DNA from: Gemmatimonadota bacterium
GTDB lineage: Bacteria; Gemmatimonadota; Gemmatimonadetes; Palauibacterales; Palauibacteraceae
Assembly: GCA_039585235.1 (NCBI GenBank)
Contig: JBDGWG010000007.1
Span: 1 to 64,000 of the forward strand
Direction: 5' to 3'
Length of the DNA stretch: 64,000 nucleotides
In this document: positions 1 to 64,000 of the stretch, piece by piece
Position numbering within the stretch: the first letter of the stretch is position 1
Layout of the letters: each line of letters opens with the position of its first letter
Translations under genes and position numbers: made by a program
The notes under the pieces: model-generated
The model's database searches: none
What the model saw: only the letters and a program-made list of their open reading frames with translations
Told to the model about the DNA's origin: nothing

Positions 1-212
1 TCCTTCCCGAACCAGCTGCTCCGGTCAGGGCTCGACGGCCGGATTAGACGAGAGTACGGAAGTTAGGCGTGGGCCTCACTGAGCGCAGAGAGGCCCTGCC
101 AGGAATCGCTGCGGCCGACGTGTGACCGGTCCTGGCATGACGCTGGCGATATTGGCTTATGGTAGTAATCGGACGCCACAGACTTTCGAGCCCAAAGGAG
201 ACTCTTCGAGAC

Positions 213-974
213 ATGAGCGAGCTGGTCGGCGTTATTCCCGCGGCGGGAGCGGGCACGCGAGCCTACCCCTACACGGAAGCGATCCCAAAGGTAATGCTGG
301 AGGTTGATGGCAAGCCTCTCCTGCAGCTTAACCTGGAGCTCCTCAGGAACCAGGTCGGGGTCGAGCAGGTGTATGTGGTCGTGGGCCACCTCGGCGAGGT
401 CATTCGCGAATCGTTCGGTGATGGCAGGTCGCTGGGTCTCAGGATCCGCTACCTCCAGAACGAGGAGGTCGACCTGGGCCTCGCGCACTCGATCCGCCTC
501 GCCGGACGGGAGATCGCACCATCGGAAAGCCCCTGCGTCGTTCTGCTGGGCGACTCGTGCTACATCGGATCTGATCATGGGCAGCTTGGCAATCTGGACC
601 TGGAAGGCGCGACCGCCGCATGCGGCATCGTGAAGACCGAGATCCCGGCACTCATCACCGAGAACTATTCGGTCGAGCTCGATGGCCTGACCATCGTCCG
701 CATCGTGGAAAAGCCGAAGGACCCGCCGAACTCATGGCTGGGAACAGGCACTTACTATCTGACGCCCGCACTATTCCCTCATCTCGAGCGAGCTTTCGAA
801 GAGTCCGCGTCGCCGCCCGATTTTATGACGTTCCTCAACGAGCAGATCCGCGCCGGCCGGCCGGTGCGAGCTGTCGACCTCGGAGGCGAGTACGCCAACG
901 TCAACAGCCGCGACGAGCTGAACCGTGCCAATCTCCTGGTCCGCAACCGGGCCTTTCCGGAGAAACGGCCCTGA
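213..974 (+). CDS. sugar-phosphate nucleotidyltransferase (NTP_transferase family)
   Basis: ORF 159..974. The internal ATG at 213 is preceded by AAGGAGA. The N-terminal IPAAGAGTRAYP glycine-rich loop is typical of RmlA/GalU-like nucleotidyltransferases. Confidence 0.7.
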   Translation: MSELVGVIPAAGAGTRAYPYTEAIPKVMLEVDGKPLLQLNLELLRNQVGVEQVYVVVGHLGEVIRESFGDGRSLGLRIRYLQNEEVDLGLAHSIRLAGREIAPSESPCVVLLGDSCYIGSDHGQLGNLDLEGATAACGIVKTEIPALITENYSVELDGLTIVRIVEKPKDPPNSWLGTGTYYLTPALFPHLERAFEESASPPDFMTFLNEQIRAGRPVRAVDLGGEYANVNSRDELNRANLLVRNRAFPEKRP

Positions 975-1103
975 GTAAAGCAGCCGCGGGTTACATGGCT
1001 CCAGTCTGACTGGAACTCGTGCCATAGTGTGCAAGTCGCGACTATATTTGTTGGTGGTTTGACCAAGTCTTGCCGATCTCTTACTCACGCCGCGGGATTG
1101 CGG

Positions 1104-2123
1104 ATGGAACATCGTACTGAGCGGTTGAGCCCATCGTCTGACCGTGGTGCACGAGTGCTGCTGTTTTCCAGGCGTAATCTCAATCAGCACGTGTCTTGCT
1201 GCCATCGCTATGAATTCGAAGATGTGATCGCAGCGGCCGACAGAGTTGATCTCTTAGCACCGAACCGTCCAGGACAACAATCGGAAGGGCGCATTGTTCG
1301 CTACACCAAGAGGATCTTGCGGTCGAACCGCCCGTTGATCGATGGTGAGATCTACCTGAACCAGGAATACGAACTTTTTGTCGCAATGTGTCGCAGGCCG
1401 CGGGATTTGCGGTATGTCCAGCTTATCAATGGACTGCACGAGAAGTGTCGGTTCTCGGTTTGCCTGTTCGACGAAGTCTGGCCAGATGAGATCGCCATGT
1501 CGTCGCGCTCGGATCTTGAGGTTCTTCGCCGGTTCGACTGCGTCTTTCTGAATGTTATGGATGGTGTCGAACCCCTCAGGCAGTTCACAGAAAGACAGCC
1601 TCAGTTCATGCCGTATGGAGTCGATGCGGCAAGTTTCTGTCCGTATCCAGACAGTCCGACGCGGAGCATTGATGTCTTGAGTATGGGACGGCGGCCTGAG
1701 GGAATACACCGGGCACTCCTCGCCCGGGCCGAGCGCGCGGGAGATTTCTACGTATACGACACAGCAAGCAACTTTTCCGTGATCGATACTGGGGAGCATC
1801 GGCGCTTGCTCTCCAATATGATCAGGCGTAGTCGGTACTTCATCGCCTATCCGGGAAGGTTTGACCATGGCGTTCCGCAATTTCTTTTAGGCACTCGTTA
1901 TTTCGAAGGAGCTGCCGGAGGTGCCATTCTCCTCGGGATGGGACCAGCCAATACGCCCTATGAAGGATACTTCGATTGGCCTGACGCAGTGTTCCCCACG
2001 CCTGTGGATGGAAGCCAGATAGCAGAACTCATCGCCGACTTGGACAGGCAGCCCGCCAGGCTGGGCCGACTACGACAGAACTCCTGCGACACGATTGGAT
2101 TTACCGTTGGCGTCAGATTCTAG
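1104..2123 (+). CDS. CgeB-like glycosyltransferase (Glyco_trans_1_2-like C-terminus)
   Basis: ORF 1029..2123 (GTG at 1029, ATG at 1104). The C-terminal 'RYFEGAAGGAILLG' resembles the R.FEAAACGA motif of CgeB/GT1_2 proteins. The local GC is visibly lower than the rest of the window. Confidence 0.45.
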   Translation: MEHRTERLSPSSDRGARVLLFSRRNLNQHVSCCHRYEFEDVIAAADRVDLLAPNRPGQQSEGRIVRYTKRILRSNRPLIDGEIYLNQEYELFVAMCRRPRDLRYVQLINGLHEKCRFSVCLFDEVWPDEIAMSSRSDLEVLRRFDCVFLNVMDGVEPLRQFTERQPQFMPYGVDAASFCPYPDSPTRSIDVLSMGRRPEGIHRALLARAERAGDFYVYDTASNFSVIDTGEHRRLLSNMIRRSRYFIAYPGRFDHGVPQFLLGTRYFEGAAGGAILLGMGPANTPYEGYFDWPDAVFPTPVDGSQIAELIADLDRQPARLGRLRQNSCDTIGFTVGVRF

Positions 2124-2363
2124 AGGCTGTCGGTCTTTCAGTTTCGCGAGGAATACTCGAAAGGGAGGAACGGCTCAAGGATTTAGCGGACCTGGTTGGT
2201 AGGGAATCCGTCGAACGTCAGTGCCTTACCTGACACCGTCAGTCCCTCCGCGCAATTATCGTCGACCCGCGCTCACCTGCCGCCATACGGTCGGCGACTC
2301 GCCCATACGCTTCCCGGAGCCGCCCCGCCCCTCCGGGCCTTGACCCCAGGAGGCCATATTGTT

Positions 2364-2393
2364 ATAGTACAATAGTACACTAGATGTCTAGAT
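2364..2393. promoter_or_regulatory. candidate GntR operator: tandem ATAGTACA-ATAGTACA followed by CTAGAT-gt-CTAGAT overlapping the start codon
   Basis: Perfect 8-nt tandem direct repeat at 2364..2379 and 6-nt direct repeat at 2380..2393, read directly from the sequence. It overlaps the ATG (2384) of the GntR gene. Confidence 0.35.
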
Positions 2394-2812
2394 CATCCGG
2401 TCACCTCGAGCAAGGGCGAAAGGCCAGGCGGCACGTGGGTTTTCGGATCGATACGAAGAGCGGCGTCCCCTTCTACCGGCAGATCATCGAGCAGGTGAAG
2501 TTCGGCATCGCCCGGGGGGACCTGCAGACGGGCAATCAGCTCCCCACGGTCCGCCAGCTGGCCGTCGACCTCTCCATCAACCCCAACACCGTCATCCGTG
2601 CCTACCGCGAGCTCGAGATCGAGGGGGTGATCGACACGCACCAGGGCTCCGGCACCTTCGTCGGCAACCGGAAGCCCCGGGTCGACGAGCTCGAGCGGCA
2701 ACGGATGCTCGACCAGATACTCACCGAACTGCTGGCGCGCGCTTCGGGCTACGGCTTCACGCTAAACGAAGTGCTGGAGGGGTTGCGCCAGAGGAAGGAG
2801 TCAGGATCTTGA
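2384..2812 (+). CDS. GntR-family transcriptional regulator (HTH only, short)
   Basis: 'VPFYRQIIEQVKFGIARGDLQTGNQLPTVRQLAVDLSINPNTVIRAYRELEIEGVI' is a canonical GntR winged-HTH. Confidence 0.8.
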   Translation: MSRSSGHLEQGRKARRHVGFRIDTKSGVPFYRQIIEQVKFGIARGDLQTGNQLPTVRQLAVDLSINPNTVIRAYRELEIEGVIDTHQGSGTFVGNRKPRVDELERQRMLDQILTELLARASGYGFTLNEVLEGLRQRKESGS

Positions 2813-3957
2813 GTCGGCTCAATCGCACATCCGAATCACGGAGCTTGCCGGGCATCTCGTTCGAGAGGTTCGCGACAGGGCTCCGCGCCGACTTCCGCTT
2901 CGCGCCGGTCAACGCGCTGCTGCTGGTGCTGATCTATGTGGCCGGCCTCATCGTCCACTTGAGCCTCTACCCGTTCTCGGTCATCGCCGTCGAGCTGGCG
3001 CTGGGCTCGGCCGTGGTGCTGGCGATTCTGCTACGGCTGACCCAGGTCTGGGAGGCGGCTGTCTTACTGGGGACCGCCGATGCGCTGGTGATCTTCCTGC
3101 AGCTGCGGCCGGAGAGCGAGGCGCTGCTCATCACCGCGGTTGTGGCGATGTTCGTCGCCCCGTCGGTGCAGATCGCCTACCAGTGGGAGCGCGCCGTGAT
3201 CCTGCGCTTGGGCCGCTTCAAAGCGCTGCGCGAATCGGGCCCGTTCTTGATCGTTCCGATCGTCGACAAGGTGGCGCAATTCGTCGATCAGCGCGTTCGC
3301 GTCAGCGACTTCAGCGCCGAGACGACGCTCACCGCCGACACCGTTCCGGTGAACGTCGACGCCATTGCCTTCTGGATGGTCTGGGACGCGCAGAAAGCGG
3401 TGCTCGAGGTCGAGCATTTCGAAGACGCGGTCATCATGTCGGCGCAGACGGCGCTTCGGAACGCCATCGGCAAGAACGACCTGGCCGACCTGCTCTCCGA
3501 GCGCGACCGCCTGGGCCACGAGGTCCAGAAGGTCCTCGACGAGAAGACCAGCGGCTGGGGGATCACCACCCAGGCCGTCGAGATCCGCGACATCATCATT
3601 CCGAAGGGTCTCGAGGACGCGATGTCGCGGCAGGCGCAGGCCGAGCGCGAGCGGCAGAGCCGAATCATCCTCGGCACGGCCGAGACCGAGATCGCCGAGA
3701 AGTTCGCCAGCGCTTCCGAGCACTACCGCAACAACCCGGTCGCCCTTCACCTGCGCGCCATGAACATGGTGTACGAGGGGCTGCGGCAGAAGGGCTCGAT
3801 GATCATCGTGCCGTCGACGGCGGTGGAAACCATGGGGCTCGGCGCGCTGGGCGGCCTGACCGCCTTCGGGCAGGGCATCGACGGGGCTCAGGCGGCGAGC
3901 GTGCCCGCTGGGGGCGGCGCGGACGACGCGCCGACGGCGAGCCCCGAGAGCTCTTAG
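2809..3957 (+). CDS. SPFH/band-7 (stomatin/prohibitin-like) protein with N-terminal polytopic membrane extension
   Basis: 'ILRLGRF...GPFLIVPIVDKV...VRVSDFSAETTLTADTVPVNVDAIAFWMVWD' is an SPFH core. The start ATG overlaps the GntR stop (ATGA-type coupling). The N-terminal ~120 aa are hydrophobic. Confidence 0.8.
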   Translation: MSRLNRTSESRSLPGISFERFATGLRADFRFAPVNALLLVLIYVAGLIVHLSLYPFSVIAVELALGSAVVLAILLRLTQVWEAAVLLGTADALVIFLQLRPESEALLITAVVAMFVAPSVQIAYQWERAVILRLGRFKALRESGPFLIVPIVDKVAQFVDQRVRVSDFSAETTLTADTVPVNVDAIAFWMVWDAQKAVLEVEHFEDAVIMSAQTALRNAIGKNDLADLLSERDRLGHEVQKVLDEKTSGWGITTQAVEIRDIIIPKGLEDAMSRQAQAERERQSRIILGTAETEIAEKFASASEHYRNNPVALHLRAMNMVYEGLRQKGSMIIVPSTAVETMGLGALGGLTAFGQGIDGAQAASVPAGGGADDAPTASPESS

Positions 3958-4275
3958 GGCGCAGCGTACAGGGGAGCGACTGCCTGAGCGACGGATCCGG
4001 GAGCTCCGGCCCGATCCGTCGTTTGCCCCTGCAAGTTGTAGATGCGGTGCCACAGAGTGCCGGTGTGCCGCAACGGAATCGGGTAACCAGGCGCCTCGCC
4101 CGTAACGCTATATCTAATTACACGACAGATTATTACAGAGTTGTCACCGACCGCTGACCCTTGGCACAGCGCTGGCGGCGAATGGTCATGTTCGGCGGGT
4201 GAGCGGGCTACCTGTCCGCCCATCCCGGCCACAACGGTCATCCGGATGATCCGGGCAACTCATCGGGGAACAGCG

Positions 4276-4755
4276 ATGCCGCAGACTATCCCGGCGGGCG
4301 TATTCTGGATCGACGATTTCGAGACCCTCGAAGTCGACCCTGCTGAGCGGTTGGTCCTTGCCCGGCGGTATATGCCGTTGCCTGCCGCATTTCGGGAAGC
4401 GGCAACGGCGCTCCGCGCCCTGATACGGGCAAGCTCCAAACAGCAGGCTGACGGCGGCGACCTGCTAGCGCAGCTGTACCTTACTGCTGCACAAGGTAAT
4501 TTCCTGCTGACCACGCCCTACGTGGCCGGCGTAGGCCCGTGTTACGACGTCGCTGCCTCCATTCCCCGAACCGTCTGGGAGCGCCTGTCCATGCCGTACG
4601 CGGCCATCGGGTACAAGCACCTGCAGTTGCTGACCTGGACGGACTGCAGCTGGTTGGTGGCGGCGTGGGGCGAACCGGACACTCACTCATCGGCCCGGGC
4701 ATACCACCAGTCCGTGTGGGATGATTGCGTGGCGCAATACAGCCGTACCTACTGA
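4276..4755 (+). CDS. hypothetical protein
   Basis: ORF 4141..4755 with diverse, non-repetitive composition. Internal ATG at 4276 (MPQTIPAGVFW...). No recognisable domain. Confidence 0.3.
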   Translation: MPQTIPAGVFWIDDFETLEVDPAERLVLARRYMPLPAAFREAATALRALIRASSKQQADGGDLLAQLYLTAAQGNFLLTTPYVAGVGPCYDVAASIPRTVWERLSMPYAAIGYKHLQLLTWTDCSWLVAAWGEPDTHSSARAYHQSVWDDCVAQYSRTY

Positions 4756-5013
4756 ACGGGGGTTCGCGACCTGAGCGATCGCTCGGCGCTGAACACCGAT
4801 TTCCACATCCATGAGCCTCGACCAGTTCCTCGGAGGGATCCGGGATAACCTCCAGCGCGCTTTCGCCAGAAGCTTGCAAAATCTCTGTTCCGCGGGACTA
4901 CTTGAGCCCGGGATCGACTCATCCTTCGGCGCCGCCCGGCGGGACGGTGGCCTCCTCTGTATATTGACGGTGCCCCCGCAGCGGCCACCTCATCCTCTGA
5001 TGGAGATAGAGCG

Positions 5014-5202
5014 ATGAAACCAGCGACAACCATCGGGGTCTTCCTCCTCGCGCTGATCGCCTTCGGGCATTTACTGCGGGTGGTTTTCAGTTGGGGCCTC
5101 GTCATCAACGAGCAGGTCATTCCGATGTGGCCAAGTGTGCTGGTCATCGTCGTGTTTGGCACACTGTCGGTGCTGATCTACCGGGAATCATGCAGAGGCT
5201 GA
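5014..5202 (+). CDS. small 2-TM membrane protein (hypothetical)
   Basis: 62-aa ORF with two hydrophobic helices, in a gene-poor stretch. Confidence 0.25.
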   Translation: MKPATTIGVFLLALIAFGHLLRVVFSWGLVINEQVIPMWPSVLVIVVFGTLSVLIYRESCRG

Positions 5203-5235
5203 GGTTTCACGACTCGTCGACATGAGCGTCGCGCA

Positions 5236-5451
5236 ATGCTCCGAAAGAGTTTCGCCCTCGTCGTTGCGGCTGCGGGCATAATGCTCGCCTTCTCATTTCT
5301 CGCCGCGGACGCGATCGGGCTTGGAGGCAGTCCAGGCTTCGGCTTCCGGCAAATTCTCGGGGCCACGACCGGCCTTCTCCTCATCGCGGTGGGGATCGCG
5401 GCGTGGCCCAAAGCGGATGATGTCCGTCACGACGATATCAGACCTGAGTGA
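5236..5451 (+). CDS. small 2-TM membrane protein (hypothetical)
   Basis: 71-aa ORF with two hydrophobic helices separated by a Gly-rich loop. Confidence 0.25.
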   Translation: MLRKSFALVVAAAGIMLAFSFLAADAIGLGGSPGFGFRQILGATTGLLLIAVGIAAWPKADDVRHDDIRPE

Positions 5452-5751
5452 TACCGCTTTGCCCGGTTGACGTGTTTTGTTTTGAATGCATCATAGGGAT
5501 GCGGGCCCCAACTGCTCGGCGCCCGTAGCATGGAGCTGCGAGCCATCGGCTCGCACCCTGCCGCTATCGTCTGGTAGCCAGCCGAGCGAGGCTCGTTGGA
5601 GCGGGGAAGTCGTCATGGCTTCCCCGTTTCTTACCGATTCGCCTCCTGCCAGGCGTTTGCGATCCGCTCACTCTGAGCGCAGCGCCCGCCAGGCCGGCTT
5701 CCCAAAGACGACCAGGCAGGCCACGTCGACGTCGTCTACTCGGTCGGAGAT

Positions 5752-6228
5752 GTGACCGCCGGCACGGCCGACTCGCTATACCTGCGAGCGCGTGCGACGA
5801 CGGATACCACGACGTCCGACACGGGCTTCGCTGACGTGCTGGTCGTGCGCCCGAACATCACCATCTCGAAGCTGGTGAACCCGAACGGCACTCAGCCCCC
5901 GGGAACCGACCTTACGTACACGGGCACGATGACCAATGCGGGCACGGAGGCCGCGGTGGGCGCATCTTCGGTGAGCTCGATCGCTCCGGAGACCGAATTC
6001 AAGGTGGGGAGCGTCGTGACCTCGTTCCCAGCGGGCATCACCGTGACGGTCGAGTACTCCGACGACGATGGCTCGAGCTGGACCTACACTCCCGCCGACC
6101 AGGCGTGCAGCGCGCCTGCAGGTTATGACGGTTGTGTGACCAACATCCGGTGGGCCCTTCAGGATCCGCTGCCCTCGAGCGCGCCCGACAACGTGGGGAC
6201 CATGGAGTACGTCGCGCGGATCAAGTAG
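5752..6228 (+). pseudogene. DUF11 (conserved repeat domain) protein fragment: single repeat unit, GTG start, no N-terminal or signal region
   Basis: 'RPNITISKLVNPNGTQPPGTDLTYTGTMTNAGTEAAVGASSV' matches the DUF11 repeat pattern (D..I.K......G..VTYTITVTNNG). The reading frame is open only from 5677. The upstream frame has no convincing protein sequence. Confidence 0.4.
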
Positions 6229-6367
6229 GGCTGGCATCCCCGCCGAGACCTTCCTCCAATCCCTCTCCTCGCGAGGCGCGCGGGAACTGTCCGAAGTACG
6301 ATCCCGTTCTGAGGACGGAGCATCTCTCGGCTAGATCGGGCCCCGGGGCAACGCGAGGTGACAGACC

Positions 6368-6880
6368 ATGGACTATGCGAGAACGCTGTGGAGTCGCTCA
6401 CCGTGGATCCTCGCGGCAGCGCTCGTCGGAGCAGGAGCCTTCGTACTCGCCCAGGTTCTCGGCGGTTTCCCAACGCACATCGCGGATTTCATGGGTGCGC
6501 AGGTCGTCAGTCGCGGCGGCTACTCCGAATCTCTCCAGGGCGTCATCGGGTGGGGAGTCCACCTCGGAGTTTCGATCGGCTACGCCACGCTGTTCGCCGC
6601 CCTCGCCCTGCTTCCGTTCGTTTCCCAGCGTCGGCCCGAGCGATGGGCCCATGGGCTGGCCCTCGCCGGGGTACTGGCGGTAGGCTCGACCCTGCTCACG
6701 GTACCTGCGATCAGCATCACCGTCAGCGTGCTGGCCGGGCAGGGGCTCCCGGGAGAACTCCCGGGGCTGAATGCAACGTGGGGATTCGTTCTGTGGAACC
6801 ACGTCGCCTTCTTCGTCATCTGCTGGGCCTTGATCCTGGTTGTGCCAGATCTGTTGTCGGATCGGGAGCCTCCCGCCTAG
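6368..6880 (+). CDS. polytopic membrane protein (hypothetical, ~4 TM)
   Basis: 170-aa ORF with four clear hydrophobic segments. It is preferred over the antisense Arg-rich ORF 6398..7567. Confidence 0.4.
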   Translation: MDYARTLWSRSPWILAAALVGAGAFVLAQVLGGFPTHIADFMGAQVVSRGGYSESLQGVIGWGVHLGVSIGYATLFAALALLPFVSQRRPERWAHGLALAGVLAVGSTLLTVPAISITVSVLAGQGLPGELPGLNATWGFVLWNHVAFFVICWALILVVPDLLSDREPPA

Positions 6881-8706
6881 TACCGCCTCACGAACCCGAC
6901 ACGCAGGATCTGTCCGACCAGCGGCGTGAGCGGCGGCATCAGTGCTGGATCGCGGAACCGGGTGTCGAATTTCCAGTCCCGTATCGGCGGACTGTAGTAC
7001 CAGCAACAGGCCCACGGCCCCTGCGTCACCTTCGGATACCACAGGGAGACGTACGACCCGAGCAGGGTCAGCGTCTGGCCGCTCCATTTCTCGAGAAAGC
7101 GCGGAAAGTTCTCGAACTGCCCGCCACCCACGGCCGCGCCCGGGAACGGAGTTGGGGAGTGCCCCGACAGAATCGCCGCGTTGATGGTGGTTTGAGTCGG
7201 CGCTAGCTCCGTCGCTCCCTCGCCACTCTGGTTGTCCTGCCAGGTGTTGGAGAGGATCGTGATCGCGTCGGATACCAGGGAGGCCGGCTTCCACTTCCCG
7301 GCGTAGTTGTTGAAGTCGTCCTTGACGTACAGCGGCAGATTGGTGGCGACCGAAAGTGGCTTCTTGAGCCTGTTGCCGTTCTGCACTCTTACCACGTACT
7401 GCTGCATGCAGCCGGGCACCGTGCCGCCTGGGCCCACCGAGTCGGCGGTCACGTAGAACACTCCGTCCCCGTACTCGTCCTTGAGGATTCGGTTCAGCCG
7501 GATTCGGATCACGTCGCGGTTCGAGTTCGAGTATGTGGCGGCCGTGCCGCTGCACATGGTGTTCCATTCGGCCACGTCGTCCGGATCGACGAGCGATCCG
7601 CTTCCGTTGTCCGCGGCAGTGGAAGATTGCTCCCGGTCGTCGTAGAACCGATTGACCAGGAACGTGACGGCCGTGGGGTCGTCCAGCGTCACAGGCACCC
7701 CGACGCCGTCGGTCACTTCCACGGTTCCGGCGCGGACCTTGAACACGAGGTCCGCGTTACAGGCGTACTTCATGGGCTGTAGCTCGGCGGACTCCGTTCC
7801 GGTGCACGGCTCGATGAGAGAGTAAGGATCGATGCCGTCCGGCACGGGGATTGTCAGCGGCTCGATGCCGCTGGCCCGCGTCTGGAGCATGTGGTCCCAC
7901 TTCGAGACGGAGTAGTCGTCGAACGACTCGTCCTGAGCGGCCGACGGAAATGTGACCGGGTCATCGTCGCCGCCGTAGTTGTGCGTGTCCCTCCTGAGCT
8001 CTTCCCAGTTGGAGTCGGTCTTCATCACGTAGTTATTCTTGCCGTCACTCGCACCCAGCGCCTTCCGATGCAGGTGCAGGTCGCCGGCCGCCGTAACCAT
8101 CTCGTGGAAGTACAGTCCCGATCCACCGTCCACGTACAGTTCGCCGTTGGTGTGGACGCGGCCCTCGAAGTTCATGATCGGACCCGGCAGGACTTCGAGA
8201 TCCTCGTCGTAGAACAGGCCGAACTGGAAAATCGGCATGGTCTGAACGCGCGCCGTGAGTGTGATCGCCGCGCGCGAATCCGCGGGTCCCTCAACCGCGG
8301 ACGCGACCAGAAGATCCCGGTCCAGGCTCACCAGGCCGGCCCAGGTGCCCTGCGTGACCGAGCGCGTCGTGACGGTGGTACTCAGGTTCGCGTCATACTC
8401 GGTGAACGTGAAACCCTTAATGGTCGGCGGAGTGGGGTCGATCGTGGCAATCGAAGTAACGGTGATCAGGCCCTCGTCCATCTTCTTCCGGACGGCCGCG
8501 AGCAGGTTTTCGGCTCCGGCCTCGGCCGCGTAGTAGGCCCGTGTGTTGACCGAGGCGTTGGCTCCGATCCTCTGGTCTACCCTGCTGTTGGCGTGGGCAA
8601 CGACCACCAGGCCCGTGAGGGCCCCGAGAATGAGCAGAACCGCGACCAGCGCATAACCCGAATCGTTACGGAGCGTCTTGGAGTATCCCATCATTTCGAG
8701 CCTCAT
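6877..8706 (-). CDS. pilX: type IV pilus assembly protein PilX-like, unusually large (~610 aa)
   Basis: Start ATG at 8706 overlaps the PilW stop (ATGA). The N-terminus 'MMGYSKTLRNDSGYALVAVLLILGALTGLVVV' resembles the PilX N-terminal domain. It is last in a minor-pilin operon. Confidence 0.6.
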   Translation of the reverse strand: MRLEMMGYSKTLRNDSGYALVAVLLILGALTGLVVVAHANSRVDQRIGANASVNTRAYYAAEAGAENLLAAVRKKMDEGLITVTSIATIDPTPPTIKGFTFTEYDANLSTTVTTRSVTQGTWAGLVSLDRDLLVASAVEGPADSRAAITLTARVQTMPIFQFGLFYDEDLEVLPGPIMNFEGRVHTNGELYVDGGSGLYFHEMVTAAGDLHLHRKALGASDGKNNYVMKTDSNWEELRRDTHNYGGDDDPVTFPSAAQDESFDDYSVSKWDHMLQTRASGIEPLTIPVPDGIDPYSLIEPCTGTESAELQPMKYACNADLVFKVRAGTVEVTDGVGVPVTLDDPTAVTFLVNRFYDDREQSSTAADNGSGSLVDPDDVAEWNTMCSGTAATYSNSNRDVIRIRLNRILKDEYGDGVFYVTADSVGPGGTVPGCMQQYVVRVQNGNRLKKPLSVATNLPLYVKDDFNNYAGKWKPASLVSDAITILSNTWQDNQSGEGATELAPTQTTINAAILSGHSPTPFPGAAVGGGQFENFPRFLEKWSGQTLTLLGSYVSLWYPKVTQGPWACCWYYSPPIRDWKFDTRFRDPALMPPLTPLVGQILRVGFVRRY

Positions 8707-9662
8707 TCGAGGTTCCGCGAGTAGAGCGGATTGCGTGGGGTAGCGCGAACGGAATACTCGCGTTCGTAGACTCCTCCGCCCGCCAGATTCCGATCCGTGC
8801 GCCACGCCCTGGCCTTGAGGTAGGCGCGCACGGTGAAGATGTCGTCGTAATCGTTCGTCGCGTCCGTGTCTTTGCTCGAGGCCTCAGGCGCGACGCCTCC
8901 GTCCCCGAACACGAGCTCGGTCTGGAAATCGACGATGCCTTCCGCGATCGGAGGACCGACCCACTTCCCACTCTCCTGGCGCGTTGCTCGTACCAGTACG
9001 GGGGTCGGCCCGTCTGTGTTGATGAAGTACACTGCGACGTTGACCCTGTGGGCGGCCGCCCCGTCCTTGTTGGCCCTGAGCTTCCAGCCGTGCGGTCGAG
9101 CCGCGGCCGTGACGCCCAGCACGACGTGGCCGATATCGGCGTCGGGGTCCACGGGCGGACAGCTGACCCCCGTCTCGTTTCGCGTCACCGAGTTCACGAT
9201 CGCGAGACCTCGGGTCGGACCGCGCGCCAGGTGCAGGAGGGTCCCCGCCCGGACGTCCAGTACCGAATCGGCGCACGTGAGGTTGAGCAGGATCTCCTTG
9301 AGCGGGTCGCCCGTCGGCTCCAGGACCTGGTGCACTGCGGTGCCCGCGTCCGAACGTACGATGAACAGTGTATCCGGCGCGCCCGAGCTGCCATCGGCCG
9401 TGGAGACGACCGCAAACTTGGCCGTGGGATCGAGCCCCTCACCCGCCTCCAGTATCTCCCGTGTCAGCATGTCCACCGCATAGCGGGCGTTCTGGTGCAC
9501 TTCGGTACGAATGGACGTGGCCCTCTCGTTCTTCATGAACGAGTCGAAGAGCGACAAGGCGGCTCCGACGACGAGAGAGCTGATGGTGATGGTCATCAGC
9601 ATTTCCACGAGTGTGAAGCCATTTCGCGGCTTCGCGGGAGCGTCGATGTCTCTCGGCATCAT
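8703..9662 (-). CDS. pilW: type IV pilus minor pilin PilW-like
   Basis: ATGATG at 9662..9657 gives 'MMPRDIDAPAKPRNGFTLVEMLMTITISSLVVGAALSLF', a class-III signal/N-methylation motif (G|FTLVE). The long N-terminal part of ORF 8703..10094 is antisense overprint. Confidence 0.75.
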   Translation of the reverse strand: MMPRDIDAPAKPRNGFTLVEMLMTITISSLVVGAALSLFDSFMKNERATSIRTEVHQNARYAVDMLTREILEAGEGLDPTAKFAVVSTADGSSGAPDTLFIVRSDAGTAVHQVLEPTGDPLKEILLNLTCADSVLDVRAGTLLHLARGPTRGLAIVNSVTRNETGVSCPPVDPDADIGHVVLGVTAAARPHGWKLRANKDGAAAHRVNVAVYFINTDGPTPVLVRATRQESGKWVGPPIAEGIVDFQTELVFGDGGVAPEASSKDTDATNDYDDIFTVRAYLKARAWRTDRNLAGGGVYEREYSVRATPRNPLYSRNLE

Positions 9663-10054
9663 GAGCCTGAGTAGACGAGGGTGGTCAATTGCACGTGGCG
9701 CCGTCCCATTCGGCCAACCGAATATTCGACGTCGACCGTGATCTCGGCCGTCTTCAAACCCACGGTGCTGTGAGACACGTCTACCTTGCGTCTGTACGGT
9801 CCCGTACCCTCGACTCCGTTCTCGTCCACGGCCACCGCTGCCTGCGGCTCGATATCCTCTACGGGAAGTGCCTTCAGCTCCTCCATCTTCTGGACCGCGA
9901 GCGCCGTCGCCCGCCCCTGTTCGTTTGTGTGAACGCTTGCCAGGGTCACGGTCGTGAGACCGGAGAGCACGCCGGCCACGCCGACAGTGAGCACGATCAG
10001 CGCGATCAGAACCTCGATCAGGGTGAAGCCACGATCCGAGCGTTCCTTTTTCAC
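9659..10054 (-). CDS. pilV: type IV pilus minor pilin PilV-like
   Basis: GTG at 10054 (GGGAG immediately upstream) gives 'VKKERSDRGFTLIEVLIALIVLTVGVAGVL'. ~131 aa, a typical PilV size. Confidence 0.7.
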   Translation of the reverse strand: MKKERSDRGFTLIEVLIALIVLTVGVAGVLSGLTTVTLASVHTNEQGRATALAVQKMEELKALPVEDIEPQAAVAVDENGVEGTGPYRRKVDVSHSTVGLKTAEITVDVEYSVGRMGRRHVQLTTLVYSGS

Positions 10055-10701
10055 TCCCAACCTCCATCTCTCCACCGCCACACGCGGATCCCACCGGACC
10101 GGCTTACGCCGATCGCCCACACGAGATCGTTCCGATCCTCGTGCCGCACGTAGACGGCTCCCCACAGGGAATTCAGAGTGTCTGGCCAGGCGACGGTGCC
10201 CCGGCGCTCGAAGACGATCGGGTTCGTCGGCAGGTCGACGGCCCCCACGAGCGTGCCTCCGAAAGGAGTCGTACCGGCGGCTCCGGTTCCAAACTCCACA
10301 ACATCCGCGAACGCCTTTCCGCGCCAACTCAGCTCGCTGTCGGAGAACTCGATCCGGGTGGCCGCGATCTCCGGCGCAGTGCCGGTTGGCACGTCCCCCG
10401 GGTCGCCGAGGTTGGCGTAGGCCGTGTAGAAATCGTCGGCCCCCGCAGGTTCGACGTTGAAATAGACGGCGCGGTTCATCGCCACGGCCCGGAAGCGGGC
10501 CAATCTCATCGATTGCGCGAGTGTCTCGACCTCGTTTCGCACTCGGCGGGTCTCCGTGGCGCGGAGGAAGAATGGGGCGGTCGTCAGCCCGAGAACCGTT
10601 ACCAGGGACATTACGATCAACAACTCGATGAGCGTGAACCCGCCATACCGGCGTTTCCCTGCCCGATCCTGCCGCTTCGAGTATTCTTCAACAGTGTGCA
10701 T
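10051..10701 (-). CDS. fimT: GspH/FimT-family pseudopilin
   Basis: 'RRYGGFTLIELLIVMSLVTVLGLTTAPFF' is a prepilin motif. It is first gene of the operon, divergent from the ADOP permease. Confidence 0.75.
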   Translation of the reverse strand: MHTVEEYSKRQDRAGKRRYGGFTLIELLIVMSLVTVLGLTTAPFFLRATETRRVRNEVETLAQSMRLARFRAVAMNRAVYFNVEPAGADDFYTAYANLGDPGDVPTGTAPEIAATRIEFSDSELSWRGKAFADVVEFGTGAAGTTPFGGTLVGAVDLPTNPIVFERRGTVAWPDTLNSLWGAVYVRHEDRNDLVWAIGVSRSGGIRVWRWRDGGWE

Positions 10702-11015
10702 GTGGTCTTTCGAGTCTCGTACCCAGCGCTAGGGGGGTCCGCAATGTGTATGGCCTCACGCTGTCGCGGACCTGGCGACCGCCCATATGAGAGCAAGAAG
10801 CAAACCAGACGAGGAATCGACGGAAGTGTCAGTGAAATATGTTGTTACGCATCAGATATAGGTAGATAGTGACACCGGCTACCGGTTCCATTGCCGGGTT
10901 TCGTGCAATAATCCTGAGGATGAAGCGGCCCGCGGCGGCGTGAAACCCCGAACGTCACAGGTCGTATTATGTTACCGGGCAGCAAGTTGGCGCTCCTTCT
11001 GCGACGGATCTCGGC

Positions 11016-13409
11016 ATGGACAGAGTCTGGCAGGACTTCCGGTACAGCTTCCGGTCGCTGCGCCACGGCGGGCTCCTGATCGCGATCGCGATCCTGTCGC
11101 TCGGAATCGGGATCGGCTCGGTCACCACGATCTTCACCGCCGTGGACGTGTTCATGCTGCGGCCGCTGCCTTACCCGGACTCTCACGATCTCCAGTCCGT
11201 CTACACGACGAATCAAGAGCGCGGTTGGATGTGGGTCTCGTTCTCGGTACCCGATTTCGTGGACTTCCGCGAGCGGAGCGAGGCGATGGACGTGGCCGTA
11301 TCGCGCGGAGCGGCCTTCAACCTGTCCGAAGGGGATCGTCCCGAGCGGGCGCAGGGCAGACGCCTGAGCTGGAACTGGCTCCGCGTTCTGGGTGTCCAGC
11401 CGGCGCTGGGCCGCGGATTTACGCAAGAAGAAGAGATCGAGGGTCGGGACCAGGTCGCGCTCATCAGTCATGGCCTGTGGCAAAGGCGGTTCGGGGCGGA
11501 TCCCGACATCCTCGGCTCCGACATCCTGCTGGACGGGGAGCCTCACACGATCATCGGCGTCATGCCGGCCGACTTCTGGTACGGGTCCATCTTCGACGAC
11601 ATCTGGGTGCCGTTCTCTATCACGGGCGAGGAGTCCCGCAACAGTCACTACATCAGCGCGCTGGCCCGCGTGAACGACGGCTTCACACAAGCACAGGCCG
11701 CGGACGAGACGGAGCGCATCGCCGCCCAACTGGCCATCGATTACCCGGAGACGAACACCGGGAACGGGGCCAGGCTCGTGACCCTGCACGAGGACATCTT
11801 CAACGAGGGATTCAGGGTCGGCACGTCGATCTCGAGCCTGGCCGTGATGTTCCTGCTGCTCATCGCCTGCGCCAACGTGGCCAACCTGCTGCTCACGCAC
11901 GCGGTAGGGCGTGAGCGGGAGATGGCGGTCCGATCGGCGCTCGGCGCGGACCGCGGACGGATACTGCGGTACTTCCTGACGGAATCCCTCATCCTGTCGT
12001 TTGCCGGCGGTGTGGCCGGCCTGCTGATCTCCGTGTTCGGTATCCGCTGGCTGGTGTCGGTGATGCCCTCCTGGTTCCCGAGGGTAGACGAGATCGGGCT
12101 CGATGCCCGCGCTCTCTTGTTCACGATGGCGATCGTGTTCCTGAGCGCGATTCTCGTGGGCCTGGCACCGGCGATCCAGGGAGCGCGTGGCAGCACGGCA
12201 GCGTCGCTCAAGGAAGGCGGCCGGGGGGGGACCGCGGCGCGCGGAGGACGGCTCCGGAAAGGGCTGGTTATAGGCGAGGTCGCGCTCGCCCTGGCGCTGC
12301 TCGTGTCATCGGCGCTCCTCGTGCAGGCGTTCTACAACGTGCGCCTGGCCGACCGTGGGTTCGACGAGAGCGACCTGCTGGCCTTCCGGATCTCCCTCCC
12401 GGAGCAGGAGTACCCCGACGAGATTTCTATCGCGGCGTTCCACGAGGAGCTGACCCTGAGGCTCGAGTCCCTGCCTGGTGTGACAGGAGTCGGCGCGACC
12501 TCGATCCTGCCGTCCCAGGGGAACAACAGCACCTATTACACCCTGCCGGGAGACGACATCCAGACGGACCAGGACCGGAAAGTCACGAACCTGCTCGAGA
12601 TCACGCCCGGGTATTTCGAGGCGATGGACGTGCCGATCGTGCGGGGCAGGGGTCTCGAAGACCGGGACCGGGAGGGCGTTCGGGACGTGGTCGTGATCAA
12701 CGAAGTGCTCGCCGAGAGACACTGGCCCGACGAAGAGCCGATCGGACGCGAGATAGTGTTCGGCGAAACCACGAGTGCGGTCGTCGGAGTGGCCGCGAAC
12801 ACGGCGGTGGCCACTGCGACACCGGGTGAGCGTCCGATGGTCTACGTCCCGGTCTACCAGGTCGGGCGCAGGAACCTCGGCTACCTGGTGGAATCGGACT
12901 CTCCGCTCGAGTCGTTGTTCGAGTCCGTCCGCGCGGAAGTCCACGGCGTCGATTCCGACATCCCCGCCTACAGCGTCCGTCCCCTGAAGGACGTCATCGA
13001 CGAGTCCCTCGGCGGCGACACGATCATGGCCAAGATCATGAGCGTGGTGGCGGTGATCGCTCTCGTGCTCGCCCTGGCCGGCGTCTACGGGGTGATGGCC
13101 TACTCCGTGTCACAGCGTAGACAGGAACTGGGGATTCGCATGGCACTCGGGGCGCGAAATGGAGACGTAGTCGGGATGATCATGCGGCAGGGGACCATCC
13201 TCGCCGCAATCGGCATCGCGGTGGGCCTTGGCCTGGCGTTCGGCATGGCCAAGGGAGTCTCGTTCTTCCTGTTCGGGGTGAGCGCGTTCGAGCCCGTGAC
13301 CTACGGTGGGATGGCGGGGGCCCTCCTGATCGCGGGTATCGTGGCCACGTATTTCCCGGCGCGGCGAGCTACTCAGGTCGATCCGGTGGAAGCGCTGCGA
13401 GCCGAATAG
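11016..13409 (+). CDS. ADOP-family ABC transporter permease (duplicated FtsX/MacB-like, ~800 aa)
   Basis: N-terminal TM, large periplasmic domain and C-terminal 4-TM FtsX block, repeated twice. No adjacent ATPase (orphan permease). Confidence 0.85.
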   Translation: MDRVWQDFRYSFRSLRHGGLLIAIAILSLGIGIGSVTTIFTAVDVFMLRPLPYPDSHDLQSVYTTNQERGWMWVSFSVPDFVDFRERSEAMDVAVSRGAAFNLSEGDRPERAQGRRLSWNWLRVLGVQPALGRGFTQEEEIEGRDQVALISHGLWQRRFGADPDILGSDILLDGEPHTIIGVMPADFWYGSIFDDIWVPFSITGEESRNSHYISALARVNDGFTQAQAADETERIAAQLAIDYPETNTGNGARLVTLHEDIFNEGFRVGTSISSLAVMFLLLIACANVANLLLTHAVGREREMAVRSALGADRGRILRYFLTESLILSFAGGVAGLLISVFGIRWLVSVMPSWFPRVDEIGLDARALLFTMAIVFLSAILVGLAPAIQGARGSTAASLKEGGRGGTAARGGRLRKGLVIGEVALALALLVSSALLVQAFYNVRLADRGFDESDLLAFRISLPEQEYPDEISIAAFHEELTLRLESLPGVTGVGATSILPSQGNNSTYYTLPGDDIQTDQDRKVTNLLEITPGYFEAMDVPIVRGRGLEDRDREGVRDVVVINEVLAERHWPDEEPIGREIVFGETTSAVVGVAANTAVATATPGERPMVYVPVYQVGRRNLGYLVESDSPLESLFESVRAEVHGVDSDIPAYSVRPLKDVIDESLGGDTIMAKIMSVVAVIALVLALAGVYGVMAYSVSQRRQELGIRMALGARNGDVVGMIMRQGTILAAIGIAVGLGLAFGMAKGVSFFLFGVSAFEPVTYGGMAGALLIAGIVATYFPARRATQVDPVEALRAE

Positions 13410-13508
13410 ACCTGAGGTGAGGGCACCTTCATTGCCTCGCCCTTGACCATCGACCAGTTTTGAGCGTTCCTCGGGGCCGATACTCCCGGTAATGGAAGCG
13501 CTCACGGC

Positions 13509-15332
13509 ATGAAGAAGTTCGTCCAGGAGATTCACCGCCGCTCACTCTGGCAGGTGCTGGGTATCTATATCTTGGGTGCCTGGGGTGCTCTGCAGGTCGT
13601 GGACGTGCTGGCCCAGAACTTCGGACTTCCCGAGTGGTTCCCGGCCTTCGCGCTGGCTCTCCTGGTAATCGGTCTCCCGATTGTGCTGGCCACGGCGGTC
13701 GTGCAGGAAGGGGTTCGCGGGCCCGAGCCGGCCGGTGAAGCAGAGCCGGGTGGCGCCGAATCTCCGGCTCTCACGGCTCCGGTGAGCGAATCCTCCGGCA
13801 ACAATCTTTTCACATGGCGGAACGCGATCCTCGGTGGACTGGGAGCCTTCGCACTGTGGGGTGTCGTGGCCGCCGGATGGATGCTTTTCGGGCCCGGCAC
13901 GGGATCGGGGGCCGCTGCAACGGGGTCGACAGCCGACCGGGCCGAGGCCGGCCGAGACCTTCGTTCAGTCGCAGTGCTGCCGTTCGCCACCCGCCTCACG
14001 TCGGAGGAGGACGAGTACTTCGCTGAGGGGATGCACGACGACCTGCTGACCCAGCTCGCCAAGATCGACTCCCTCAAAGTGATCTCACGTACCTCGGTGA
14101 TGGAATACAAGGGGGTAAATCGGAACATCCGGGAGATCGCCGCCGAGCTCGAAGTGGCGACGGTGGTGGAGGGGGGTGTGCAGCGATCGGGAGATCGGGT
14201 GCGCGTGAACGTGCAGCTCATCGACGCGAGCACGGACCGGCACCTGTGGGCGGAGACGTACGACGAGGAGCTCACAGCGGCCAACGTATTCGCGATCCAG
14301 AGCGACCTGGCGAAGAAGATCGCGTCGGCTCTCCAGGCGACGCTGACGCCCGAGGTGGAAGAACGGATCGAGGAGCAGCCCACCGAGAGCCTCGAGGCAT
14401 ATGACCTGTACGTTCGCGGCAGGCTCATCCTGGATAATCGCGGAAGCACCAGGGACGGTGTGGAAACCGCAGCGGATCTGTATCGCCTGGCGATCTCCTC
14501 CGACCCGACCTACGCGCTCGCGCACGCCGGGCTGGCGAACGCGTATCTGCAGCTCTTCAACCTGGGTTACCTGTCCGAGGGGGAGGCGCTGCCACAGGCC
14601 AGCACGGCCCTGGAGCGGGCGCTCGCGTTGAACCCGGATCTTGCGGAAGGGCGTTCACTGCGCGCGCAGCTTCTGCGGCTCGAGCTGCGACCCGCGGAGG
14701 CGGAACGGGAGGTCCGGCGCGTCCTTGAGCTCAACCCTGGAAGCGCCCAGGCGCACGCGCAGTACAGCCGTGTGCTGCTCGATCTCGGACGGCCTGAGGA
14801 ATCGGTCCTCGAGGCTCGCCGCGCGGTGCAACTGGATCCTCTCTCGGTCGGCCTGCGCAGAGTCCTGGTGGCCCGGCTGGCCTGGGTGGGTGACTACGAC
14901 GGGACGATCGAAGAGTCACGTAACCTGCTCGAGCTCGAGCCCGCCGAGGCCGACGCGCACTACTACGCCGGTATGGCCCGAACCATCAAGGGCGAGACGG
15001 CGAGTGCGATCGAATCGTTCCGTCAGGCGATCGAACTGAACCCGGATGATCCGTACTATCCTGCCGGCCTCGCTTGGGCCTATGCGAAGGCGGGGGATCG
15101 GGAGCAATCGCTCGAATACCTCCGTCGGGCCGAGACGGCCGGGGTGCCGCTGAAAGAAGTCGGATTGGTATACGGGGCGCTCGGTGACCTGGACCGGGCG
15201 TTCGATTACCTCGAGCGCGGCCTTGAAACGGAGCCGGGAACGCTGGCCGGTATCAAAGCGGATCCCTCGGCCGAGCCCCTGCGCGCCGACCCGCGTTGGG
15301 ATGCGTTGATGGAGAAGATCGCCCGCGAGTAG
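13509..15332 (+). CDS. TPR-repeat protein with N-terminal TM and TolB-N-like module
   Basis: 'SVAVLPFATRLTSEEDEYFAEGMHDDLLTQLAKIDSLKVISRTS' is the TolB-N-like motif. The C-terminal half is TPR-like (AxxY, LNP patterns). Confidence 0.75.
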   Translation: MKKFVQEIHRRSLWQVLGIYILGAWGALQVVDVLAQNFGLPEWFPAFALALLVIGLPIVLATAVVQEGVRGPEPAGEAEPGGAESPALTAPVSESSGNNLFTWRNAILGGLGAFALWGVVAAGWMLFGPGTGSGAAATGSTADRAEAGRDLRSVAVLPFATRLTSEEDEYFAEGMHDDLLTQLAKIDSLKVISRTSVMEYKGVNRNIREIAAELEVATVVEGGVQRSGDRVRVNVQLIDASTDRHLWAETYDEELTAANVFAIQSDLAKKIASALQATLTPEVEERIEEQPTESLEAYDLYVRGRLILDNRGSTRDGVETAADLYRLAISSDPTYALAHAGLANAYLQLFNLGYLSEGEALPQASTALERALALNPDLAEGRSLRAQLLRLELRPAEAEREVRRVLELNPGSAQAHAQYSRVLLDLGRPEESVLEARRAVQLDPLSVGLRRVLVARLAWVGDYDGTIEESRNLLELEPAEADAHYYAGMARTIKGETASAIESFRQAIELNPDDPYYPAGLAWAYAKAGDREQSLEYLRRAETAGVPLKEVGLVYGALGDLDRAFDYLERGLETEPGTLAGIKADPSAEPLRADPRWDALMEKIARE

Positions 15333-15363
15333 TCGGCAGGCTGGGTCCGACGAGACCCCGCCG

Positions 15364-15564
15364 TCAGATCGCGCAGGTCATGTCCGTGCCGCAGCACATC
15401 GGCGACTTCACCATCCCGTGGCCGTTGGGGCACTTCGACACGTGAACCGTGCTTCCGTCGTCCTTCGTCAGCGTCTCGTGTACCAGCTCCGAGCCGCAGC
15501 TCCCGCACGTGATGATGCCGACGCTCATTCCGCAGGTGGGGCAGGTATACAGGGCCATCTTCAT
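15364..15564 (-). CDS. Cys-rich small protein (66 aa, 10 Cys; zinc-ribbon/metal-binding-like)
   Basis: 'CPTCG...CGSCG...KCPNGHG...MCCGTDMTC'. GGAAG lies 7 nt upstream of the ATG. Divergent from the B12-rSAM operon. Confidence 0.5.
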   Translation of the reverse strand: MKMALYTCPTCGMSVGIITCGSCGSELVHETLTKDDGSTVHVSKCPNGHGMVKSPMCCGTDMTCAI

Positions 15565-15722
15565 AGCTTCCGGTCTCGGGTTGTCGGTCGATACAACTGA
15601 ACTCGCTTCAGCCTAGTGTATTGGCCCGACTTGGGCCAGATTAGAGTCCCCTCCTCACCTCGTGTCCACGAGCGGCATCATTCGCCCGGGTGAAGGTCGC
15701 CGCAACGGGAACGGCGAGTTCC

Positions 15723-16106
15723 ATGACGATCAACCTGTACGCCGCATGGATCGGCTTCCTGCTTGGCGCTCTCGCCGGGGCGACCTCGGGCCTGTTCTTC
15801 GCCCGGGACGACTGGCTCGGCGGGTATGCCGACTGGCGGCGCCGTATGATCCGTCTCGGACACGTGTCCTTCTTCGGCATCGGTTTCCTCAACCTCGGCT
15901 TCTACCTCACGGTCCACGCGCTCGATATGCAGTCGTGGGCGGGCGTGCAGCTTCCTGCGGACCTGCTGCTCATCGGCGCGGTGACAATGCCCATCGTCTG
16001 CTACCTGTCGGCCTTCCGGAAGAGCCTGCGGCACCTGTTCTTTCTCCCGGCCGGGGCCGTCACACTGGCGCTCGCCGTGTTCCTGTTGAGGCTCGCATCG
16101 CCATGA
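15723..16106 (+). CDS. small polytopic membrane protein (hypothetical, 4 TM)
   Basis: ATG at 15723 (MTINLYAAWIGFLL...). The stop overlaps the start of the radical SAM gene (ATGA at 16103..16106). Confidence 0.6.
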   Translation: MTINLYAAWIGFLLGALAGATSGLFFARDDWLGGYADWRRRMIRLGHVSFFGIGFLNLGFYLTVHALDMQSWAGVQLPADLLLIGAVTMPIVCYLSAFRKSLRHLFFLPAGAVTLALAVFLLRLASP

Positions 16107-17416
16107 ACGTCGGCCTGCTCGCGATCAGCGGCATACGGGTGGTGGACGAAGAGCTGCTCCGCCTCGGCCTCACCCTGCCGGGTTTCGTGGAGCGCAGCGA
16201 GACGATCGCCTCGTTGCCGAGCCTGGGACTGCTGACGCTCGCGGCGCTGACTCCCCCACAGCACGACGTGCACTACCTGGAAGTGCCGGATCCGCGCTCG
16301 CTGGTCGATCTCCCGAACGGTCTCGACCTCGTCGCCATCTCTTCCTACAGCGCGCAGATCTTCGAGGCCTACGATCTGGCGGATCGTTATCGAGAGGCCG
16401 GCGTTCCGGTCGTGATGGGAGGACCGCATGTGAGCGCCCTGCCGGAGGAGGCGATCGAGCACTGCGACGCCGTGGTGGTGGGGGAGGGGGAGCCGCGTTG
16501 GAACGACGTCCTTTCGGACGCCGAGGCGGGCCGGCTGGCAGGCGTCTACGACGCCCGACCGTACGACTACGACCTGGCCGAGGCGCCGGTCCCGGTGTTC
16601 GAGCTGCTCGACATCTCGCGATACAACCGTCTGACCGTGCAGGCGAGCCGGGGCTGCCCCCATCGGTGCGAGTTCTGCGCCAGCTCGGTGCTGCTCACGG
16701 ACAGGTACAAGCAGAAGCCGGCTGCGAACGTGGTTCGGGAAATCGATCGCATTCTCGAGATCTGGGAGCATCCCTTCATCGAGTTCGCGGACGATAACGC
16801 GTTCGTTGACCGGAGCTATTGGAAAGAGCTACTGCCGGCGCTGGCCGGCAAGGGGCTCCGATGGTTCGCGGAGACCGACCTGTCGGCGGCCCGCGATCCG
16901 CAGTTGCTGGATCTGATGAGGGAGAGCGGGTGCGCCCAGGTGCTCGTCGGCTTCGAGAGCCCGGTGGAGGCTGGCTTGCCGGGGCTCGAGCTGCGCAGCG
17001 ACTGGAAGCGCAAGCGGTTCCCCGAATACCGGGACGCGATCCGTGAGATCCAGGCCCACGGAATCACCGTGAACGGCTGCTTCGTGATCGGACTCGACGG
17101 TCACGGGCCCGAAATCTTCGACCAGGTGTTCGACTTCGTCCGGGACTCGGAACTGTACGAAGTCCAGGTCACTATCCTCACCCCGTTTCCCGGCACGCCG
17201 CTGTACGATCGCCTGGAGCGCGAGGAAAGGATCATGAAGCCCGGGGCGTGGGACCGGTGCACCCTGTTCGACGTGAACTACCGGCCGGCGAACCTGACCG
17301 TGGCGGAGCTCGAGAGCGGATTCAAAGAGCTCGCCCAGCGGCTCTACAGCGACGAGCTCACCCGGTGGAGACGCAGCCGATTCAAGAGGTCTCGTGAGAA
17401 GGGAAGGACGTCGTGA
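16103..17416 (+). CDS. B12-binding domain-containing radical SAM protein (class B rSAM)
   Basis: N-terminal Rossmann-like B12-binding region (MNVGLLAISGIRVVDEE...VVMGGPHVSALPEEAIEHCDAVVVGEGE) followed by 'SRGCPHRCEFCAS' (CxxxCxxC). The longer ORF 15662..17416 is an out-of-frame upstream extension. Confidence 0.85.
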   Translation: MNVGLLAISGIRVVDEELLRLGLTLPGFVERSETIASLPSLGLLTLAALTPPQHDVHYLEVPDPRSLVDLPNGLDLVAISSYSAQIFEAYDLADRYREAGVPVVMGGPHVSALPEEAIEHCDAVVVGEGEPRWNDVLSDAEAGRLAGVYDARPYDYDLAEAPVPVFELLDISRYNRLTVQASRGCPHRCEFCASSVLLTDRYKQKPAANVVREIDRILEIWEHPFIEFADDNAFVDRSYWKELLPALAGKGLRWFAETDLSAARDPQLLDLMRESGCAQVLVGFESPVEAGLPGLELRSDWKRKRFPEYRDAIREIQAHGITVNGCFVIGLDGHGPEIFDQVFDFVRDSELYEVQVTILTPFPGTPLYDRLEREERIMKPGAWDRCTLFDVNYRPANLTVAELESGFKELAQRLYSDELTRWRRSRFKRSREKGRTS

Positions 17417-17817
17417 ATCAACAGAGAAGCGTGTCCGTGCTGTTCTATCTGGCCGCGTTGTACGATGGAGTGCTTGGAGTGGCGTTTCTGGTCGCCGCCC
17501 CGGCACTGTTCGAGTGGGTCGGCGTCACGCCGCCAAACCACTTCGGGTACGTGCACTTTCCGGCCGCGCTCCTGATCGTGTTCGCACTGATGTTCGTCAC
17601 GATCGCCCGGAACCCGGTCGCTAACCAGGGCCTCATTCTGTACGGGATCCTGCTCAAGGTCTCCTACTGCGCCGTGGCGTTCTACCACTGGGCCGCCGGC
17701 GGCATCCCGTTCATCTGGAAACCGTTCGCCATCGCCGACCTTGTCTTCCTCGTCCTGTTCGCATGGGCCTCCACCGTGCTGAGCAGGCAGGCGGACCTGG
17801 AGGATGCGCCGGCCTGA
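17413..17817 (+). CDS. small polytopic membrane protein (hypothetical, 4 TM)
   Basis: ATGA overlap with the rSAM stop. 134 aa with four hydrophobic helices. Confidence 0.6.
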   Translation: MNQQRSVSVLFYLAALYDGVLGVAFLVAAPALFEWVGVTPPNHFGYVHFPAALLIVFALMFVTIARNPVANQGLILYGILLKVSYCAVAFYHWAAGGIPFIWKPFAIADLVFLVLFAWASTVLSRQADLEDAPA

Positions 17818-17914
17818 TTCCACTGAATCCTTCCCTCCGGAGCCGTGTTCTTGTAGCCTCGGGGCGGCAGCGCACATCGGGTGCGCGCCATCCCTAACGG
17901 GATCACTGACTTAA

Positions 17915-19684
<1,770 letters not shown>

Positions 19685-19706
19685 GTCCGTGACGGAACGG
19701 GAGGAA

Positions 19707-19738
19707 GGCGTGTCTCAGGCGCCTTCTTCCTCGTACAT
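19707..19738. terminator. convergent hairpin between thiC and acs (GAGGAAGGCG-loop-CGCCTTCTTCCTC)
   Basis: The inverted repeat, read from the sequence, overlaps the acs stop codon. It is GC-rich with no clear U-tract. Confidence 0.35.
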
Positions 19739-21679
19739 CTGCTTGAGCCGCTCCACCACGCTCGGGTCCGCGAGCGTAGTGGTATCTCCCAGCGCCCGGC
19801 CCTCCGCGATGTCTCGCAGCAGCCGCCGCATGATCTTGCCGCTCCGGGTCTTCGGAAGGTCGGCGGTGAAGATGACGTCCGCCGGGCGGGCGATCGCCCC
19901 GATCTCTTCGACCACGTGCTGCTTCAGGTCCTCGCGTAGCTCGGGTCCCTGGTCGTAGCCGTCGCGCAGCGACACGAAAGCCGCGATGGCCTGGCCCTTC
20001 AGCTCGTCGGCGCGCCCCACGACGGCTGCCTCGGCCACGGCATCATGGTCCACCAGGGCGGATTCGACTTCCATGGTCCCGATCCTATGTCCCGCCACGT
20101 TGAGGACGTCGTCCACCCGCCCCATGATCCAGAAGTATCCGTCCTCGTCCTGCCGGGCGCCGTCACCAGGGAAGTAGATCCCGTCGAACTTCGACCAATA
20201 GGTTTCGCGGTACCGCTCCTCGTCGCCGTATATGCCGCGCAGCATGGATGGCCACGGTGACTCGATCACCAGGTATCCGCTCTCGGCCTGCTCACCCTGC
20301 TGATCGAGGATCGCCGCATCGATGCCGGGAAAAGCCACGGTGGCCGAACCCGGCTTGGTGGACACGGCTCCCGGCAGGGGCGTGATCATGATCGCGCCGG
20401 TCTCGGTCTGCCACCACGTATCCACGACCGGGCAGCGCTCGCCACCGATGTGGTCGTGGTACCAGGTCCAGGCCTCGGGGTTGATCGGCTCGCCGACCGT
20501 GCCCAGCAGCCGGAGCTTCGACAGGTCGTACTTCTCCGGCCACTCCGAGCCCCACTTCATGAACGCCCGGATCGCCGTGGGAGCGGTGTAGAAGATCGAG
20601 ACGCCGTACTTCTCGCACACGTCCCAGAACCGCCCCCTCTCCGGCCAGTCCGGCGCACCCTCGTACATCACCTGAGTCGCCCCAACGGCCAGAGGCCCGT
20701 ACACGATGTACGAGTGGCCGGTGACCCATCCGATGTCCGCGGTGCACCAGTAGACGTCCTCGTCCTTGAGGTCGAACACCCACTGCGTAGTCGCCGTCAC
20801 CTGCGTGAGGTAGCCGCCCGTGGTGTGCACGATACCCTTCGGTTTCCCGGTCGTACCCGACGTATAGAGGATGTAGAGGAGGTCCTCGGAGTCCATCTCC
20901 TCGGCCGGGCAATCGGCTGGAGCTTCCTGGATCAGCCGGTGATACCAGTGATCGCGGCCCTCGCGAAAGTGCACGAACGCCTCGTCTCCCTCGCCGCCGG
21001 CTCGACGCCTGACGATCACCACGTTCTCGACGAAGTCCAGCCCCTCGATTGCCTCGTCGGCGGTTCGCTTGAGCGGGATGATCTGCCCTCGCCGGTAACC
21101 GCCGTCGGCCGTGATCAGGAGCTTGGCCCGGGCATCCTCGATCCGGTCGCGCAGCGACTTGGCCGAGAACCCGCCGAACACCACGGAGTGCGGCGCCCCG
21201 ATGCGGGCGCAGGCCAGCATGGCGATCGCGGCCTCGGGGATCATCGGCAGGTAGATGGCCACGCGGTCGCCCTTCGCGACACCCAGCTTCTTGAGAGCGT
21301 TGGCGAACTGGCATACCTCCCGGTGCAACTGCCGGTATGTGTAGACCCGGCGGTCGCCCGGCTCGCCTTCCCAGATCAGGGCCGCCTTGTTGGCGCGCCA
21401 CCCATCGAGGTGCCGGTCCAGGCAATTGTACGCGACGTTGAGCTTGCCGCCTACGAACCAGCGCGCGAATGGAGGTTCCCACTCCAGCACCGAGTCCCAC
21501 TTCCTGAACCAATGGAGTCTTTCGGCCCAGGAGGCCCAGAAGCTCTCCCGATCCTCTCGGGCCGCCACGTAGGGGGTCTCGTCGCCGACGGCCGCCGACC
21601 GCCGAAAGTCCTCGGACGGCTCGTAGAGTCTGTCCTCGTGAAGAAGCACGTCGATCTCGCGGCGGCGTTCGTCCGGCAT
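19715..21679 (-). CDS. acs: acetyl-CoA synthetase
   Basis: ATG at 21679 preceded by AGGAGA. 'WWQTETG', '[11 protein letters not shown]', and '[13 protein letters not shown]' are hallmark Acs motifs. ~654 aa. Confidence 0.9.
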
Positions 21680-22025
21680 CGCGGGTCTCCTGGAACGGTG
21701 GTGATCGGGATAACGGTCCAGAGTAGAAACGACAGCGGGGTGGAAGCAAGCCGGTGTTATCGCCGATCCGCTTCCTACGGTCTCGGCAATCACGACCACG
21801 TTTCGGGTCGATCCGTCCCGTCCGGCCCTGGCGACGGCCGGAGGAATGTTCTTGTATCTGTATGGTAATATTTCAGTTGGCAGGGACACGCGGTCGCCGG
21901 CACCTCTGGAATGACCCTTGCTGCGTTGTCGCTGTTTGAAGCAGCGAACCGACCGAGTTGCCTGTTCCTCCATATGTGACGCGCAAGCGATGTCGAGCAC
22001 GACCTTTGATCAGAGGCTTCCAGTC

Positions 22026-24173
22026 ATGCGAAGATACTCAGCCACGATCCTGACTCTGTCGCTGGCGATTCTCGTCGCGGCCTGCGGCGAACGGACCACG
22101 GACTACGAAATGACCGACGACACGGACAACGTGCTTCTAGCCGAATGGACAGGTCCGTACGGAGGCGTGCCGGCGTTCGACGAGATGGATCTCGCGGACC
22201 TCAAGCCGGCCCTCGAGACGGGCATGGAGCTGGAGCTGGCGGAGATCGACGCGATCGCGAACAATCCTGAACCTCCGACGTTCGAGAACACGATCGTCGC
22301 GATGGAGGGGGTAGGCGAGGACCTCGACCGGGTGGGCACGTATCGGGGCATCTGGAGCTCCAACATGTCCTCACCGGAGTTCCGCGACATCCAGATGGAA
22401 ATGGCCCCCAGGCTGGCCGAGCACCGTACGAAGATCACTCAGAACGAGGCGCTGTTCGAGCGCATCCGCGAGGTCTACGAGAGCGACGAGGCCGAGAGCC
22501 TGCGCCCGGACGAGCAGCGGCTTCTATGGCTCGTGTACGACGGTTTCGCTCGGAACGGCGCGACGCTTGAGGGCGAGGCGAAAGAGCGCTATGCGGAGAT
22601 CAACCAGCGCCTTGCCGAGCTGCACACGCAGTTTGGCAACAACGTGCTGGCTGATGAAGAAGGCTACGTCACGTACGTGACGGAGGACCAGCTGGGTGGA
22701 CTGCCGGAGGCCTACATCCGGTCGGCGGCCGCAGCGGCGGCGGATCGCGCGCGCGAAGGCGAGCACGCGGTCACGAACACGCGCTCTTCCATGGCCCCGT
22801 TCCTCACGTTCTCCGACGAGCGTGATCTGCGGGAACAGGTCTGGCGGACGTACTACAGCCGCGGCGACAACGGCGACGAACACGACAACAACGCCCTGAT
22901 CGCCGAGATCCTCGAGCTCAGGAACGAGCGCGTTCAGCTCCTGGGATACGAGAACTACGCGGCGTGGCGGCTCGAGAACCGGATGGCAAAGGACCCGGCC
23001 GGTGCGTTCGGGTTGCTGGAGGCGATCTGGCCGGCGGCACTGGCCCGGGTCGAGGAAGAGGTCGCGGACATGCAGGCGATCGCAGATGCCGAGGGCGCCG
23101 GGATCACGATCGAGCCCTGGGACTACCGCTACTACGCCGAGAAGGTGCGCCAGGCGAAGTACGATCTCGACTCGGACGAAGTGAAGCAGTACCTGCAGCT
23201 CGCCAACCTGATCGACGCGATGCATTTCGTGGCAGACGAGCTGTTTCAGTTTGAGTTCACGCCGGTCCCCGGAGGTTCGGTCCCCGTATGGCAGGAGGAC
23301 GTAGAGGTCTGGGAGGTCACGAACCGGAACACGGGTGAGCATGTCGGCCTGTGGTACCTGGATCCGTTCGCCCGTCCGGGCAAGCGATCCGGCGCTTGGG
23401 CCACCACATACCGGAGCTACGAGACGTACGACGGGCTGAAGACGACGCTCGGCTCGAACAACTCCAACTTCATTCCGGGGGAACCGGGCGAGGCCGTCCT
23501 CATTTCGTGGGACGATGCCGAGACCCTGTTCCACGAGTTCGGGCACGCACTGCATTACCTGTCGTCGAACGTCGCTTACCCGACGCTCAACGGCGGAGTG
23601 CGCGACTATACGGAGCTCCAGTCACAGCTCATGGAGCGCTGGCTGCAGACGGACGAGGTGATCGACAACTACCTGGTACACGTCGAGACGGGCGAGCCGA
23701 TACCGGATGAGCTGGTGGCGAAGATCCGCAACGCGGCGACGTTCAACCAGGGATTCGAGACGACCGAGTTCCTGGCCTCGGCTCTCATGGACATGAAGTA
23801 CCACACGATGGACCCGGCGGACCTTGACGTGGACACGTTTGAACGCCAGGCGCTGGCCGAACTCGGGATGCCGAAAGAGATCCCGATGCGGCACCGCAGC
23901 ACGCATTTCGCTCACGCCTTCTCGGGCGAGGGCTACTCGGCCGGCTACTACAGCTACGAGTGGGCGGAAGTCCTGGTGGCCGATGCGGCGGAGGCCTTCG
24001 CGGAAGCGCCGGGCGGGTTCTATGACCCGGAGGTGGCGGCGATGATGGTCGAGCACCTGTACTCGGTCCGAAACGCCGTGGACCCGGCAGACGCTTACCA
24101 CGAGTTCCGAGGAAGGGACGCGACGGTGGACGCCCTGATGCGGGCGCGGGGATTCCCGGTGCCGGCGGAGTAG
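22026..24173 (+). CDS. dcp: M3-family zinc metallopeptidase (peptidyl-dipeptidase Dcp / oligopeptidase A-like), lipoprotein signal
   Basis: 'HEFGHALHYLSS' HExxH motif. The N-terminus 'MRRYSATILTLSLAILVAACG' is a lipobox. Confidence 0.85.
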   Translation: MRRYSATILTLSLAILVAACGERTTDYEMTDDTDNVLLAEWTGPYGGVPAFDEMDLADLKPALETGMELELAEIDAIANNPEPPTFENTIVAMEGVGEDLDRVGTYRGIWSSNMSSPEFRDIQMEMAPRLAEHRTKITQNEALFERIREVYESDEAESLRPDEQRLLWLVYDGFARNGATLEGEAKERYAEINQRLAELHTQFGNNVLADEEGYVTYVTEDQLGGLPEAYIRSAAAAAADRAREGEHAVTNTRSSMAPFLTFSDERDLREQVWRTYYSRGDNGDEHDNNALIAEILELRNERVQLLGYENYAAWRLENRMAKDPAGAFGLLEAIWPAALARVEEEVADMQAIADAEGAGITIEPWDYRYYAEKVRQAKYDLDSDEVKQYLQLANLIDAMHFVADELFQFEFTPVPGGSVPVWQEDVEVWEVTNRNTGEHVGLWYLDPFARPGKRSGAWATTYRSYETYDGLKTTLGSNNSNFIPGEPGEAVLISWDDAETLFHEFGHALHYLSSNVAYPTLNGGVRDYTELQSQLMERWLQTDEVIDNYLVHVETGEPIPDELVAKIRNAATFNQGFETTEFLASALMDMKYHTMDPADLDVDTFERQALAELGMPKEIPMRHRSTHFAHAFSGEGYSAGYYSYEWAEVLVADAAEAFAEAPGGFYDPEVAAMMVEHLYSVRNAVDPADAYHEFRGRDATVDALMRARGFPVPAE

Positions 24174-24187
24174 GAGCCGGACGCTCT

Positions 24188-25546
24188 ATGCTGGATCTGG
24201 TGTTGGTCGGAACCGGGGCCGCGCTGCTCGCGGTCCTGGCTTATGCGGCGATCGCTTCGAGCCGCGAGGGCGAGCCGCGAGCCGCGAAACGGCTGTCGGG
24301 GCTAGCGCTGATGGCCCCGCTTCCGTTCCTCGCCGTGGCGGTGATCCCGGCCCAGGCCGGCCAATTCACAGGAGTCGCCCTGCTTGTCGTGGCTGCCCTG
24401 GGCGCCATCGCCCTCCTCATCCCGACCGGCTCGAAGCATCGCGCCGAGGACGATACGCCCACGACCCGGATCGACGAGCGGGACATCATGTTCTCTCGCG
24501 TGCGTCTCGAACCAGGCACCGCGCGCTTCGAGGCCTATTATGAGGAGAAGCCCGAACACCGCGATCCGGACGATCGCTTCCGCGCCGAACCCGGCCTACT
24601 GAAGAGGGGATCGGCTCACTACGACCCGTTCATGTTCGCGGCGGCCGACGCCAGTTTCGCGACGATCGCGGAGCTCCATTCGATGGTGGACGGTCCAGTC
24701 GCTCCGGATAAGGAGCTTCCCGACCCGGCCGCGATCTCGCAGTTCATCAGGGGATGGACGGTCAAGCTGGGGGCGGTGGACGTCGGTATCACCGCCCTCC
24801 GGGATTACCACAAGTACACGACGGTGGGACGAGGAGAGCAGTACGGGCAGCGCGTGCGGCTCGATCACGAGTACGCCATCGCCCTCACAGTCGAGATGGC
24901 GAAGGAGATGATCGACCGGGCGCCGCGCGGTCCCACGGTGATGGAGTCAGCCCAGCAGTACATGGCTTCCGGCGCGATCGCCGTGCAAGTAGCGCAGTTC
25001 ATCCGGAATCTCGGATACCCGGCCCGGGCCCACGTAGATGGGAACTACCGGGTCGTGTGCCCGCTCGTGGCCCGGGACGCTGGCCTCGGCGAGATCGGCC
25101 GCATGGGGCTCTTGATGACGCCACGACTCGGGCCGCGGGTGCGGCTCGGCGTCGTGACCACGGATCTTCCGCTCGTGCCCGACCGCCGGGAGCCAGAGCA
25201 CTCCGTGCTCGACTTCTGCTCCCTGTGTGAGAAATGCGCCGACGTATGCCCGAGCCAGGCGATCGCCCGCGGGGTCCGATCCGAGATCGACGGAGCGCTG
25301 AGGTGGCAGATCGATTCGGAGGCGTGCTTCACGTACTGGTGCAAGATCGGAACGGACTGCGCGCGGTGTGTCTCCGCGTGCCCGTACTCGCACCCGGACA
25401 ACCTGATGCACAACACCGTTCGGCTGGCGATCCGAAACTCGGGGCTGGCACGGCGCGGGGCCCTCGCGGCGGACGACTATGTCTACGGCCGCCGGCCGCC
25501 CCCGGCCGAGATCGACGGCTGGGTGAACGTGAGTCGACGAGACTGA
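24188..25546 (+). CDS. reductive-dehalogenase-like / QueG-like Fe-S protein with N-terminal 2-TM anchor
   Basis: Two ferredoxin-type motifs, 'CSLCEKCADVCP' and 'CFTYWCKIGTDCARCVSACPYS'. The hydrophobic N-terminal ~80 aa occur in place of a Tat signal. Confidence 0.55.
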   Translation: MLDLVLVGTGAALLAVLAYAAIASSREGEPRAAKRLSGLALMAPLPFLAVAVIPAQAGQFTGVALLVVAALGAIALLIPTGSKHRAEDDTPTTRIDERDIMFSRVRLEPGTARFEAYYEEKPEHRDPDDRFRAEPGLLKRGSAHYDPFMFAAADASFATIAELHSMVDGPVAPDKELPDPAAISQFIRGWTVKLGAVDVGITALRDYHKYTTVGRGEQYGQRVRLDHEYAIALTVEMAKEMIDRAPRGPTVMESAQQYMASGAIAVQVAQFIRNLGYPARAHVDGNYRVVCPLVARDAGLGEIGRMGLLMTPRLGPRVRLGVVTTDLPLVPDRREPEHSVLDFCSLCEKCADVCPSQAIARGVRSEIDGALRWQIDSEACFTYWCKIGTDCARCVSACPYSHPDNLMHNTVRLAIRNSGLARRGALAADDYVYGRRPPPAEIDGWVNVSRRD

Positions 25547-25579
25547 GAGTGGCCGGATGCGGGCCGCTGCCAGAGCGAG

Positions 25580-27514
25580 CTACTGCAGTAGCTCGAGCTC
25601 TCCCTCGACCTGCTCCCATTGTGTGAACAGCTCTTCCAGCTCGGCCTGGAGACCGCTCCGCTCGTCCTGTAGCTCGCGAATTTCGCCGGGAGCAGCTCGA
25701 TCGTAAAGCGCAGGGTCGGAGAACGTCGTGTCGATCTCTTCGATGCGAGCTTCGGCCTCTTCGATCCGGGCCGTGAACCGATCGCGACGCTTTGCCAGCT
25801 CTCTTGCCTGGTCTCGTTTCGAGGCTGACTTTCCTGTCTCTCGTCCGTCTTCCTGGACTGCCGCCTTCGCCGTGCGTTTCTTCTTCCTCTCCCGAAGCAC
25901 CACCGTGTCGACGTCCAGGTGATCGTCTCCGCAGAAGTGAACGTAATCCTCGTACGTGCCCTGATAATCCCGAATCCCATCCGCCGTGATCTCGACGATC
26001 CGATTCGCCAGGCGCGATACGAACCAGCGATCGTGCGACACGAAGAGCAGTGTACCGTCGTAACTCCCGAGGGCCTCCACCAGCGCCTCGATGGACTCGA
26101 GGTCGAGGTGGTTGGTGGGCTCGTCGAGCACGAGAACGTTGGGTTGCTCGATCGCCAGCTTGCAGAACACGAGCCGGGCGGCCTCACCTCCGGAGAGTGT
26201 ACCGAGCTTCTTCTTGCCATCGTCGCCGGAGAACAGTACGCGCCCCATCTCGCCGCGCACGAACCCGTACGTCTTGCCGGGGCAGAAGCCGGAGATCCAC
26301 GCCTCGGCCGTGTGACCGGCATTCTCGAACTGTTCCTGGTGGTCCTGCGCGAAGTAGCCAGGATGCGTTTCGTATCCCCACTTCACCGTTCCTGCGTTGG
26401 GCTCCAGCTCGCCCATCACGATCTTGAGCAGGGTGGATTTTCCGATCCCGTTCGGCCCCATGATGGCCAGGCGGTCTCCGCGGGCCACGGTCAGGTCCAC
26501 ACCGTGCAGCACTTCGTTATCGCCGAAGGCCTTCTTGATCCCGGCGACGGTCAGGACCTCGCGCCCGCTGTGGCGCCTCTCTTCGAACCGGAAGTTGGGG
26601 TAGCGCCGCGAGCTGGCCGGCAATTCCTCGATCCCCTCCGCTTTCTTCTCGATCAGCCGCAGCTTGCTCTGCGCCTGCCGGGCCTTGCTCGCCTTGGCCC
26701 GGAAGCGATCGACGAACTTCTGGTGGTGCGCGATCTCCCGCTCCCGGCTCGCTATGTCCTTCTCCCGCCGCTCGCGCTCCTCCTGTTTCGCCAGGAGGAA
26801 GTCGCTGTACGTGCCCGGGTACTGGAGGACCGTCTGATAATCCACGTCCAGCGTCTGGGTGGACACGTTGTCCAGGAAGCGGTGGTCGTGGGAAATGACC
26901 ACGACCGGTCCGGTGAATTCCCGGAGGAACTTCTCCAACCAACGGATGGACAGGATGTCCAGGTGATTCGTGGGCTCGTCCAGGAGCAGTACATCGGGAG
27001 AGCCGGCCAGAGCCTGGGCGAGGAGAACCCGGAGCTTGAATCCGCCGGACAAGGTGGACATGGGCTGGCGGTGAACACCCGAAGGAAAGCCGAGTCCCTC
27101 CAGAATCTCCGCCGCCCGGGCTTCCGCTGCGTACCCGTCGTGATGCTGGATCGTCTCCTCGAGCTCCGAGAATCGTTCCGCGTCGAACTCGCCTTCGGCC
27201 TGCTCGAGCAGCGCCTCCTTCTCCACCATGGCATGCCAGAGCTCGGGATTTCCTCTCAGAGTCACGCCGAGGATCTCTTCATCGTCGTAGATGAACTGGT
27301 CCTGTCGGAGGACCCCGAGCTTGATGCCCTTCGGGATCGCTACGGACCCGGCCGAAGACTCCTCTTGACCGCTGATGATGTTGAGGAGGGTGGTCTTGCC
27401 CGAGCCGTTGGCACCGACGAGGCCGTATCGCTCACCCCGGTTGAGGTCAAAGGCGACGTCGGTGAACAGCGGCTGGGCGCCGAACGATTTCGCGAGGCTG
27501 GAGACAGAGATCAT
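25580..27514 (-). CDS. ABC-F family ATPase (tandem ABC domains, Uup/YbiT-like, C-terminal coiled coil)
   Basis: Two Walker A sites (GANGSGKTTLL, GPNGIGKSTLL) and two LSGG signatures. ATG at 27514. Confidence 0.9.
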   Translation of the reverse strand: MISVSSLAKSFGAQPLFTDVAFDLNRGERYGLVGANGSGKTTLLNIISGQEESSAGSVAIPKGIKLGVLRQDQFIYDDEEILGVTLRGNPELWHAMVEKEALLEQAEGEFDAERFSELEETIQHHDGYAAEARAAEILEGLGFPSGVHRQPMSTLSGGFKLRVLLAQALAGSPDVLLLDEPTNHLDILSIRWLEKFLREFTGPVVVISHDHRFLDNVSTQTLDVDYQTVLQYPGTYSDFLLAKQEERERREKDIASREREIAHHQKFVDRFRAKASKARQAQSKLRLIEKKAEGIEELPASSRRYPNFRFEERRHSGREVLTVAGIKKAFGDNEVLHGVDLTVARGDRLAIMGPNGIGKSTLLKIVMGELEPNAGTVKWGYETHPGYFAQDHQEQFENAGHTAEAWISGFCPGKTYGFVRGEMGRVLFSGDDGKKKLGTLSGGEAARLVFCKLAIEQPNVLVLDEPTNHLDLESIEALVEALGSYDGTLLFVSHDRWFVSRLANRIVEITADGIRDYQGTYEDYVHFCGDDHLDVDTVVLRERKKKRTAKAAVQEDGRETGKSASKRDQARELAKRRDRFTARIEEAEARIEEIDTTFSDPALYDRAAPGEIRELQDERSGLQAELEELFTQWEQVEGELELLQ

Positions 27515-27684
27515 GGGAGGACATTGTATCGGAAGGCGCAGGATCGAACAAAGTAACGCCAACAGCTGCGAGTCGCACGTGTCAGCGCGCCGTTCTCAAC
27601 GGATTCCGTACGCGAACGGGCTATACTGAGTGCAACGACAACACGGAGGCGGCCATTCGTTCATCGGAGAGGTCCGGGCATCCC

Positions 27685-28539
27685 ATGATCCTGGTTACGG
27701 GCGCGGCGGGGAAGACTGGCCGGCAGGTGATCCGACGGCTCGTCGAGACAGGTGCATCGGTCCGGGCCATGGTCTTCCGACCGGAGCAGGTGGAGGAGAT
27801 CACCGGGCTCGGCGCGCACGAGGCCGTGGTTGGAGATCTCCTGGACGGAGCCTGCGTCTCACGGGCCCTGGACGGCGTACGCGCCGTCTATCACATGTGC
27901 CCGAACGTCCATCCGCGAGAGGTGGAGATCGGCGAGGCGGTCATCACCGCTGCGCGATGCGCCGGCGTGGACCATCTGGTCTTCCATTCAGTGTTGCATC
28001 CAGATGTCGAGGACATGCCTCATCACTGGCTGAAGTTTCAGGTGGAACGGAAGCTCCCGGAGTCCGGCCTGGCATTTACGATCTTGAGGCCATGCGCGTA
28101 CATGCAAAACCTCCTGCCCCAACTGCCGCAGATGGTGGAGCACGGGACGCTGGAAGTTCCCTACGATGTCGAGGCGAAGCTCAGCGTTGTCGATCTGCAG
28201 GATGTCGCCGCGGCGGCTGCGAAGGTTCTCTCGGAGTCGGGGCACGAGGGAAACACCTATGAGCTGTGCGGTCCCGACTCGTGCTCTCACAGCCGCATGG
28301 CTCGGACTTTTGGATCTATCCTGGGAAGGCCTGTCGAAGCGGTCGCCGTCGATCCGTCCGCCTGGGAGAAGAAGGCTCGGTCGTCCGGGCTTGGAGACTA
28401 CGCGATCGAAGCTCTGATGCGGATGTTCCAGTGGTACGATCGAAACGACTTCGTCGGAGTCTCCTCAGACCTCGAACGGCTGCTGGGGAGATCCGCCGGT
28501 TCTTTCGACGCATTCGCCCGGAGAGCCTCAGATCGCTGA
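27685..28539 (+). CDS. NmrA-family NAD(P)-binding protein
   Basis: 'MILVTGAAGKTGRQVIRRL' glycine-rich NAD(P) motif. ~284 aa, atypical-SDR architecture. Confidence 0.8.
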   Translation: MILVTGAAGKTGRQVIRRLVETGASVRAMVFRPEQVEEITGLGAHEAVVGDLLDGACVSRALDGVRAVYHMCPNVHPREVEIGEAVITAARCAGVDHLVFHSVLHPDVEDMPHHWLKFQVERKLPESGLAFTILRPCAYMQNLLPQLPQMVEHGTLEVPYDVEAKLSVVDLQDVAAAAAKVLSESGHEGNTYELCGPDSCSHSRMARTFGSILGRPVEAVAVDPSAWEKKARSSGLGDYAIEALMRMFQWYDRNDFVGVSSDLERLLGRSAGSFDAFARRASDR

Positions 28540-28602
28540 GCGCGAAGGCCACCCATTCCCGGGCCCGTTAACCCGGGGGCAATGCCTTGCATGCGGGCGG
28601 CG

Positions 28603-29232
28603 TCAGCGCAGGTCCCGGGCCCACGAGTGGGCGTCTCCTCTGCCGTGATGCGAGAACCCCATCTTCGAGAGATAATCGGCCGCCTGGTCGCCTCCCGTCG
28701 TGGCGACGATCGTCGTGTACCCCCGATCGCGAAGAGCGTTCTTTACATACAGATGGCGCCCGATCTTGAAGTCCCGGTACCCGGGGATCGCGTAGTCGAG
28801 CTCGAGCTCGAGCGTTTCCGCATCCAGGACCTCGGCCACGAACAGGCCGGCCGGAACCAGGTCGCGAAGGATGAACAGCGTCAGGATGTCCTTCTCCGGA
28901 CTGTACTCGAACCCGGGCCACACACTCTCGATGTCCTCGGCGTAGTGATCCAGGAAGTAGCGGAGGTAGTTCGATTCCCTCCGTACGTCGAGCACCTTGA
29001 AGTACTCATCCGACCGCCGGATCTCCCCCAGGAAGTGGAGGTGGATCAGGACGATCACGACGTTGGTCCACACGATGGGCCAGGCGCCGATCAGGTATCC
29101 GTAGACCACAAACGTGATCGCGCCAGTCAGGCCGATCAATCGAAGCTTGAGGATTGACCGCATCGCGAGAGATGTGACGACGAAGGCGGAGCCCAGGTAG
29201 CCGATCAGCGTGTAGAGTGTCGTGGCCTGCAT
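28603..29232 (-). CDS. YgjV-family inner membrane protein with extra C-terminal soluble domain
   Basis: ATG at 29232. 'TLYTLIGYLGSAFVVTSLAMRSILKLRLIGLTGAITFVVYGYLIGAWPIVWTNVVIVLIH' is YgjV-like. It is followed by ~140 aa unrelated to membrane segments. Confidence 0.55.
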   Translation of the reverse strand: MQATTLYTLIGYLGSAFVVTSLAMRSILKLRLIGLTGAITFVVYGYLIGAWPIVWTNVVIVLIHLHFLGEIRRSDEYFKVLDVRRESNYLRYFLDHYAEDIESVWPGFEYSPEKDILTLFILRDLVPAGLFVAEVLDAETLELELDYAIPGYRDFKIGRHLYVKNALRDRGYTTIVATTGGDQAADYLSKMGFSHHGRGDAHSWARDLR

Positions 29233-29405
29233 ATCGTCCGTTTCGGTTCGAGTCGGAGGCGCGCTCCACAATGGAGAAGCGGCCGGACCCTGTCCAATCA
29301 GGCCAACGATCGATTCGTTGCCCGGGTGGCTCCGCGTGACCACATTGCTGCCTCCGCGGGTCGCCCACGGCGTCGCGCCGATTCCCGAAGAAGATCGGAA
29401 GCTCT

Positions 29406-30152
29406 GTGACCGGACGCACTGCCGCCCCTGAGCCGACGCGAAGTCTGTTCTCGGACATCCGGCACTACTTCATTCGCTGGCCACCGATTCCGACCTTCGT
29501 CGACTTCGAAACAGATGCTGTCAGAGAGGATTACACCCACCGCATCGCGCAGCGCGTGGGCATTGATGTGTCCCAATACTCAGTCCTGAATATTCACCGC
29601 ATCGGTATCGAGGCGCCCGTGCGGTACGTGTTCGAGGAGATCGTCAGGTGGAGGGGCGACTCACCCTACTGGCCCAATCACGTGGCGACCCTAGAGATCG
29701 TGGAGGGCCGACCGGAGGAGGTCAGGGTCGTAGTCTTCGGGAGATCCGCCGGCGGCTGGTTGGAGTCCGTGTCCGGGGGCCGCCTGGGCACGCTCTTCGA
29801 AATGCACGCGAGGACGGTTCGCCGGGTACCGGGCGACTCGGACATGGATAACGCGCGGTACATCCTGTGGGACTGCAGTGGAGGGTATCCAATCGGCATC
29901 TTCGCCGTTTTCGCGAGATCTCCGATCGCGGCGCGAGGCGAGATCGAGCCCACACAATTGTTCTTTGCGGTCGGATTCAATCCCTACGGCAGGCGTTTGC
30001 TGTCCAGCATCCGCCCGATCAGGCGGACCTGGGAGGCGGTCCACAACCGGGTCACGAGCAACGTGCTCAACCGGTTCAAGCGCCTGTGCGAGGCTGGATT
30101 CCAGGCAACGCGTGACGGAACACCCGATCAGGACTGGACCTCGACCGGTTGA
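29406..30152 (+). CDS. hypothetical protein (possible DUF2867-like)
   Basis: 248-aa ORF with diverse composition and weak resemblance to the C-terminal domain of the YbjT-like protein at 56165. Confidence 0.35.
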   Translation: MTGRTAAPEPTRSLFSDIRHYFIRWPPIPTFVDFETDAVREDYTHRIAQRVGIDVSQYSVLNIHRIGIEAPVRYVFEEIVRWRGDSPYWPNHVATLEIVEGRPEEVRVVVFGRSAGGWLESVSGGRLGTLFEMHARTVRRVPGDSDMDNARYILWDCSGGYPIGIFAVFARSPIAARGEIEPTQLFFAVGFNPYGRRLLSSIRPIRRTWEAVHNRVTSNVLNRFKRLCEAGFQATRDGTPDQDWTSTG

Positions 30153-30191
30153 CGGCGCCCGCCCGCCGGTGGCCGCGAGCGCCGGCGCCAT

Positions 30192-30854
30192 CTAGTGCTG
30201 CACGGCCGGCATGTTCCCCTCATGCCCTCCGTGCTGCGTCTCGTGCCCCGAGCCGAAAACGCCCTGCCGCATACCGATCGACCACAATCCCGCCACCAGC
30301 ACGCCTGCCGCCAGCAGTCGGCGCACCCGGATGTCCTTGAACGCGATCTTCCGCAGGCCGAATGTCACGGTGGCGAGCGCCGGCACCGTCCCCAAACCGA
30401 ACAGCAGCATCGCTGCCGCACCGGCCGATGGCTCGCCCAGGGCCACCGGCACGCTGAGCGTAGCGTATACGAGACCGCATGGAAGGAGACCGTTCACCAG
30501 GCCGAACAGGTACCGGGCGCCGGCTTCGGGTCGCGAGATGAGCTGGCTGGCCGCCCGCTGCACTCCCGGGATCTTGATCTGCGGCTCGGGCAGCAGGCCC
30601 GCCAGGACCGCCGCGAAGTAGAGGATGAGCACCGTGGAGACTACGCCAGCCACCCAGCCGGGCCCCGGGATCGAACCGCCGAATGCTCCGGCGAGCGCGC
30701 CGAGGATCATGTAGGTCGTCAGACGTCCCGCGTGCCAGAAAAACGACTCCCTCGCCGTTCCTCCGCAGGCCACTGCGAACGAGCCGCACATCCCGATGCA
30801 ATGAACGCTGCCGATGAGGCCTGCGACGCCGGCCCCCGCGATCAGCTCGATCAT
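30192..30854 (-). CDS. DsbD_2/UreH-like polytopic membrane protein (HCxxMCG motif)
   Basis: 'GSVHCIGMCGSFAVACGG' is in the first TM helix. ~6 TM. Divergent from ccoN. Confidence 0.55.
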   Translation of the reverse strand: MIELIAGAGVAGLIGSVHCIGMCGSFAVACGGTARESFFWHAGRLTTYMILGALAGAFGGSIPGPGWVAGVVSTVLILYFAAVLAGLLPEPQIKIPGVQRAASQLISRPEAGARYLFGLVNGLLPCGLVYATLSVPVALGEPSAGAAAMLLFGLGTVPALATVTFGLRKIAFKDIRVRRLLAAGVLVAGLWSIGMRQGVFGSGHETQHGGHEGNMPAVQH

Positions 30855-30984
30855 CTGAGCCTGCCTCCGTTCTGCTTCCAGCCGGCCTGTCGAGGGTACT
30901 CTCGTACTACTTTACCAGCCGCGTCGTGCCCCGTAGGATACCCCCCTGGCTCGACCGTCTCAACCAGTCTTCTCCGGGGTTCAC

Positions 30985-32436
30985 ATGGAAGAATCCGCTT
31001 CTGCGGGTACTGGTGTGCCCGCCGCGGTCTATGACGACGATATCGTCAAGAGATTCGCGATCGCGACGATCCTCTGGGGAGCCGTGGGCATGCTCGTCGG
31101 AGTCATCATCGCCCTGCAGCTGGCGTGGTGGCCCGCCAACCTCGGCCTTCCCTGGACGACGTTCGGTCGGCTGCGCCCCCTGCACACCAACGCCGTGATC
31201 TTCGCCTTCGGCGGTAACATCTGCTTCACCGGGATCTACTACTCGATGCAGCGTCTTCTGAAGACGCGCATGTGGAGCGACGCGCTGTCGAAGATTCACT
31301 TCTGGGGCTGGCAGCTGATCATCGTGTCGGCCGCCCTGACGTTTCCGCTTGGCCTGTCGCAATCTCGCGAGTACGCCGAGCTGATCTGGCCGATCGACAT
31401 TGCGATCACGCTGATCTGGGTGGTGTTCGCGATCAACTTCTTCGGCACGATCGCCATCCGGAGGGTGAAGCACATCTACGTGGCGATCTGGTTTTACATG
31501 TCGTTCGTGATCACGATCGCGGTGCTCCACATCGTCAACAACCTGGCGATGCCAGCCACCTTCCTGCGCTCCTACCCGCTCTACTCGGGCATGACAGACG
31601 CGCTCGTCCAGTGGTGGTACGGGCACAACGCGGTAGGCTTCTTCCTCACAACGCCGTTCCTCGGGCTGATGTACTATTTCCTCCCGAAGGCGGCTGAGAA
31701 GCCGATCTACAGCTACCGGCTGTCGATCGTCCATTTCTGGGGCCTGATCTTCCTCTACATCTGGGCCGGCCCGCACCACCTGCTGTATTCAGGCCTCCCG
31801 GATTGGGTCCAGACGCTCGGCATGGTGTTCAGCATCGTGCTGCTCGCACCGTCATGGGGCGGGATGCTGAACGGCCTCCTCACCTTGCGTGGAGCCTGGC
31901 ACAGGCTGCGCACCGACCCGGTCCTCAAGTTCATGGTCGTTGGGGTGAGCTTCTACGGGATGAGCACGTTCGAGGGGCCGATGATGTCGATCCGGGCCGT
32001 GAACGGCCTGGCCCACTTCACGAACTGGGTCATCGGCCACGTTCACTCCGGGGCGCTCGGGTGGAACGGCATGATCTCGTTCGCTGTGCTGTACTGGCTG
32101 GTGCCGAGGCTATGGAACAAGCCGCTGGCAAAACCGAACCTGGCGACTCAGCACTTCTGGCTCGCCACCATCGGCATCGTGCTGTACACCGTGTCCATGT
32201 GGGCGGCCGGTCTGATGGAAGGCCTGCAGTGGCGCGCGATCGGTGACGGCGGGCAGCTGGCCAACCCGATCTTCATCGACATCGTGCACCGGCTGGAGCC
32301 GTTCTACTGGCTGCGGCTGCTCGGCGGATCCCTGTACTTCGTAGGCGCCCTCATGGCGCTCTACAACTTCTGGAAGACTATCCGGGGACCGGAGTCGGTC
32401 TCGACGGACGCCTCGGCGCCCGTCCCGGCCACCTGA
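30985..32436 (+). CDS. ccoN: cbb3-type cytochrome c oxidase subunit I
   Basis: 12-TM heme-copper oxidase core ('HFWGWQLIIVSA', 'WWYGHNAVGFFLT', 'HHLLYSG'). Confidence 0.9.
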   Translation: MEESASAGTGVPAAVYDDDIVKRFAIATILWGAVGMLVGVIIALQLAWWPANLGLPWTTFGRLRPLHTNAVIFAFGGNICFTGIYYSMQRLLKTRMWSDALSKIHFWGWQLIIVSAALTFPLGLSQSREYAELIWPIDIAITLIWVVFAINFFGTIAIRRVKHIYVAIWFYMSFVITIAVLHIVNNLAMPATFLRSYPLYSGMTDALVQWWYGHNAVGFFLTTPFLGLMYYFLPKAAEKPIYSYRLSIVHFWGLIFLYIWAGPHHLLYSGLPDWVQTLGMVFSIVLLAPSWGGMLNGLLTLRGAWHRLRTDPVLKFMVVGVSFYGMSTFEGPMMSIRAVNGLAHFTNWVIGHVHSGALGWNGMISFAVLYWLVPRLWNKPLAKPNLATQHFWLATIGIVLYTVSMWAAGLMEGLQWRAIGDGGQLANPIFIDIVHRLEPFYWLRLLGGSLYFVGALMALYNFWKTIRGPESVSTDASAPVPAT

Positions 32437-32449
32437 CCGCGAGGCACCG

Positions 32450-33178
32450 ATGGCTGACGAAACGAAGAACCACGGATCCGAGAAGAAATACGGGCAGTTC
32501 CACCGCCGGGTGTTCGAGGCCAACATCGTGAACTTCGCCATTTGGGCGACGATCGCGATCCTCATCGGAGGCATCGTGGAGATCGTCCCGATGTTCACGC
32601 CGGCAGGAACGGAAATCTCTCCCGACGTGACCCCGTACACCGCGCTCGAAGTAGCAGGTCGCGACATCTACGTGTCGGAGGGGTGCTACCTGTGCCACTC
32701 GCAGTGGGTGCGGCCGATGCGGGCCGAGATCCTGCGGTATGGCGCGTGGTCCAGAGCCTGGGAATATCAGTACGACCGGCCATTCCAGCTGGGTTCGCGT
32801 CGGATCGGGCCCGACCTGCACCGCGTCGGGAACAAATATCCGGACGCATGGCACTACGAGCACATGCGAGACCCGCGGAGCACGTCTCCCGGCAGCGTGA
32901 TGCCACCCTACGCGTGGCTACTGACGAACCGCATCGACGCGGGCGACGTGCAGGCCTCCATGAAGGCCCTTCGAAAGACGGGAACTCCCTACTCCGACGA
33001 GGATATAGCCGGGGTGGAAGCGAGTCTCGCTACGCAGGGAGGAGAGATCGTGGGACGGCTGGGTGATGCGGGGATCCAGTCTGATCCGGACCGTGCGATC
33101 ATCGCGATGATCGCATACCTGCAGCGGCTCGGCGTGGACGGTCGCGCGGCACTTCAGAAGCAGGGAGTAGAGTACTGA
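32450..33178 (+). CDS. ccoO: cbb3-type cytochrome c oxidase subunit II (mono-heme)
   Basis: 'CYLCHSQWVRP' heme c site after an N-terminal TM. RBS GAGG upstream. Confidence 0.9.
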   Translation: MADETKNHGSEKKYGQFHRRVFEANIVNFAIWATIAILIGGIVEIVPMFTPAGTEISPDVTPYTALEVAGRDIYVSEGCYLCHSQWVRPMRAEILRYGAWSRAWEYQYDRPFQLGSRRIGPDLHRVGNKYPDAWHYEHMRDPRSTSPGSVMPPYAWLLTNRIDAGDVQASMKALRKTGTPYSDEDIAGVEASLATQGGEIVGRLGDAGIQSDPDRAIIAMIAYLQRLGVDGRAALQKQGVEY

Positions 33179-33357
33179 TGAATCCCTTGGTTCAGCAGGC
33201 CTCGGAATCCATTGGCATGGGCTGGATGGCCACCATCCTGACCCTTCTGTTCATCGTCGCGTTCTTCGCCTGGGTGTGGTACGCCTTCACGCCAAGGAAC
33301 AAGCAGAAGTTCGAGGACGCGGCCCTGCTGCCCTTCGAGGAGGGAGTCGACAGGTGA
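33178..33357 (+). CDS. ccoQ: cbb3 oxidase small subunit CcoQ-like (59 aa, 1 TM)
   Basis: Not in the ORF track because it is under 60 aa. I read it from the sequence: MNPLVQQASESIGMGWMATILTLLFIVAFFAWVWYAFTPRNKQKF... TGATG overlap with ccoO. Confidence 0.6.
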   Translation: MNPLVQQASESIGMGWMATILTLLFIVAFFAWVWYAFTPRNKQKFEDAALLPFEEGVDR

Positions 33358-33866
33358 GCAAGGAGACGAACCGGGTGCTCGGCCATGCCGACGAGAGCGA
33401 CGGCATCGAGGAATATGACAACCCGCTCCCCGACTGGTGGCTCGGGCTTCTGTGGTTCACCGTGATCTGGGCCGTCGCCTACGCCGTGCACTATCACTTC
33501 ATCGGCAACCGGTCGCAGGAGGGGCGCCTGGCTGCCGAGATGCAGGCCGCCGAGGTGCGCTGGCCCGCTGGGGCCGCTGCCGCCGTCTCGTTCGCGATCA
33601 CGCCGGAGGCGGTGGCTGCCGGTGAGGCCGTGTATGCGCAGAACTGCGCCATGTGTCACGGAGCGGACCTCGAGGGTGGAATCGGAGCTGCGCTGAACGA
33701 CGGCGAATGGATCCACGGCAGTGATTCTGAGACCGTAATCCGAATCATCACCGAGGGTGTACCGGAGAAGGGTATGCTGACCTGGGGTCCCCTTCTCGGG
33801 CCCGAGAAGATCAATCAGGTAGCGGCCTACGTTCTCGAGAAGAACGCGGAATACGTCGGCGAGTAG
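33354..33866 (+). CDS. ccoP: cbb3 oxidase subunit III-like, single heme c (short CcoP)
   Basis: GTG at 33354 overlaps the ccoQ stop. 'NPLPDWWLGLLWFTVIWAVAY' TM helix and a single 'CAMCHG'. Confidence 0.75.
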   Translation: MSKETNRVLGHADESDGIEEYDNPLPDWWLGLLWFTVIWAVAYAVHYHFIGNRSQEGRLAAEMQAAEVRWPAGAAAAVSFAITPEAVAAGEAVYAQNCAMCHGADLEGGIGAALNDGEWIHGSDSETVIRIITEGVPEKGMLTWGPLLGPEKINQVAAYVLEKNAEYVGE

Positions 33867-33878
33867 GCGAGTGGGCGG

Positions 33879-35270
33879 GTGGTTCGCCACCCTCCCGGAC
33901 GCAGATCGCCGAAACTGGGGATAGACGTGCTGGGTTTCTCACAGACGCGGGATTGGGTGTACCCGCAGTCCATCACCGGCCGGTTCACGACGATCCGGCG
34001 CTGGACCTTTCTGGGTCTGCACGTCCTTCTGCTGATCACGCCGTGGATCATGGTCAGCGGCAATCCGGCGCTTCGGGTGGACCTTCCGGCGCGCCGGGTC
34101 TTCCTGTTCGGCAGCATATTCACGGCCTCAGATACGATCTTCCTGCTGCTCGTGCTGTGGTTCCTCGCGTTCTCGCTGTTCTTCTTCACGGCCGTGTTCG
34201 GAAGGATATGGTGCGGGTACGCCTGCCCGCAGACGGTCTTCCTGGAGTCCTGGATCCGGCCGATCGAGCTGTGGATCGAGGGAGACCGCCTGACGCGGAA
34301 GCGGCGTGACGCCAGGGGGTGGACGTTCGATCGAGTATGGCGTAAGGCCGCCAAGTGGTCGGTGTTCCTCGCGGTGTCGGTATTCCTGGCGATGGCCGGA
34401 ATGAGTATCTTTGCCGGAGCGCGCGAGTTGTGGACCGGGCAGGCCGGTCCGGTGGAGTACTCTCTCACGGCGATCTTCACGTTCTTCTGGTTCTGGGACT
34501 TCACATGGTTCCGCGAGCAATTCTGCAGCTACGTATGTCCCTACGCGCGATTCCAGAGTGCACTGGCGGACGATGAGTCTCTCACCGTTGGCTACATCAC
34601 CGAGCGCGGTGAGCCGCGGGAAGCCGGAAAACAGGCGGCGCTCGACGGTCGGTGCATCGACTGCAACAAGTGTGTGGCCGTCTGTCCGCAGGGGATCGAC
34701 ATCCGCGACGGGTTCCAGCTGGAATGCATCCAGTGCGCCCGCTGCATCGACGCGTGCGTGAGCGTGATGGAGAGGCTGGGTCACCCGACGCTCGTGGCCT
34801 ACGGATCGATTGCGGAGTCCGAGGGCCGAAAGGTGCGACGGTGGCGCCCCCGCACGTTCGTGTACGGGACGATACTCGTCGCGATCATCGCGGTGGGCGG
34901 CGTGCTGCTGGCACGGCGCGTGCCCTTCGAAGCGACCGTGAACCGGGCGCCCGGATCCCTCTACACGGTGGACTCGGACGGCTCGACACGGAACACGTTC
35001 CTCCTCAAGATCACGAACAAGGATCCCGGCGAAGCCTCGGTCCAATACGATATTGCCGTGTCCGGCCTGGCGGGAGCCGAAGTGATCGCGCAATCGGTCG
35101 AGTTGAGTTCCACGGAATCCCGCACGGTCCCCCTGATAGTCCGGGTTCCGCCCTCTTCGGAGCTCAGTCGAACCACGCCGTTCGAAGTGAGCGTGACGGA
35201 CGGTGATGGGGCGATCGTGCTGCACCCCACGTTCAAGACAGGAGCGCAGATTGGCTCAACAGGTTCGTAA
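33879..35270 (+). CDS. ccoG: cytochrome c oxidase accessory protein CcoG/FixG (polyferredoxin)
   Basis: 'RIWCGYACPQTVF' and 'CIDCNKCVAVCPQGIDIRDG...CIQCARCIDAC'. Confidence 0.9.
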   Translation: MVRHPPGRRSPKLGIDVLGFSQTRDWVYPQSITGRFTTIRRWTFLGLHVLLLITPWIMVSGNPALRVDLPARRVFLFGSIFTASDTIFLLLVLWFLAFSLFFFTAVFGRIWCGYACPQTVFLESWIRPIELWIEGDRLTRKRRDARGWTFDRVWRKAAKWSVFLAVSVFLAMAGMSIFAGARELWTGQAGPVEYSLTAIFTFFWFWDFTWFREQFCSYVCPYARFQSALADDESLTVGYITERGEPREAGKQAALDGRCIDCNKCVAVCPQGIDIRDGFQLECIQCARCIDACVSVMERLGHPTLVAYGSIAESEGRKVRRWRPRTFVYGTILVAIIAVGGVLLARRVPFEATVNRAPGSLYTVDSDGSTRNTFLLKITNKDPGEASVQYDIAVSGLAGAEVIAQSVELSSTESRTVPLIVRVPPSSELSRTTPFEVSVTDGDGAIVLHPTFKTGAQIGSTGS

Positions 35271-35406
35271 GTACGACCGGCTCCTGTGGCCGATCATGAT
35301 TGTCGTCGGCCTCCTTATCGTGATCATCATGAACGCGATATTCATCTACGTGGCCGTGTCGGATCGGGATGAAGTCGTTCCATCCTACCACACGGAATCG
35401 CGCTGA
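35251..35406 (+). CDS. FixH-like single-TM stub (51 aa)
   Basis: TTG at 35251 with GGAG 6 nt upstream. 'KYDRLLWPIMIVVGLLIVIIMNAIFIYVAV' resembles the FixH N-terminus, but the ~100-aa periplasmic part is missing. Confidence 0.4.
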   Translation: MAQQVRKYDRLLWPIMIVVGLLIVIIMNAIFIYVAVSDRDEVVPSYHTESR

Positions 35407-37679
35407 TCACTTCCCGTTGTCCCCACTGTGGCACGCCGGTCGAAGGGCCCGATGACACTTGGTGCTGCCACGGGTGCGAGATGGCGGCCGCCATCATCCG
35501 GGACGCCGGCCTCGAGCGCTATTACGAGTACCGCGAGGAGTACGCCCCACGCCCCGGGCCCCTGCGCCCGGGATGGGATGCTGTGCCGGTCACCGTCTGC
35601 GACGACGGTTGCGCGGAGGTGCGACTCGTCCTCGACGGCCTGCGCTGCGCCTCGTGCGTGTGGCTGACCGAACACATCCTGCAAGCCACGCCCGGTGTCG
35701 AAGAAGCGACCGTGAGCTACGCCACCGGCCGGGCGAGCCTCCGGTGGGATCCCGAGACCGTGGATCTCGGAACCCTGGCCGGCAAGGTCGCCGCGCTCGG
35801 TTATCGACCGCGCCTTCTGGGTGAGGAGAGCAAGCCCGACCAGGGTCTCGTGATCCGGCTTGGCGTGGCGACGTTCGCAGCCCTCAACATCATGATGATG
35901 TCGGCGGCCCTCTACCTGGGCTGGGTATCCGCGATGGAAGAGCGTTACGCGGCGCTGTTCCGTTGGGCCTCGCTGCTCCTCGCCACCCCGGTTGCGTTGT
36001 GGTGCGCCGAGCCGTTCTTCTCCGGGGCGATTCAGGGTCTGAGAAATCGGGTCCTCCACATGGACCTCCCGATCGCGCTGGCGGTGGCCGTGCTGTACGT
36101 GCACGGCCTGGTCTCCACGCTCGTCGGTGCTGACACGTACTTCGATTCGCTCTCGATGCTCGTGGCCCTGCTGCTCGCCGGTCGCATGCTGGAAGGACGG
36201 GGTCGCCGCCGGGCCGCGGAGGCGGCCGTTTCACTCGCCGCGGCGCTTCCGCCGACGGCCCGCCGAAGGGTCGGAGACTCGGTGGAGGTCGTGCCGGCCG
36301 AAGACCTGGTCCAGGGCGACCTGATCGACGTGGGGGCCGGGGAGGAGTTCGCGGCCGACGGCGTGGTGGCGGACGGCGAGGCCACGGTGCGCCTGGCCTT
36401 GATCACCGGCGAGGCCGAGCCCGTGGTCATTGCGGTTGGGGACGAAGCAGTCTCGGGCACCGTGCTGGTGGATGGGGCGCTCACGGTTCGGGTGGAGCGC
36501 GTGGGAGAGGAAACCACTATTCAGCGCATGGCCGCGGACCTCCGGGCGGCTGCCGATCGCCCCGTCCGCCTCTCGATGGCGGACCGCATCGCGCCGTGGT
36601 TCACTGCGGCGACCCTGGTCGCGGCTACGTTGACGGCAACGGGCTGGCTGCTCGCGGGGGAGAGCGGAACGGCCCTCCGGTCGTGCGTCGCCGTGCTCGT
36701 CGTCGCCTGCCCGTGCGCCCTGGCCCTGTCGAAGCCACTCGCTGCGGCCGCCGGTCTCGGTGCGGCCGCCCGTCGAGGCCTCATGTTCCGCTCCGCCGAT
36801 GGCCTGCTCGACCTGGTGGACGTAGACACCGTCGGCCTCGACAAGACGGGGACGGTCACCGAAGGAGACCTCATGGTGGTGGGCGCGGACGACTCCACGC
36901 TGCGCATCGCGGCCGGGCTCGAGCGCTTCAGCATGCATCCGATAGCCCGGGCGATCGTCGGAGAGGCGGTCGAACGCGGGATCCCGCTACCCCGGGCCGA
37001 GGGCGTGAGGGAGACAATCGGAAGGGGCATTGCGGGTCGCGTGGATGGCGCTGACTGGGAGCTTCTGGCGGGCGGACCCGGCGAGGTCGTCCTCCGAAAC
37101 CGCGAAGGTGAAGCCGGGCGGATCCGGCTCGGGGACGCCGTTCGTTCGGACTCCTCAGAGGCGGTGGCGCAGCTCGCAGCTCGCGGGCTCGATGTCGTGC
37201 TCCTGACCGGGGATCACAAGGACGTGGCCGGACGGATCGCGGCCGAAGCGGGTGTCACGAACGTATGGGCGGACGTGGATCCGGCGGGCAAGGCCTCGTG
37301 GGTACGAGCTCGCCAGGAATCCGGTGGTCAGGTCCTGTTCGCGGGTGATGGCCTGAACGACGGACCGGCGCTGGCGGCCGCCGACGTGGGAGTAGCCATG
37401 GGGACCGGAGCCGCGAGCAGTGTCCTGGTGGCGGACGGCGTGATCTCGACGCGATCGCTCAAGCCCCTCGTCTCGGGCTTCCAGGCAGCCTCGGCCTGTC
37501 AGCGGGCCATCCGTTGGAACCAGCGACGATCGATCGCCTACAACATCGTGGCTGTGAGTGCGGCGGCGGTGGGTTTGGTCAATCCGCTCGTGGCCGCCAT
37601 CCTGATGCCGGCGTCGAGCGCCATGGTGGTCTGGGGCTCGTCCCGTATAGAGGCTTCGATGAACGGCGGGCGCGCATGA
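35403..37679 (+). CDS. ccoI: copper-translocating P-type ATPase CcoI/FixI (start codon uncertain)
   Basis: 'DKTGTVTEG', 'GDGLNDGPAL', 8-TM core. The N-terminal metal-binding motif 'CPHCG...WCCHGC' lies in frame upstream of the first ATG (35481). The frame opens at 35373 with no ATG/GTG/TTG before the motif, so CTG 35403 or an ATC start is the alternative. Confidence 0.8.
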   Translation: MITSRCPHCGTPVEGPDDTWCCHGCEMAAAIIRDAGLERYYEYREEYAPRPGPLRPGWDAVPVTVCDDGCAEVRLVLDGLRCASCVWLTEHILQATPGVEEATVSYATGRASLRWDPETVDLGTLAGKVAALGYRPRLLGEESKPDQGLVIRLGVATFAALNIMMMSAALYLGWVSAMEERYAALFRWASLLLATPVALWCAEPFFSGAIQGLRNRVLHMDLPIALAVAVLYVHGLVSTLVGADTYFDSLSMLVALLLAGRMLEGRGRRRAAEAAVSLAAALPPTARRRVGDSVEVVPAEDLVQGDLIDVGAGEEFAADGVVADGEATVRLALITGEAEPVVIAVGDEAVSGTVLVDGALTVRVERVGEETTIQRMAADLRAAADRPVRLSMADRIAPWFTAATLVAATLTATGWLLAGESGTALRSCVAVLVVACPCALALSKPLAAAAGLGAAARRGLMFRSADGLLDLVDVDTVGLDKTGTVTEGDLMVVGADDSTLRIAAGLERFSMHPIARAIVGEAVERGIPLPRAEGVRETIGRGIAGRVDGADWELLAGGPGEVVLRNREGEAGRIRLGDAVRSDSSEAVAQLAARGLDVVLLTGDHKDVAGRIAAEAGVTNVWADVDPAGKASWVRARQESGGQVLFAGDGLNDGPALAAADVGVAMGTGAASSVLVADGVISTRSLKPLVSGFQAASACQRAIRWNQRRSIAYNIVAVSAAAVGLVNPLVAAILMPASSAMVVWGSSRIEASMNGGRA

Positions 37680-37810
37680 ATTCGATCTTCTTTCTCCTCC
37701 CGATCGCCCTGATCCTGGGCGGCATCTTCGCCGCGCTGTTCGTGAAGGCGGCTCGCGACGGACAATTCGACGACCTGGACGATCCGCCGGAGCGCATGCT
37801 GCACGATTGA
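37676..37810 (+). CDS. ccoS: cbb3 oxidase maturation protein CcoS
   Basis: 'MNSIFFLLPIALILGGIFAALFVKAARDGQFDDLDDPPERMLHD'. ATGA overlap with ccoI. Confidence 0.8.
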   Translation: MNSIFFLLPIALILGGIFAALFVKAARDGQFDDLDDPPERMLHD

Positions 37811-37820
37811 GCGTGCTGGG

Positions 37821-39458
37821 CTACTCGCGAGCGGCGGGAGCGCCTCTCCCCGGCGCCGATTCGTACAGGACGGGGCGAATGACGTCGGAATGTAAGGTCC
37901 ACCACTCACGCGCCCGGTCCAGGTTCCACGTCTCCTCCAGAGGTACGGATCTGAGGGCAGCGTCCATCTCCTCTGCAGTCTGGTAGCGCTCTTCGGGCCA
38001 TTTCTCCAGGCACTTCAGCACGATCGACTCGAGTTCGGCCGGGATCTCGATTTCCGTGACCTCTGACGGTGGCACGGGAGTCTTTCGCACCTGGTCGACC
38101 AGGGTCTGCAGCTGGGTCCGGCGCTGAAACGGCGGCTGGCCGGTCAAGAGGTAGTATGCGACAGCTCCGAGTCCGTAGAGGTCGGCGCGAGTGTCCACCC
38201 GCCCCTCGTCACGGATCGCTTCCGGAGCCATGTATTCAGGGGTTCCCAGGATGAGGCCCGCCTTGGTCACGCCTTCACCGTCTCCCGAGTCCACGTGCTT
38301 CGCGAGTCCGAAGTCCAGGACCTTCACGTAGTCGAACAACCCTCCCCGCTGCGTGAGGAAGATGTTCGCAGGTTTCATGTCCCGGTGCACGATGTGGCGG
38401 CCGTGGGCCTCCGCCAGGGAGCCACACACCTGCGTCAGGAGAAAGATCGTCCGCTCGGCCCCCAGTGGACCGAACCGCTGCACGAGGCGCTGGAGGTCGA
38501 GCCCTTCCAGGTATTCCATCGCGTAGTAGAAGGTATTCTGACCCGCGCGACCGAAGTCGAAGATCGTGATCGTATTGGGATGCGTGAGACTCGAGGAGAC
38601 CTGTACCTCTCGCTCGAAGCGGGCGAGGGCGTCCAGGTCCAGGCTTCCCGAAACCCGCAGGACCTTAACCGCACTGGGTCGGCACATTCGGGCGTGGCGG
38701 GCGACGAACACCTCTCCCATGCCACCTCTTCCCATCTTCCGTTCGATGATGTAGTTGCCGAGTTGCCTCGCCTTATGAGCCTTGCGGCGCAGGCTGTACA
38801 GCGTGCGTGTGACCAGGACCGAAGTGGCTGCCAGGATGAGAAGTCCGACGGCCAGAACGACGAGGTGGTTCTGGAAGGCCTCCTGTCCGCCCCTCCCGGC
38901 CCAGTATTCCCGGGCCTCGGGCATGAACGCGTAACTGAACACCTGGGCGAGGGCTGGAGCGGCGACGGCTATCGCTCCCAGACTCACCTGGTATTCGACT
39001 CGCCACGGAATCACCGCGGCGGGAATGAAGAGCAGCAGCGCGATCGCGAGTTCGGGCGGGTAGTCAGGGCTGATTACGCCCATGCTGAATACCACCAGAA
39101 CCATGTTAACCGCGAGTACGGCGAACGCGGTGACCTGGAGGCGTCGTACGCTTGGCGCTCCGATGAATAGCAAGCCGAACGCGAGGGCGAACGAGAGGAG
39201 ATGCCCCGCATCGAGCCACGCCTCCCATCTCTCCAGGGCGTTGGCGGCTAGCTGGGGCCTGTCGATGAATCCACGGGACAACAGGATCAGAATCAGACTG
39301 ATCGCCAGGCCGAGCCCGAAGACGAGACGGCATCGACCTGTGAGGAGCGCCCGCTCCTCCTCACCGAAAGAGCGATCCGCGGTGAGTGGCAGAGACCCCG
39401 AGGTCGCCAGGTCTGGCTCGCCCAACGGATGCATGAAGATCTCGTCCGTCACGGACAT
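37821..39458 (-). CDS. Ser/Thr protein kinase with N-terminal ~270-aa polytopic membrane domain
   Basis: ATG at 39458 (GGGGG upstream). 'GRGGMGEVFVARH', 'VKVL', 'HRDMKPANIFL', 'DFGLAK', and 'APE' are Hanks motifs in the C-terminal half. Six or seven hydrophobic helices lie at the N-terminus. Confidence 0.85.
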   Translation of the reverse strand: MSVTDEIFMHPLGEPDLATSGSLPLTADRSFGEEERALLTGRCRLVFGLGLAISLILILLSRGFIDRPQLAANALERWEAWLDAGHLLSFALAFGLLFIGAPSVRRLQVTAFAVLAVNMVLVVFSMGVISPDYPPELAIALLLFIPAAVIPWRVEYQVSLGAIAVAAPALAQVFSYAFMPEAREYWAGRGGQEAFQNHLVVLAVGLLILAATSVLVTRTLYSLRRKAHKARQLGNYIIERKMGRGGMGEVFVARHARMCRPSAVKVLRVSGSLDLDALARFEREVQVSSSLTHPNTITIFDFGRAGQNTFYYAMEYLEGLDLQRLVQRFGPLGAERTIFLLTQVCGSLAEAHGRHIVHRDMKPANIFLTQRGGLFDYVKVLDFGLAKHVDSGDGEGVTKAGLILGTPEYMAPEAIRDEGRVDTRADLYGLGAVAYYLLTGQPPFQRRTQLQTLVDQVRKTPVPPSEVTEIEIPAELESIVLKCLEKWPEERYQTAEEMDAALRSVPLEETWNLDRAREWWTLHSDVIRPVLYESAPGRGAPAARE

Positions 39459-41575
39459 CGGAACCCCCTGTCGCGCGTCTCGACCGGCCAGCGAAGAAAC
39501 GTGACCGAGTAGTCTCCCCGGGTGCCCCCTGGTGGAGTCCACCGGACTTCCCAGAGATAACCTCCACGGCCTCCAGACTCGATTCCCCGCACCTCCACGA
39601 AACGATCGTCGTCCCAGGTGACGATCGGTTCTTCCCCCGACCGCGATCGGCGAAGTTCGAGCATCGGACCGTCCGAAGGGAGCAGAGAGCCCGGCGGTGC
39701 GTCCAGCCATCGCACGGTGACCGTATCACTTTCGCAGCGCGTTTGCTTGACGACCAGGTGCTCGGGGCGAGGGTCTCGCGAACGCGGGAAGATCTTGCGT
39801 CGCGCTCCGGGATCGCCCGAGATGGGTTCTACCCGGGCGTAATCTCTGTCGCTCAGTTGTGCGGTCAGCTCCACGATTTCGTCCTGCAGGTATTCGGCGA
39901 ATCCGGGTCCGTAGAGCGTGGATCCACCCTCGTAGTGCTGGGCCTGGTACTCCTCCCGCGTCGCCACGTACTGCATGTACCCGTTGGCCAGTCCGACGAC
40001 TACCGTCGCTCGAGCGCCAAGGTTCCTTTCCGACGACGTGCGCAGCATCGCGGCCCGAATCCGGAACCCGACCTCGGTGGTCATCTCGACGGGCACCGCA
40101 GCCGCCACCAGGTCGCCTATCTGTACCACCATGAGCTGCGATTGCGTCGGAAGATGGAGGTCTCCCAGTCCCAGACGCAGGATCCAGGGCAATTCGCGCT
40201 TCGGGGCCTGGCAGCCGCCGCTGACCTTGTCGACCGCACCTTCCTTCGCGTAGAGAGGGAAGAGTCCGAGAACCTTCCAGTCCTTCAGATTGCTCTGGCT
40301 GCCTTCCGAGCCGGCCGCCGCTCCGGCACCGACCTGAGGTTCGGGACACAGGTGAGGTGAGGCACCCGGGCCGATGAGCTGGACCGTCCGAAAGGACCTC
40401 GTTAACCGCAAATCGGCGTGAAGGTCCTTACCGGCTCGCTCGTATATCCCGATCGCCCGGGCTGCGAGAGAATCTCCGATTTCGTTCACGAACGCCCGGG
40501 CCGAACTGACGCACTCCGATCCGGGCGCCCACGATTCGGACCTCCACTCGTCAAGGGCCCGGGGCGTGCGAGGGCCTCCCGGCCGGACTCCGCTCCTCTG
40601 TGCAGGTCGATCACAGTCGAGTTCGAGGCTTCCCTCCAGAATGACGTCTCCTTCAGCCCCGTTCGCCAGCATGTGGACGCTTGCCGGCGCGAAGCGCGAC
40701 GTGACACCCGCCAGATCATCCATGTGTCTCTCCAGACCGCGCTCCACGAATCCCGAGACGTCTCCATCGTAAAGGTCGTTGGCGGGAGGATTCCCCGTTG
40801 GATGGTATGCGAACAGGCTCAACGCGCCTGCCGGTATCGTATCCCCGTATGAGGAGATCGTGTCCACGCGAAGCATCGTCCATGTGGGATCAACGGCCCG
40901 CTGCTCCGGGCTCAGGCCGTGAGGGGGTGTCGGTCGGCCATGCACGGCCGGGTCTCCGACGCGCGTCTCGAGGCTTCGATTCCGCGTGAATCCCCAGACC
41001 GGTTCTTGCACCCAGCCCGCTACGGCCCGGGTCATTCCCTCCGACGCCGCGCGGATCGCGCTGGCAACTCGATCCGCCAGGAACTCGACCACGGCCGGGT
41101 CGAATCCCGGAATGCCAGGTGCAAACTGGTTGTAGCTACGGCTGGTGAAGTAATGCCCGGGCCCCGCGTGCGTATGAGTAGCAGCGAGCACCAACCTATC
41201 CGCTCCGATGCCGGTCTCGACCACGACCCGCTCGGCTACCTCCCGATGCAGGAGAAACGAGGGCTGCGAGAGGTCGAGCGTGACCCAGGCAATCCTTTCT
41301 CCCCGCCCATCCTCCAGGACCATAGCCCGAGCGTACAGACGTTGCCGATGGCCGCGAGCCACTCCTCCTGCCGGTCCATAGTCGCTGAGGCCGAGTCCGG
41401 GCGGGGGGGTGATGTCAGCGCGTCCGAACCCGGCTTTGAGACCCGATTCTACGGACGAAGCGGGTTCCGGAGATCGGTGTGCCGGCGTGGTGACTCGCGT
41501 GGACGCACAGCTGCCCAGTGCGACCCATACTGCGGCCGTGAGAAGAGCCGGAATCCACGGAGCGACACACGACAT
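39449..41575 (-). CDS. neutral/alkaline non-lysosomal ceramidase-family protein, signal/lipoprotein
   Basis: Ceramidase-like blocks ('ITPPPGLGLSDYG', 'RAMVLEDGRGERIAWVTLDL', 'VVQIGDLVAAAVPVEMTTEVGFRIR'). The N-terminus 'MSCVAPWIPALLTAAVWVALGSCAS'. It overlaps the kinase start by 10 nt. Confidence 0.7.
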   Translation of the reverse strand: MSCVAPWIPALLTAAVWVALGSCASTRVTTPAHRSPEPASSVESGLKAGFGRADITPPPGLGLSDYGPAGGVARGHRQRLYARAMVLEDGRGERIAWVTLDLSQPSFLLHREVAERVVVETGIGADRLVLAATHTHAGPGHYFTSRSYNQFAPGIPGFDPAVVEFLADRVASAIRAASEGMTRAVAGWVQEPVWGFTRNRSLETRVGDPAVHGRPTPPHGLSPEQRAVDPTWTMLRVDTISSYGDTIPAGALSLFAYHPTGNPPANDLYDGDVSGFVERGLERHMDDLAGVTSRFAPASVHMLANGAEGDVILEGSLELDCDRPAQRSGVRPGGPRTPRALDEWRSESWAPGSECVSSARAFVNEIGDSLAARAIGIYERAGKDLHADLRLTRSFRTVQLIGPGASPHLCPEPQVGAGAAAGSEGSQSNLKDWKVLGLFPLYAKEGAVDKVSGGCQAPKRELPWILRLGLGDLHLPTQSQLMVVQIGDLVAAAVPVEMTTEVGFRIRAAMLRTSSERNLGARATVVVGLANGYMQYVATREEYQAQHYEGGSTLYGPGFAEYLQDEIVELTAQLSDRDYARVEPISGDPGARRKIFPRSRDPRPEHLVVKQTRCESDTVTVRWLDAPPGSLLPSDGPMLELRRSRSGEEPIVTWDDDRFVEVRGIESGGRGGYLWEVRWTPPGGTRGDYSVTFLRWPVETRDRGFRCP

Positions 41576-41586
41576 GGCGCGCGCCT

Positions 41587-42450
41587 TCACCACAGGGCTC
41601 CGAGCACCAGGGAATCGCTGAACCCCACACCGAGCCACCAGGACGTACCCGGAGAAGGGCCCGATCCCGATCGAGCCCCTCCGTCCTGTGCCGCGAGAAC
41701 GTGTAGCTCGACCGATACGTAGCGCCGTTCACGGCCGACCGCGACGTCGAGCCCGAAATCGAGATGAGTCACGCCGGAATCCTGAAAATAGGCCGCCTCG
41801 TCCGGGTCCTGGCGGTTCACCTCCTGGCCGGCGCTCCAGCCTGCGAGGGCGCTGACGTAAGCCGCCACGATGGGGTCGTAGGATGGCAGCACCGGCACCC
41901 TGAGGTCCATGCTCGTCTCGAAATAGGCGCCTCGCACGCGTCCCACGTCCATCCAGAGCGCAAGACGTGGAACTAGCGGACCCGCGGTCAGCCGGACCGT
42001 TCCGTACAGCTCGGTCGTGTCCACCGCGTCAGCCGACTGGCCGAACGCTCCCTCCGCGAACAGGTATCGCGTCAAGCCTCCCGTGAAGTCGAGCACTTCG
42101 GAGCGTCCGGCTACCTCGACCCACAGGTCGTTCTGGCCGAACCAGGCCTGCCCGAGTCCGGCACTCGTCGGGTCGGCCGCATCGGCCGAGCCGAGTCTGA
42201 TCGTACTCCACCACCCAACCGTGATACTCGAGCGGTCCCCGGATGCCGAAGAAAACAGATCGGGCTGAAGAACCCACGCGCTGCTGCGTGTGACTCCCCG
42301 CCACACGTAGCTGCTTCGGACTACGGCGTCGCCCCCGAAGATCCAGCCGGACTGAGCCGAGAGCGTGCCCGGGATGAGGGACCCCAACAGGAGGAGGGCC
42401 AGACTCCGGATTCCGGGGTGCGACCATGCAGACCGAGTGGATGCGCGCAT
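41587..42450 (-). CDS. secreted/outer-membrane beta-barrel-like protein (hypothetical)
   Basis: ATG at 42450. The signal peptide is 'MRASTRSAWSHPGIRSLALLLLGSLIPGTLSAQ'. Alternating hydrophobic pattern and C-terminal aromatic residue. 11-nt gap to the ceramidase. Confidence 0.5.
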   Translation of the reverse strand: MRASTRSAWSHPGIRSLALLLLGSLIPGTLSAQSGWIFGGDAVVRSSYVWRGVTRSSAWVLQPDLFSSASGDRSSITVGWWSTIRLGSADAADPTSAGLGQAWFGQNDLWVEVAGRSEVLDFTGGLTRYLFAEGAFGQSADAVDTTELYGTVRLTAGPLVPRLALWMDVGRVRGAYFETSMDLRVPVLPSYDPIVAAYVSALAGWSAGQEVNRQDPDEAAYFQDSGVTHLDFGLDVAVGRERRYVSVELHVLAAQDGGARSGSGPSPGTSWWLGVGFSDSLVLGALW

Positions 42451-42679
42451 GATCCTTGTCCGCACGACGGGATGCTCGCCCGGGCGGGAGGAGAACGTCC
42501 GGGAGCGAGGTGCTGCCACCTAATGATCTACCATCCGGGCGGCTCACTGCAAGTCGGGCACGGTCGGTTGGGAGTCCTGCCGGACCCCGATTCGCACGAA
42601 ACACCGCCACCTCCCTATCTTCTCCGATCTCCTTCCGGCAGAGGTGCCGTGAGGACCACCAGAACCCAACGGGGAGCGG

Positions 42680-44416
42680 ATGGGATTCTTCCAGTGGCTG
42701 TCTGAATTCGGCAACCGGTACATCGTGGAGATGGGCGTTACCGTGGGAGGGGAGACGATCCCCTACATGGTCATCCTCCTCCTCGGCACCGGCGTGTTCC
42801 TCACCCTTCGCATGGGCTTCATTCAGGTCCGGCGGCTGGGACACGGATTCAAGGTCACGTCCGGCGCTTACGACGATCCCGACGAGCCAGGGGACGTTTC
42901 CCATTTCCAGGCGCTCACCACGGCCCTGTCGGCCACGGTGGGGATCGGGAACATCGCGGGCGTGGCGATTGCCATCCACTGGGGCGGTCCCGGCGCGTTG
43001 TTCTGGATGTGGGTCACGGCGGCGCTCGGCATGGCCACCAAGTTCACGGAGGTCACACTGGCGCAGAAGTACCGGGTGGTAGAAGAGACCCACGGCCACG
43101 CGTGGGAGGGGACGGTCTCCGGCGGTCCCATGTACTACATCGAGAAGGGGCTCGGGCCGGGTTGGAAGTGGATGGCCGTGGCCTTCGCCATCCTCCTCGG
43201 CCTGACGGCCTTCCTGACCGGAAACGCCATCCAGGCGAACACGGTCGCCGATACCATGCGCACCACGTTCGGGGTGCCCGCCTGGGCCACCGGCGTGATC
43301 ACGTCGACCGTCGTGGCGGCGGTGATCCTCGGCGGGATCACGAGGATCGGTAAGGTCACGGCGATCCTGGCTCCGGCCATGGCGGCCCTGTACGTGTTCG
43401 GCGCGCTCCTGATCATCATGCTCAACCTCGGAGCCGTGATTCCGGCGTTCGAGCTGATCTTCCGCGAGGCGTTCAACCCGACCGCGGGCGTGGCGGGCAC
43501 GGGCGTGGGAGCATTCCTCATGACCATGATGTGGGGTGTGCGGCGCGGTCTATTCTCGAACGAAGCCGGGCAGGGCTCGGCTCCGATCGCCCATGCGGCG
43601 GCCAAGACCGACGAGCCGGTGTCCGAGGGCGTCGTGGCCCTGCTCGAGCCGTTCATCGACACGCTCGTCATCTGCACGATGACGGGACTGGTGATTCTCA
43701 CCACCGGCGTGTGGAGCGAACGGCTGCCGACACCAATCGTACTCAGCGGTGGTGACCTGACGTACGTGAGCATGGATGCCGAAGGGCTGCGCTCGGACGT
43801 AGAAGCACCCGACGTGGTCGCCATAGTAGACGGACGCCACACGGAACTGGTGGACGCGCCTCTTCTCGCCTGGCACGACGTGGCCGTCGAGGAGCTGTTC
43901 ACCGATGCCGATATGACGATTCGGTTCTCGGGTACGATTCGGCCAGCCGATGCCACGGCTGAAGCGGCGGACGGCTCGAGTTACACGACGCTCTACGGGA
44001 TGGCCTACGAGAGCGGAGCGCCCCTCACGCAGGCGGGGTTTCGGATCGGTCTCGCTCCGCTGGGCGACTGGGGCGGGACGATCGTCGTGCTGGCGGTACT
44101 CCTGTTCGCCCTTTCGACAGCTATTTCGTGGAGCTACTACGGGGATCGGTGCGCCAACTACCTGTTCGGAGCGCCGGCCGTTCTGCCGTACAAGTTCGCG
44201 TTCGTGACGATGCACTTCGTCGGGGCGGTGCTGCCGCTCGCGGTGATCTGGAATCTCGGAGATCTCTTCCTGGCCATCGTAATCGTGCCGAACCTGATCG
44301 CCCTCGTGCTCCTGTCACCGCAGGTTCTGGCGGAGACGCGAAGCTACTTCGAGCGGAAACCGTGGAGGGAGAACGAGGCGAAGCGGCAGGCCCTGAAGCG
44401 GGCAGGGAAGTCATAG
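42680..44416 (+). CDS. alanine/glycine:cation symporter (AGCS family) with ~110-aa inserted soluble domain
   Basis: 'ALTTALSATVGIGNIAGVAIAIHWGGPGALFWMWV' is the AGCS signature. The insertion lies between 'VILTTGVWSE' and 'FRIGLAPLGDWGG'. Confidence 0.85.
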   Translation: MGFFQWLSEFGNRYIVEMGVTVGGETIPYMVILLLGTGVFLTLRMGFIQVRRLGHGFKVTSGAYDDPDEPGDVSHFQALTTALSATVGIGNIAGVAIAIHWGGPGALFWMWVTAALGMATKFTEVTLAQKYRVVEETHGHAWEGTVSGGPMYYIEKGLGPGWKWMAVAFAILLGLTAFLTGNAIQANTVADTMRTTFGVPAWATGVITSTVVAAVILGGITRIGKVTAILAPAMAALYVFGALLIIMLNLGAVIPAFELIFREAFNPTAGVAGTGVGAFLMTMMWGVRRGLFSNEAGQGSAPIAHAAAKTDEPVSEGVVALLEPFIDTLVICTMTGLVILTTGVWSERLPTPIVLSGGDLTYVSMDAEGLRSDVEAPDVVAIVDGRHTELVDAPLLAWHDVAVEELFTDADMTIRFSGTIRPADATAEAADGSSYTTLYGMAYESGAPLTQAGFRIGLAPLGDWGGTIVVLAVLLFALSTAISWSYYGDRCANYLFGAPAVLPYKFAFVTMHFVGAVLPLAVIWNLGDLFLAIVIVPNLIALVLLSPQVLAETRSYFERKPWRENEAKRQALKRAGKS

Positions 44417-44458
44417 GGCCAGGCGCTTCGCCAACTGCAGGTCTCAACCGAGAAGCAT

Positions 44459-44482
44459 GAAGCCCCTCCGCGGAGGGGCTTC
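44459..44482. terminator. convergent hairpin GAAGCCCCTCC-GCG-GAGGGGCTTC
   Basis: Near-perfect 10-bp inverted repeat, read from the sequence, between the convergent AGCS and TPR-lipoprotein genes. Confidence 0.5.
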
Positions 44483-44542
44483 GTCGCATAGGGACCTCTG
44501 GATTCCGTACTTCGGGCCGTGATCCCTATTTCAGGCGCTTTT

Positions 44543-46204
44543 CTAGGTGTACGCCTCGACGAACTCACGGGCCTGATCGAGTCGCGGCCGGTCGGTGTCG
44601 GCATGGGCGGCGACCTTCAGGAGTTCTTGGAAGTAGTCGGAAGCCGCAGCCATGTCTCCGCTCGCCGCGGCTGCCATTCCCGCTCCGTACAGGCTGTTGA
44701 ATCGGGCGGGGCTACGGTCGAGAGTGGCCTGGTACGCGGCCAATGCCTCGGCGGGCCGGTCCAATTCGAGGAGCATGTCAGCCAGCAGTTCGGTCGCCGG
44801 CAACACTTCGCCAGGTGTTACGGGGTGCTTTTCAGTGCCCGCCTCCATCTCAGCGGACGATCGCATGGCAGCCAGCCCGCCCTCACGATCACCTTCTTCA
44901 AGCTGCAGCCAGGCGAGGGCCGCCAGACGCTGAATTTCCACTTGTGTTCCCCAATAAGAGCTCGCGGCGGCGACCTTCTCCTGCAGCCCGGCGAGGGTCT
45001 CCAGATCGACACGTGCCTGCTCGATTCGTCCACTTCGAGCCGCCCCGAGCGCCCTGGCGAAGTAGGTAATGGCCTCGGAGGAGGCGGCGGTGTCCCACGG
45101 GTAGTCCGCCGGCAATCGAGGTTCGAGGTCGGCTGCCTCGGCCCACAGATGCCTCTCGAGCAGCACCCGGGCAGGTACCGCAGCGAACGTGTAAGCGCTG
45201 GCCAGATGCGACTGGTACGGAGGCTCTACGGCCTCGAGCTCCTCCAGCACGGCCATCGCTCGCCGGTCTTCCGCGCCCTGCAGGTACGCGTACGCCAGGT
45301 AATCGAGGGCATGGAAGTAGTGCAGTGATTTCGCTCCACCCACAGGCCGCTTAAGCGCGGCATCAGCCGATCGGCGGTTCCAGTCAATCGATTCCTGCCA
45401 CAACCCGAGTCGGGTGAACGTGTGCGTCGGCATGTGTAACGCGTGCGGCAGCTCTGGCGCGATTCCGCCGTAGCTTCGAGCCACGTCCACGGCACCGGCT
45501 GAAAGCGCCTGATTGTCGTATGCGTGGATGATGTAGTGGTGCGCTCCTGGATGATCCGGAACGCTGGCCAAGACCTGCTCCGCCAGGGCTCCCGCTTGCC
45601 GCTGCTTGCTGAACGTCTTGTCCGCGGGATCCACGGTGGCGAGCTGCGCCAGGGCGTAGAAGGCTGCGCCTTCGGGGTCCTGCGGGTAGGACTCGTGGAA
45701 GCCACGCCATCCCTCTTCAAAGGCGACCAGGTTCGGCTGCTCGGTGTCCGAACGGCCCGTGTCATAATAGGCCGCCAGGGCGTCGATGTAAGCCTGCTCG
45801 TGGTCCGTCGCGACATGCTCGCGCGCAGCGGCCAGCAGCTCGACTCCCTTCTCGAAGGTTTCCTCGGATGGAGGGTCGGACCACAGCGGGTGCACGAAGG
45901 TCATGGCCTGTCCCCAGTAGCTCATCGCGCAGCTCGGGTCCGCATCCGTCGCCGCCTCGAACGCCCCGGCTGCTTCCTCGTATGTCATGCTGTGCAGCAG
46001 GGCCAGGCCTCGCTCCAGCTGGTCGGCCGCCGTTCCCCGGCAAGTGCGCGCGAGCACGACGGTGCCGAGCCGAGAGCCGTCGAGGTCGGTGACATCCGCC
46101 TCCGCGCCCGACCTGTCCGTGGCAGGAGTGAGACGCTCCGTGGTCTCGCCACCGCAGGCCGCGAGGAGCAGTGCGGCCGTGACAGCCGCTGCCCAGTATC
46201 GCAT
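44543..46204 (-). CDS. TPR-like lipoprotein (hypothetical)
   Basis: ATG at 46204. 'MRYWAAAVTAALLLAACGG' lipobox. Helical repeat composition. Confidence 0.6.
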   Translation of the reverse strand: MRYWAAAVTAALLLAACGGETTERLTPATDRSGAEADVTDLDGSRLGTVVLARTCRGTAADQLERGLALLHSMTYEEAAGAFEAATDADPSCAMSYWGQAMTFVHPLWSDPPSEETFEKGVELLAAAREHVATDHEQAYIDALAAYYDTGRSDTEQPNLVAFEEGWRGFHESYPQDPEGAAFYALAQLATVDPADKTFSKQRQAGALAEQVLASVPDHPGAHHYIIHAYDNQALSAGAVDVARSYGGIAPELPHALHMPTHTFTRLGLWQESIDWNRRSADAALKRPVGGAKSLHYFHALDYLAYAYLQGAEDRRAMAVLEELEAVEPPYQSHLASAYTFAAVPARVLLERHLWAEAADLEPRLPADYPWDTAASSEAITYFARALGAARSGRIEQARVDLETLAGLQEKVAAASSYWGTQVEIQRLAALAWLQLEEGDREGGLAAMRSSAEMEAGTEKHPVTPGEVLPATELLADMLLELDRPAEALAAYQATLDRSPARFNSLYGAGMAAAASGDMAAASDYFQELLKVAAHADTDRPRLDQAREFVEAYT

Positions 46205-46283
46205 ATGTGTCTCCCGGTAGTAGTGGAACCTCATCCGCGTAACGCTCTTCCGGACGTCAGGTCGGACAGACCGCCGGCGGGAT

Positions 46284-47702
46284 CTATGGAAAGATACCCA
46301 GCTCCTCGTAGCACAGGACGATCTTGTCGATCGAGTTGACGAACGCGGCGGTGCGCATGTCGAGGTCGTCTCCGTTCCTCTTCTGGACCTCCCGCACCTG
46401 GTGGAAGGCGTTGATCATCGTTTCCTCGAGTCCCGAGTTCACCAGGTCTTCCTCGTCGGCTCCGCTGGCGAACAGGGCCATGTCCTGGTCCGAGAAGTCC
46501 TTGCCGGTCGTCTTTTCGACCGCCGCGAGGAGCTGCCGGTGGGCCTTCTCGTCGAACCGCTTCTCCATACGCCCGAAGCGCACGTGGGACAGGTTCTTCA
46601 GCCACTCGAAATACGATACGGTCACACCGCCGGCGTTGAGGTACAGATCGGGAAGCACCAGGACGCCCTTCTCCGCGAGGATCTCGTCGGCGTCCGCAGT
46701 CGTCGGACCATTGGCCGCTTCGGCGACCATGCGCGCCTGGATGCGACCGGCGTTACCCGCCGTGATCTGGTTCTCCAGAGCCGCCGGGACGAGTATGTCG
46801 CACTCGAGCTCCAGCGCATCACTCGAGTTCGGGACATCCGTGGCTCCAGGGAATCCGAGGATCGAGCCCGTCTCGCCCCGGTGGGCGACCAACTGATCCA
46901 GGTCCAGGCCGGCCGGGTTCGAGATCGCCCCCTCGTACTCAGCCACGCCTACCAGCACAGCACCGTCCTGCCGCAGGAAGTTCGCCGCGTGGTACCCGAC
47001 GTTCCCCAGTCCCTGTACGACCACCCGCTTTCCTGACAGGCCCGTGGAAAGGCCCAGTGCTCGCATGTCCTCGTCGATGTCACATGCCTCCCGGATCCCG
47101 AAATAGACGCCACGGCCGGTCGCCTCGAGCCGGCCGCTGATGCCTCCCTGTGCCAGAGGCTTGCCCGTGACGCACGCCTCCCCGTTCAACTCGCCCCCAC
47201 CCATGAGCGACTTGTAAGTGTCAACGATCCAGGCCATCTCCGTCGGTCCTGTGCCGTAGTCGGGCGCGGGAACGTCCACCCCCGGTCCGATGAACATCTT
47301 CTTCACGAGCTCGAACGTATAGCGGCGGGTGATTCTCTCGAGCTCGCCCGAGGAGTACTTCCGACGGTCGATCTGGATGCCGCCTTTGGCGCCTCCGAAC
47401 GGAACGTCCACGATCGCGCACTTGAAGGTCATCAGAGCCGCCAGGGCCATCACCTCGTCTTCGTTGGCGATCATGCTGTACCGGATCCCGCCCTTGGTCG
47501 GGAGTTTGTGGTGGCTGTGCTCCGCCCTCCACGCCCGGATGACCTCGATCGCCCCGTCGTCTCGCTTCACGGGGAAGGTGAGGCGATAGACGCTGTTGCA
47601 TTCCTTGATCTGGGCGAGAAGCCGGGGATCGTGGCCCGAAATCGATCCGGCCCGTTCGAAGCTGCGGTTTACCTGGTCGAGGAAGCTGACGTTAGTGCTC
47701 AC
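46284..47702 (-). CDS. gdhA: NAD(P)-dependent glutamate dehydrogenase
   Basis: 'GGIRYS...[26 protein letters not shown]' is the Glu/Leu/Phe/Val dehydrogenase signature. Confidence 0.9.
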
Positions 47703-47856
47703 GGTGACGCCTCCGTGATAGTGCGACGCCCGATCTCGGCCGCGGGAGGTCCCGTCAACCTTCGCGGCGCGTGGACAACGGGTCCAATGTACTCAAACGG
47801 AAGCGTCGGGAGGGGAGGCGGAAGTTACGGCAGGCGCTGAGTGGACCACCGGGCGA

Positions 47857-50800
47857 TCAGGGAATCGGACAGCCCGTGACTTCGTAGGACAGCTCGATCC
47901 GTTGCTTGTCCCGGGTGAGATCCGTGTGGCGAGCGGCCCGCTCTTCGTCCAGATCGACTTCCATCCTGGAGACACCGGTTACCACATAAGCCACCCACCT
48001 CGAATCGACTGCCACGTAGGCTTCCTTGAGCTTGTCGCATCCGGCAATTCCCGACTCGAACTGCATCGCGAAATTCCGGAAGCTGACCATGGCGCCGTCA
48101 GCGGAGTCGGCCAAGGCGTCGAGCACTAAGATCCGGGGATCGATTCCGGCCGGAACGATCTCGGGATACTGTATTCCGGGGAATTCGGATTCGAAGTCCG
48201 GGGAAAGGACGACCGGCTGACTGCCCCTGGTCTCCACGGAATCGGCCCGCGCGGTTCCGTCGTCCACTCCGGCTACCGTCGGTTTGCCCGACGACCCGTC
48301 GGTCCGCACGCCCGGTAAGCTGGATTGCCAGTCGAAGTCGGGCGGCCGGAACATCCGGTTGGCGCCAAACGCCGCCACCGCCACGATCCCGATGCTCGCG
48401 GCCACGTTGCCTGCCTGGCGTGCAGCGCTCACCCATCGCTGACGTCTGCGTTTCCTCGCGGCCTCCATCTCGGTCTCTTGTTCCGCCCGGCGAGCCTCGG
48501 CTTCGCGCTCCAGCACCGCTGCATCTTCTTCTTCCGCCTTCTTCGCGTCGGCCTCCACCACCTCGCGACGTGCCCGGTTCACGGAGACCTGGCGGGCCGC
48601 TTCTTCCGCTTTTGCCCGCGCCGCGGCTTCTTCCGCGCGGCTGAGTTCGGCGTCCCTGCGGCGCTCCACTTCCTTGGCCGTGGTCTGGCGGATCGCCTCC
48701 AGTTCTGCGCCGCGGAGGGCGACGGTCTGCTCCAGGGCCTTGCGTTCCATGCGAAGGCGAGAGACCTCCTCGCGTGCGACTTCGGCTACTTTCCGGGCCT
48801 TGGTGGCCATGCGAGCCGCCTCTTCTTCGGCGGCCAGCCGCGCTGCTTTGAACTCGGCGACCTGCCCCGCGGCTTCAGACTCCGCTTTCCGCCGCCGGTC
48901 CGACTCCATTCGCGCCGAGCGCCAGGCGTCTTCGGCCTCGGCCGCCAGAACCGCCGAGCGCTCCTCGGCGGCCTCCCGGGCTTTCTCGAGGTCCGAGGCC
49001 TCTTGAGCGATGCGCTCCTCGGTTTCGCGAAGGGCTGCTTCGTCCTCTTCGGTCTCCAGAGCGGCCTGCTCCTGGATAGCCTCCTTTTCGGCTCGCTTCT
49101 CGGATGCCTGTCGCACGGCGTCCTCCGCGGCCTGCCGGGCGGCCTCGAGCTGCAGGGACTTCTGGGCGGATTCCTTCTCTGCGGCTTCTCTACGCTCCGC
49201 TTCCACACGTGCTGCCTCGACCGCTGAGGCGGCTTCTTCAGCCATTCGCTCGGCCTCGGCTACGGCAGCCTGTCTGGCCGCCTCCAGCTCGGCCGCCCGC
49301 CCTGCCGCTGAGATCTCCGCTTCCCTCCGGGCCGCCTCCTCATTCCGTCTCCGTGCAGCCTCTCGCTTGGCCGCTTTGAGGGCGGCCTCTGCCTCGGCCG
49401 TCTGGCGCGTGGCTTGTGCCTCCGCCGTCTGGCGGGTCTCGTCGAGCTCGGTAGTGATCCGTGCCGCCTCGTCCTCGGCCGCTCGCCGGGCCTCGGCTTC
49501 TGCCTCGCGACGATCGGCCTCCTCCTCTGCCTGCTTCCTGGCCGCATCGACCTCGACAGCGCGGCGCGCGGCTTCCTGTTCAGCTGCTTCGCGGGCCGAC
49601 TCGAGCTCGGCCGCCTTCTGCATGGCCTCTTCCTCCGCTTCCCTGCGAAGGGCCTCTTCCGACCGATGGCGCTCCGCTTCGGCTTCAGCGAGGATCTGCG
49701 CGGCCTCGGCGTCATCGGCGCGGCGCTCCAACTCCTCCGCCGCCTGCCGTGCCTCCTCGACCTCGGCGGCCCGGCGTTCAGCATCCCGCTCGGCCGCCTG
49801 CCGTGCCTCGACGACTGCCTGACGCATGGCTTCGAGCTCGACGGTCCGGAGCGCAGCCTCTTTCTCGGCTTCCTTTCGAGCTGTTTCCGCCTCGGAAGCC
49901 CATCGGGCTGCCTCCGCTTCGGCAGCTTTGCGGGCGGACTCCAGCGCGGTTACCCGCCGAACGGCCTCCGATATCGCCTCTTCGTGCGCCTCGGACTCGG
50001 CCTGTCGGCGGAGGGCCTCTCGTTCGGCGGCTTCACGAGCAGCCTCCGCTTCAGCCGCTCGCTTCGCGGCTTCCGTTTCCGCGGCTCTGATCGCATCCGC
50101 GGCCTCCGAGGCCTGACGTGCCGCCTCGTCTTCAGCCGTTCTTCGGGCGGCTTCGAGCTCGGCTGTGCGACGGGCCGCTTCTTCTTCCGCGGCCTGGCGA
50201 GCTGCTTCGGCCGCTTCGAGCGTGGCGTTCAGCTCTGCAGCCGTCCTCGCGGCTTCCGCTTCGGCCGCCTTGCGAGCCGCATTGAGCTCGGCGGTTCGCG
50301 TCGCAGCTTCTTCTTCCGCCGCCTTGCGAGCGGCTTCCGCCGCGTCAAGCGTGGCCTGTAGCTCGGCTGCCTGTCTTTCCGCCTCCTCCCGGGCCTTTCG
50401 GCGAGCCGCTTCCAGTTCGGCGGCACGCTGCACGGCCTCGGCCTCGGCGTCCTGCCGGTTGGCCTCGGCGGCTTCGAGAGTCGCCTTGAGCTCCGCAGCC
50501 TGTCGTTCGGCGCGTTCCTCGGTTTCCCGGCGAGCCGCCTCCAGTTCGGCGGTGCGGCGCGCTGCCTCCCCTTCCGCAGCCTGCCTGGCCGCCTTTGCCT
50601 CGGCGAGGGTGGTTGCAAGTTCGCGGGCGTGTCGCTCCGCTTCCAGCTCGGCCGCGGTTCGGGCGACCTCCAGCTCCGCGGCCCGGTGAGCAGCCTCCTG
50701 CTCGGCTTTCTGTCGAGTGTTCTCAGCCGCCTCGAGAGTCGATTCGAGTTCCGCTGCCTTCCGCTGCGCTTCCGCCTCGGCGAGCTGGCGGTCCCGTTGG

Positions 50801-52161
50801 GCCTCCTCGATCCTCCGGGTCGCCTCCTCCTCGGATGCGATCCGCGCCGCCTCCTCCGTCCGACGCCGCTCTGCTTCCAGCTCGGCCGCCTCCCTGGCCG
50901 CACGGGCCGCTTCCGCCTGTCGGGCGGCCTCCTCCTCCGCGGCCTGTCGAGCGGCTTCCTGTTCCGCGACGCGCCGGGCTGCGTCGGCTTCCGTAGCCCG
51001 GAGAGCCTCCTCGAGCTCTGCCGCACGCCGTTCGGCCCTGCTCGCCGCCGTTCGAAGTTGCTCGAGGCCCAAAGCCAGCCGGTCGGCCTCCTTCTCGGCC
51101 TGCTTTGCGGCGGCCTCGGCCTCAAGCGCCGCGTCCTCGGCCCGGCGCCTCTCGGCTTCCGCCTGTTCGTCCTCTTCCTGCTCGAGCTCGGCGGTACGCT
51201 GGGCGGCTTGCTCCGCCGCGACCCGGGCCGATTCCAGTTCGGCTGCTTTGCGTGCCGCTTCCTTCACCGCCTTCTTCGCCGCCTTCTCCGCCTTCTGACG
51301 CTGCTCTCCGAGCTCGACGGCCGTCCTGGTCGCGGCCGCCACGATGGATCGTCGCGCGACTTCCTCGGCTAGCGGACCATAGAATCCGGGCGAGCTGCCA
51401 AACGGTCCGGGCGCCGCTTCGAGCCGCGACCCGCGGGCGTCCTCCGTCAATTCGAGCGCTGTCGACGTCTCGCGAACGACCGCCGCCTCCGTGCGCACGT
51501 TCGCCCAGTCGAGCACCGTCCGTCGTTCGCCGCTGCCAAGGGCCCGTGTGGCGACAACCTCGTAGAACGGCAATTGGAGAGAGGCCGACAAACCCTCGGA
51601 TGTCTGGCGGAAGAAACCCCCACGAGCATCCTCGGCGTCGCCGCCTACGACGATTGTGCTCTGCCACGGTTCACCGAAGTACTTCCGATGCGTATTGAGC
51701 ACGGCCCCCGACAGGGCTACGGGCTCGTCGGCGTGACGGAGATACCATCCGACGAGATTCCCCCGAAGCTTCGTGGCGCCTTGGCGGAGCTCGTCCCAGG
51801 CCTCCAGGGGAATCAGATCCTGAAGGTCATCGACGAGGGGGAGGGGGGAGGGGCACACCCCAGAGATGAGCACGTATCGCCGACCGGAATCGAGGTCCTC
51901 GCACAGGTCTCCAGCGAGCAGCCCGAACGCCTGTTCTTCGCCCTCACCCTCGCGAGCATGACCCAGGAGCTGCCTGAGAGCGCCCTGGGTGATGAAGATG
52001 TCGTACAGCGGTTCCGCGCAAGAGGCGGTCGTGCCCTCAGTGGGCTCCCAGGCGATGCTCCTCGGGAGGGGCTGCGGTACCGAGATGTGGACACGCTCCG
52101 CGCCGCCGCCGTTTCCGGCGGCATCCACCGTGAGGGTTCGTGTCTCGTTCTCGGTCGCCAT
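47857..52161 (-). CDS. giant membrane-anchored coiled-coil protein with degenerate MPN/JAMM-like N-terminal domain
   Basis: 1434 aa. The N-terminal ~230 aa contain 'NLVGWYLRHADEPVALSGAVLNTH', which parallels the JAMM 'VGWYHSHP...LSG.D..TQ' layout but loses the first His. The ~850-aa Ala/Glu/Arg/Lys-rich repeats are of the form AAELEAARR..AEEEAARQ. A TM segment 'NVAASIGIVAVAAFGA' is followed by a ~210-aa non-repetitive C-terminal domain. Confidence 0.7.
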   Translation of the reverse strand: MATENETRTLTVDAAGNGGGAERVHISVPQPLPRSIAWEPTEGTTASCAEPLYDIFITQGALRQLLGHAREGEGEEQAFGLLAGDLCEDLDSGRRYVLISGVCPSPLPLVDDLQDLIPLEAWDELRQGATKLRGNLVGWYLRHADEPVALSGAVLNTHRKYFGEPWQSTIVVGGDAEDARGGFFRQTSEGLSASLQLPFYEVVATRALGSGERRTVLDWANVRTEAAVVRETSTALELTEDARGSRLEAAPGPFGSSPGFYGPLAEEVARRSIVAAATRTAVELGEQRQKAEKAAKKAVKEAARKAAELESARVAAEQAAQRTAELEQEEDEQAEAERRRAEDAALEAEAAAKQAEKEADRLALGLEQLRTAASRAERRAAELEEALRATEADAARRVAEQEAARQAAEEEAARQAEAARAAREAAELEAERRRTEEAARIASEEEATRRIEEAQRDRQLAEAEAQRKAAELESTLEAAENTRQKAEQEAAHRAAELEVARTAAELEAERHARELATTLAEAKAARQAAEGEAARRTAELEAARRETEERAERQAAELKATLEAAEANRQDAEAEAVQRAAELEAARRKAREEAERQAAELQATLDAAEAARKAAEEEAATRTAELNAARKAAEAEAARTAAELNATLEAAEAARQAAEEEAARRTAELEAARRTAEDEAARQASEAADAIRAAETEAAKRAAEAEAAREAAEREALRRQAESEAHEEAISEAVRRVTALESARKAAEAEAARWASEAETARKEAEKEAALRTVELEAMRQAVVEARQAAERDAERRAAEVEEARQAAEELERRADDAEAAQILAEAEAERHRSEEALRREAEEEAMQKAAELESAREAAEQEAARRAVEVDAARKQAEEEADRREAEAEARRAAEDEAARITTELDETRQTAEAQATRQTAEAEAALKAAKREAARRRNEEAARREAEISAAGRAAELEAARQAAVAEAERMAEEAASAVEAARVEAERREAAEKESAQKSLQLEAARQAAEDAVRQASEKRAEKEAIQEQAALETEEDEAALRETEERIAQEASDLEKAREAAEERSAVLAAEAEDAWRSARMESDRRRKAESEAAGQVAEFKAARLAAEEEAARMATKARKVAEVAREEVSRLRMERKALEQTVALRGAELEAIRQTTAKEVERRRDAELSRAEEAAARAKAEEAARQVSVNRARREVVEADAKKAEEEDAAVLEREAEARRAEQETEMEAARKRRRQRWVSAARQAGNVAASIGIVAVAAFGANRMFRPPDFDWQSSLPGVRTDGSSGKPTVAGVDDGTARADSVETRGSQPVVLSPDFESEFPGIQYPEIVPAGIDPRILVLDALADSADGAMVSFRNFAMQFESGIAGCDKLKEAYVAVDSRWVAYVVTGVSRMEVDLDEERAARHTDLTRDKQRIELSYEVTGCPIP
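48600..51300 (-). repeat. in-frame degenerate tandem coding repeats (coiled-coil array) generating antisense pseudo-ORFs
   Basis: Recurrent units such as gcggcttccgcctcggc / cgagctcggcggcacg are visible across this range. The plus-strand ORFs here are Ser/Ala/Arg homopolymer-like. Confidence 0.7.
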
Positions 52162-52414
52162 CTCAGGAATACCGCACTCCTATCGTCCCTCTCCATGGCA
52201 CGGCGCCTGCCGAAATGCCGCACTCGTCCGTGGACGGAAACAGCAAGTGCCGTTCCATCCTGAGCGTCATGTTCGGGCAACGCTCTAGGTGCATAAGTCC
52301 GGCACGAACGCAGGATCCAACCGGGAGGCTCTGACGGGCCAGGTGTGAAATAGCGTGTGAATCAGGCGAAATCTGGCGAATAGCGGAAGCCCTGGAACCG
52401 TCCGCCGGCGCAGC

Positions 52415-52711
52415 TCACGCTGCGTTTCGACGGGCTTCCTCCGAGATCAGAACGTCTACCAGCTCTGCGATCGCCTCGGCCGGCCGATCGAGACCGGGCT
52501 CCTCCCGATGGAGCTCCTCGATGCGCTCGAAGATGATTTGAGCGACGGTGAGCTCGAGGTATGGGATGGACCGGGCCTGAGCCGCGAAGTCCTCGTAGTC
52601 GTCGTCGCGAGCGGCCTCGAGGAGGTGCAGCACGCAACGAGGCAGAGAGCCCTGGCCCTTTTCGAGAGCTCCGGTCCAGTAGGTCGTCCAGTCGTAGAAC
52701 GCGACCTGCAT
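52415..52711 (-). CDS. small acidic cytoplasmic protein (hypothetical), immediately upstream of the giant gene
   Basis: ATG at 52711 (MQVAFYDWTTYWTGALEKGQ...). 98 aa, same strand as the giant gene and 5' to it. Confidence 0.4.
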   Translation of the reverse strand: MQVAFYDWTTYWTGALEKGQGSLPRCVLHLLEAARDDDYEDFAAQARSIPYLELTVAQIIFERIEELHREEPGLDRPAEAIAELVDVLISEEARRNAA

Positions 52712-52983
52712 GCCACCCTCCTCGCTGAGTGTCGCCCACTCTCTGCGCTGAGTATTCGCAAGACCCGCTCCGGTCGGCGACACAACTGCGCGTGCCCACA
52801 GTCACGCGGGTTTCGTGCCCTTCGCGGGCGCGCGCAAGTATGTGGGCCCGATCAGCGACCGCCGCAATCCGGCCGTGGTTCTTGCAATTCCCCCGGGTCG
52901 GCCCGCCGGCCGGAGCACCTTCGCAAGCGGGGGCGTCAACCCGTCGATTGCCGGCCCTTCGCTGCCGGGCTACCGTCTGTCGC

Positions 52984-55068
52984 ATGCCCAACCGTCTGAT
53001 TCACGAGAAAAGCCCCTACCTACTCCAGCACGCGCACAATCCCGTGGACTGGTATCCGTGGGGAGAGGAAGCGTTTGCCGCGGCGCGCGAGCTGGACCGG
53101 CCGATCTTCCTCTCGATCGGGTATGCCACGTGTCACTGGTGTCACGTGATGGAGCACGAGTCGTTCGAGGATCCGGAGGTGGCTCGCCTGCTGAACGAGG
53201 CGTTCGTCAACATCAAGGTCGACCGGGAAGAACGCCCCGACATCGACGGGATCTACATGACGGTCGCGCAGCTCACGACCGGGCACGGCGGCTGGCCCCT
53301 GACGATCCTCATGACGGCCGGTCGGATCCCGTTTCTCGCCGCCACGTACATTCCGCGAGAGGACCGCCACGGTCGGGTGGGGATGGTCAACCTGGTTCCG
53401 CGGATCCGCCACGCGTGGGAGGAAGACCGATCGGCCCTCCTCGATTCAGCCACCTTGATACAGCAGCGCCTCGAGAGTATGGCAGCCGCCGACCTCGGGG
53501 GACGCTCCCTCGGGATGGACGTGCTGCGGCAGGGGTTCAGCGAACTGGCCGCGTCCTTCGACCGGGAGCACGCGGGCTTCGGATCGGCGCCGAAGTTCCC
53601 CACTCCGCACCGTCTGTTGTTCCTCCTGCGCTACTGGGAGCGAACCGACGTGGCGCAGGCGCGTGACATGGTCGAGCAAACCCTCGACTCTCTCCGCGCC
53701 GGTGGGGTGTTCGACCAGGTCGGTTTCGGCTTCCACCGCTATTCGACGGATCGCGAGTGGCTTCTCCCCCACTTCGAGAAGATGCTCTACGACCAGGCGA
53801 TGCTGATGCTGGCGTACACGGAATCCTTCGAGGCGGAACCGACGCCAGGCAGGGAGTCCGTCATCCGGGAGATCGCCGAGTACGTGCTGCGTGACCTCAC
53901 CTCGTCGGAGGGGGCCTTCTATTCGGCCGAAGACGCGGATAGCGAGGGCGAAGAAGGCAGGTTCTATGTATGGGCGCTCGACGAGGTGCAATCGGTCCTG
54001 GACGAGAACGAGGCTCGCGTTGCTATCGACGCATGGAGTCTGGAACAGGGAGGGAACTACCGGGACGAAGCGACCGGCGAAGCCACGGGCCTGAATATTC
54101 CCCACCTGCGGCTTACGGCCGGGACGATCGCGACCGATCCGGAGATCGTGCCAGGTCAGGAAGCGGACCTCCTCGAGTCGGCACGCGCCAGGCTGTTCAC
54201 TCGCCGCGAGGGGCGCGTTCGACCCCTGCTCGACGACAAGGTCCTCACCGATTGGAACGGCCTCATGATCGCCGGGCTGGCGCGGGCGGGACGGGCGCTC
54301 GACGACCCGTCGCTCGTGGACGCGGCCCGCCGGGCAGCGGCGTTCGTGCATCGGGAGATGCGGAGCGAGGACGAGCTGCTGCACCGGTATCGGGACGGGG
54401 AGGCGGCAATCCCGGCCAACCTCGACGACTACGCGTTCCTGGCGTGGGGGGAGACCGAGCTTCATCAGGCCACCCTGGAGGCGGAGCACCTGCGTCGCGC
54501 GCTTGACCTCACCGACGCGATGGTCAGGCGTTTCCATGACGCGGAGCGCGGCGGCTTCTTCTTCAGTCCGGAGGGGAAGGCGGACCTGATCGTCCGCCGG
54601 AAGGAAGTGTACGACGGCGCGGTTCCGTCCGGAAACTCGGTCGCCCTGTTCAATCTCCTGCGGCTGGCTCGACTCACCGGTCGGACGGACTACGAGGAGC
54701 TGGCGGCGGAGACTTCGGCGGCGTTCTCGCGCCAGGTCGCCTCGCAGCCTTCCGCGTTCACGTTCTTCCTGTCGGCACTCGACATGGCCATCGGTCCTTC
54801 GCAGGAGCTCGTGATCGTCGGAGATCCGAACGCCGGGGACACTCGCGCGCTCGTGGCGGTGGCGCGTGAGGGATATCGTTCGAACCGGGTCGTGCTGCTG
54901 CGGCCGCCGGGGACGGCAGGCGCCACGATCACCGACCTGGCTCCGTTCACGAGAGAATTCGGTCTGCTGGACGGCCGCGCCGCCGCCTACCTGTGCACCG
55001 GGTTCGCGTGTGAGCGGCCCGTGTCAGAACCGGACGCCCTGCGTGACCTGATCCGAAACGCCTTCTGA
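52984..55068 (+). CDS. yyaL: thioredoxin-domain protein YyaL (DUF255 + six-hairpin glycosidase-like)
   Basis: '[23 protein letters not shown]...[21 protein letters not shown]' is the DUF255/thioredoxin-like N-terminus. Confidence 0.85.
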
Positions 55069-55207
55069 CCGATAGAGGATGGCCTCCCGCTCCGCGCGGG
55101 CACGCGAATTCTTTCGGTCGTGCATCAGCTGCGGGGCCAATACATTGTCGAAGCCGCTCGGCCTCGTCCGGCCGACGACTTGGGCCGAAGGACCCGGGAG
55201 AGTCTGG

Positions 55208-56113
55208 ATGGAACGATACCTGGACGTGCGCGTCGAAGTGGCCGCTGCGCTGGCCACCGGTCGGCCCGTGGTGGCCCTCGAGTCGACCGTGTACGCGCAC
55301 GGCCTTCCCCGCCCCGTCAACCTCCGCGCGGCTGCCGCGATGGAGGAAGCCGTCCGTGAAGAGGGGGCAGTACCCGCCACGATCGGCCTGCTGCGCGGGC
55401 GGGCGATCATCGGGCTTACGTCGGACGAAATCGAGGAGCTGGCGGTAGGGCTGCACGTGGCCAAGGCCAGCGTCACGGACATCGCGCCCTTGATCGCGGC
55501 CGGCCTCCCGGGTGCGACGACCGTTGCTGGCACGGCCGCACTGGCGAGCAGCGCCGGGATTCTGGTCATGTCAACGGGAGGCATCGGGGGCGTGCACCGG
55601 GGGGGAGAGTCGAGCCTCGACGTATCGGCCGACCTCGCGGAGCTGGCGAGGACGCCGATCGCCGTAGTGTGTGCGGGAGCCAAGTCCGTCCTCGACATCG
55701 GGCGCACGCTCGAGGTGCTCGAGACCCTGGGCGTGCCCGTCGTGGGATATGGAACGGACGAGTTCCCCGCCTTCTATTCCTCCGAGAGCGGTCTATCGCT
55801 CGAGCATCGGGCCGACGATCCACGGGAAGTGGCCACGATCCTGGGGGTGCAGAGCGCGCTGAAAAGGCGGCAAGGAGTCCTCGTGGTTCAGCCTCCGTCA
55901 CCCGAATCCGAGATTCTGCGTGTCGAAGTGGAACGGTGGATCGAGATCGCCCTGCAGGAGGCGGAGCGGGCGGGAATCTCGGGCAAGGACGTCACGCCGT
56001 TCCTGCTTCAAAGCGTGTCGCGATCCAGCGAGGGGCTCTCACTCGAGACCAACCTGGCGCTTCTGGACGCCAACGCCCGGCTGGCCGCCCGGATCGCCGC
56101 GGAGCTGGCTTGA
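55208..56113 (+). CDS. psuG: pseudouridine-5'-phosphate glycosidase
   Basis: 'VVALESTVYAHGLPRP', 'MSTGGIGGVHRG', and 'DVSADLAELARTPIAVVCAGAKSVLDIGRTLEVLETLGVPVVGY' are PsuG/IndA blocks. ATG at 55208. Confidence 0.85.
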   Translation: MERYLDVRVEVAAALATGRPVVALESTVYAHGLPRPVNLRAAAAMEEAVREEGAVPATIGLLRGRAIIGLTSDEIEELAVGLHVAKASVTDIAPLIAAGLPGATTVAGTAALASSAGILVMSTGGIGGVHRGGESSLDVSADLAELARTPIAVVCAGAKSVLDIGRTLEVLETLGVPVVGYGTDEFPAFYSSESGLSLEHRADDPREVATILGVQSALKRRQGVLVVQPPSPESEILRVEVERWIEIALQEAERAGISGKDVTPFLLQSVSRSSEGLSLETNLALLDANARLAARIAAELA

Positions 56114-56164
56114 GGACAGTGCCCGACTCTGTGCGGCATGCCCGCATCGCCGGGACGATGCCTC

Positions 56165-57616
56165 ATGCCTGACTCCCGACATCTTACACTTCTGACCGGT
56201 GCCACCGGCTATGTCGGCGGCCGCTTGCTGGTGGCACTGGAGCGTGCCGGAGTGAGCGTTCGCTGCCTCGCGCGCAAGCCGGAATACCTCCGGGGCCGTG
56301 TCGCGGATGGTACCGAAGTGGTGCTTGGCGACGTTCTCGACCGTGCCAGCCTTGCCGCAGCCATGAGAGGAGTCGGGACCGCCTACTACCTCGTGCACTC
56401 GATGGACGATGACGGCGACTTCGAGGAGTTGGAGCAGAGAGCTGCGCGGGTTTTCGGGCAGGCCGCCCGCGAGGCCGGAGTCGAAAGGATCATCTATCTG
56501 GGAGGTCTCGGTTCCGGAGACGATCTCTCGGCGCACCTGGCGAGTCGGCAGGAGGTCGGCAGGGTCCTGAGCCAGTCGGGCGTGCCCACACTGGAGCTTC
56601 GCGCCTCCATCATCATCGGTTCCGGGAGCCTCTCTTTCGAGATGATCCGGGCCCTGGTGCAGAAGCTTCCCGTCATGACGACGCCGGGGTGGGTGCGGGT
56701 GCTGGCGCAGCCGATCGCCATCGAAGACGTGGTGGCCTATTTGATCGAGGCCCGCACCGTGCCACTGGAACGCAGCCGCGTACTCGAGATCGGCGGGGCG
56801 GACGTAGTGAGTTACGGCGACATCATGCGCGAGTACGCTCGCCAGCGAGGGCTGTGGCGGATCATGATTCCCGTCCCGGTGCTAACGCCGGCCATCTCGA
56901 GTCTGTGGCTCGGACTCGTGACTCCGCTCTACGCGCGCGTCGGACGAAAGCTCATCGAAGGCGTGCGAAACCCGACCGTGGTCGAGGATCCATCCGCCGC
57001 GAACGTATTTAGCGTTCGTCCTCGCGGGATGTCCGAAGCCATATCGCGGGCTCTGGCGAACGAGGATCGGAGGTTCGCGTCCACGCGGTGGTCCGACGCG
57101 GACTTCGCCAACGGACAGCATGCGCGGCGGGGCCAGCGATACGGGAGGCGGATCGTCGACAGCCAGTCTCTGCGGGTCGGCCGGTCAGCGCGCGAAGTTT
57201 TCGAGCCAGTACGTCGCATCGGTGGGGACGTCGGTTGGTACTACGGCGATGCGCTGTGGAGAATACGCGGCTTCCTGGATCGGCTGGCTGGCGGGCCGGG
57301 CCTGCGGAGAGGCCGTCGAGACCCGGCCGATCTCCGCCCGGGCGACGCCCTCGACTTCTGGCGTGTCGAGGCGTACGAGCCGGGCCAGCTGCTCACGCTT
57401 CGTTCGGAGATGAAGCTCCCGGGTCGGGCGTGGCTCCAGTTCGAAGTCGAGCCCGATGGCGGCGAGTCCATCCTGACCCAGACCGCCGTGTTCGATCCGG
57501 TCGGGCTGACAGGCCTGCTCTACTGGTACTGCCTGCTCCCGATTCACGCCTTGATGTTCCGCCGCATGCTCCGAAACGTGGCGCGGGCTGGCAGCGGAGA
57601 GCCTTTCTCCGGATAG
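56165..57616 (+). CDS. YbjT-like NAD-dependent epimerase/dehydratase fused to DUF2867
   Basis: 'LTLLTGATGYVGGRLL' Rossmann motif. The C-terminal ~150 aa are DUF2867-like. Confidence 0.75.
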   Translation: MPDSRHLTLLTGATGYVGGRLLVALERAGVSVRCLARKPEYLRGRVADGTEVVLGDVLDRASLAAAMRGVGTAYYLVHSMDDDGDFEELEQRAARVFGQAAREAGVERIIYLGGLGSGDDLSAHLASRQEVGRVLSQSGVPTLELRASIIIGSGSLSFEMIRALVQKLPVMTTPGWVRVLAQPIAIEDVVAYLIEARTVPLERSRVLEIGGADVVSYGDIMREYARQRGLWRIMIPVPVLTPAISSLWLGLVTPLYARVGRKLIEGVRNPTVVEDPSAANVFSVRPRGMSEAISRALANEDRRFASTRWSDADFANGQHARRGQRYGRRIVDSQSLRVGRSAREVFEPVRRIGGDVGWYYGDALWRIRGFLDRLAGGPGLRRGRRDPADLRPGDALDFWRVEAYEPGQLLTLRSEMKLPGRAWLQFEVEPDGGESILTQTAVFDPVGLTGLLYWYCLLPIHALMFRRMLRNVARAGSGEPFSG

Positions 57617-57731
57617 CTGCCCGGCGCATGTTGACGGGCGCCCGACACCGTCCGGGTCACGTGGGGATTCCGGGAAGAGGAGTTCAAGCGCGTCGAACAA
57701 TGAAGCGTGAGCCTCTTCCTCCGATCGCCGC

Positions 57732-59924
57732 TCAGCCCAGGTCCTGACCCTCCAGCGGCAGGTTGTGGATCCGCTTGCCCGTGGCAGCGAAGATGGCGTT
57801 GGTCACGGCCGGCATCGTCGGCGGCACACCGGGCTCCCCGATGCCCGTCGGAACGGTCCCGGTCTGGATGATCCGCAGGTTGATCCTCGGCATCTCCTCC
57901 ATGCGGACCACCGGGTAGTCGTTGAAGTTCCCCTGCTCGACCGCGCCCTCGCGCAGCGTGATCTTCCCGTACTTCGCCAGCGAAAGGCCCATGGCCACCG
58001 CGCCCTGCATCTGCGCTTCGACGGCATCCGGATTCACGACCGGGCCACAATCGATCGCGACGTCCACCTGGTGCACCGTCAGCTCGCCAGCATCCGATAC
58101 CGAAACGTCGGCGACCATCGCGGCGTAGCTGAAGAAGCTGAAATGCATGGCGAAACCTAGGCCGCGGCGCTCCGGCATCTGCCTGCCCCAACCGGCCATC
58201 TCGGCGGCCGCCTCACCCACGGCCCGGAGCCGCCCCGTATCGAACGGGTACGGGCTGTTCGGATCATCTTCCCTCTCCAGGATCCGCCGCGCGCCGAGCA
58301 TGTCCATCTGGAACTCGAACGGATCCCGCCCGACCTCGTGCGCGAGCTCGTCCATGAAGCCCTGGATGGCCTGCGCGTGGAAGGTGTTGCATACGGAGCG
58401 GAGCCAACCGACGCGTACGCTCGACGGCACGCCGGCCGCTTCGAGACGGATGTTGGGGAACCGGTACGGCATCGTCGTCAGTCCCTGGGTCAGCTCGCCT
58501 TCCGAGGGAGGAGATCTTCGATTCAGGAAAGACCACCCGATGCCGGGAAACACCGTCCGGTGGAACCATCCCGTCGGGGTACCTTCCGCGTCCAGCGTGG
58601 CCCGCAGCACCTGGTAGCTCTCGGCCCTGTAGAACCCGTGGCGGATCTCGTCCTCCCGGGTCCACAACACCTTGACCGGGCGCCCCGTCTTCTGGGCCAG
58701 GAGGGCTGCTTCGACCGCGTAATCCGGCTTCGACTTCCGACCGAAGCCTCCGCCTACGAGGGTCACGTGCACCTTCACGTTCTCGTTCGGAACGCCGAGC
58801 GCCCCGGCGACCTCGCGCACCGTCCACTGCGGCCCCTGGGTGGCGGACCACACCTCACAGCGATCGCCTTCGACCTGTGCCGTGCAGGCCGGGGGCTCCA
58901 TCATGGCGTGCACCGCGTAGGGGGCGTGGTACGTGGCCTCGATCACGCGATCCGCCGCCGCCTCCGCCGCGTCGAAGTCACCTTCGGCCCTCGCCACCCT
59001 GCCGGGCAGTGACGCGACGCGCTCGAACTCCCCGCGCCACTCGCTGCTGGTCTCCGTGGCCAGGGGGCCGGGTTCCCACTCGATGCCGAGGGCAGCCCGG
59101 CCCTGCATCGCCGCCCACGTGTTCGTGGCCAAGACCGCGACGCCCGCGTTCGTGAGGCCCGTCGAATTCGCCTCGAGCTCCACCACGTCCACGACGTCCC
59201 GAACGGCGAGCGCTGCGTCCGCATCGAAGCTCTGGACCGCACCCTTCGGAACCGGACTGCGCTCGACACTGGCGATGAGGAGGTCGGGCAGCTCGACGTC
59301 GTACCCGTAGGTAGCCTCGCCGCGCACGATGTCCTCCGTGTCCAGGAGGCGTTGGGGAGTCCCGATGAGCTTGAAGTCCGCCGGGTCCTTGAGGGGCGGT
59401 CGGGCGGGCACGGGCAGCTCCGCTGCTTCAGCCGCGAGCTCTCCGTAGGTCAGGCGATCAGAGCCATGCAGAACGGCCCCGGACTCCGTCCGGCAGTCCG
59501 CGGCCAATACACTCCACCGGCGTGCCGCGGCTTCCACGAGCATTTGCCTGGCCGCCGCGCCAGCTTGCCTCAGGGGCACCCAGTTGAGGCGAACGGTGGT
59601 GCTGCCCGATGTGGCCTGCCGGCCGTACTTGGGGTCCGCCAGTGCCTGCACGACCTTCACGTCGGCCAGGTCCACGTCGAGTTCTTCGGAGAGCAGCATG
59701 CAGCACGCCGTCTTGCCGCCTTGTCCCATCTCCGTGCGGTGCACGGTCAGCTGAACCACGCCGTCTTCGCCGATGGCCACGAACACGTTCGGCTCGAAGA
59801 ACTGTGCGTCGGCTGCCTCGCCCCGCACGCCCGGAAAAGCGGCCCGGCCGCTACGCACGCCCAGGATCAGCGCCGATCCGGCCAGTCCCGTCGTCTGGAC
59901 GAAGCTGCGCCGCGATACCTTCAT
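57732..59924 (-). CDS. xanthine dehydrogenase-family molybdopterin-binding subunit (IorB/aldehyde oxidoreductase-like), Tat signal
   Basis: ATG at 59924. 'MKVSRRSFVQTTGLAGSALILG' twin-arginine signal. Large MoCo-binding domain. Confidence 0.8.
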   Translation of the reverse strand: MKVSRRSFVQTTGLAGSALILGVRSGRAAFPGVRGEAADAQFFEPNVFVAIGEDGVVQLTVHRTEMGQGGKTACCMLLSEELDVDLADVKVVQALADPKYGRQATSGSTTVRLNWVPLRQAGAAARQMLVEAAARRWSVLAADCRTESGAVLHGSDRLTYGELAAEAAELPVPARPPLKDPADFKLIGTPQRLLDTEDIVRGEATYGYDVELPDLLIASVERSPVPKGAVQSFDADAALAVRDVVDVVELEANSTGLTNAGVAVLATNTWAAMQGRAALGIEWEPGPLATETSSEWRGEFERVASLPGRVARAEGDFDAAEAAADRVIEATYHAPYAVHAMMEPPACTAQVEGDRCEVWSATQGPQWTVREVAGALGVPNENVKVHVTLVGGGFGRKSKPDYAVEAALLAQKTGRPVKVLWTREDEIRHGFYRAESYQVLRATLDAEGTPTGWFHRTVFPGIGWSFLNRRSPPSEGELTQGLTTMPYRFPNIRLEAAGVPSSVRVGWLRSVCNTFHAQAIQGFMDELAHEVGRDPFEFQMDMLGARRILEREDDPNSPYPFDTGRLRAVGEAAAEMAGWGRQMPERRGLGFAMHFSFFSYAAMVADVSVSDAGELTVHQVDVAIDCGPVVNPDAVEAQMQGAVAMGLSLAKYGKITLREGAVEQGNFNDYPVVRMEEMPRINLRIIQTGTVPTGIGEPGVPPTMPAVTNAIFAATGKRIHNLPLEGQDLG

Positions 59925-59932
59925 CACGCCGC

Positions 59933-60394
59933 TCACGACGTACTCCCTTGGGCCGCAAGGCGAATCGCCTCCCGAATCCCCAGGTAGGTACCGCAGCGGC
60001 ATATGTTACCCGACATGGCGGCATCAATCTCGTCGTCCGTCGGATTCGGAGTACGTTCCAGAAGGGCCACGGCGCTCATGATCTGGCCCGGGTGGCAGTA
60101 TCCGCACTGGGGCGTATTCGCTTCGAACCACGCGATCTGCACCGGGTGCATCTCGTCCCCGCTGGCCAGGCCCTCGATCGTCGTCACGGCCTTTCGGCCC
60201 ACCGATCCAACGGTGGTCAGGCACGAGCGTACGGGCTCTCCGTCCAGGTGCACGGTACACGAGCCACACAGGCCCGCGCCGCACCCGTACTTCGTGCCCT
60301 TGAGTCCCAGGAGGTCGCGAAGCGCCCACAGAAGGGGCATGGCCGGATCGGCGTCGACCGTCCGTCGCTCGCCGTTGACGAGAAGAGTGATCAT
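59933..60394 (-). CDS. (2Fe-2S)-binding small subunit of the molybdo-oxidoreductase
   Basis: '[11 protein letters not shown]' and 'QCGYCHPG...CRCGTY' are 2Fe-2S motifs. Confidence 0.85.
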
Positions 60395-60612
60395 GGGTCT
60401 CTCCGACGCGCAGTGCGGGATGGGAGGAGACGACCGGGTGAAACTAATCGTCGATGGCGGGACGAGCCAACCGAGCCGCGCGCCGGTGACAAGACTTTCC
60501 GGGTGACAAGTGGCCGGCGACGAGGCATCTTGCGCGTGCCAACCACGGCCAGTGTGTCGGGATGGGTGGTAGACGGTGAAAGGTCGTTATTGATATGTCT
60601 TTGGAGGAAACC

Positions 60613-62823
60613 ATGCTTCGGTTCTACAGATTCCGCCGCCGGGCCGCCCGGCTCGCTCTTTCTCTCGCGGTCGCACTGCCGACGCTCCTCACGGCTCCGC
60701 CGCCTGCCCCCGCCCAGGTGGGCGGTGTGGACCTGGACACGATCCGGGCAGGGCGGTTCGACTACGGCAAGATGTGGACGTTCGAGTACGCTCCCGCGGA
60801 CTACTTCAGTGAGACCTACAGATTCGACGCGAGCCCCGAATGGTTCGAGCGTGCCCGGCTGTCGGTGCTTCGGATCCCCGGCTGCTCCGCGTCGTTCGTG
60901 TCTCCGCACGGCCTGGTGGCGACCAACTACCATTGCGTGCAGGACAGGGTGGCGGATCTGAGCGGCGAGGGCGAAGACCTGCCTTCAGACGGTTTCGTCG
61001 CCCGCACGCTCACGGACGAGCGCCTCATTCCCGGCTACTACGCGGACCAGCTGATCCGGGTGCAGGACATCTCGGACCAGGTGTTCGCGGTGACGGACTC
61101 GGCGTCGGAGGAGGACCGGAACGCAGCTCGGACCGAGGTCATCCAGGAGGTCCAGACTGCGCTCAAGGCTGAGCACGGCTCGAGCGGCGATTCGATCTGG
61201 GTGCAGGTGATCGGATTGTACAATGGCGGCCGCTACTCGGCATACGTATTCCGCCGCTTCACGGACGTGCGGTTGGTCGTGGCGGCAGAGGTCGAGATGG
61301 GATTCTTCGGGGGCGATCCCGACAACTTCACCTATCCGCGCTACGACCTCGACTTCGCGTTTCTGCGCATCTACGAAGACGGCCGGCCGTATCGTCCCGA
61401 GCACTACTTCGGGTGGGGCGCCGGCGTGGAGCCGGGCGATGCGGTGTTCATCATCGGCAATCCCGCTCAGACGAACCGGCTGAAGACGATCGCGCAGCTC
61501 GAATACCAGCGCGACGTGTCCGTGCCGATCAACGTTCATTTCCTGGATACGCGCCTGGGCGTCCTGGCGGATTTCCGGCGGGCGGATCCGGAAGGTGCGC
61601 GCGAGCTCGGCATCCGTAACTGGATGCATAGCCTTTCGAACTCGCTGAAGGCCAATACCGGCCGGCTGGAGGCGCTCAACAACCCGATGATCATGGCCCG
61701 CAAGGCCGATGCGGAACGCAAGCTCCGGGAGGCGATCGCCGCCGACGCAGGCCTGAGCGCCGCCTACGGCGACCTGTTCGACCGCCTGGCCGCAATCCAG
61801 GTCCGGAAGCGGGAGTTCGAGACCCATACGGGTGCCTTCGGGGCCATGGGCAACCTGTTCGCTGGCTCCGTGACGATGGCCCGGGCCATGCGCGCCGAAG
61901 CCGTGCTCAACGGGATCGCGCATGAGGAATCGGAAGAGGAGATGGAGCCGCTCATGACGGAGCTGCGCCGCGTGCCTGACCGGCCGGCGCAGGTCGAGGT
62001 CGGCTTCCTGGCGCAGAGGTTCGCGGACTTCCAGCGCTTCCTCGGGGCGGACCATCCGATCACGCAGGCCGCCCTGGGCGGGCTGGATCCCGAGACGGCG
62101 GCCCGCGCCATGCTGGACGCAAGCGTCCTTGCGAATCGCGACGCGACGCTGGCGGCGATCGAGGCGGGAACGCTAGGCGTTGAGGATCCGATGATCGCCC
62201 TGATGGCGGAGATCTTCCGGATCACGAGCGAGTTCCGGCCCCTCGTCGGTGCGCTCACGAGCGAGGAGAATGACCTGCAGGCGGCGCTCGGCCGCGCCCG
62301 GTTCGAGGTGCACGGGAGCGCGATTCCGCCGGACGGTTCCTTCTCGCCGCGCATCGCCGATGGAATCGTGAAGGGTTACGCCTACAACGGCACGCTGGCC
62401 CCTCCTTACACGACCTTCTACGGTCTGTACGACCGGTACTTCAGCCACGGTGAAGGCGTGGGGATCGGCGAGGAATGGAATCTCCCGGAGCGCTGGAAGA
62501 AGCCGCCCGCGGGGCTCGACCTGAGCACTCCGCTGAACTTCGTGTCGACCACTGACTCGTACGGCGGCAACAGTGGCTCCCCGGCCGTAACTCCGGACCT
62601 CGACCTGGTCGGCCTCAACTTCGATCGCAACATCAACGGCCTGTCGCGCGACTTCATCTACCTGCCCGAGCAGGGAAGGAACGTGATGGTCGATGTCCGT
62701 GCCATCCGGGCGGCACTCGACGTCGTGTACGACGCCGACCGCATCGTGGCCGAGATGGTAGCGGGCATGATGTACGAATCGGAGGAGGAAGCTGACGCGG
62801 CAGAGTCGGCGGCGGCGATGTAG
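60613..62823 (+). CDS. S46-family dipeptidyl-peptidase (DPP7/DPP11-like), secreted
   Basis: 'GCSASFVSPHGLVATNYHCV' matches the S46 'GCTGSFVSPDGLVMTNHHC' block. Signal peptide after ATG 60613. Confidence 0.8.
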   Translation: MLRFYRFRRRAARLALSLAVALPTLLTAPPPAPAQVGGVDLDTIRAGRFDYGKMWTFEYAPADYFSETYRFDASPEWFERARLSVLRIPGCSASFVSPHGLVATNYHCVQDRVADLSGEGEDLPSDGFVARTLTDERLIPGYYADQLIRVQDISDQVFAVTDSASEEDRNAARTEVIQEVQTALKAEHGSSGDSIWVQVIGLYNGGRYSAYVFRRFTDVRLVVAAEVEMGFFGGDPDNFTYPRYDLDFAFLRIYEDGRPYRPEHYFGWGAGVEPGDAVFIIGNPAQTNRLKTIAQLEYQRDVSVPINVHFLDTRLGVLADFRRADPEGARELGIRNWMHSLSNSLKANTGRLEALNNPMIMARKADAERKLREAIAADAGLSAAYGDLFDRLAAIQVRKREFETHTGAFGAMGNLFAGSVTMARAMRAEAVLNGIAHEESEEEMEPLMTELRRVPDRPAQVEVGFLAQRFADFQRFLGADHPITQAALGGLDPETAARAMLDASVLANRDATLAAIEAGTLGVEDPMIALMAEIFRITSEFRPLVGALTSEENDLQAALGRARFEVHGSAIPPDGSFSPRIADGIVKGYAYNGTLAPPYTTFYGLYDRYFSHGEGVGIGEEWNLPERWKKPPAGLDLSTPLNFVSTTDSYGGNSGSPAVTPDLDLVGLNFDRNINGLSRDFIYLPEQGRNVMVDVRAIRAALDVVYDADRIVAEMVAGMMYESEEEADAAESAAAM

Positions 62824-62907
62824 GCTGCCCGCCGCCTTGCGGCGTCCGCTGTCCGCCTGTCCATTCTTTGGCCGGATCGAATCACGAAACTTCAAGGAGT
62901 GACACGC

Positions 62908-63501
62908 ATGAACCGTTTCAGGGTAAGCCTGGTCGCGATTGCCCTCGGCCTGGTCGTCGCCACGCCCGCGTTCGCGCAGAGAAACCGCACGATGGTCGGC
63001 ATCTCGGCCGGCGCCACGACGAGCGACATACAGGGAGGGGCCGTGATCAACACGCCGTCTCAGTGGGGCTTCATCGGCGGGATCTTCGGTGCGTTCCGAA
63101 CCAGCCGGAACAGCATGGTCGGACTCGAGGCCAATTACGTGCAGAAGGGCGGCAAGAACCTGGCAGACGTGAGCTACATCGACATCCCGTTCCTCCTCGG
63201 GGCCATCATTCCGACCGACAACGACGCGATCAACTTCAATTTCTACACTGGAATCGGACTCGGCATCAAGGTGAGCTGCAGCGAGGATGCCGGCTCGATT
63301 CTCGTGAGCGCCTGTGATCGAGCCAAGGGCACGGAGTGGAACTGGCCGGTCGGTCTCGCGTTTGCCGTTCGTTCCGGGGGAGGGAAGTACTTCGGCCTGG
63401 ACGGTCGGTACTCGATCGGGATCTCCGACGCGTTCGAGGGTTCGGCCGCGCGCAACCGCTCGTGGCAGTTCAAGGCCCTGTTCGGGATTCCCGTGGGATG
63501 A
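62908..63501 (+). CDS. outer-membrane beta-barrel protein (OmpA/OmpW-like barrel)
   Basis: 'MNRFRVSLVAIALGLVVATPAFAQ' signal. Alternating pattern. C-terminal 'LFGIPVG'. Confidence 0.6.
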   Translation: MNRFRVSLVAIALGLVVATPAFAQRNRTMVGISAGATTSDIQGGAVINTPSQWGFIGGIFGAFRTSRNSMVGLEANYVQKGGKNLADVSYIDIPFLLGAIIPTDNDAINFNFYTGIGLGIKVSCSEDAGSILVSACDRAKGTEWNWPVGLAFAVRSGGGKYFGLDGRYSIGISDAFEGSAARNRSWQFKALFGIPVG

Positions 63502-63650
63502 TGGACTCGGGCGGGGCCTGAAGGCCGCACGAGCCGCCCTCGCTCGCCACCTCGGCGGCGTGACTTTTTCGCGTCTTTCGTGTATGCGCACGCATCCGAA
63601 GGATATGAAGTAGGCGTCCGCGGCCCGACGCCGCGAGCCGGAGGAGCCGA

Positions 63651-64000
63651 TGCCCGCCAATCTCGTAAGCGAGCTGCTGAGACGGCGCGTTCCGCAGGTG
63701 GTCGGGGTGTACCTCGCCGCTGGATGGGGTCTCCTCGAGTTCACGGACTGGGCCACGGGTCGCTTCGAGCTCTCGACCGGGGCGACGGATATCGTCGTCG
63801 GCGCGTGGATCCTGTTTCTCCCCATCGTCGCCGGTGCCGCCTGGCACCTCGGCCATCCGGAGCGCCGGCGCCGGACTTCGCTGCGGGGAACGCCGGTCGC
63901 GACGCCGGTCGCGGCCCCGGCAGCCCGGCCCACAGACATCGTCGTTCTGCCGTTCGCGAACCTGAGCGCCAACGTCGAGGACGAGTACCTCAGCGACGGG
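63651..64000 (+). CDS. TolB-N-like module protein, N-terminal part (runs off the window)
   Basis: 'RRRVPQVVGVYLAAGWGLLEFTDW' followed by 'IVVLPFANLSANVEDEYLSDG' parallels the N-terminus of the protein at 13509. Confidence 0.6.

Follow-up and report, generated by a model that had tools for sequence, protein, structure and literature searches.

Radical SAM enzymes of class B, the members of which have a B12-binding domain, catalyze reactions that rank among the most difficult known in biology, the alkylation of unactivated carbons being one, and the class most commonly carries out methylation. To our knowledge, the majority of class B subfamilies have no known function. Several of the described members work on membrane substrates. 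The hopanoid C-2 and C-3 methylases HpnP and HpnR act on a membrane lipid, and HpnJ and BchE, also radical SAM enzymes with a B12 domain, carry out ring contraction or cyclization on membrane-bound substrates; as their chemistry shows, a class B enzyme with a lipophilic substrate is not necessarily a methylase. Mmp10 and the glutamine C-methyltransferase instead modify a protein, methyl-coenzyme M reductase. In mercury methylation, HgcAB performs a corrinoid-dependent methyl transfer and is anchored in the membrane through transmembrane helices. We know of no dedicated membrane partner of HpnP or HpnR. HpnP and the uncharacterized HpnP-like clades share a three-domain architecture of B12-binding, Radical_SAM and DUF4070 (PMC10697835). 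In archaea, the class B enzymes GrsA, GrsB and Gmm cyclize or methylate tetraether, membrane-spanning lipids, with a fold consisting of a Rossmann domain, a TIM barrel and a C-terminal helix; the review in which they are described, which is devoted to lipid-modifying radical SAM enzymes, uses neither the term "transmembrane" nor "membrane protein" (PMC13459092). BLAST homologues of GrsA have been reported in Planctomycetota, Cloacimonadota, Acidobacteriota and Desulfobacterota (PMC11868695).

We analyzed a window of 64,000 nucleotides (the whole stretch of DNA studied here, from a Gemmatimonadota bacterium), in which a class B enzyme, hereafter rSAM, is encoded between two small membrane proteins, M1 and M2. 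All counts of gene neighborhoods given below refer to the best 80 loci from the at least 584 species genomes that encode rSAM. The enzyme has the same domain architecture as HpnP and the HpnP-like clades; it differs from the hopanoid methylases in scoring far under the HpnR cut-off (53.1 versus 650), and squalene-hopene cyclase and hpn genes are neither conserved neighbors in the best 80 loci nor present among the larger ORFs scanned in the window. HpnJ (85 bits) and BchE (84 bits) are among its best NCBIfam matches, yet they remain far below their cut-offs, and the trio differs from both in having no hopanoid or chlorophyll gene context. Like GrsA, rSAM is a class B enzyme, and the trio occurs in the same four phyla as the reported GrsA homologues. 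No Grs or Gmm model is found among the model-library matches of rSAM, and tes, mss and gms genes are not conserved neighbors in the best 80 loci; unlike the trio, Grs and Gmm are described without a membrane partner. Mmp10 and the glutamine C-methyltransferase, class B enzymes whose genes adjoin those of their protein substrate, provide a model for an alternative in which a neighboring protein is modified, but the hosts of the trio are bacteria without methyl-coenzyme M reductase. The resemblance of HgcA to the trio is in architecture only: HgcA lies outside the radical SAM superfamily and carries its membrane domain as a fusion, not as separate subunits, and sequence similarity between the trio and HgcAB was not found. 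Literature searches returned no published description of the M1-rSAM-M2 trio or of its role, and the public annotations read simply "radical SAM protein," "YgiQ family" or "hypothetical protein." A paper on EF-P that mentions a B12/radical SAM protein was pursued as a lead and proved irrelevant to the trio.

Structure of the locus

The three genes lie on the forward strand in the order originally predicted from the window sequence, with rSAM at the coordinates given there: M1 (15723..16106) encodes a four-helix integral membrane protein of 127 amino acids, rSAM (16103..17416) an enzyme of 437 amino acids, and M2 (17413..17817) a second four-helix integral membrane protein, of 134 amino acids; neither M1 nor M2 belongs to a known family. 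The original prediction also included an ATGA overlap on each side of rSAM. Direct reading of the sequence confirms the upstream one, where the TGA stop of M1 is contained in the ATGA at 16103-16106 and shared with the start of rSAM. At the downstream junction (17413..17416) the stop of rSAM does overlap the start of M2, but the four letters are GTGA instead of ATGA. M2 thus starts with GTG at 17413, whereas gene callers picked the GTG at 17431; we prefer the former because the homologues align from residue 1 and because 39 of 56 related loci share the 4-nt overlap. The start of M1 is the ATG at 15723, in agreement with the JGI gene call, and the peptide MTINLYAAW opens every homologue.

The promoter of the operon presumably lies in the 158-nt intergenic region 5' of M1 (15565..15722), in which no sigma-70-like site or Rfam family was detected. 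A promoter and terminator scan gave no informative signal, and searches with Rfam found no riboswitch 5' of M1 in the window, nor in 13 diverse related loci including their flanks.

Classification of the radical SAM enzyme

Judged by its domains, the product of 16103..17416 belongs to the class B (B12-domain) radical SAM superfamily. Pfam identifies an N-terminal B12-binding domain of the Rossmann type (PF02310, residues 38-130, 49.0 bits versus a cut-off of 32.1), a Radical_SAM domain (PF04055, 52.8 versus 29.5) and a C-terminal DUF4070 domain (25.2 versus 22), the latter with an invariant basic and aromatic tail that includes T420, R423 and R424. An N-terminal segment, D15-R31, is invariant as well. 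The CxxxCxxC motif for the [4Fe-4S] cluster, in the radical SAM core, is formed by C185, C189 and C192, invariant among 24 homologues. From its Pfam domain, rSAM probably binds cobalamin; such a domain alone does not prove cobalamin use, because AprD4, a B12-domain radical SAM enzyme, is reported to have no cobalamin requirement. AprD4 is also the nearest solved structure in a sequence search (1.5e-11), followed by TokK and CysS (both about 3e-4), and all are remote.

No curated NCBIfam equivalog cut-off is reached by rSAM. Its scores fall below the cut-offs of the models for HpnJ (84.9 versus 577.6), BchE (83.6 versus 481.35), ApyD (83.3 versus 750), PhpK (79 versus 600), Sden_1168 (68 versus 575), the ladderane lipid B12 radical SAM enzyme (TIGR04072, 62.9 versus 360), the MJ_0865 glutamine C-methyltransferase (59 versus 360), HpnR (TIGR04367) and the RiPP C-methyltransferase (TIGR03975, 30.1 versus 281.85), and no HpnP model is among its NCBIfam matches. 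A conserved small precursor peptide or RiPP gene near rSAM was likewise not found in the best 80 loci. The expectation that rSAM stands outside the characterized B12 families (HpnP/HpnR, BchE, Fom3/TsrM-like and RiPP enzymes) is thus supported, in that every tested model stays below its cut-off, and the enzyme does not fall squarely into a characterized family with the same neighbors.

Conservation of the cassette across phyla

The trio is carried by hundreds of uncultured bacteria from at least 12 named phylum-level groups. Of the best 80 loci, 76 have M1 immediately 5' of rSAM and 62 contain either M2 or a diverged M2-like protein; M2 is absent from about one-fifth of the loci. A 4-nt stop/start overlap occurs at the M1-rSAM junction in 64 of 75 related loci and at the rSAM-M2 junction in 39 of the 56 that have a downstream M2, and independent gene calls likewise show these overlaps. 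Identity between phyla is 59-88% for rSAM, ~42-83% for M1 and ~45-92% for M2. Because the trio recurs across phyla, the arrangement is far beyond chance. All-against-all clustering of the ORFs in the best 80 loci revealed no other neighbor family in more than eight of them, and the surroundings of the trio vary between genomes. M1-rSAM-M2 is a self-contained cassette, with its order and its 4-nt overlaps conserved over many phyla, in which M1 is a near-obligate upstream partner and M2 a frequent downstream partner of rSAM. We had considered that the flanking genes might not be co-conserved with rSAM in related genomes; co-conservation was found instead, and it extends well beyond the Gemmatimonadota and Acidobacteriota. 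The phylogeny is partly mixed between phyla, suggesting some horizontal transfer, and the Gemmatimonadota form a single clade. Plasmids contain no rSAM orthologue (the best match is 35% identical) and no M1, and M1 was not found on the viral contigs of IMG/VR.

Two families of small membrane proteins

M1 and M2 were predicted to be two unrelated four-helix membrane proteins of ~130 amino acids, and this description holds: AF2 models both with confidence as four-helix bundles (pLDDT 81.4 for M1 and 86 for M2), and an hhalign probability of 0.3% indicates that they are not paralogues. Pfam, NCBIfam and PADLOC gave nothing above cut-off for M1, M2 or four divergent M2-like variants, and the M1 and M2 profiles had no meaningful match to PDB sequences and pointed to no specific solved fold. 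An exhaustive profile search recovered M1 as a standalone protein of ~100-180 amino acids (516 representatives at 50% identity), with a rare M1-TPR fusion (P0364) as the sole other context. A candidate M1-rSAM fusion (P0428) was rejected as a frameshift artifact joining the two, and the search yielded no true fusion of this kind. M1 and M2 are dedicated families of small four-helix membrane proteins, found almost only in the context of the trio.

Positive-inside analysis predicts that the N-terminus of M1 is outside and that its two Arg/Lys-rich loops are cytoplasmic. Loop 1 is strongly conserved (WLGGYxxWRRRMxRLGH), with near-invariant F25, F26, W31, L32, G33, G34, Y35, W38, R40, R41, R44, L45 and H47. 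In M2, by contrast, the conserved loops are predicted outside, and three invariant charged residues, D18, K82 and D109, lie within predicted helices. Conservation in both proteins spans all four helices, beyond a single loop.

A divergent Cys-rich protein

On the reverse strand (15364-15564), divergent from M1 and 158 nt apart from it, lies a gene for a Cys-rich protein of 66 amino acids. Its position and its motifs (CPTCG, CGSCG, CPNGHG and MCCG) are as first described, but the number of cysteines is eight (C8, C11, C20, C23, C45, C57, C58 and C64), not ten. Next to M1, and with CxxC pairs typical of metal sites, it could serve the system, for instance by donating electrons to the rSAM cluster in the manner of a rubredoxin, and it has a weak NCBIfam match to the DVU_1557 family redox protein (E 0.039). 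We find such a role hardly credible: no Pfam or NCBIfam family matches at cut-off, and the gene is seen in only one of the 80 loci, that of the closest relative, where the C-terminal MCCG...C part is replaced and this Cys motif lost. Its proposed membership in the system is largely refuted by this missing co-conservation.

Possible functions of the trio

We suggest, with a probability of about 45%, that M1, rSAM and M2 together make up a single membrane-associated class B radical SAM enzyme, whether as its subunits or as obligate partners, with a hydrophobic, membrane-resident substrate. In favor of this are the co-conservation of the three genes and of their overlaps, the near restriction of M1 to this setting, the predicted loop topologies and the domain architecture shared with HpnP; the loci that lack M2 count against it. 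On the cytoplasmic side, the two conserved Arg-rich loops of M1 would serve as a dock for the soluble rSAM at the inner surface of the membrane. In M2, the intrabilayer Asp, Lys and Asp together with the conserved outward loops may form a polar pocket, which would hold or hand on the substrate, be it a lipid tail, a polyprenyl compound or a quinone. rSAM would then cleave SAM at its [4Fe-4S] cluster and, with cobalamin, methylate an unactivated carbon of the substrate, or form or rearrange a C-C bond there. Such membrane partners are without precedent, since the characterized lipid-acting B12 radical SAM enzymes (HpnP/R, GrsA/B, Gmm and BchE) are described without any. Weak hints of lipids come from two loci of distant relatives: a divergent locus in Omnitrophota that combines an M2-like protein and three B12 radical SAM enzymes with an AMP-dependent ligase, an acyltransferase, a deacetylase and a hydrolase, and a Citrobacter plasmid cluster in which remote rSAM paralogues have GH3, PAP2 and fatty-acid desaturase genes alongside. 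Genes for lipid, quinone or isoprenoid pathways do not occur as conserved neighbors in the best 80 loci, and the larger ORFs scanned in the window contained none either.

The near-invariance of loop 1 in M1 is equally expected around a docking site and around a site of modification, so that M1 (or M2) may itself be the substrate, with rSAM altering a residue of this invariant cytoplasmic loop post-translationally, for instance through methylation. Genes for an enzyme and its substrate often adjoin, and there are B12 radical SAM enzymes that methylate protein side chains (see also PMC13469106). The corresponding MJ_0865 model gives 59 bits with rSAM, far under the family cut-off of 360. A single modified loop would also fit poorly with conservation that runs through the four helices of both proteins; the presence of two unrelated membrane proteins would need an explanation too, and a modified membrane protein of 127 amino acids has no evident downstream function. 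We think it unlikely that either protein is the substrate. The charged residues in the helices of M2 and its conserved outward loops would also suit a small permease or exporter made of M1 and M2, coupled to the alkylation by rSAM of a small molecule or metal(loid) in detoxification, resistance or scavenging, an arrangement loosely reminiscent of HgcA with its membrane domain. A self-contained cassette in varied genomic surroundings, with a partly mixed phylogeny suggestive of some horizontal transfer, is consistent with this. However, M1 and M2 are unlike any Pfam or NCBIfam transporter family, regulators, metal-binding proteins and riboswitches are lacking near the trio, and the absence of a plasmid orthologue and of M1 from viral contigs argues against a mobile resistance trait; transport coupled to modification seems to us improbable.

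That same absence from plasmids and viral contigs speaks against an anti-phage defense or toxin-like conflict system, which we consider very unlikely. In one lineage the cassette sits among toxin-antitoxin pairs and TIR-domain genes, but the trio keeps its place in related genomes whose flanking toxin-antitoxin genes differ, and no defense gene is conserved as a neighbor in the best 80 loci. The trio proteins have no significant match to PADLOC models, and M1 and M2 none at all; rSAM has a weak one to the candidate PDC-M51A (E 2.7e-6), limited to the B12-domain region. The very high conservation between phyla and the single clade of Gemmatimonadota are also unlike what is seen in fast-evolving defense genes.

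Within the membrane-complex reading that we prefer, one may go further and propose that the trio represents the first case of a B12 radical SAM enzyme organized as a heteromeric integral-membrane complex, which would add methyl branches or rings to core lipids of the membrane in uncultured bacteria from soil and sediment. We regard this extension as quite unlikely. A candidate role would then be the methylation or cyclization of bacterial brGDGT-type tetraethers or of other alkyl-chain lipids used as palaeoclimate biomarkers, for which the enzyme is still unidentified.

At a minimum, the locus adds two new families of membrane proteins and one new radical SAM subfamily, which are worth annotating jointly. 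The subfamily is notable for its 59-88% identity across phyla, its presence in at least 584 species, and the overlap of its genes with those of two membrane families that are undescribed in databases. If the three proteins do form a complex, they would show how a soluble radical enzyme reaches a substrate inside the bilayer, and would put forward three genes, ready for cloning, as a specific candidate for lipid or quinone modifications that still lack an explanation in Planctomycetota, Verrucomicrobiota, Acidobacteriota, Gemmatimonadota and uncultured groups related to them.

Gene organization in the window

Four genes lie within 15.3–17.9 kb of the window. Three form a trio, in which the hydrophobic four-helix membrane proteins M1 (15723–16106, 127 aa) and M2 (17413–17817, 134 aa) flank a radical SAM enzyme (rSAM; 16103–17416, 437 aa); the fourth, on the minus strand (15364–15564), encodes a 66-aa Cys-rich protein. 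The original prediction had ATGA overlaps on both sides of the rSAM gene. This is correct for M1, whose stop lies within the ATGA that opens rSAM, whereas the rSAM stop lies within a GTGA that opens M2. Gene callers place the M2 start at 17431, but 17413 is preferable: alignments with homologues begin at the first residue of the longer form, and relatives show the 4-nt overlap too. The thiC gene (18092–19684) follows 274 nt downstream of the trio. With Rfam, no TPP riboswitch turned up in its 274-nt leader (17818–18091) at the gathering score, nor at E <= 1; a bacterial thiC lacking a detectable TPP riboswitch is unusual.

An uncharacterized subfamily of class B radical SAM enzymes

The rSAM contains B12-binding, Radical_SAM and DUF4070 domains, all over the Pfam cut-offs, and its CxxxCxxC cysteines are invariant in the homologue alignment. 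This three-domain architecture is the one given for HpnP and for many uncharacterized "HpnP-like" clades (PMC10697835). Twenty-two NCBIfam models match the enzyme, all far under their own cut-offs (bits obtained/cut-off: highest for HpnJ 85/578, BchE 84/481, ApyD 83/750 and PhpK 79/600; HpnR 53/650), and solved relatives detected with the family profile are all remote (AprD4, 1.5e-11; TokK and CysS, ~3e-4). On these grounds its sequence identifies it as a class B rSAM of an uncharacterized subfamily. Homologues are named in public databases simply "radical SAM protein," "YgiQ family" or "hypothetical protein."

Conservation of the trio

The best 120 database matches to the rSAM are full length, at 68%–100% identity, and are labelled Gemmatimonadota, Verrucomicrobiia, Armatimonadota, Thermoguttaceae, Zixibacteria, Spirochaetia and one "archaeon." Scanning one genome per species gave at least 584 confirmed loci, and our locus statistics rest on the best 80 of these, every one in a metagenome-assembled genome. 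Their labels are Gemmatimonadota, Planctomycetota, Acidobacteriota, NC10, Calditrichota, Zixibacteria, Ignavibacteria, Verrucomicrobiota (including Kiritimatiellales-like genomes and Victivallales), Rhodothermales, Cloacimonadota, Hydrogenedentota, Omnitrophota, Desulfobulbaceae and Obscuribacterales. Using tblastn with the window proteins, we found M1 in 76 of the 80 loci, and 62 had either M2 itself or an M2-like variant that has diverged, across many phyla; other window neighbors were rare (TPR neighbor 2/80, thiC 1/80). Apart from two small errors (the second ATGA and the Cys count of the Cys-rich protein), the original observation is correct in essence. The proposal of an unrecognized B12-rSAM system with membrane partners is borne out and strengthened, both by this co-conservation and by the lack of any NCBIfam match over cut-off. 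When every ORF in the 80 loci was clustered, rSAM and M1 were the top families, and the remaining large clusters were M2 and shadow reading frames within the rSAM and M1 genes; the commonest genuine neighbor besides the trio was a protein-kinase family (8/80).

Stop and start codons overlap by 4 nt at 64 of 75 M1-rSAM junctions and at 39 of 56 rSAM-M2 junctions, and independent gene calls on megabase contigs show the same overlaps. Their maintenance across phyla points to co-translation in fixed proportions, which we read as a sign that the products work together.

The Cys-rich protein, zinc-ribbon-like with motifs CPTCG, CGSCG, CPNGHG and MCCG...C, has 8 Cys and not the 10 first counted. Its family matches (DUF7479 and the DVU_1557 redox family) all fell below threshold. 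It is kept in just 1 of the 80 loci, L004, which belongs to the closest relative and has another sequence in place of the C-terminal Cys motif; this absence of co-conservation all but rules it out as a component, and we dropped it from the system.

Adjacent M2 is absent in about one-fifth of the 80 loci, for example in Desulfobulbaceae and Kiritimatiellales-like genomes, with at least two of these contigs stopping at or just past rSAM, so that M2 presence is not judgeable there. Five loci have the M2-like variant (26%–37% identity): two carry it upstream of M1, one carries it downstream, and in the other two it takes the place of M1. Two loci with the variant carry a gene for an Rce1-like (CPBP) intramembrane protease just upstream (L012, 2975–3985; L078, 3150–3938).

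Inheritance

In a neighbor-joining tree, Gemmatimonadota form one clade, Desulfobulbaceae and many Pirellulales are grouped, and Acidobacteriota, Planctomycetota, Verrucomicrobiota and NC10 are intermixed, a pattern that fits vertical descent with some transfer, or mis-binning. On one contig labelled Akkermansiaceae (L006), which is probably mis-binned, the trio is of Gemmatimonadota type (80% identity) and falls inside the Gemmatimonadota clade, and its TPR neighbor is 56% identical to that at window 13509–15332. We found no rSAM orthologue on plasmids, and no match to M1 on plasmids or in viral contigs. In one lineage the toxin-antitoxin genes beside the trio swap while the trio stays put: L084 and L088/L089, from related genomes, have common synteny around it, and the toxin-antitoxin pairs differ on both sides (MazE/Fic/PemK/RelE versus HigB/HTH). 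Three genes with TIR domains also lie close to the trio in L084.

Other features of the window

A minus-strand ORF at 47857–52161 (1434 aa; 25% Ala, 18% Glu, 12% Arg; no match in a Pfam search) has an AAELEAAR-like coiled coil ~900 residues long and a single hydrophobic stretch around residue 1255, and accounts for the strong AT skew of -0.37 and the 69%–70% G+C at 48–52 kb. A cbb3-type oxidase region (30985–37679; CcoN-like COX1 protein, FixG, and a heavy-metal P-type ATPase with an HMA domain) suggests that the host lives microaerobically or aerobically. A neutral/alkaline ceramidase homologue (39449–41638, minus strand; PF04734, E 1.5e-51), adjoining a Ser/Thr protein kinase, is a hint that this bacterium has metabolism of the sphingolipid type.

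A putative membrane-docked enzyme

With an exhaustive profile search we recovered 516 representatives of M1 at 50% identity, practically all of them small standalone proteins, so M1 is dedicated to the trio context. We predicted topologies from Lys and Arg counts per loop over the M1 and M2 alignments. M1 would have its N terminus outside and two Arg/Lys-rich cytoplasmic loops (WLGGYxxWRRRMxRLGH and RxxFRH), better conserved than the variable outer loop; M2 would have its N terminus inside, with the conserved loops PPNHxGY and WKP facing outward, and has invariant D18, K82 and D109 within its helices. These features suggest that M1 is a dock for the enzyme and that M2 provides a polar site within or across the bilayer.

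Gene content at two related loci gives weak hints of acyl or lipid substrates. Omnitrophota locus L068, one of the five with the M2-like variant, has an operon (139–8581) without M1 that encodes an alpha/beta hydrolase, a polysaccharide deacetylase, a hexapeptide acyltransferase, an AMP-dependent ligase, a 137-aa soluble helical protein, a divergent M2-like protein and three consecutive B12-rSAMs. The Citrobacter portucalensis IncF plasmid NZ_CP134684.1 (L086; 51.4–63.5 kb) carries five B12-type rSAM remote paralogues, the matched one ~32% identical to the window enzyme, with a GH3-family protein, an N-acetyltransferase (acyltransferase), a PAP2 phosphatase and a fatty-acid desaturase, and looks like an uncharacterized lipid-modification cluster.

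Full-text literature searches found no paper on the trio. The words "transmembrane" and "membrane protein" are absent from the text of a 2026 review whose lipid-modifying rSAMs comprise Tes, Mss, Gms, GrsA/B, Gmm, Cds, HpnH/J/P/R, Jaw5 and ladderane candidates (PMC13459092). BLAST "GrsA homologues" are reported in the same bacterial phyla as the trio (PMC11868695).

In rival readings, the rSAM might modify M1 or M2 itself, or the trio might be a small-molecule alkylation module coupled to transport; a defense system is poorly supported. The reading with the best support makes the trio a class B rSAM holoenzyme docked to the membrane, with a putative hydrophobic, membrane-resident substrate. 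Methylation is the default for this class, and cyclization or rearrangement, exemplified among class B rSAMs by GrsA/B, HpnJ and BchE (PMC13459092), may also be possible.

Follow-up and report, generated by a model that had tools for sequence, protein, structure and literature searches.

A giant Gemmatimonadota protein with a degenerate MPN/JAMM head on a long helical, membrane-anchored stalk

General features of the giant locus

The window, i.e. the whole stretch of 64 kb that was analysed, harbours on its minus strand a gene for a giant protein of 1434 amino acids (47857..52161, stop codon included), as defined from the ORF list and the translation. The gene starts with ATG, and the N-terminal sequence MATE... 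is kept in the aligned orthologs. The encoded protein comprises an MPN/JAMM-like head, an extended stalk, a transmembrane (TM) helix and a C-terminal domain. A small acidic ORF of 98 amino acids (52415..52711, minus strand) precedes the giant gene in the same orientation, at a distance of 253 nt from the giant's ATG, and a sigma-54-type promoter-like element as well as a block of short repeats lie between the two.

The phyletic survey suggested by the initial annotation revealed 19 complete, collinear orthologs (1220–1549 aa) of the same architecture in independent Gemmatimonadota assemblies; the "20 giants" referred to below are the set scored for active-site residues, window protein included. 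The ortholog at locus L001 is collinear with the window protein at 72 % identity (residues 409–1434), and its contig of 310 kb is collinear across the whole giant gene. The repetitive composition of the giant, the numerous database homologs that stop at contig ends and one 18-aa unit that differs between two near-identical strains could be taken to indicate an assembly chimera, or a repeat number generated by assembly. This reading is essentially refuted and retains hardly any probability, considering the identical order of parts in the 19 independently assembled orthologs, the collinear L001 contig and the weakness of the internal DNA repeats, with a longest exact direct repeat of 17 nt, a top internal similarity of 69 % over 350 nt and a TRF period of 129 nt (2.1 copies, 75 % match). 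The proposed proneness of the locus to assembly collapse or expansion is thus unsupported, since the DNA repeats are too diverged and the orthologs, besides being collinear, differ little in length. The originally predicted 1434-aa ORF, in turn, stands as called and reflects neither chance nor an assembly artefact: the locus is a genuine, conserved Gemmatimonadota gene for an inner-membrane protein.

Searches of the full-length protein against Pfam and NCBIfam yielded no matches, and an Rfam scan of 47500..53000 returned chance-level matches only. The neighbourhoods of the giant genes vary between clades and provide no functional hint. A role in defence was considered and dropped, as PADLOC (E of 1 or better) matched neither the head nor the C-terminus nor the small protein, and the chromosomal context is of housekeeping type.

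The MPN/JAMM head

The MPN/JAMM-fold core spans residues ~50–205 (51547..52014, minus strand). Support for this fold, on which the initial annotation had staked its assignment, was obtained, the head displaying the alpha/beta fold of MPN domains. With 16.7 bits against Pfam JAB (PF01398), the N-terminus of the window protein remains under the gathering cut-off of 22.5, whereas the homologs P0081, P0124 and P0111 pass it with 27.8–30.1 bits; homology of the window head to JAB is therefore transitive.

The degenerate JAMM motif NLVGWYLRHADEPVALSGAVLNTH comprises residues 135–158 (51688..51759, minus strand). In the alignment with PSMD14, HSH is changed to LRH, the Ser is retained, the Asp is replaced by Val and the position of the catalytic Glu is occupied by Gln75, such that the E...HxH...S..D motif of JAMM/MPN+ proteins reads Q / L-R-H / S / V in the window protein. 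The first His is missing in all 20 giants (L, V or F instead), the Asp in 19 of 20, most giants having Glu there; at the catalytic Glu position, the residue varies between Q, R, H, T and S. The second His is retained in the window protein and about 60 % of the giants, and the Ser is often retained. The degeneration initially noticed from the missing first His hence extends to the Asp and the Glu. As in MPN- pseudoenzymes, an MPN fold is combined with a degenerate metal site; because the zinc and catalytic site is destroyed, the giant head is, judged by its residues, a pseudoenzyme. Proteolytic activity via alternative metal ligands could be argued for from the kept second His, the frequent Glu at the Asp position and the often kept Ser, but is highly improbable in view of the uniformly lost first His, the inconstant catalytic Glu position and the Val that replaces the Asp in the window protein. 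Moreover, the complete motif is kept by paralogs from the same phylum, at least one of them in the same MAG, and the relaxed constraint is for this reason specific to the giants.

The stalk

The head is followed by an uninterrupted, Ala/Glu/Arg-rich alpha-helical stalk (residues 271–1245; 48427..51351, minus strand), as deduced from composition and conservation period. At about 975 residues, the helical array is longer than the ~850 initially estimated. Residues 271–1215 consist of 32 % Ala, 23 % Glu and 14 % Arg, and contain no Pro and 6 Gly; the stalk stretch for which charge was analysed has a net charge of -68. The long helical repeat described in the initial annotation exists, and its coiled-coil nature is backed by periodic conservation (see below), but its units are not heptad-like, the sequence repeats being 9, 18 and 43 residues long. 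The clearest repeat block (residues 456–713; 50023..50796, minus strand) is formed by about six 43-residue units, each built as 9+9+7+9+9; self-identity at lag 43 reaches 0.67, the rows align when printed in register, and the TRF period at the DNA level matches the 43-residue block. A 258-aa segment of the stalk had no matches in Pfam or the PDB. Interpretation as nitrogen-storage or low-complexity filler protein was dismissed, since the stalk shows 79 % conservation in a phase-locked pattern.

Two structural readings of the stalk were weighed. A salt-bridge-stabilised single alpha-helix, i.e. an ER/K-type or (EAAAR)n-like monomeric rod acting as spring or spacer, would agree with the dominance of charged residues and Ala over strong hydrophobics (Leu/Ile/Val/Met only about 10 %), with the enrichment of opposite charges, strong at i+3 and i+4 and present at i+5 too, and depletion of like charges, and with the 4.4-residue pattern of Ala/apolar positions, which places Ala all round the helix. 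Conservation of the stalk columns among orthologs, however, displays a sharp period of 3.55 residues (7.9x variance versus a shuffle maximum of 2.0; z ~26). The conserved face is rich in Ala (48 %), Leu (14 %) and Arg (16 %) and depleted in Glu, while the opposite face is variable and rich in Lys, Gln, Asp and Ser. Such an apolar seam with a period of ~3.5–3.6, better conserved than the opposite face, is characteristic of coiled coils, whereas an isotropic, solvent-exposed single helix should have no single constrained apolar face; the stalk has the enriched opposite-charge pairs of ER/K helices, together with a conserved apolar face that such helices should lack. Owing to the 3.55-residue conservation period on an Ala/Leu face, the stalk is probably a coiled coil, and the single-helix alternative is considered unlikely. 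The coiled-coil core would be unusually Ala-rich, given the scarcity of strong hydrophobics and the 4.4-residue Ala pattern. As to oligomeric state and strand orientation, a weak asymmetry in the flanking charges would point to a parallel homodimer; the stalk would be ~140 nm long.

Membrane anchor and C-terminal domain

The single TM helix predicted initially was confirmed at residues 1249–1271 (48349..48417, minus strand), where the 19-residue Kyte-Doolittle maximum is 1.59 as compared to <=0.85 elsewhere. It is preceded by KRRRQR, which would place its N-terminal side in the cytoplasm, and is continuous with the stalk end in the AF2 model. All complete orthologs have a TM helix at the equivalent relative position.

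Behind the TM helix, 163 amino acids remain, rather than the 210 assigned before, and these divide into a spacer of about 68 aa and a folded domain of about 95 aa. The spacer (residues 1272–1339; 48145..48348, minus strand), presumably periplasmic, has an AF2 pLDDT of <50 and a column identity of 0.43, compared to 0.73–0.79 in the other parts of the protein. The folded domain (residues 1340–1434; 47860..48144, minus strand) is a three-helix bundle with the invariant Cys1375 and Cys1431 and the end ...TGCPIP; no specific structural relative of the bundle was found. The N-in charge bias together with the two invariant Cys fits a periplasmic C-terminus and supports the extracytoplasmic location initially proposed. 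The topology is accordingly taken as N-in, C-out, with Cys1375 and Cys1431 likely to form a periplasmic disulfide. A TolA-like periplasmic stalk was discarded on account of the opposite topology and the lack of a signal peptide.

A family of membrane-tethered JAMM proteins

The profile search retrieved 2658 representative relatives (clusters at 50 % identity), 179 of which at E of 1e-30 or better. The typical relative is composed of an MPN domain, a Pro-rich linker, a TM helix and a C-terminal domain as in the giant. Membership of the giant is apparent at both ends: the alignments show a homologous MPN domain with the motifs RSIxWxP and GGFFR, and the single TM helix is followed by a C-terminal domain of ~95 aa that contains two conserved Cys and terminates in ...GCP(R/I/V)P, a C-terminal HMM score of 72.9 bits linking the giant to the family. 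The relatives P0057, P0063, P0081 and P0124 share with the giant both MPN motifs, the order of parts and the two Cys, and end with ...SGCPRP. In contrast to the giants, whose linkers are 819–1140 aa long, proline-free and combined with a dead site, the tabulated relatives have Pro-containing linkers of 0–524 aa and mostly keep HxH..D. The sigma-54-type element described below is also missing from the relatives. By its sequence, the giant may therefore be classified as that branch of a large, hitherto undescribed family of membrane-tethered JAMM proteins which carries a rod and is catalytically dead. The initial annotation had named no described bacterial family of this kind; indeed, none in Pfam, NCBIfam or PADLOC spans the whole architecture, and no description of an MPN domain combined with long stalk, TM helix and C-terminal domain was found in the literature, but the giant is no orphan, as it belongs to a large family in which the JAMM site is mostly intact.

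An MPN+ paralog is encoded in the same MAG as one of the giants; it is missing from the 64-kb window. The neighbourhoods of the short relatives contain no genes for Ubl, E1 or E2 proteins and no consistent partner. A Peptidase_S58 gene downstream of the Gemmatimonadota MPN+ paralog is an exception among these neighbourhoods.

The upstream region

The small acidic protein agrees with its L001 copy at 74 of 75 residues, although the DNA carries many synonymous changes, which indicates very strong purifying selection; across the clade-A loci, it is 87–98 % identical. Its gene adjoins the giants on the same strand at a distance of ~250 nt in all clade-A loci and in L030–L034. It has no match in Pfam, the PDB or PADLOC and lacks a C-terminal Gly-Gly. 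Another 98-aa ORF, located close to the MPN+ paralog at L036, shows no relationship to the small protein.

The gap between the small and the giant gene contains, 96 nt upstream of the giant's ATG, the sigma-54-type -24/-12 promoter-like element TGGAACGGCACTTGCT (52242..52257, minus strand). This element, which resembles TGGCAC-N5-TTGCW and is conserved in position, is present as TGGAACG-N4-TTGC[T/C/G] at 26 of 27 orthologous loci from all synteny clades, 87–179 nt upstream. Across both strands of the whole window, 5 loose matches occur, and the element was not found upstream of 7 short paralogs. Further upstream, the repeat block TTCGCC-N4-TTCGCC / TTCACAC-N6-TTCACAC (52341..52383, minus strand) represents a candidate activator (enhancer-binding protein) site: it is shared by the window and L001 amid otherwise diverged intergenic DNA, and in other clades, too, TTCGC repeats of a related kind precede the promoter element. 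No bEBP or rpoN gene was detected among the scanned neighbours. The conservation of the promoter-like element suggests that expression of the giant may depend on an RpoN-type activator.

The initial annotation had regarded the small gene as a partner of the giant. It is correctly described as acidic and as located upstream on the same strand, but its status as partner must be considered unproven, because adjacency is limited to a single clade. Recurrent adjacency and purifying selection both speak for an obligate two-gene system, in which the small protein could serve the MPN head as ligand, chaperone or regulator. Such a system is nevertheless unlikely: the giant has its own promoter-like element, giants of other clades are preceded by a fatty-acid/ACP cluster or an unrelated ~140-aa ORF, the small homolog in L015 sits 6 kb away from the giant, and neither a Gly-Gly terminus nor any family match hints at such a function.

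Comparison with known systems and proposed function

Among the closest known systems are JAMM/MPN+ metalloproteases (Rpn11/PSMD14, CSN5, AMSH, archaeal JAMM1, bacterial Cap3 and BilC; PF01398, PF14464), from which the window protein differs by the loss of the first His, the Asp and the Glu, by its membrane anchor and by the 975-residue stalk; furthermore, no Ubl, E1 or E2 gene is present in any neighbourhood examined. Catalytically dead MPN scaffolds are typical of complexes in eukaryotes, i.e. the proteasome lid, the COP9 signalosome, BRISC and eIF3. Among these MPN- scaffold subunits, Abraxas/ABRO1, Rpn8 and CSN6 are close comparisons. In Abraxas/ABRO1, the MPN- domain is followed by a coiled coil and paired with MPN+ BRCC36. 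Unlike these subunits, the giant is bacterial and bitopic and has a stalk far longer than their helical extension. We know of no bacterial example of a dead MPN domain with a structural role.

Other parallels concern the overall layout. PodJ possesses cytoplasmic coiled coils, one TM helix and a periplasmic domain, which corresponds to the N-in coiled-coil region, TM helix and C-terminal domain of the giant, and Scy/FilP has a long non-heptad repeat of 51 residues, which the 43-residue repeat of the giant, covering 12 turns, brings to mind. Searching Pfam and the PDB with the stalk revealed no sequence similarity to these proteins, none of them carries an MPN head, and the giant is not known to form filaments or to localise to a pole. 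Golgins are eukaryotic, tail-anchored, long coiled-coil tethers whose distal N-terminus carries a binding module. By analogy, the giant would combine a very long coiled coil with a C-proximal TM anchor and an N-terminal binding module; sequence kinship is absent, the cell biology is different, and the giant, in contrast to golgins, possesses a further folded domain on the other side of the membrane.

The best overall explanation of the locus, to which we give about even chances as a whole, is a bitopic inner-membrane pseudoenzyme on a coiled-coil stalk that functions as tether or scaffold under RpoN-type control. The dead cytoplasmic MPN head would be a binding rather than a cleaving module. 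The stalk would hold it far from the membrane, and for this reason the protein, anchored as it is, may act as a tether or scaffold. The bundle on the periplasmic side could fix the giant to the envelope or report on the envelope. The functions put forward initially, i.e. ruler, tether or cytoskeletal element, are likewise hypothetical. A more specific and rather speculative version assumes a sigma-54-controlled, trans-envelope, parallel coiled-coil stalk of ~140 nm with a disulfide-locked bundle, whose dead head captures a specific cytoplasmic partner. Candidates for this partner are the MPN+ paralog, which is intact and membrane-tethered and would form a pair comparable to BRCC36-Abraxas and Rpn11-Rpn8, or alternatively the ultra-conserved 98-aa protein. 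If true, the giant would represent a prokaryotic tether of golgin or ruler type with a pseudo-deubiquitinase at its core, and a family of membrane-tethered JAMM proteases that has so far gone unrecognised would be revealed.

For this large family, in which a JAMM protein anchored in the inner membrane is linked to a small domain on the far side, no described function was found. The giant branch raises the question of what a tethered JAMM head does without catalysis, with a rigid rod of ~140 nm in place of the flexible tether. Rooted in the membrane and, by estimate, about one fifth of the cell diameter in length, the stalk is a candidate organiser of cytoplasmic space, and the conserved sigma-54-type element provides a direct experimental handle in a poorly studied phylum.

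Gene structure and integrity of the giant locus

The G+C content of the window ranges from 62 to 70 %, with a strong strand skew at 48000–52000, where the giant gene (47857..52161, minus strand) is located. The 1434 amino acids proposed in the initial annotation were recovered in the ORF list and by translation (ATG start), and the quoted JAMM-mimicking motif NLVGWYLRHADEPVALSGAVLNTH was located at residues 135–158. The small acidic gene described as immediately 5' on the same strand was likewise found (98 aa, 52415..52711, minus strand), 253 nt upstream. The long array is present as a helical region of about 975 aa (residues 271–1245) vs the claimed ~850, and a single TM helix (residues 1249–1271) was found as stated, followed by 163 residues vs the claimed 210.

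Nucleotide repeats had also been suspected of making the locus prone to assembly collapse or expansion. However, tandem repeat detection (TRF) in the giant gene yielded only a period of 129 with 2.1 copies and 75 % match, the longest exact DNA repeat is 17 nt, and the best internal match reaches 69 % across 350 nt. Collapse is therefore unlikely, the more so as orthologs contain the parts in the same order. A syntenic copy (L001, 310-kb contig) is collinear along the whole protein in tblastn, with 72 % identity across residues 409–1434, and is split by a frameshift only. It is called there as two genes in different frames (10001..14358), as is the GDH gene (14613..16032), and the small gene (9450..9698) carries a 1-nt insertion relative to the window and ends early; we attribute these split or shortened genes to indel errors in the assembly and not to a biological difference. 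The giants of two strain variants (L030, 10550..15088; L031, 10550..15034) differ solely by an 18-residue (2 × 9) indel within the repeats, which demonstrates unit-wise variation in length and hence genuine copy-number polymorphism at the scale of the repeat unit.

Scanning one genome per species revealed 26 giant loci, all from Gemmatimonadota MAGs except three labelled uncultured bacterium and one (L027) labelled Akkermansiaceae, which we take to be mis-binned. The 19 complete orthologs (1220–1549 aa) share the same order of parts, stalks composed of 29–35 % Ala, 20–25 % Glu, 11–19 % Arg and no more than 1 % Pro, as well as a TM helix about 140–172 residues from the C-terminal end.

A degenerate MPN head

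Scans of the full-length giant against Pfam and NCBIfam gave no match. Residues 1–270 alone matched Pfam JAB with E=0.0065 and 16.7 bits, short of the 22.5-bit cut-off, and gave PDB matches to Rpn11/PSMD14 at E=0.015. Fold and transitive homology place the giant in the JAMM superfamily, but the catalytic motif used as a test for JAMM membership is absent from it: alignment with PSMD14 places Q/L/H/S/V at the catalytic positions E/H/H/S/D. The first His is missing in 20 of 20 giants (L, V or F instead) and the Asp is replaced by E, A, V or Q in all but one of them (19/20; kept in L012). By these substitutions the head is an MPN- pseudoenzyme, in agreement with the non-catalytic nature initially proposed for it.

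Relationship to a family of tethered JAMM proteins

An exhaustive HMMER search with the head profile retrieved 2658 representatives at E ≤1e-3 and 179 at E ≤1e-30. In the typical relative, the MPN head is joined by a variable linker to a TM helix, which is followed by a tail of about 100–200 aa ending in ...F(D/E)xSGCPRP; the tail differs in at least one relative of Acidobacteriota origin. An HMM of the tail from 86 short members matched the C-terminus of the window's giant at 72.9 bits, with both Cys conserved. Short members clear the Pfam JAB cut-off (e.g. 30.1 bits), and the metal ligands are retained in most of them, with EHHSD, GHHSD and GHHAD as the most frequent patterns. Linker length and type separate giants cleanly from the tabulated relatives: the latter have linkers of 0–524 aa, nearly all containing Pro (4–46 %), and mostly keep HxH..D, whereas giants have linkers of 819–1140 aa without proline and a dead site. 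The MAG that contains giant locus L016 also encodes an intact paralog (P0057).

Three minimal relatives of 307–396 aa (P0010, P0011 and P0013; L003, 3301..4224) appear reduced to an MPN-like head plus a basic stretch and a hydrophobic segment at the C-terminus; they look tail-anchored and have lost the second His (WYHSAP). A Peptidase_S58 (DmpA-type) gene lies 3' of Gemmatimonadota MPN+ paralogs with intact HxH..D at three loci (L035, 3323..5203; L036, 3060..5828; L038, 5001..7469), and a ZnuABC-like zinc transporter is encoded upstream of the paralog in two of them (L035 and L036/L037). L035 and the giant locus L016 share the same MAG.

The stalk

Residues 271–1215 comprise 32 % Ala, 23 % Glu, 14 % Arg, no Pro and six Gly; the net charge of the stalk stretch analysed is -68. 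Autocorrelation peaks at lags 9, 18, 43 and 86, and about six clear 43-residue repeats (9+9+7+9+9) span residues 456–713. Oppositely charged residues occur in excess at i+3 to i+5 (z 3–8), and like charges are depleted. The main period of the Ala pattern is 4.4 residues, and a weaker signal appears at 3.53–3.58. Composition by itself did not distinguish a single alpha-helix from a coiled coil. Per-column conservation across eight clade A orthologs (loci with window-type synteny) has a sharp 3.55-residue period with a power of 7.9 times the variance (shuffle control 1.35 ± 0.25, maximum 2.02). The conserved sector (mean 0.94) holds 48 % Ala, 14 % Leu, 16 % Arg and 7 % Glu; the opposite sector (0.63–0.65) contains Lys, Gln, Asp and Ser. 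Period and Ala/Leu-rich sector together point to a coiled-coil core that is bordered by e/g-type flanks and leaves the outer face free. One near-core flank is acidic and the other more basic, an asymmetry weakly favouring a parallel arrangement. In the AF2 model, the last ~55 stalk residues form one helix running on into the TM segment. At 0.148 nm per residue, the stalk would be about 140 nm long.

Promoter-like element and gene neighbourhood

The 253-nt gap harbours a sigma-54-type -24/-12 element (TGGAACGGCACTTGCT, 52242..52257, minus strand) 96 nt before the giant's ATG. The element, TGGAACG-N4-TTGC, matches the sigma-54 consensus TGGCAC-N5-TTGCW. In 26 of 27 orthologous loci it precedes the giant by 87–179 nt, irrespective of the upstream gene; it is absent upstream of seven short paralogs, and across both strands of the window loose matches number only five. 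Direct repeats of TTCGCC and TTCACAC (52341..52383, minus strand) lie further upstream, and these conserved TTCGC-type repeats could be an enhancer-binding-protein site. Element and repeats together suggest that the giant most likely forms its own, putatively sigma-54-dependent, transcription unit. A second sigma-54-like match (TGGAATGACCCTTGCT, 21907..21922, plus strand) is located directly upstream of a Peptidase_M3 (oligopeptidase) ORF (21918..24173), for which the annotated TTG start is probably too early.

Three synteny patterns were observed. The order in the window's clade is DUF255-thioredoxin, small gene, giant and GDH; in the second pattern the giant comes after a fatty-acid/ACP cluster, and in the third after a divergent ORF of about 140 aa. 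The Pfam match of the window's DUF255/thioredoxin-like ORF (52729..55068, plus strand) begins at residue 88 and the L001 ortholog has 693 aa; its call probably includes about 86 codons too many, and the divergent intergenic region shared with the small gene would therefore measure about 275 nt, not 17 nt.

The small gene is genuine and under high constraint: 74 of 75 residues are identical to the L001 copy despite many synonymous differences, and identity within the clade (87–98 %) is far above the conservation of either neighbour. Database searches detected no family for the protein, which is confined to Gemmatimonadota metagenome sequences. Its gene also adjoins giants in L030–L034; in other clades it is not adjacent to the giant, lying 6 kb off in L015. 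A partnership with the giant is possible but unproven.

Proposed role

The analysis establishes the identities of the domains, the dead active site, the coiled-coil signature, an architecture conserved among orthologs, the relationship to the family and the conserved promoter element. Most likely, we infer, the giant acts as a tether or scaffold that is rooted in the membrane and uses its coiled coil to hold the non-catalytic MPN head about 140 nm away in the cytoplasm; an RpoN-type activator would drive its expression. Its topology would be N-in, C-out, with the stalk forming a parallel dimer, the C-terminal bundle locked by a disulfide and the head acting as a binding module. Ancestrally, the family seems to have held its JAMM head on a flexible leash; in giants, a rigid rod would have been substituted for the leash and catalysis lost. 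The pairs Rpn11-Rpn8 and BRCC36-Abraxas suggest, by analogy, the MPN+ paralog as one candidate ligand of the head; other candidates are the 98-aa small protein and the former substrate of the protease. No curated family spans the whole architecture and no description of it was found in the literature; it may be likened to an MPN- scaffold joined to an anchored coiled coil of the PodJ or golgin kind. The interest of the giant thus lies in a putative bacterial MPN- scaffold, in a large undescribed family of tethered JAMM proteins and in a putative sigma-54 control that is testable.
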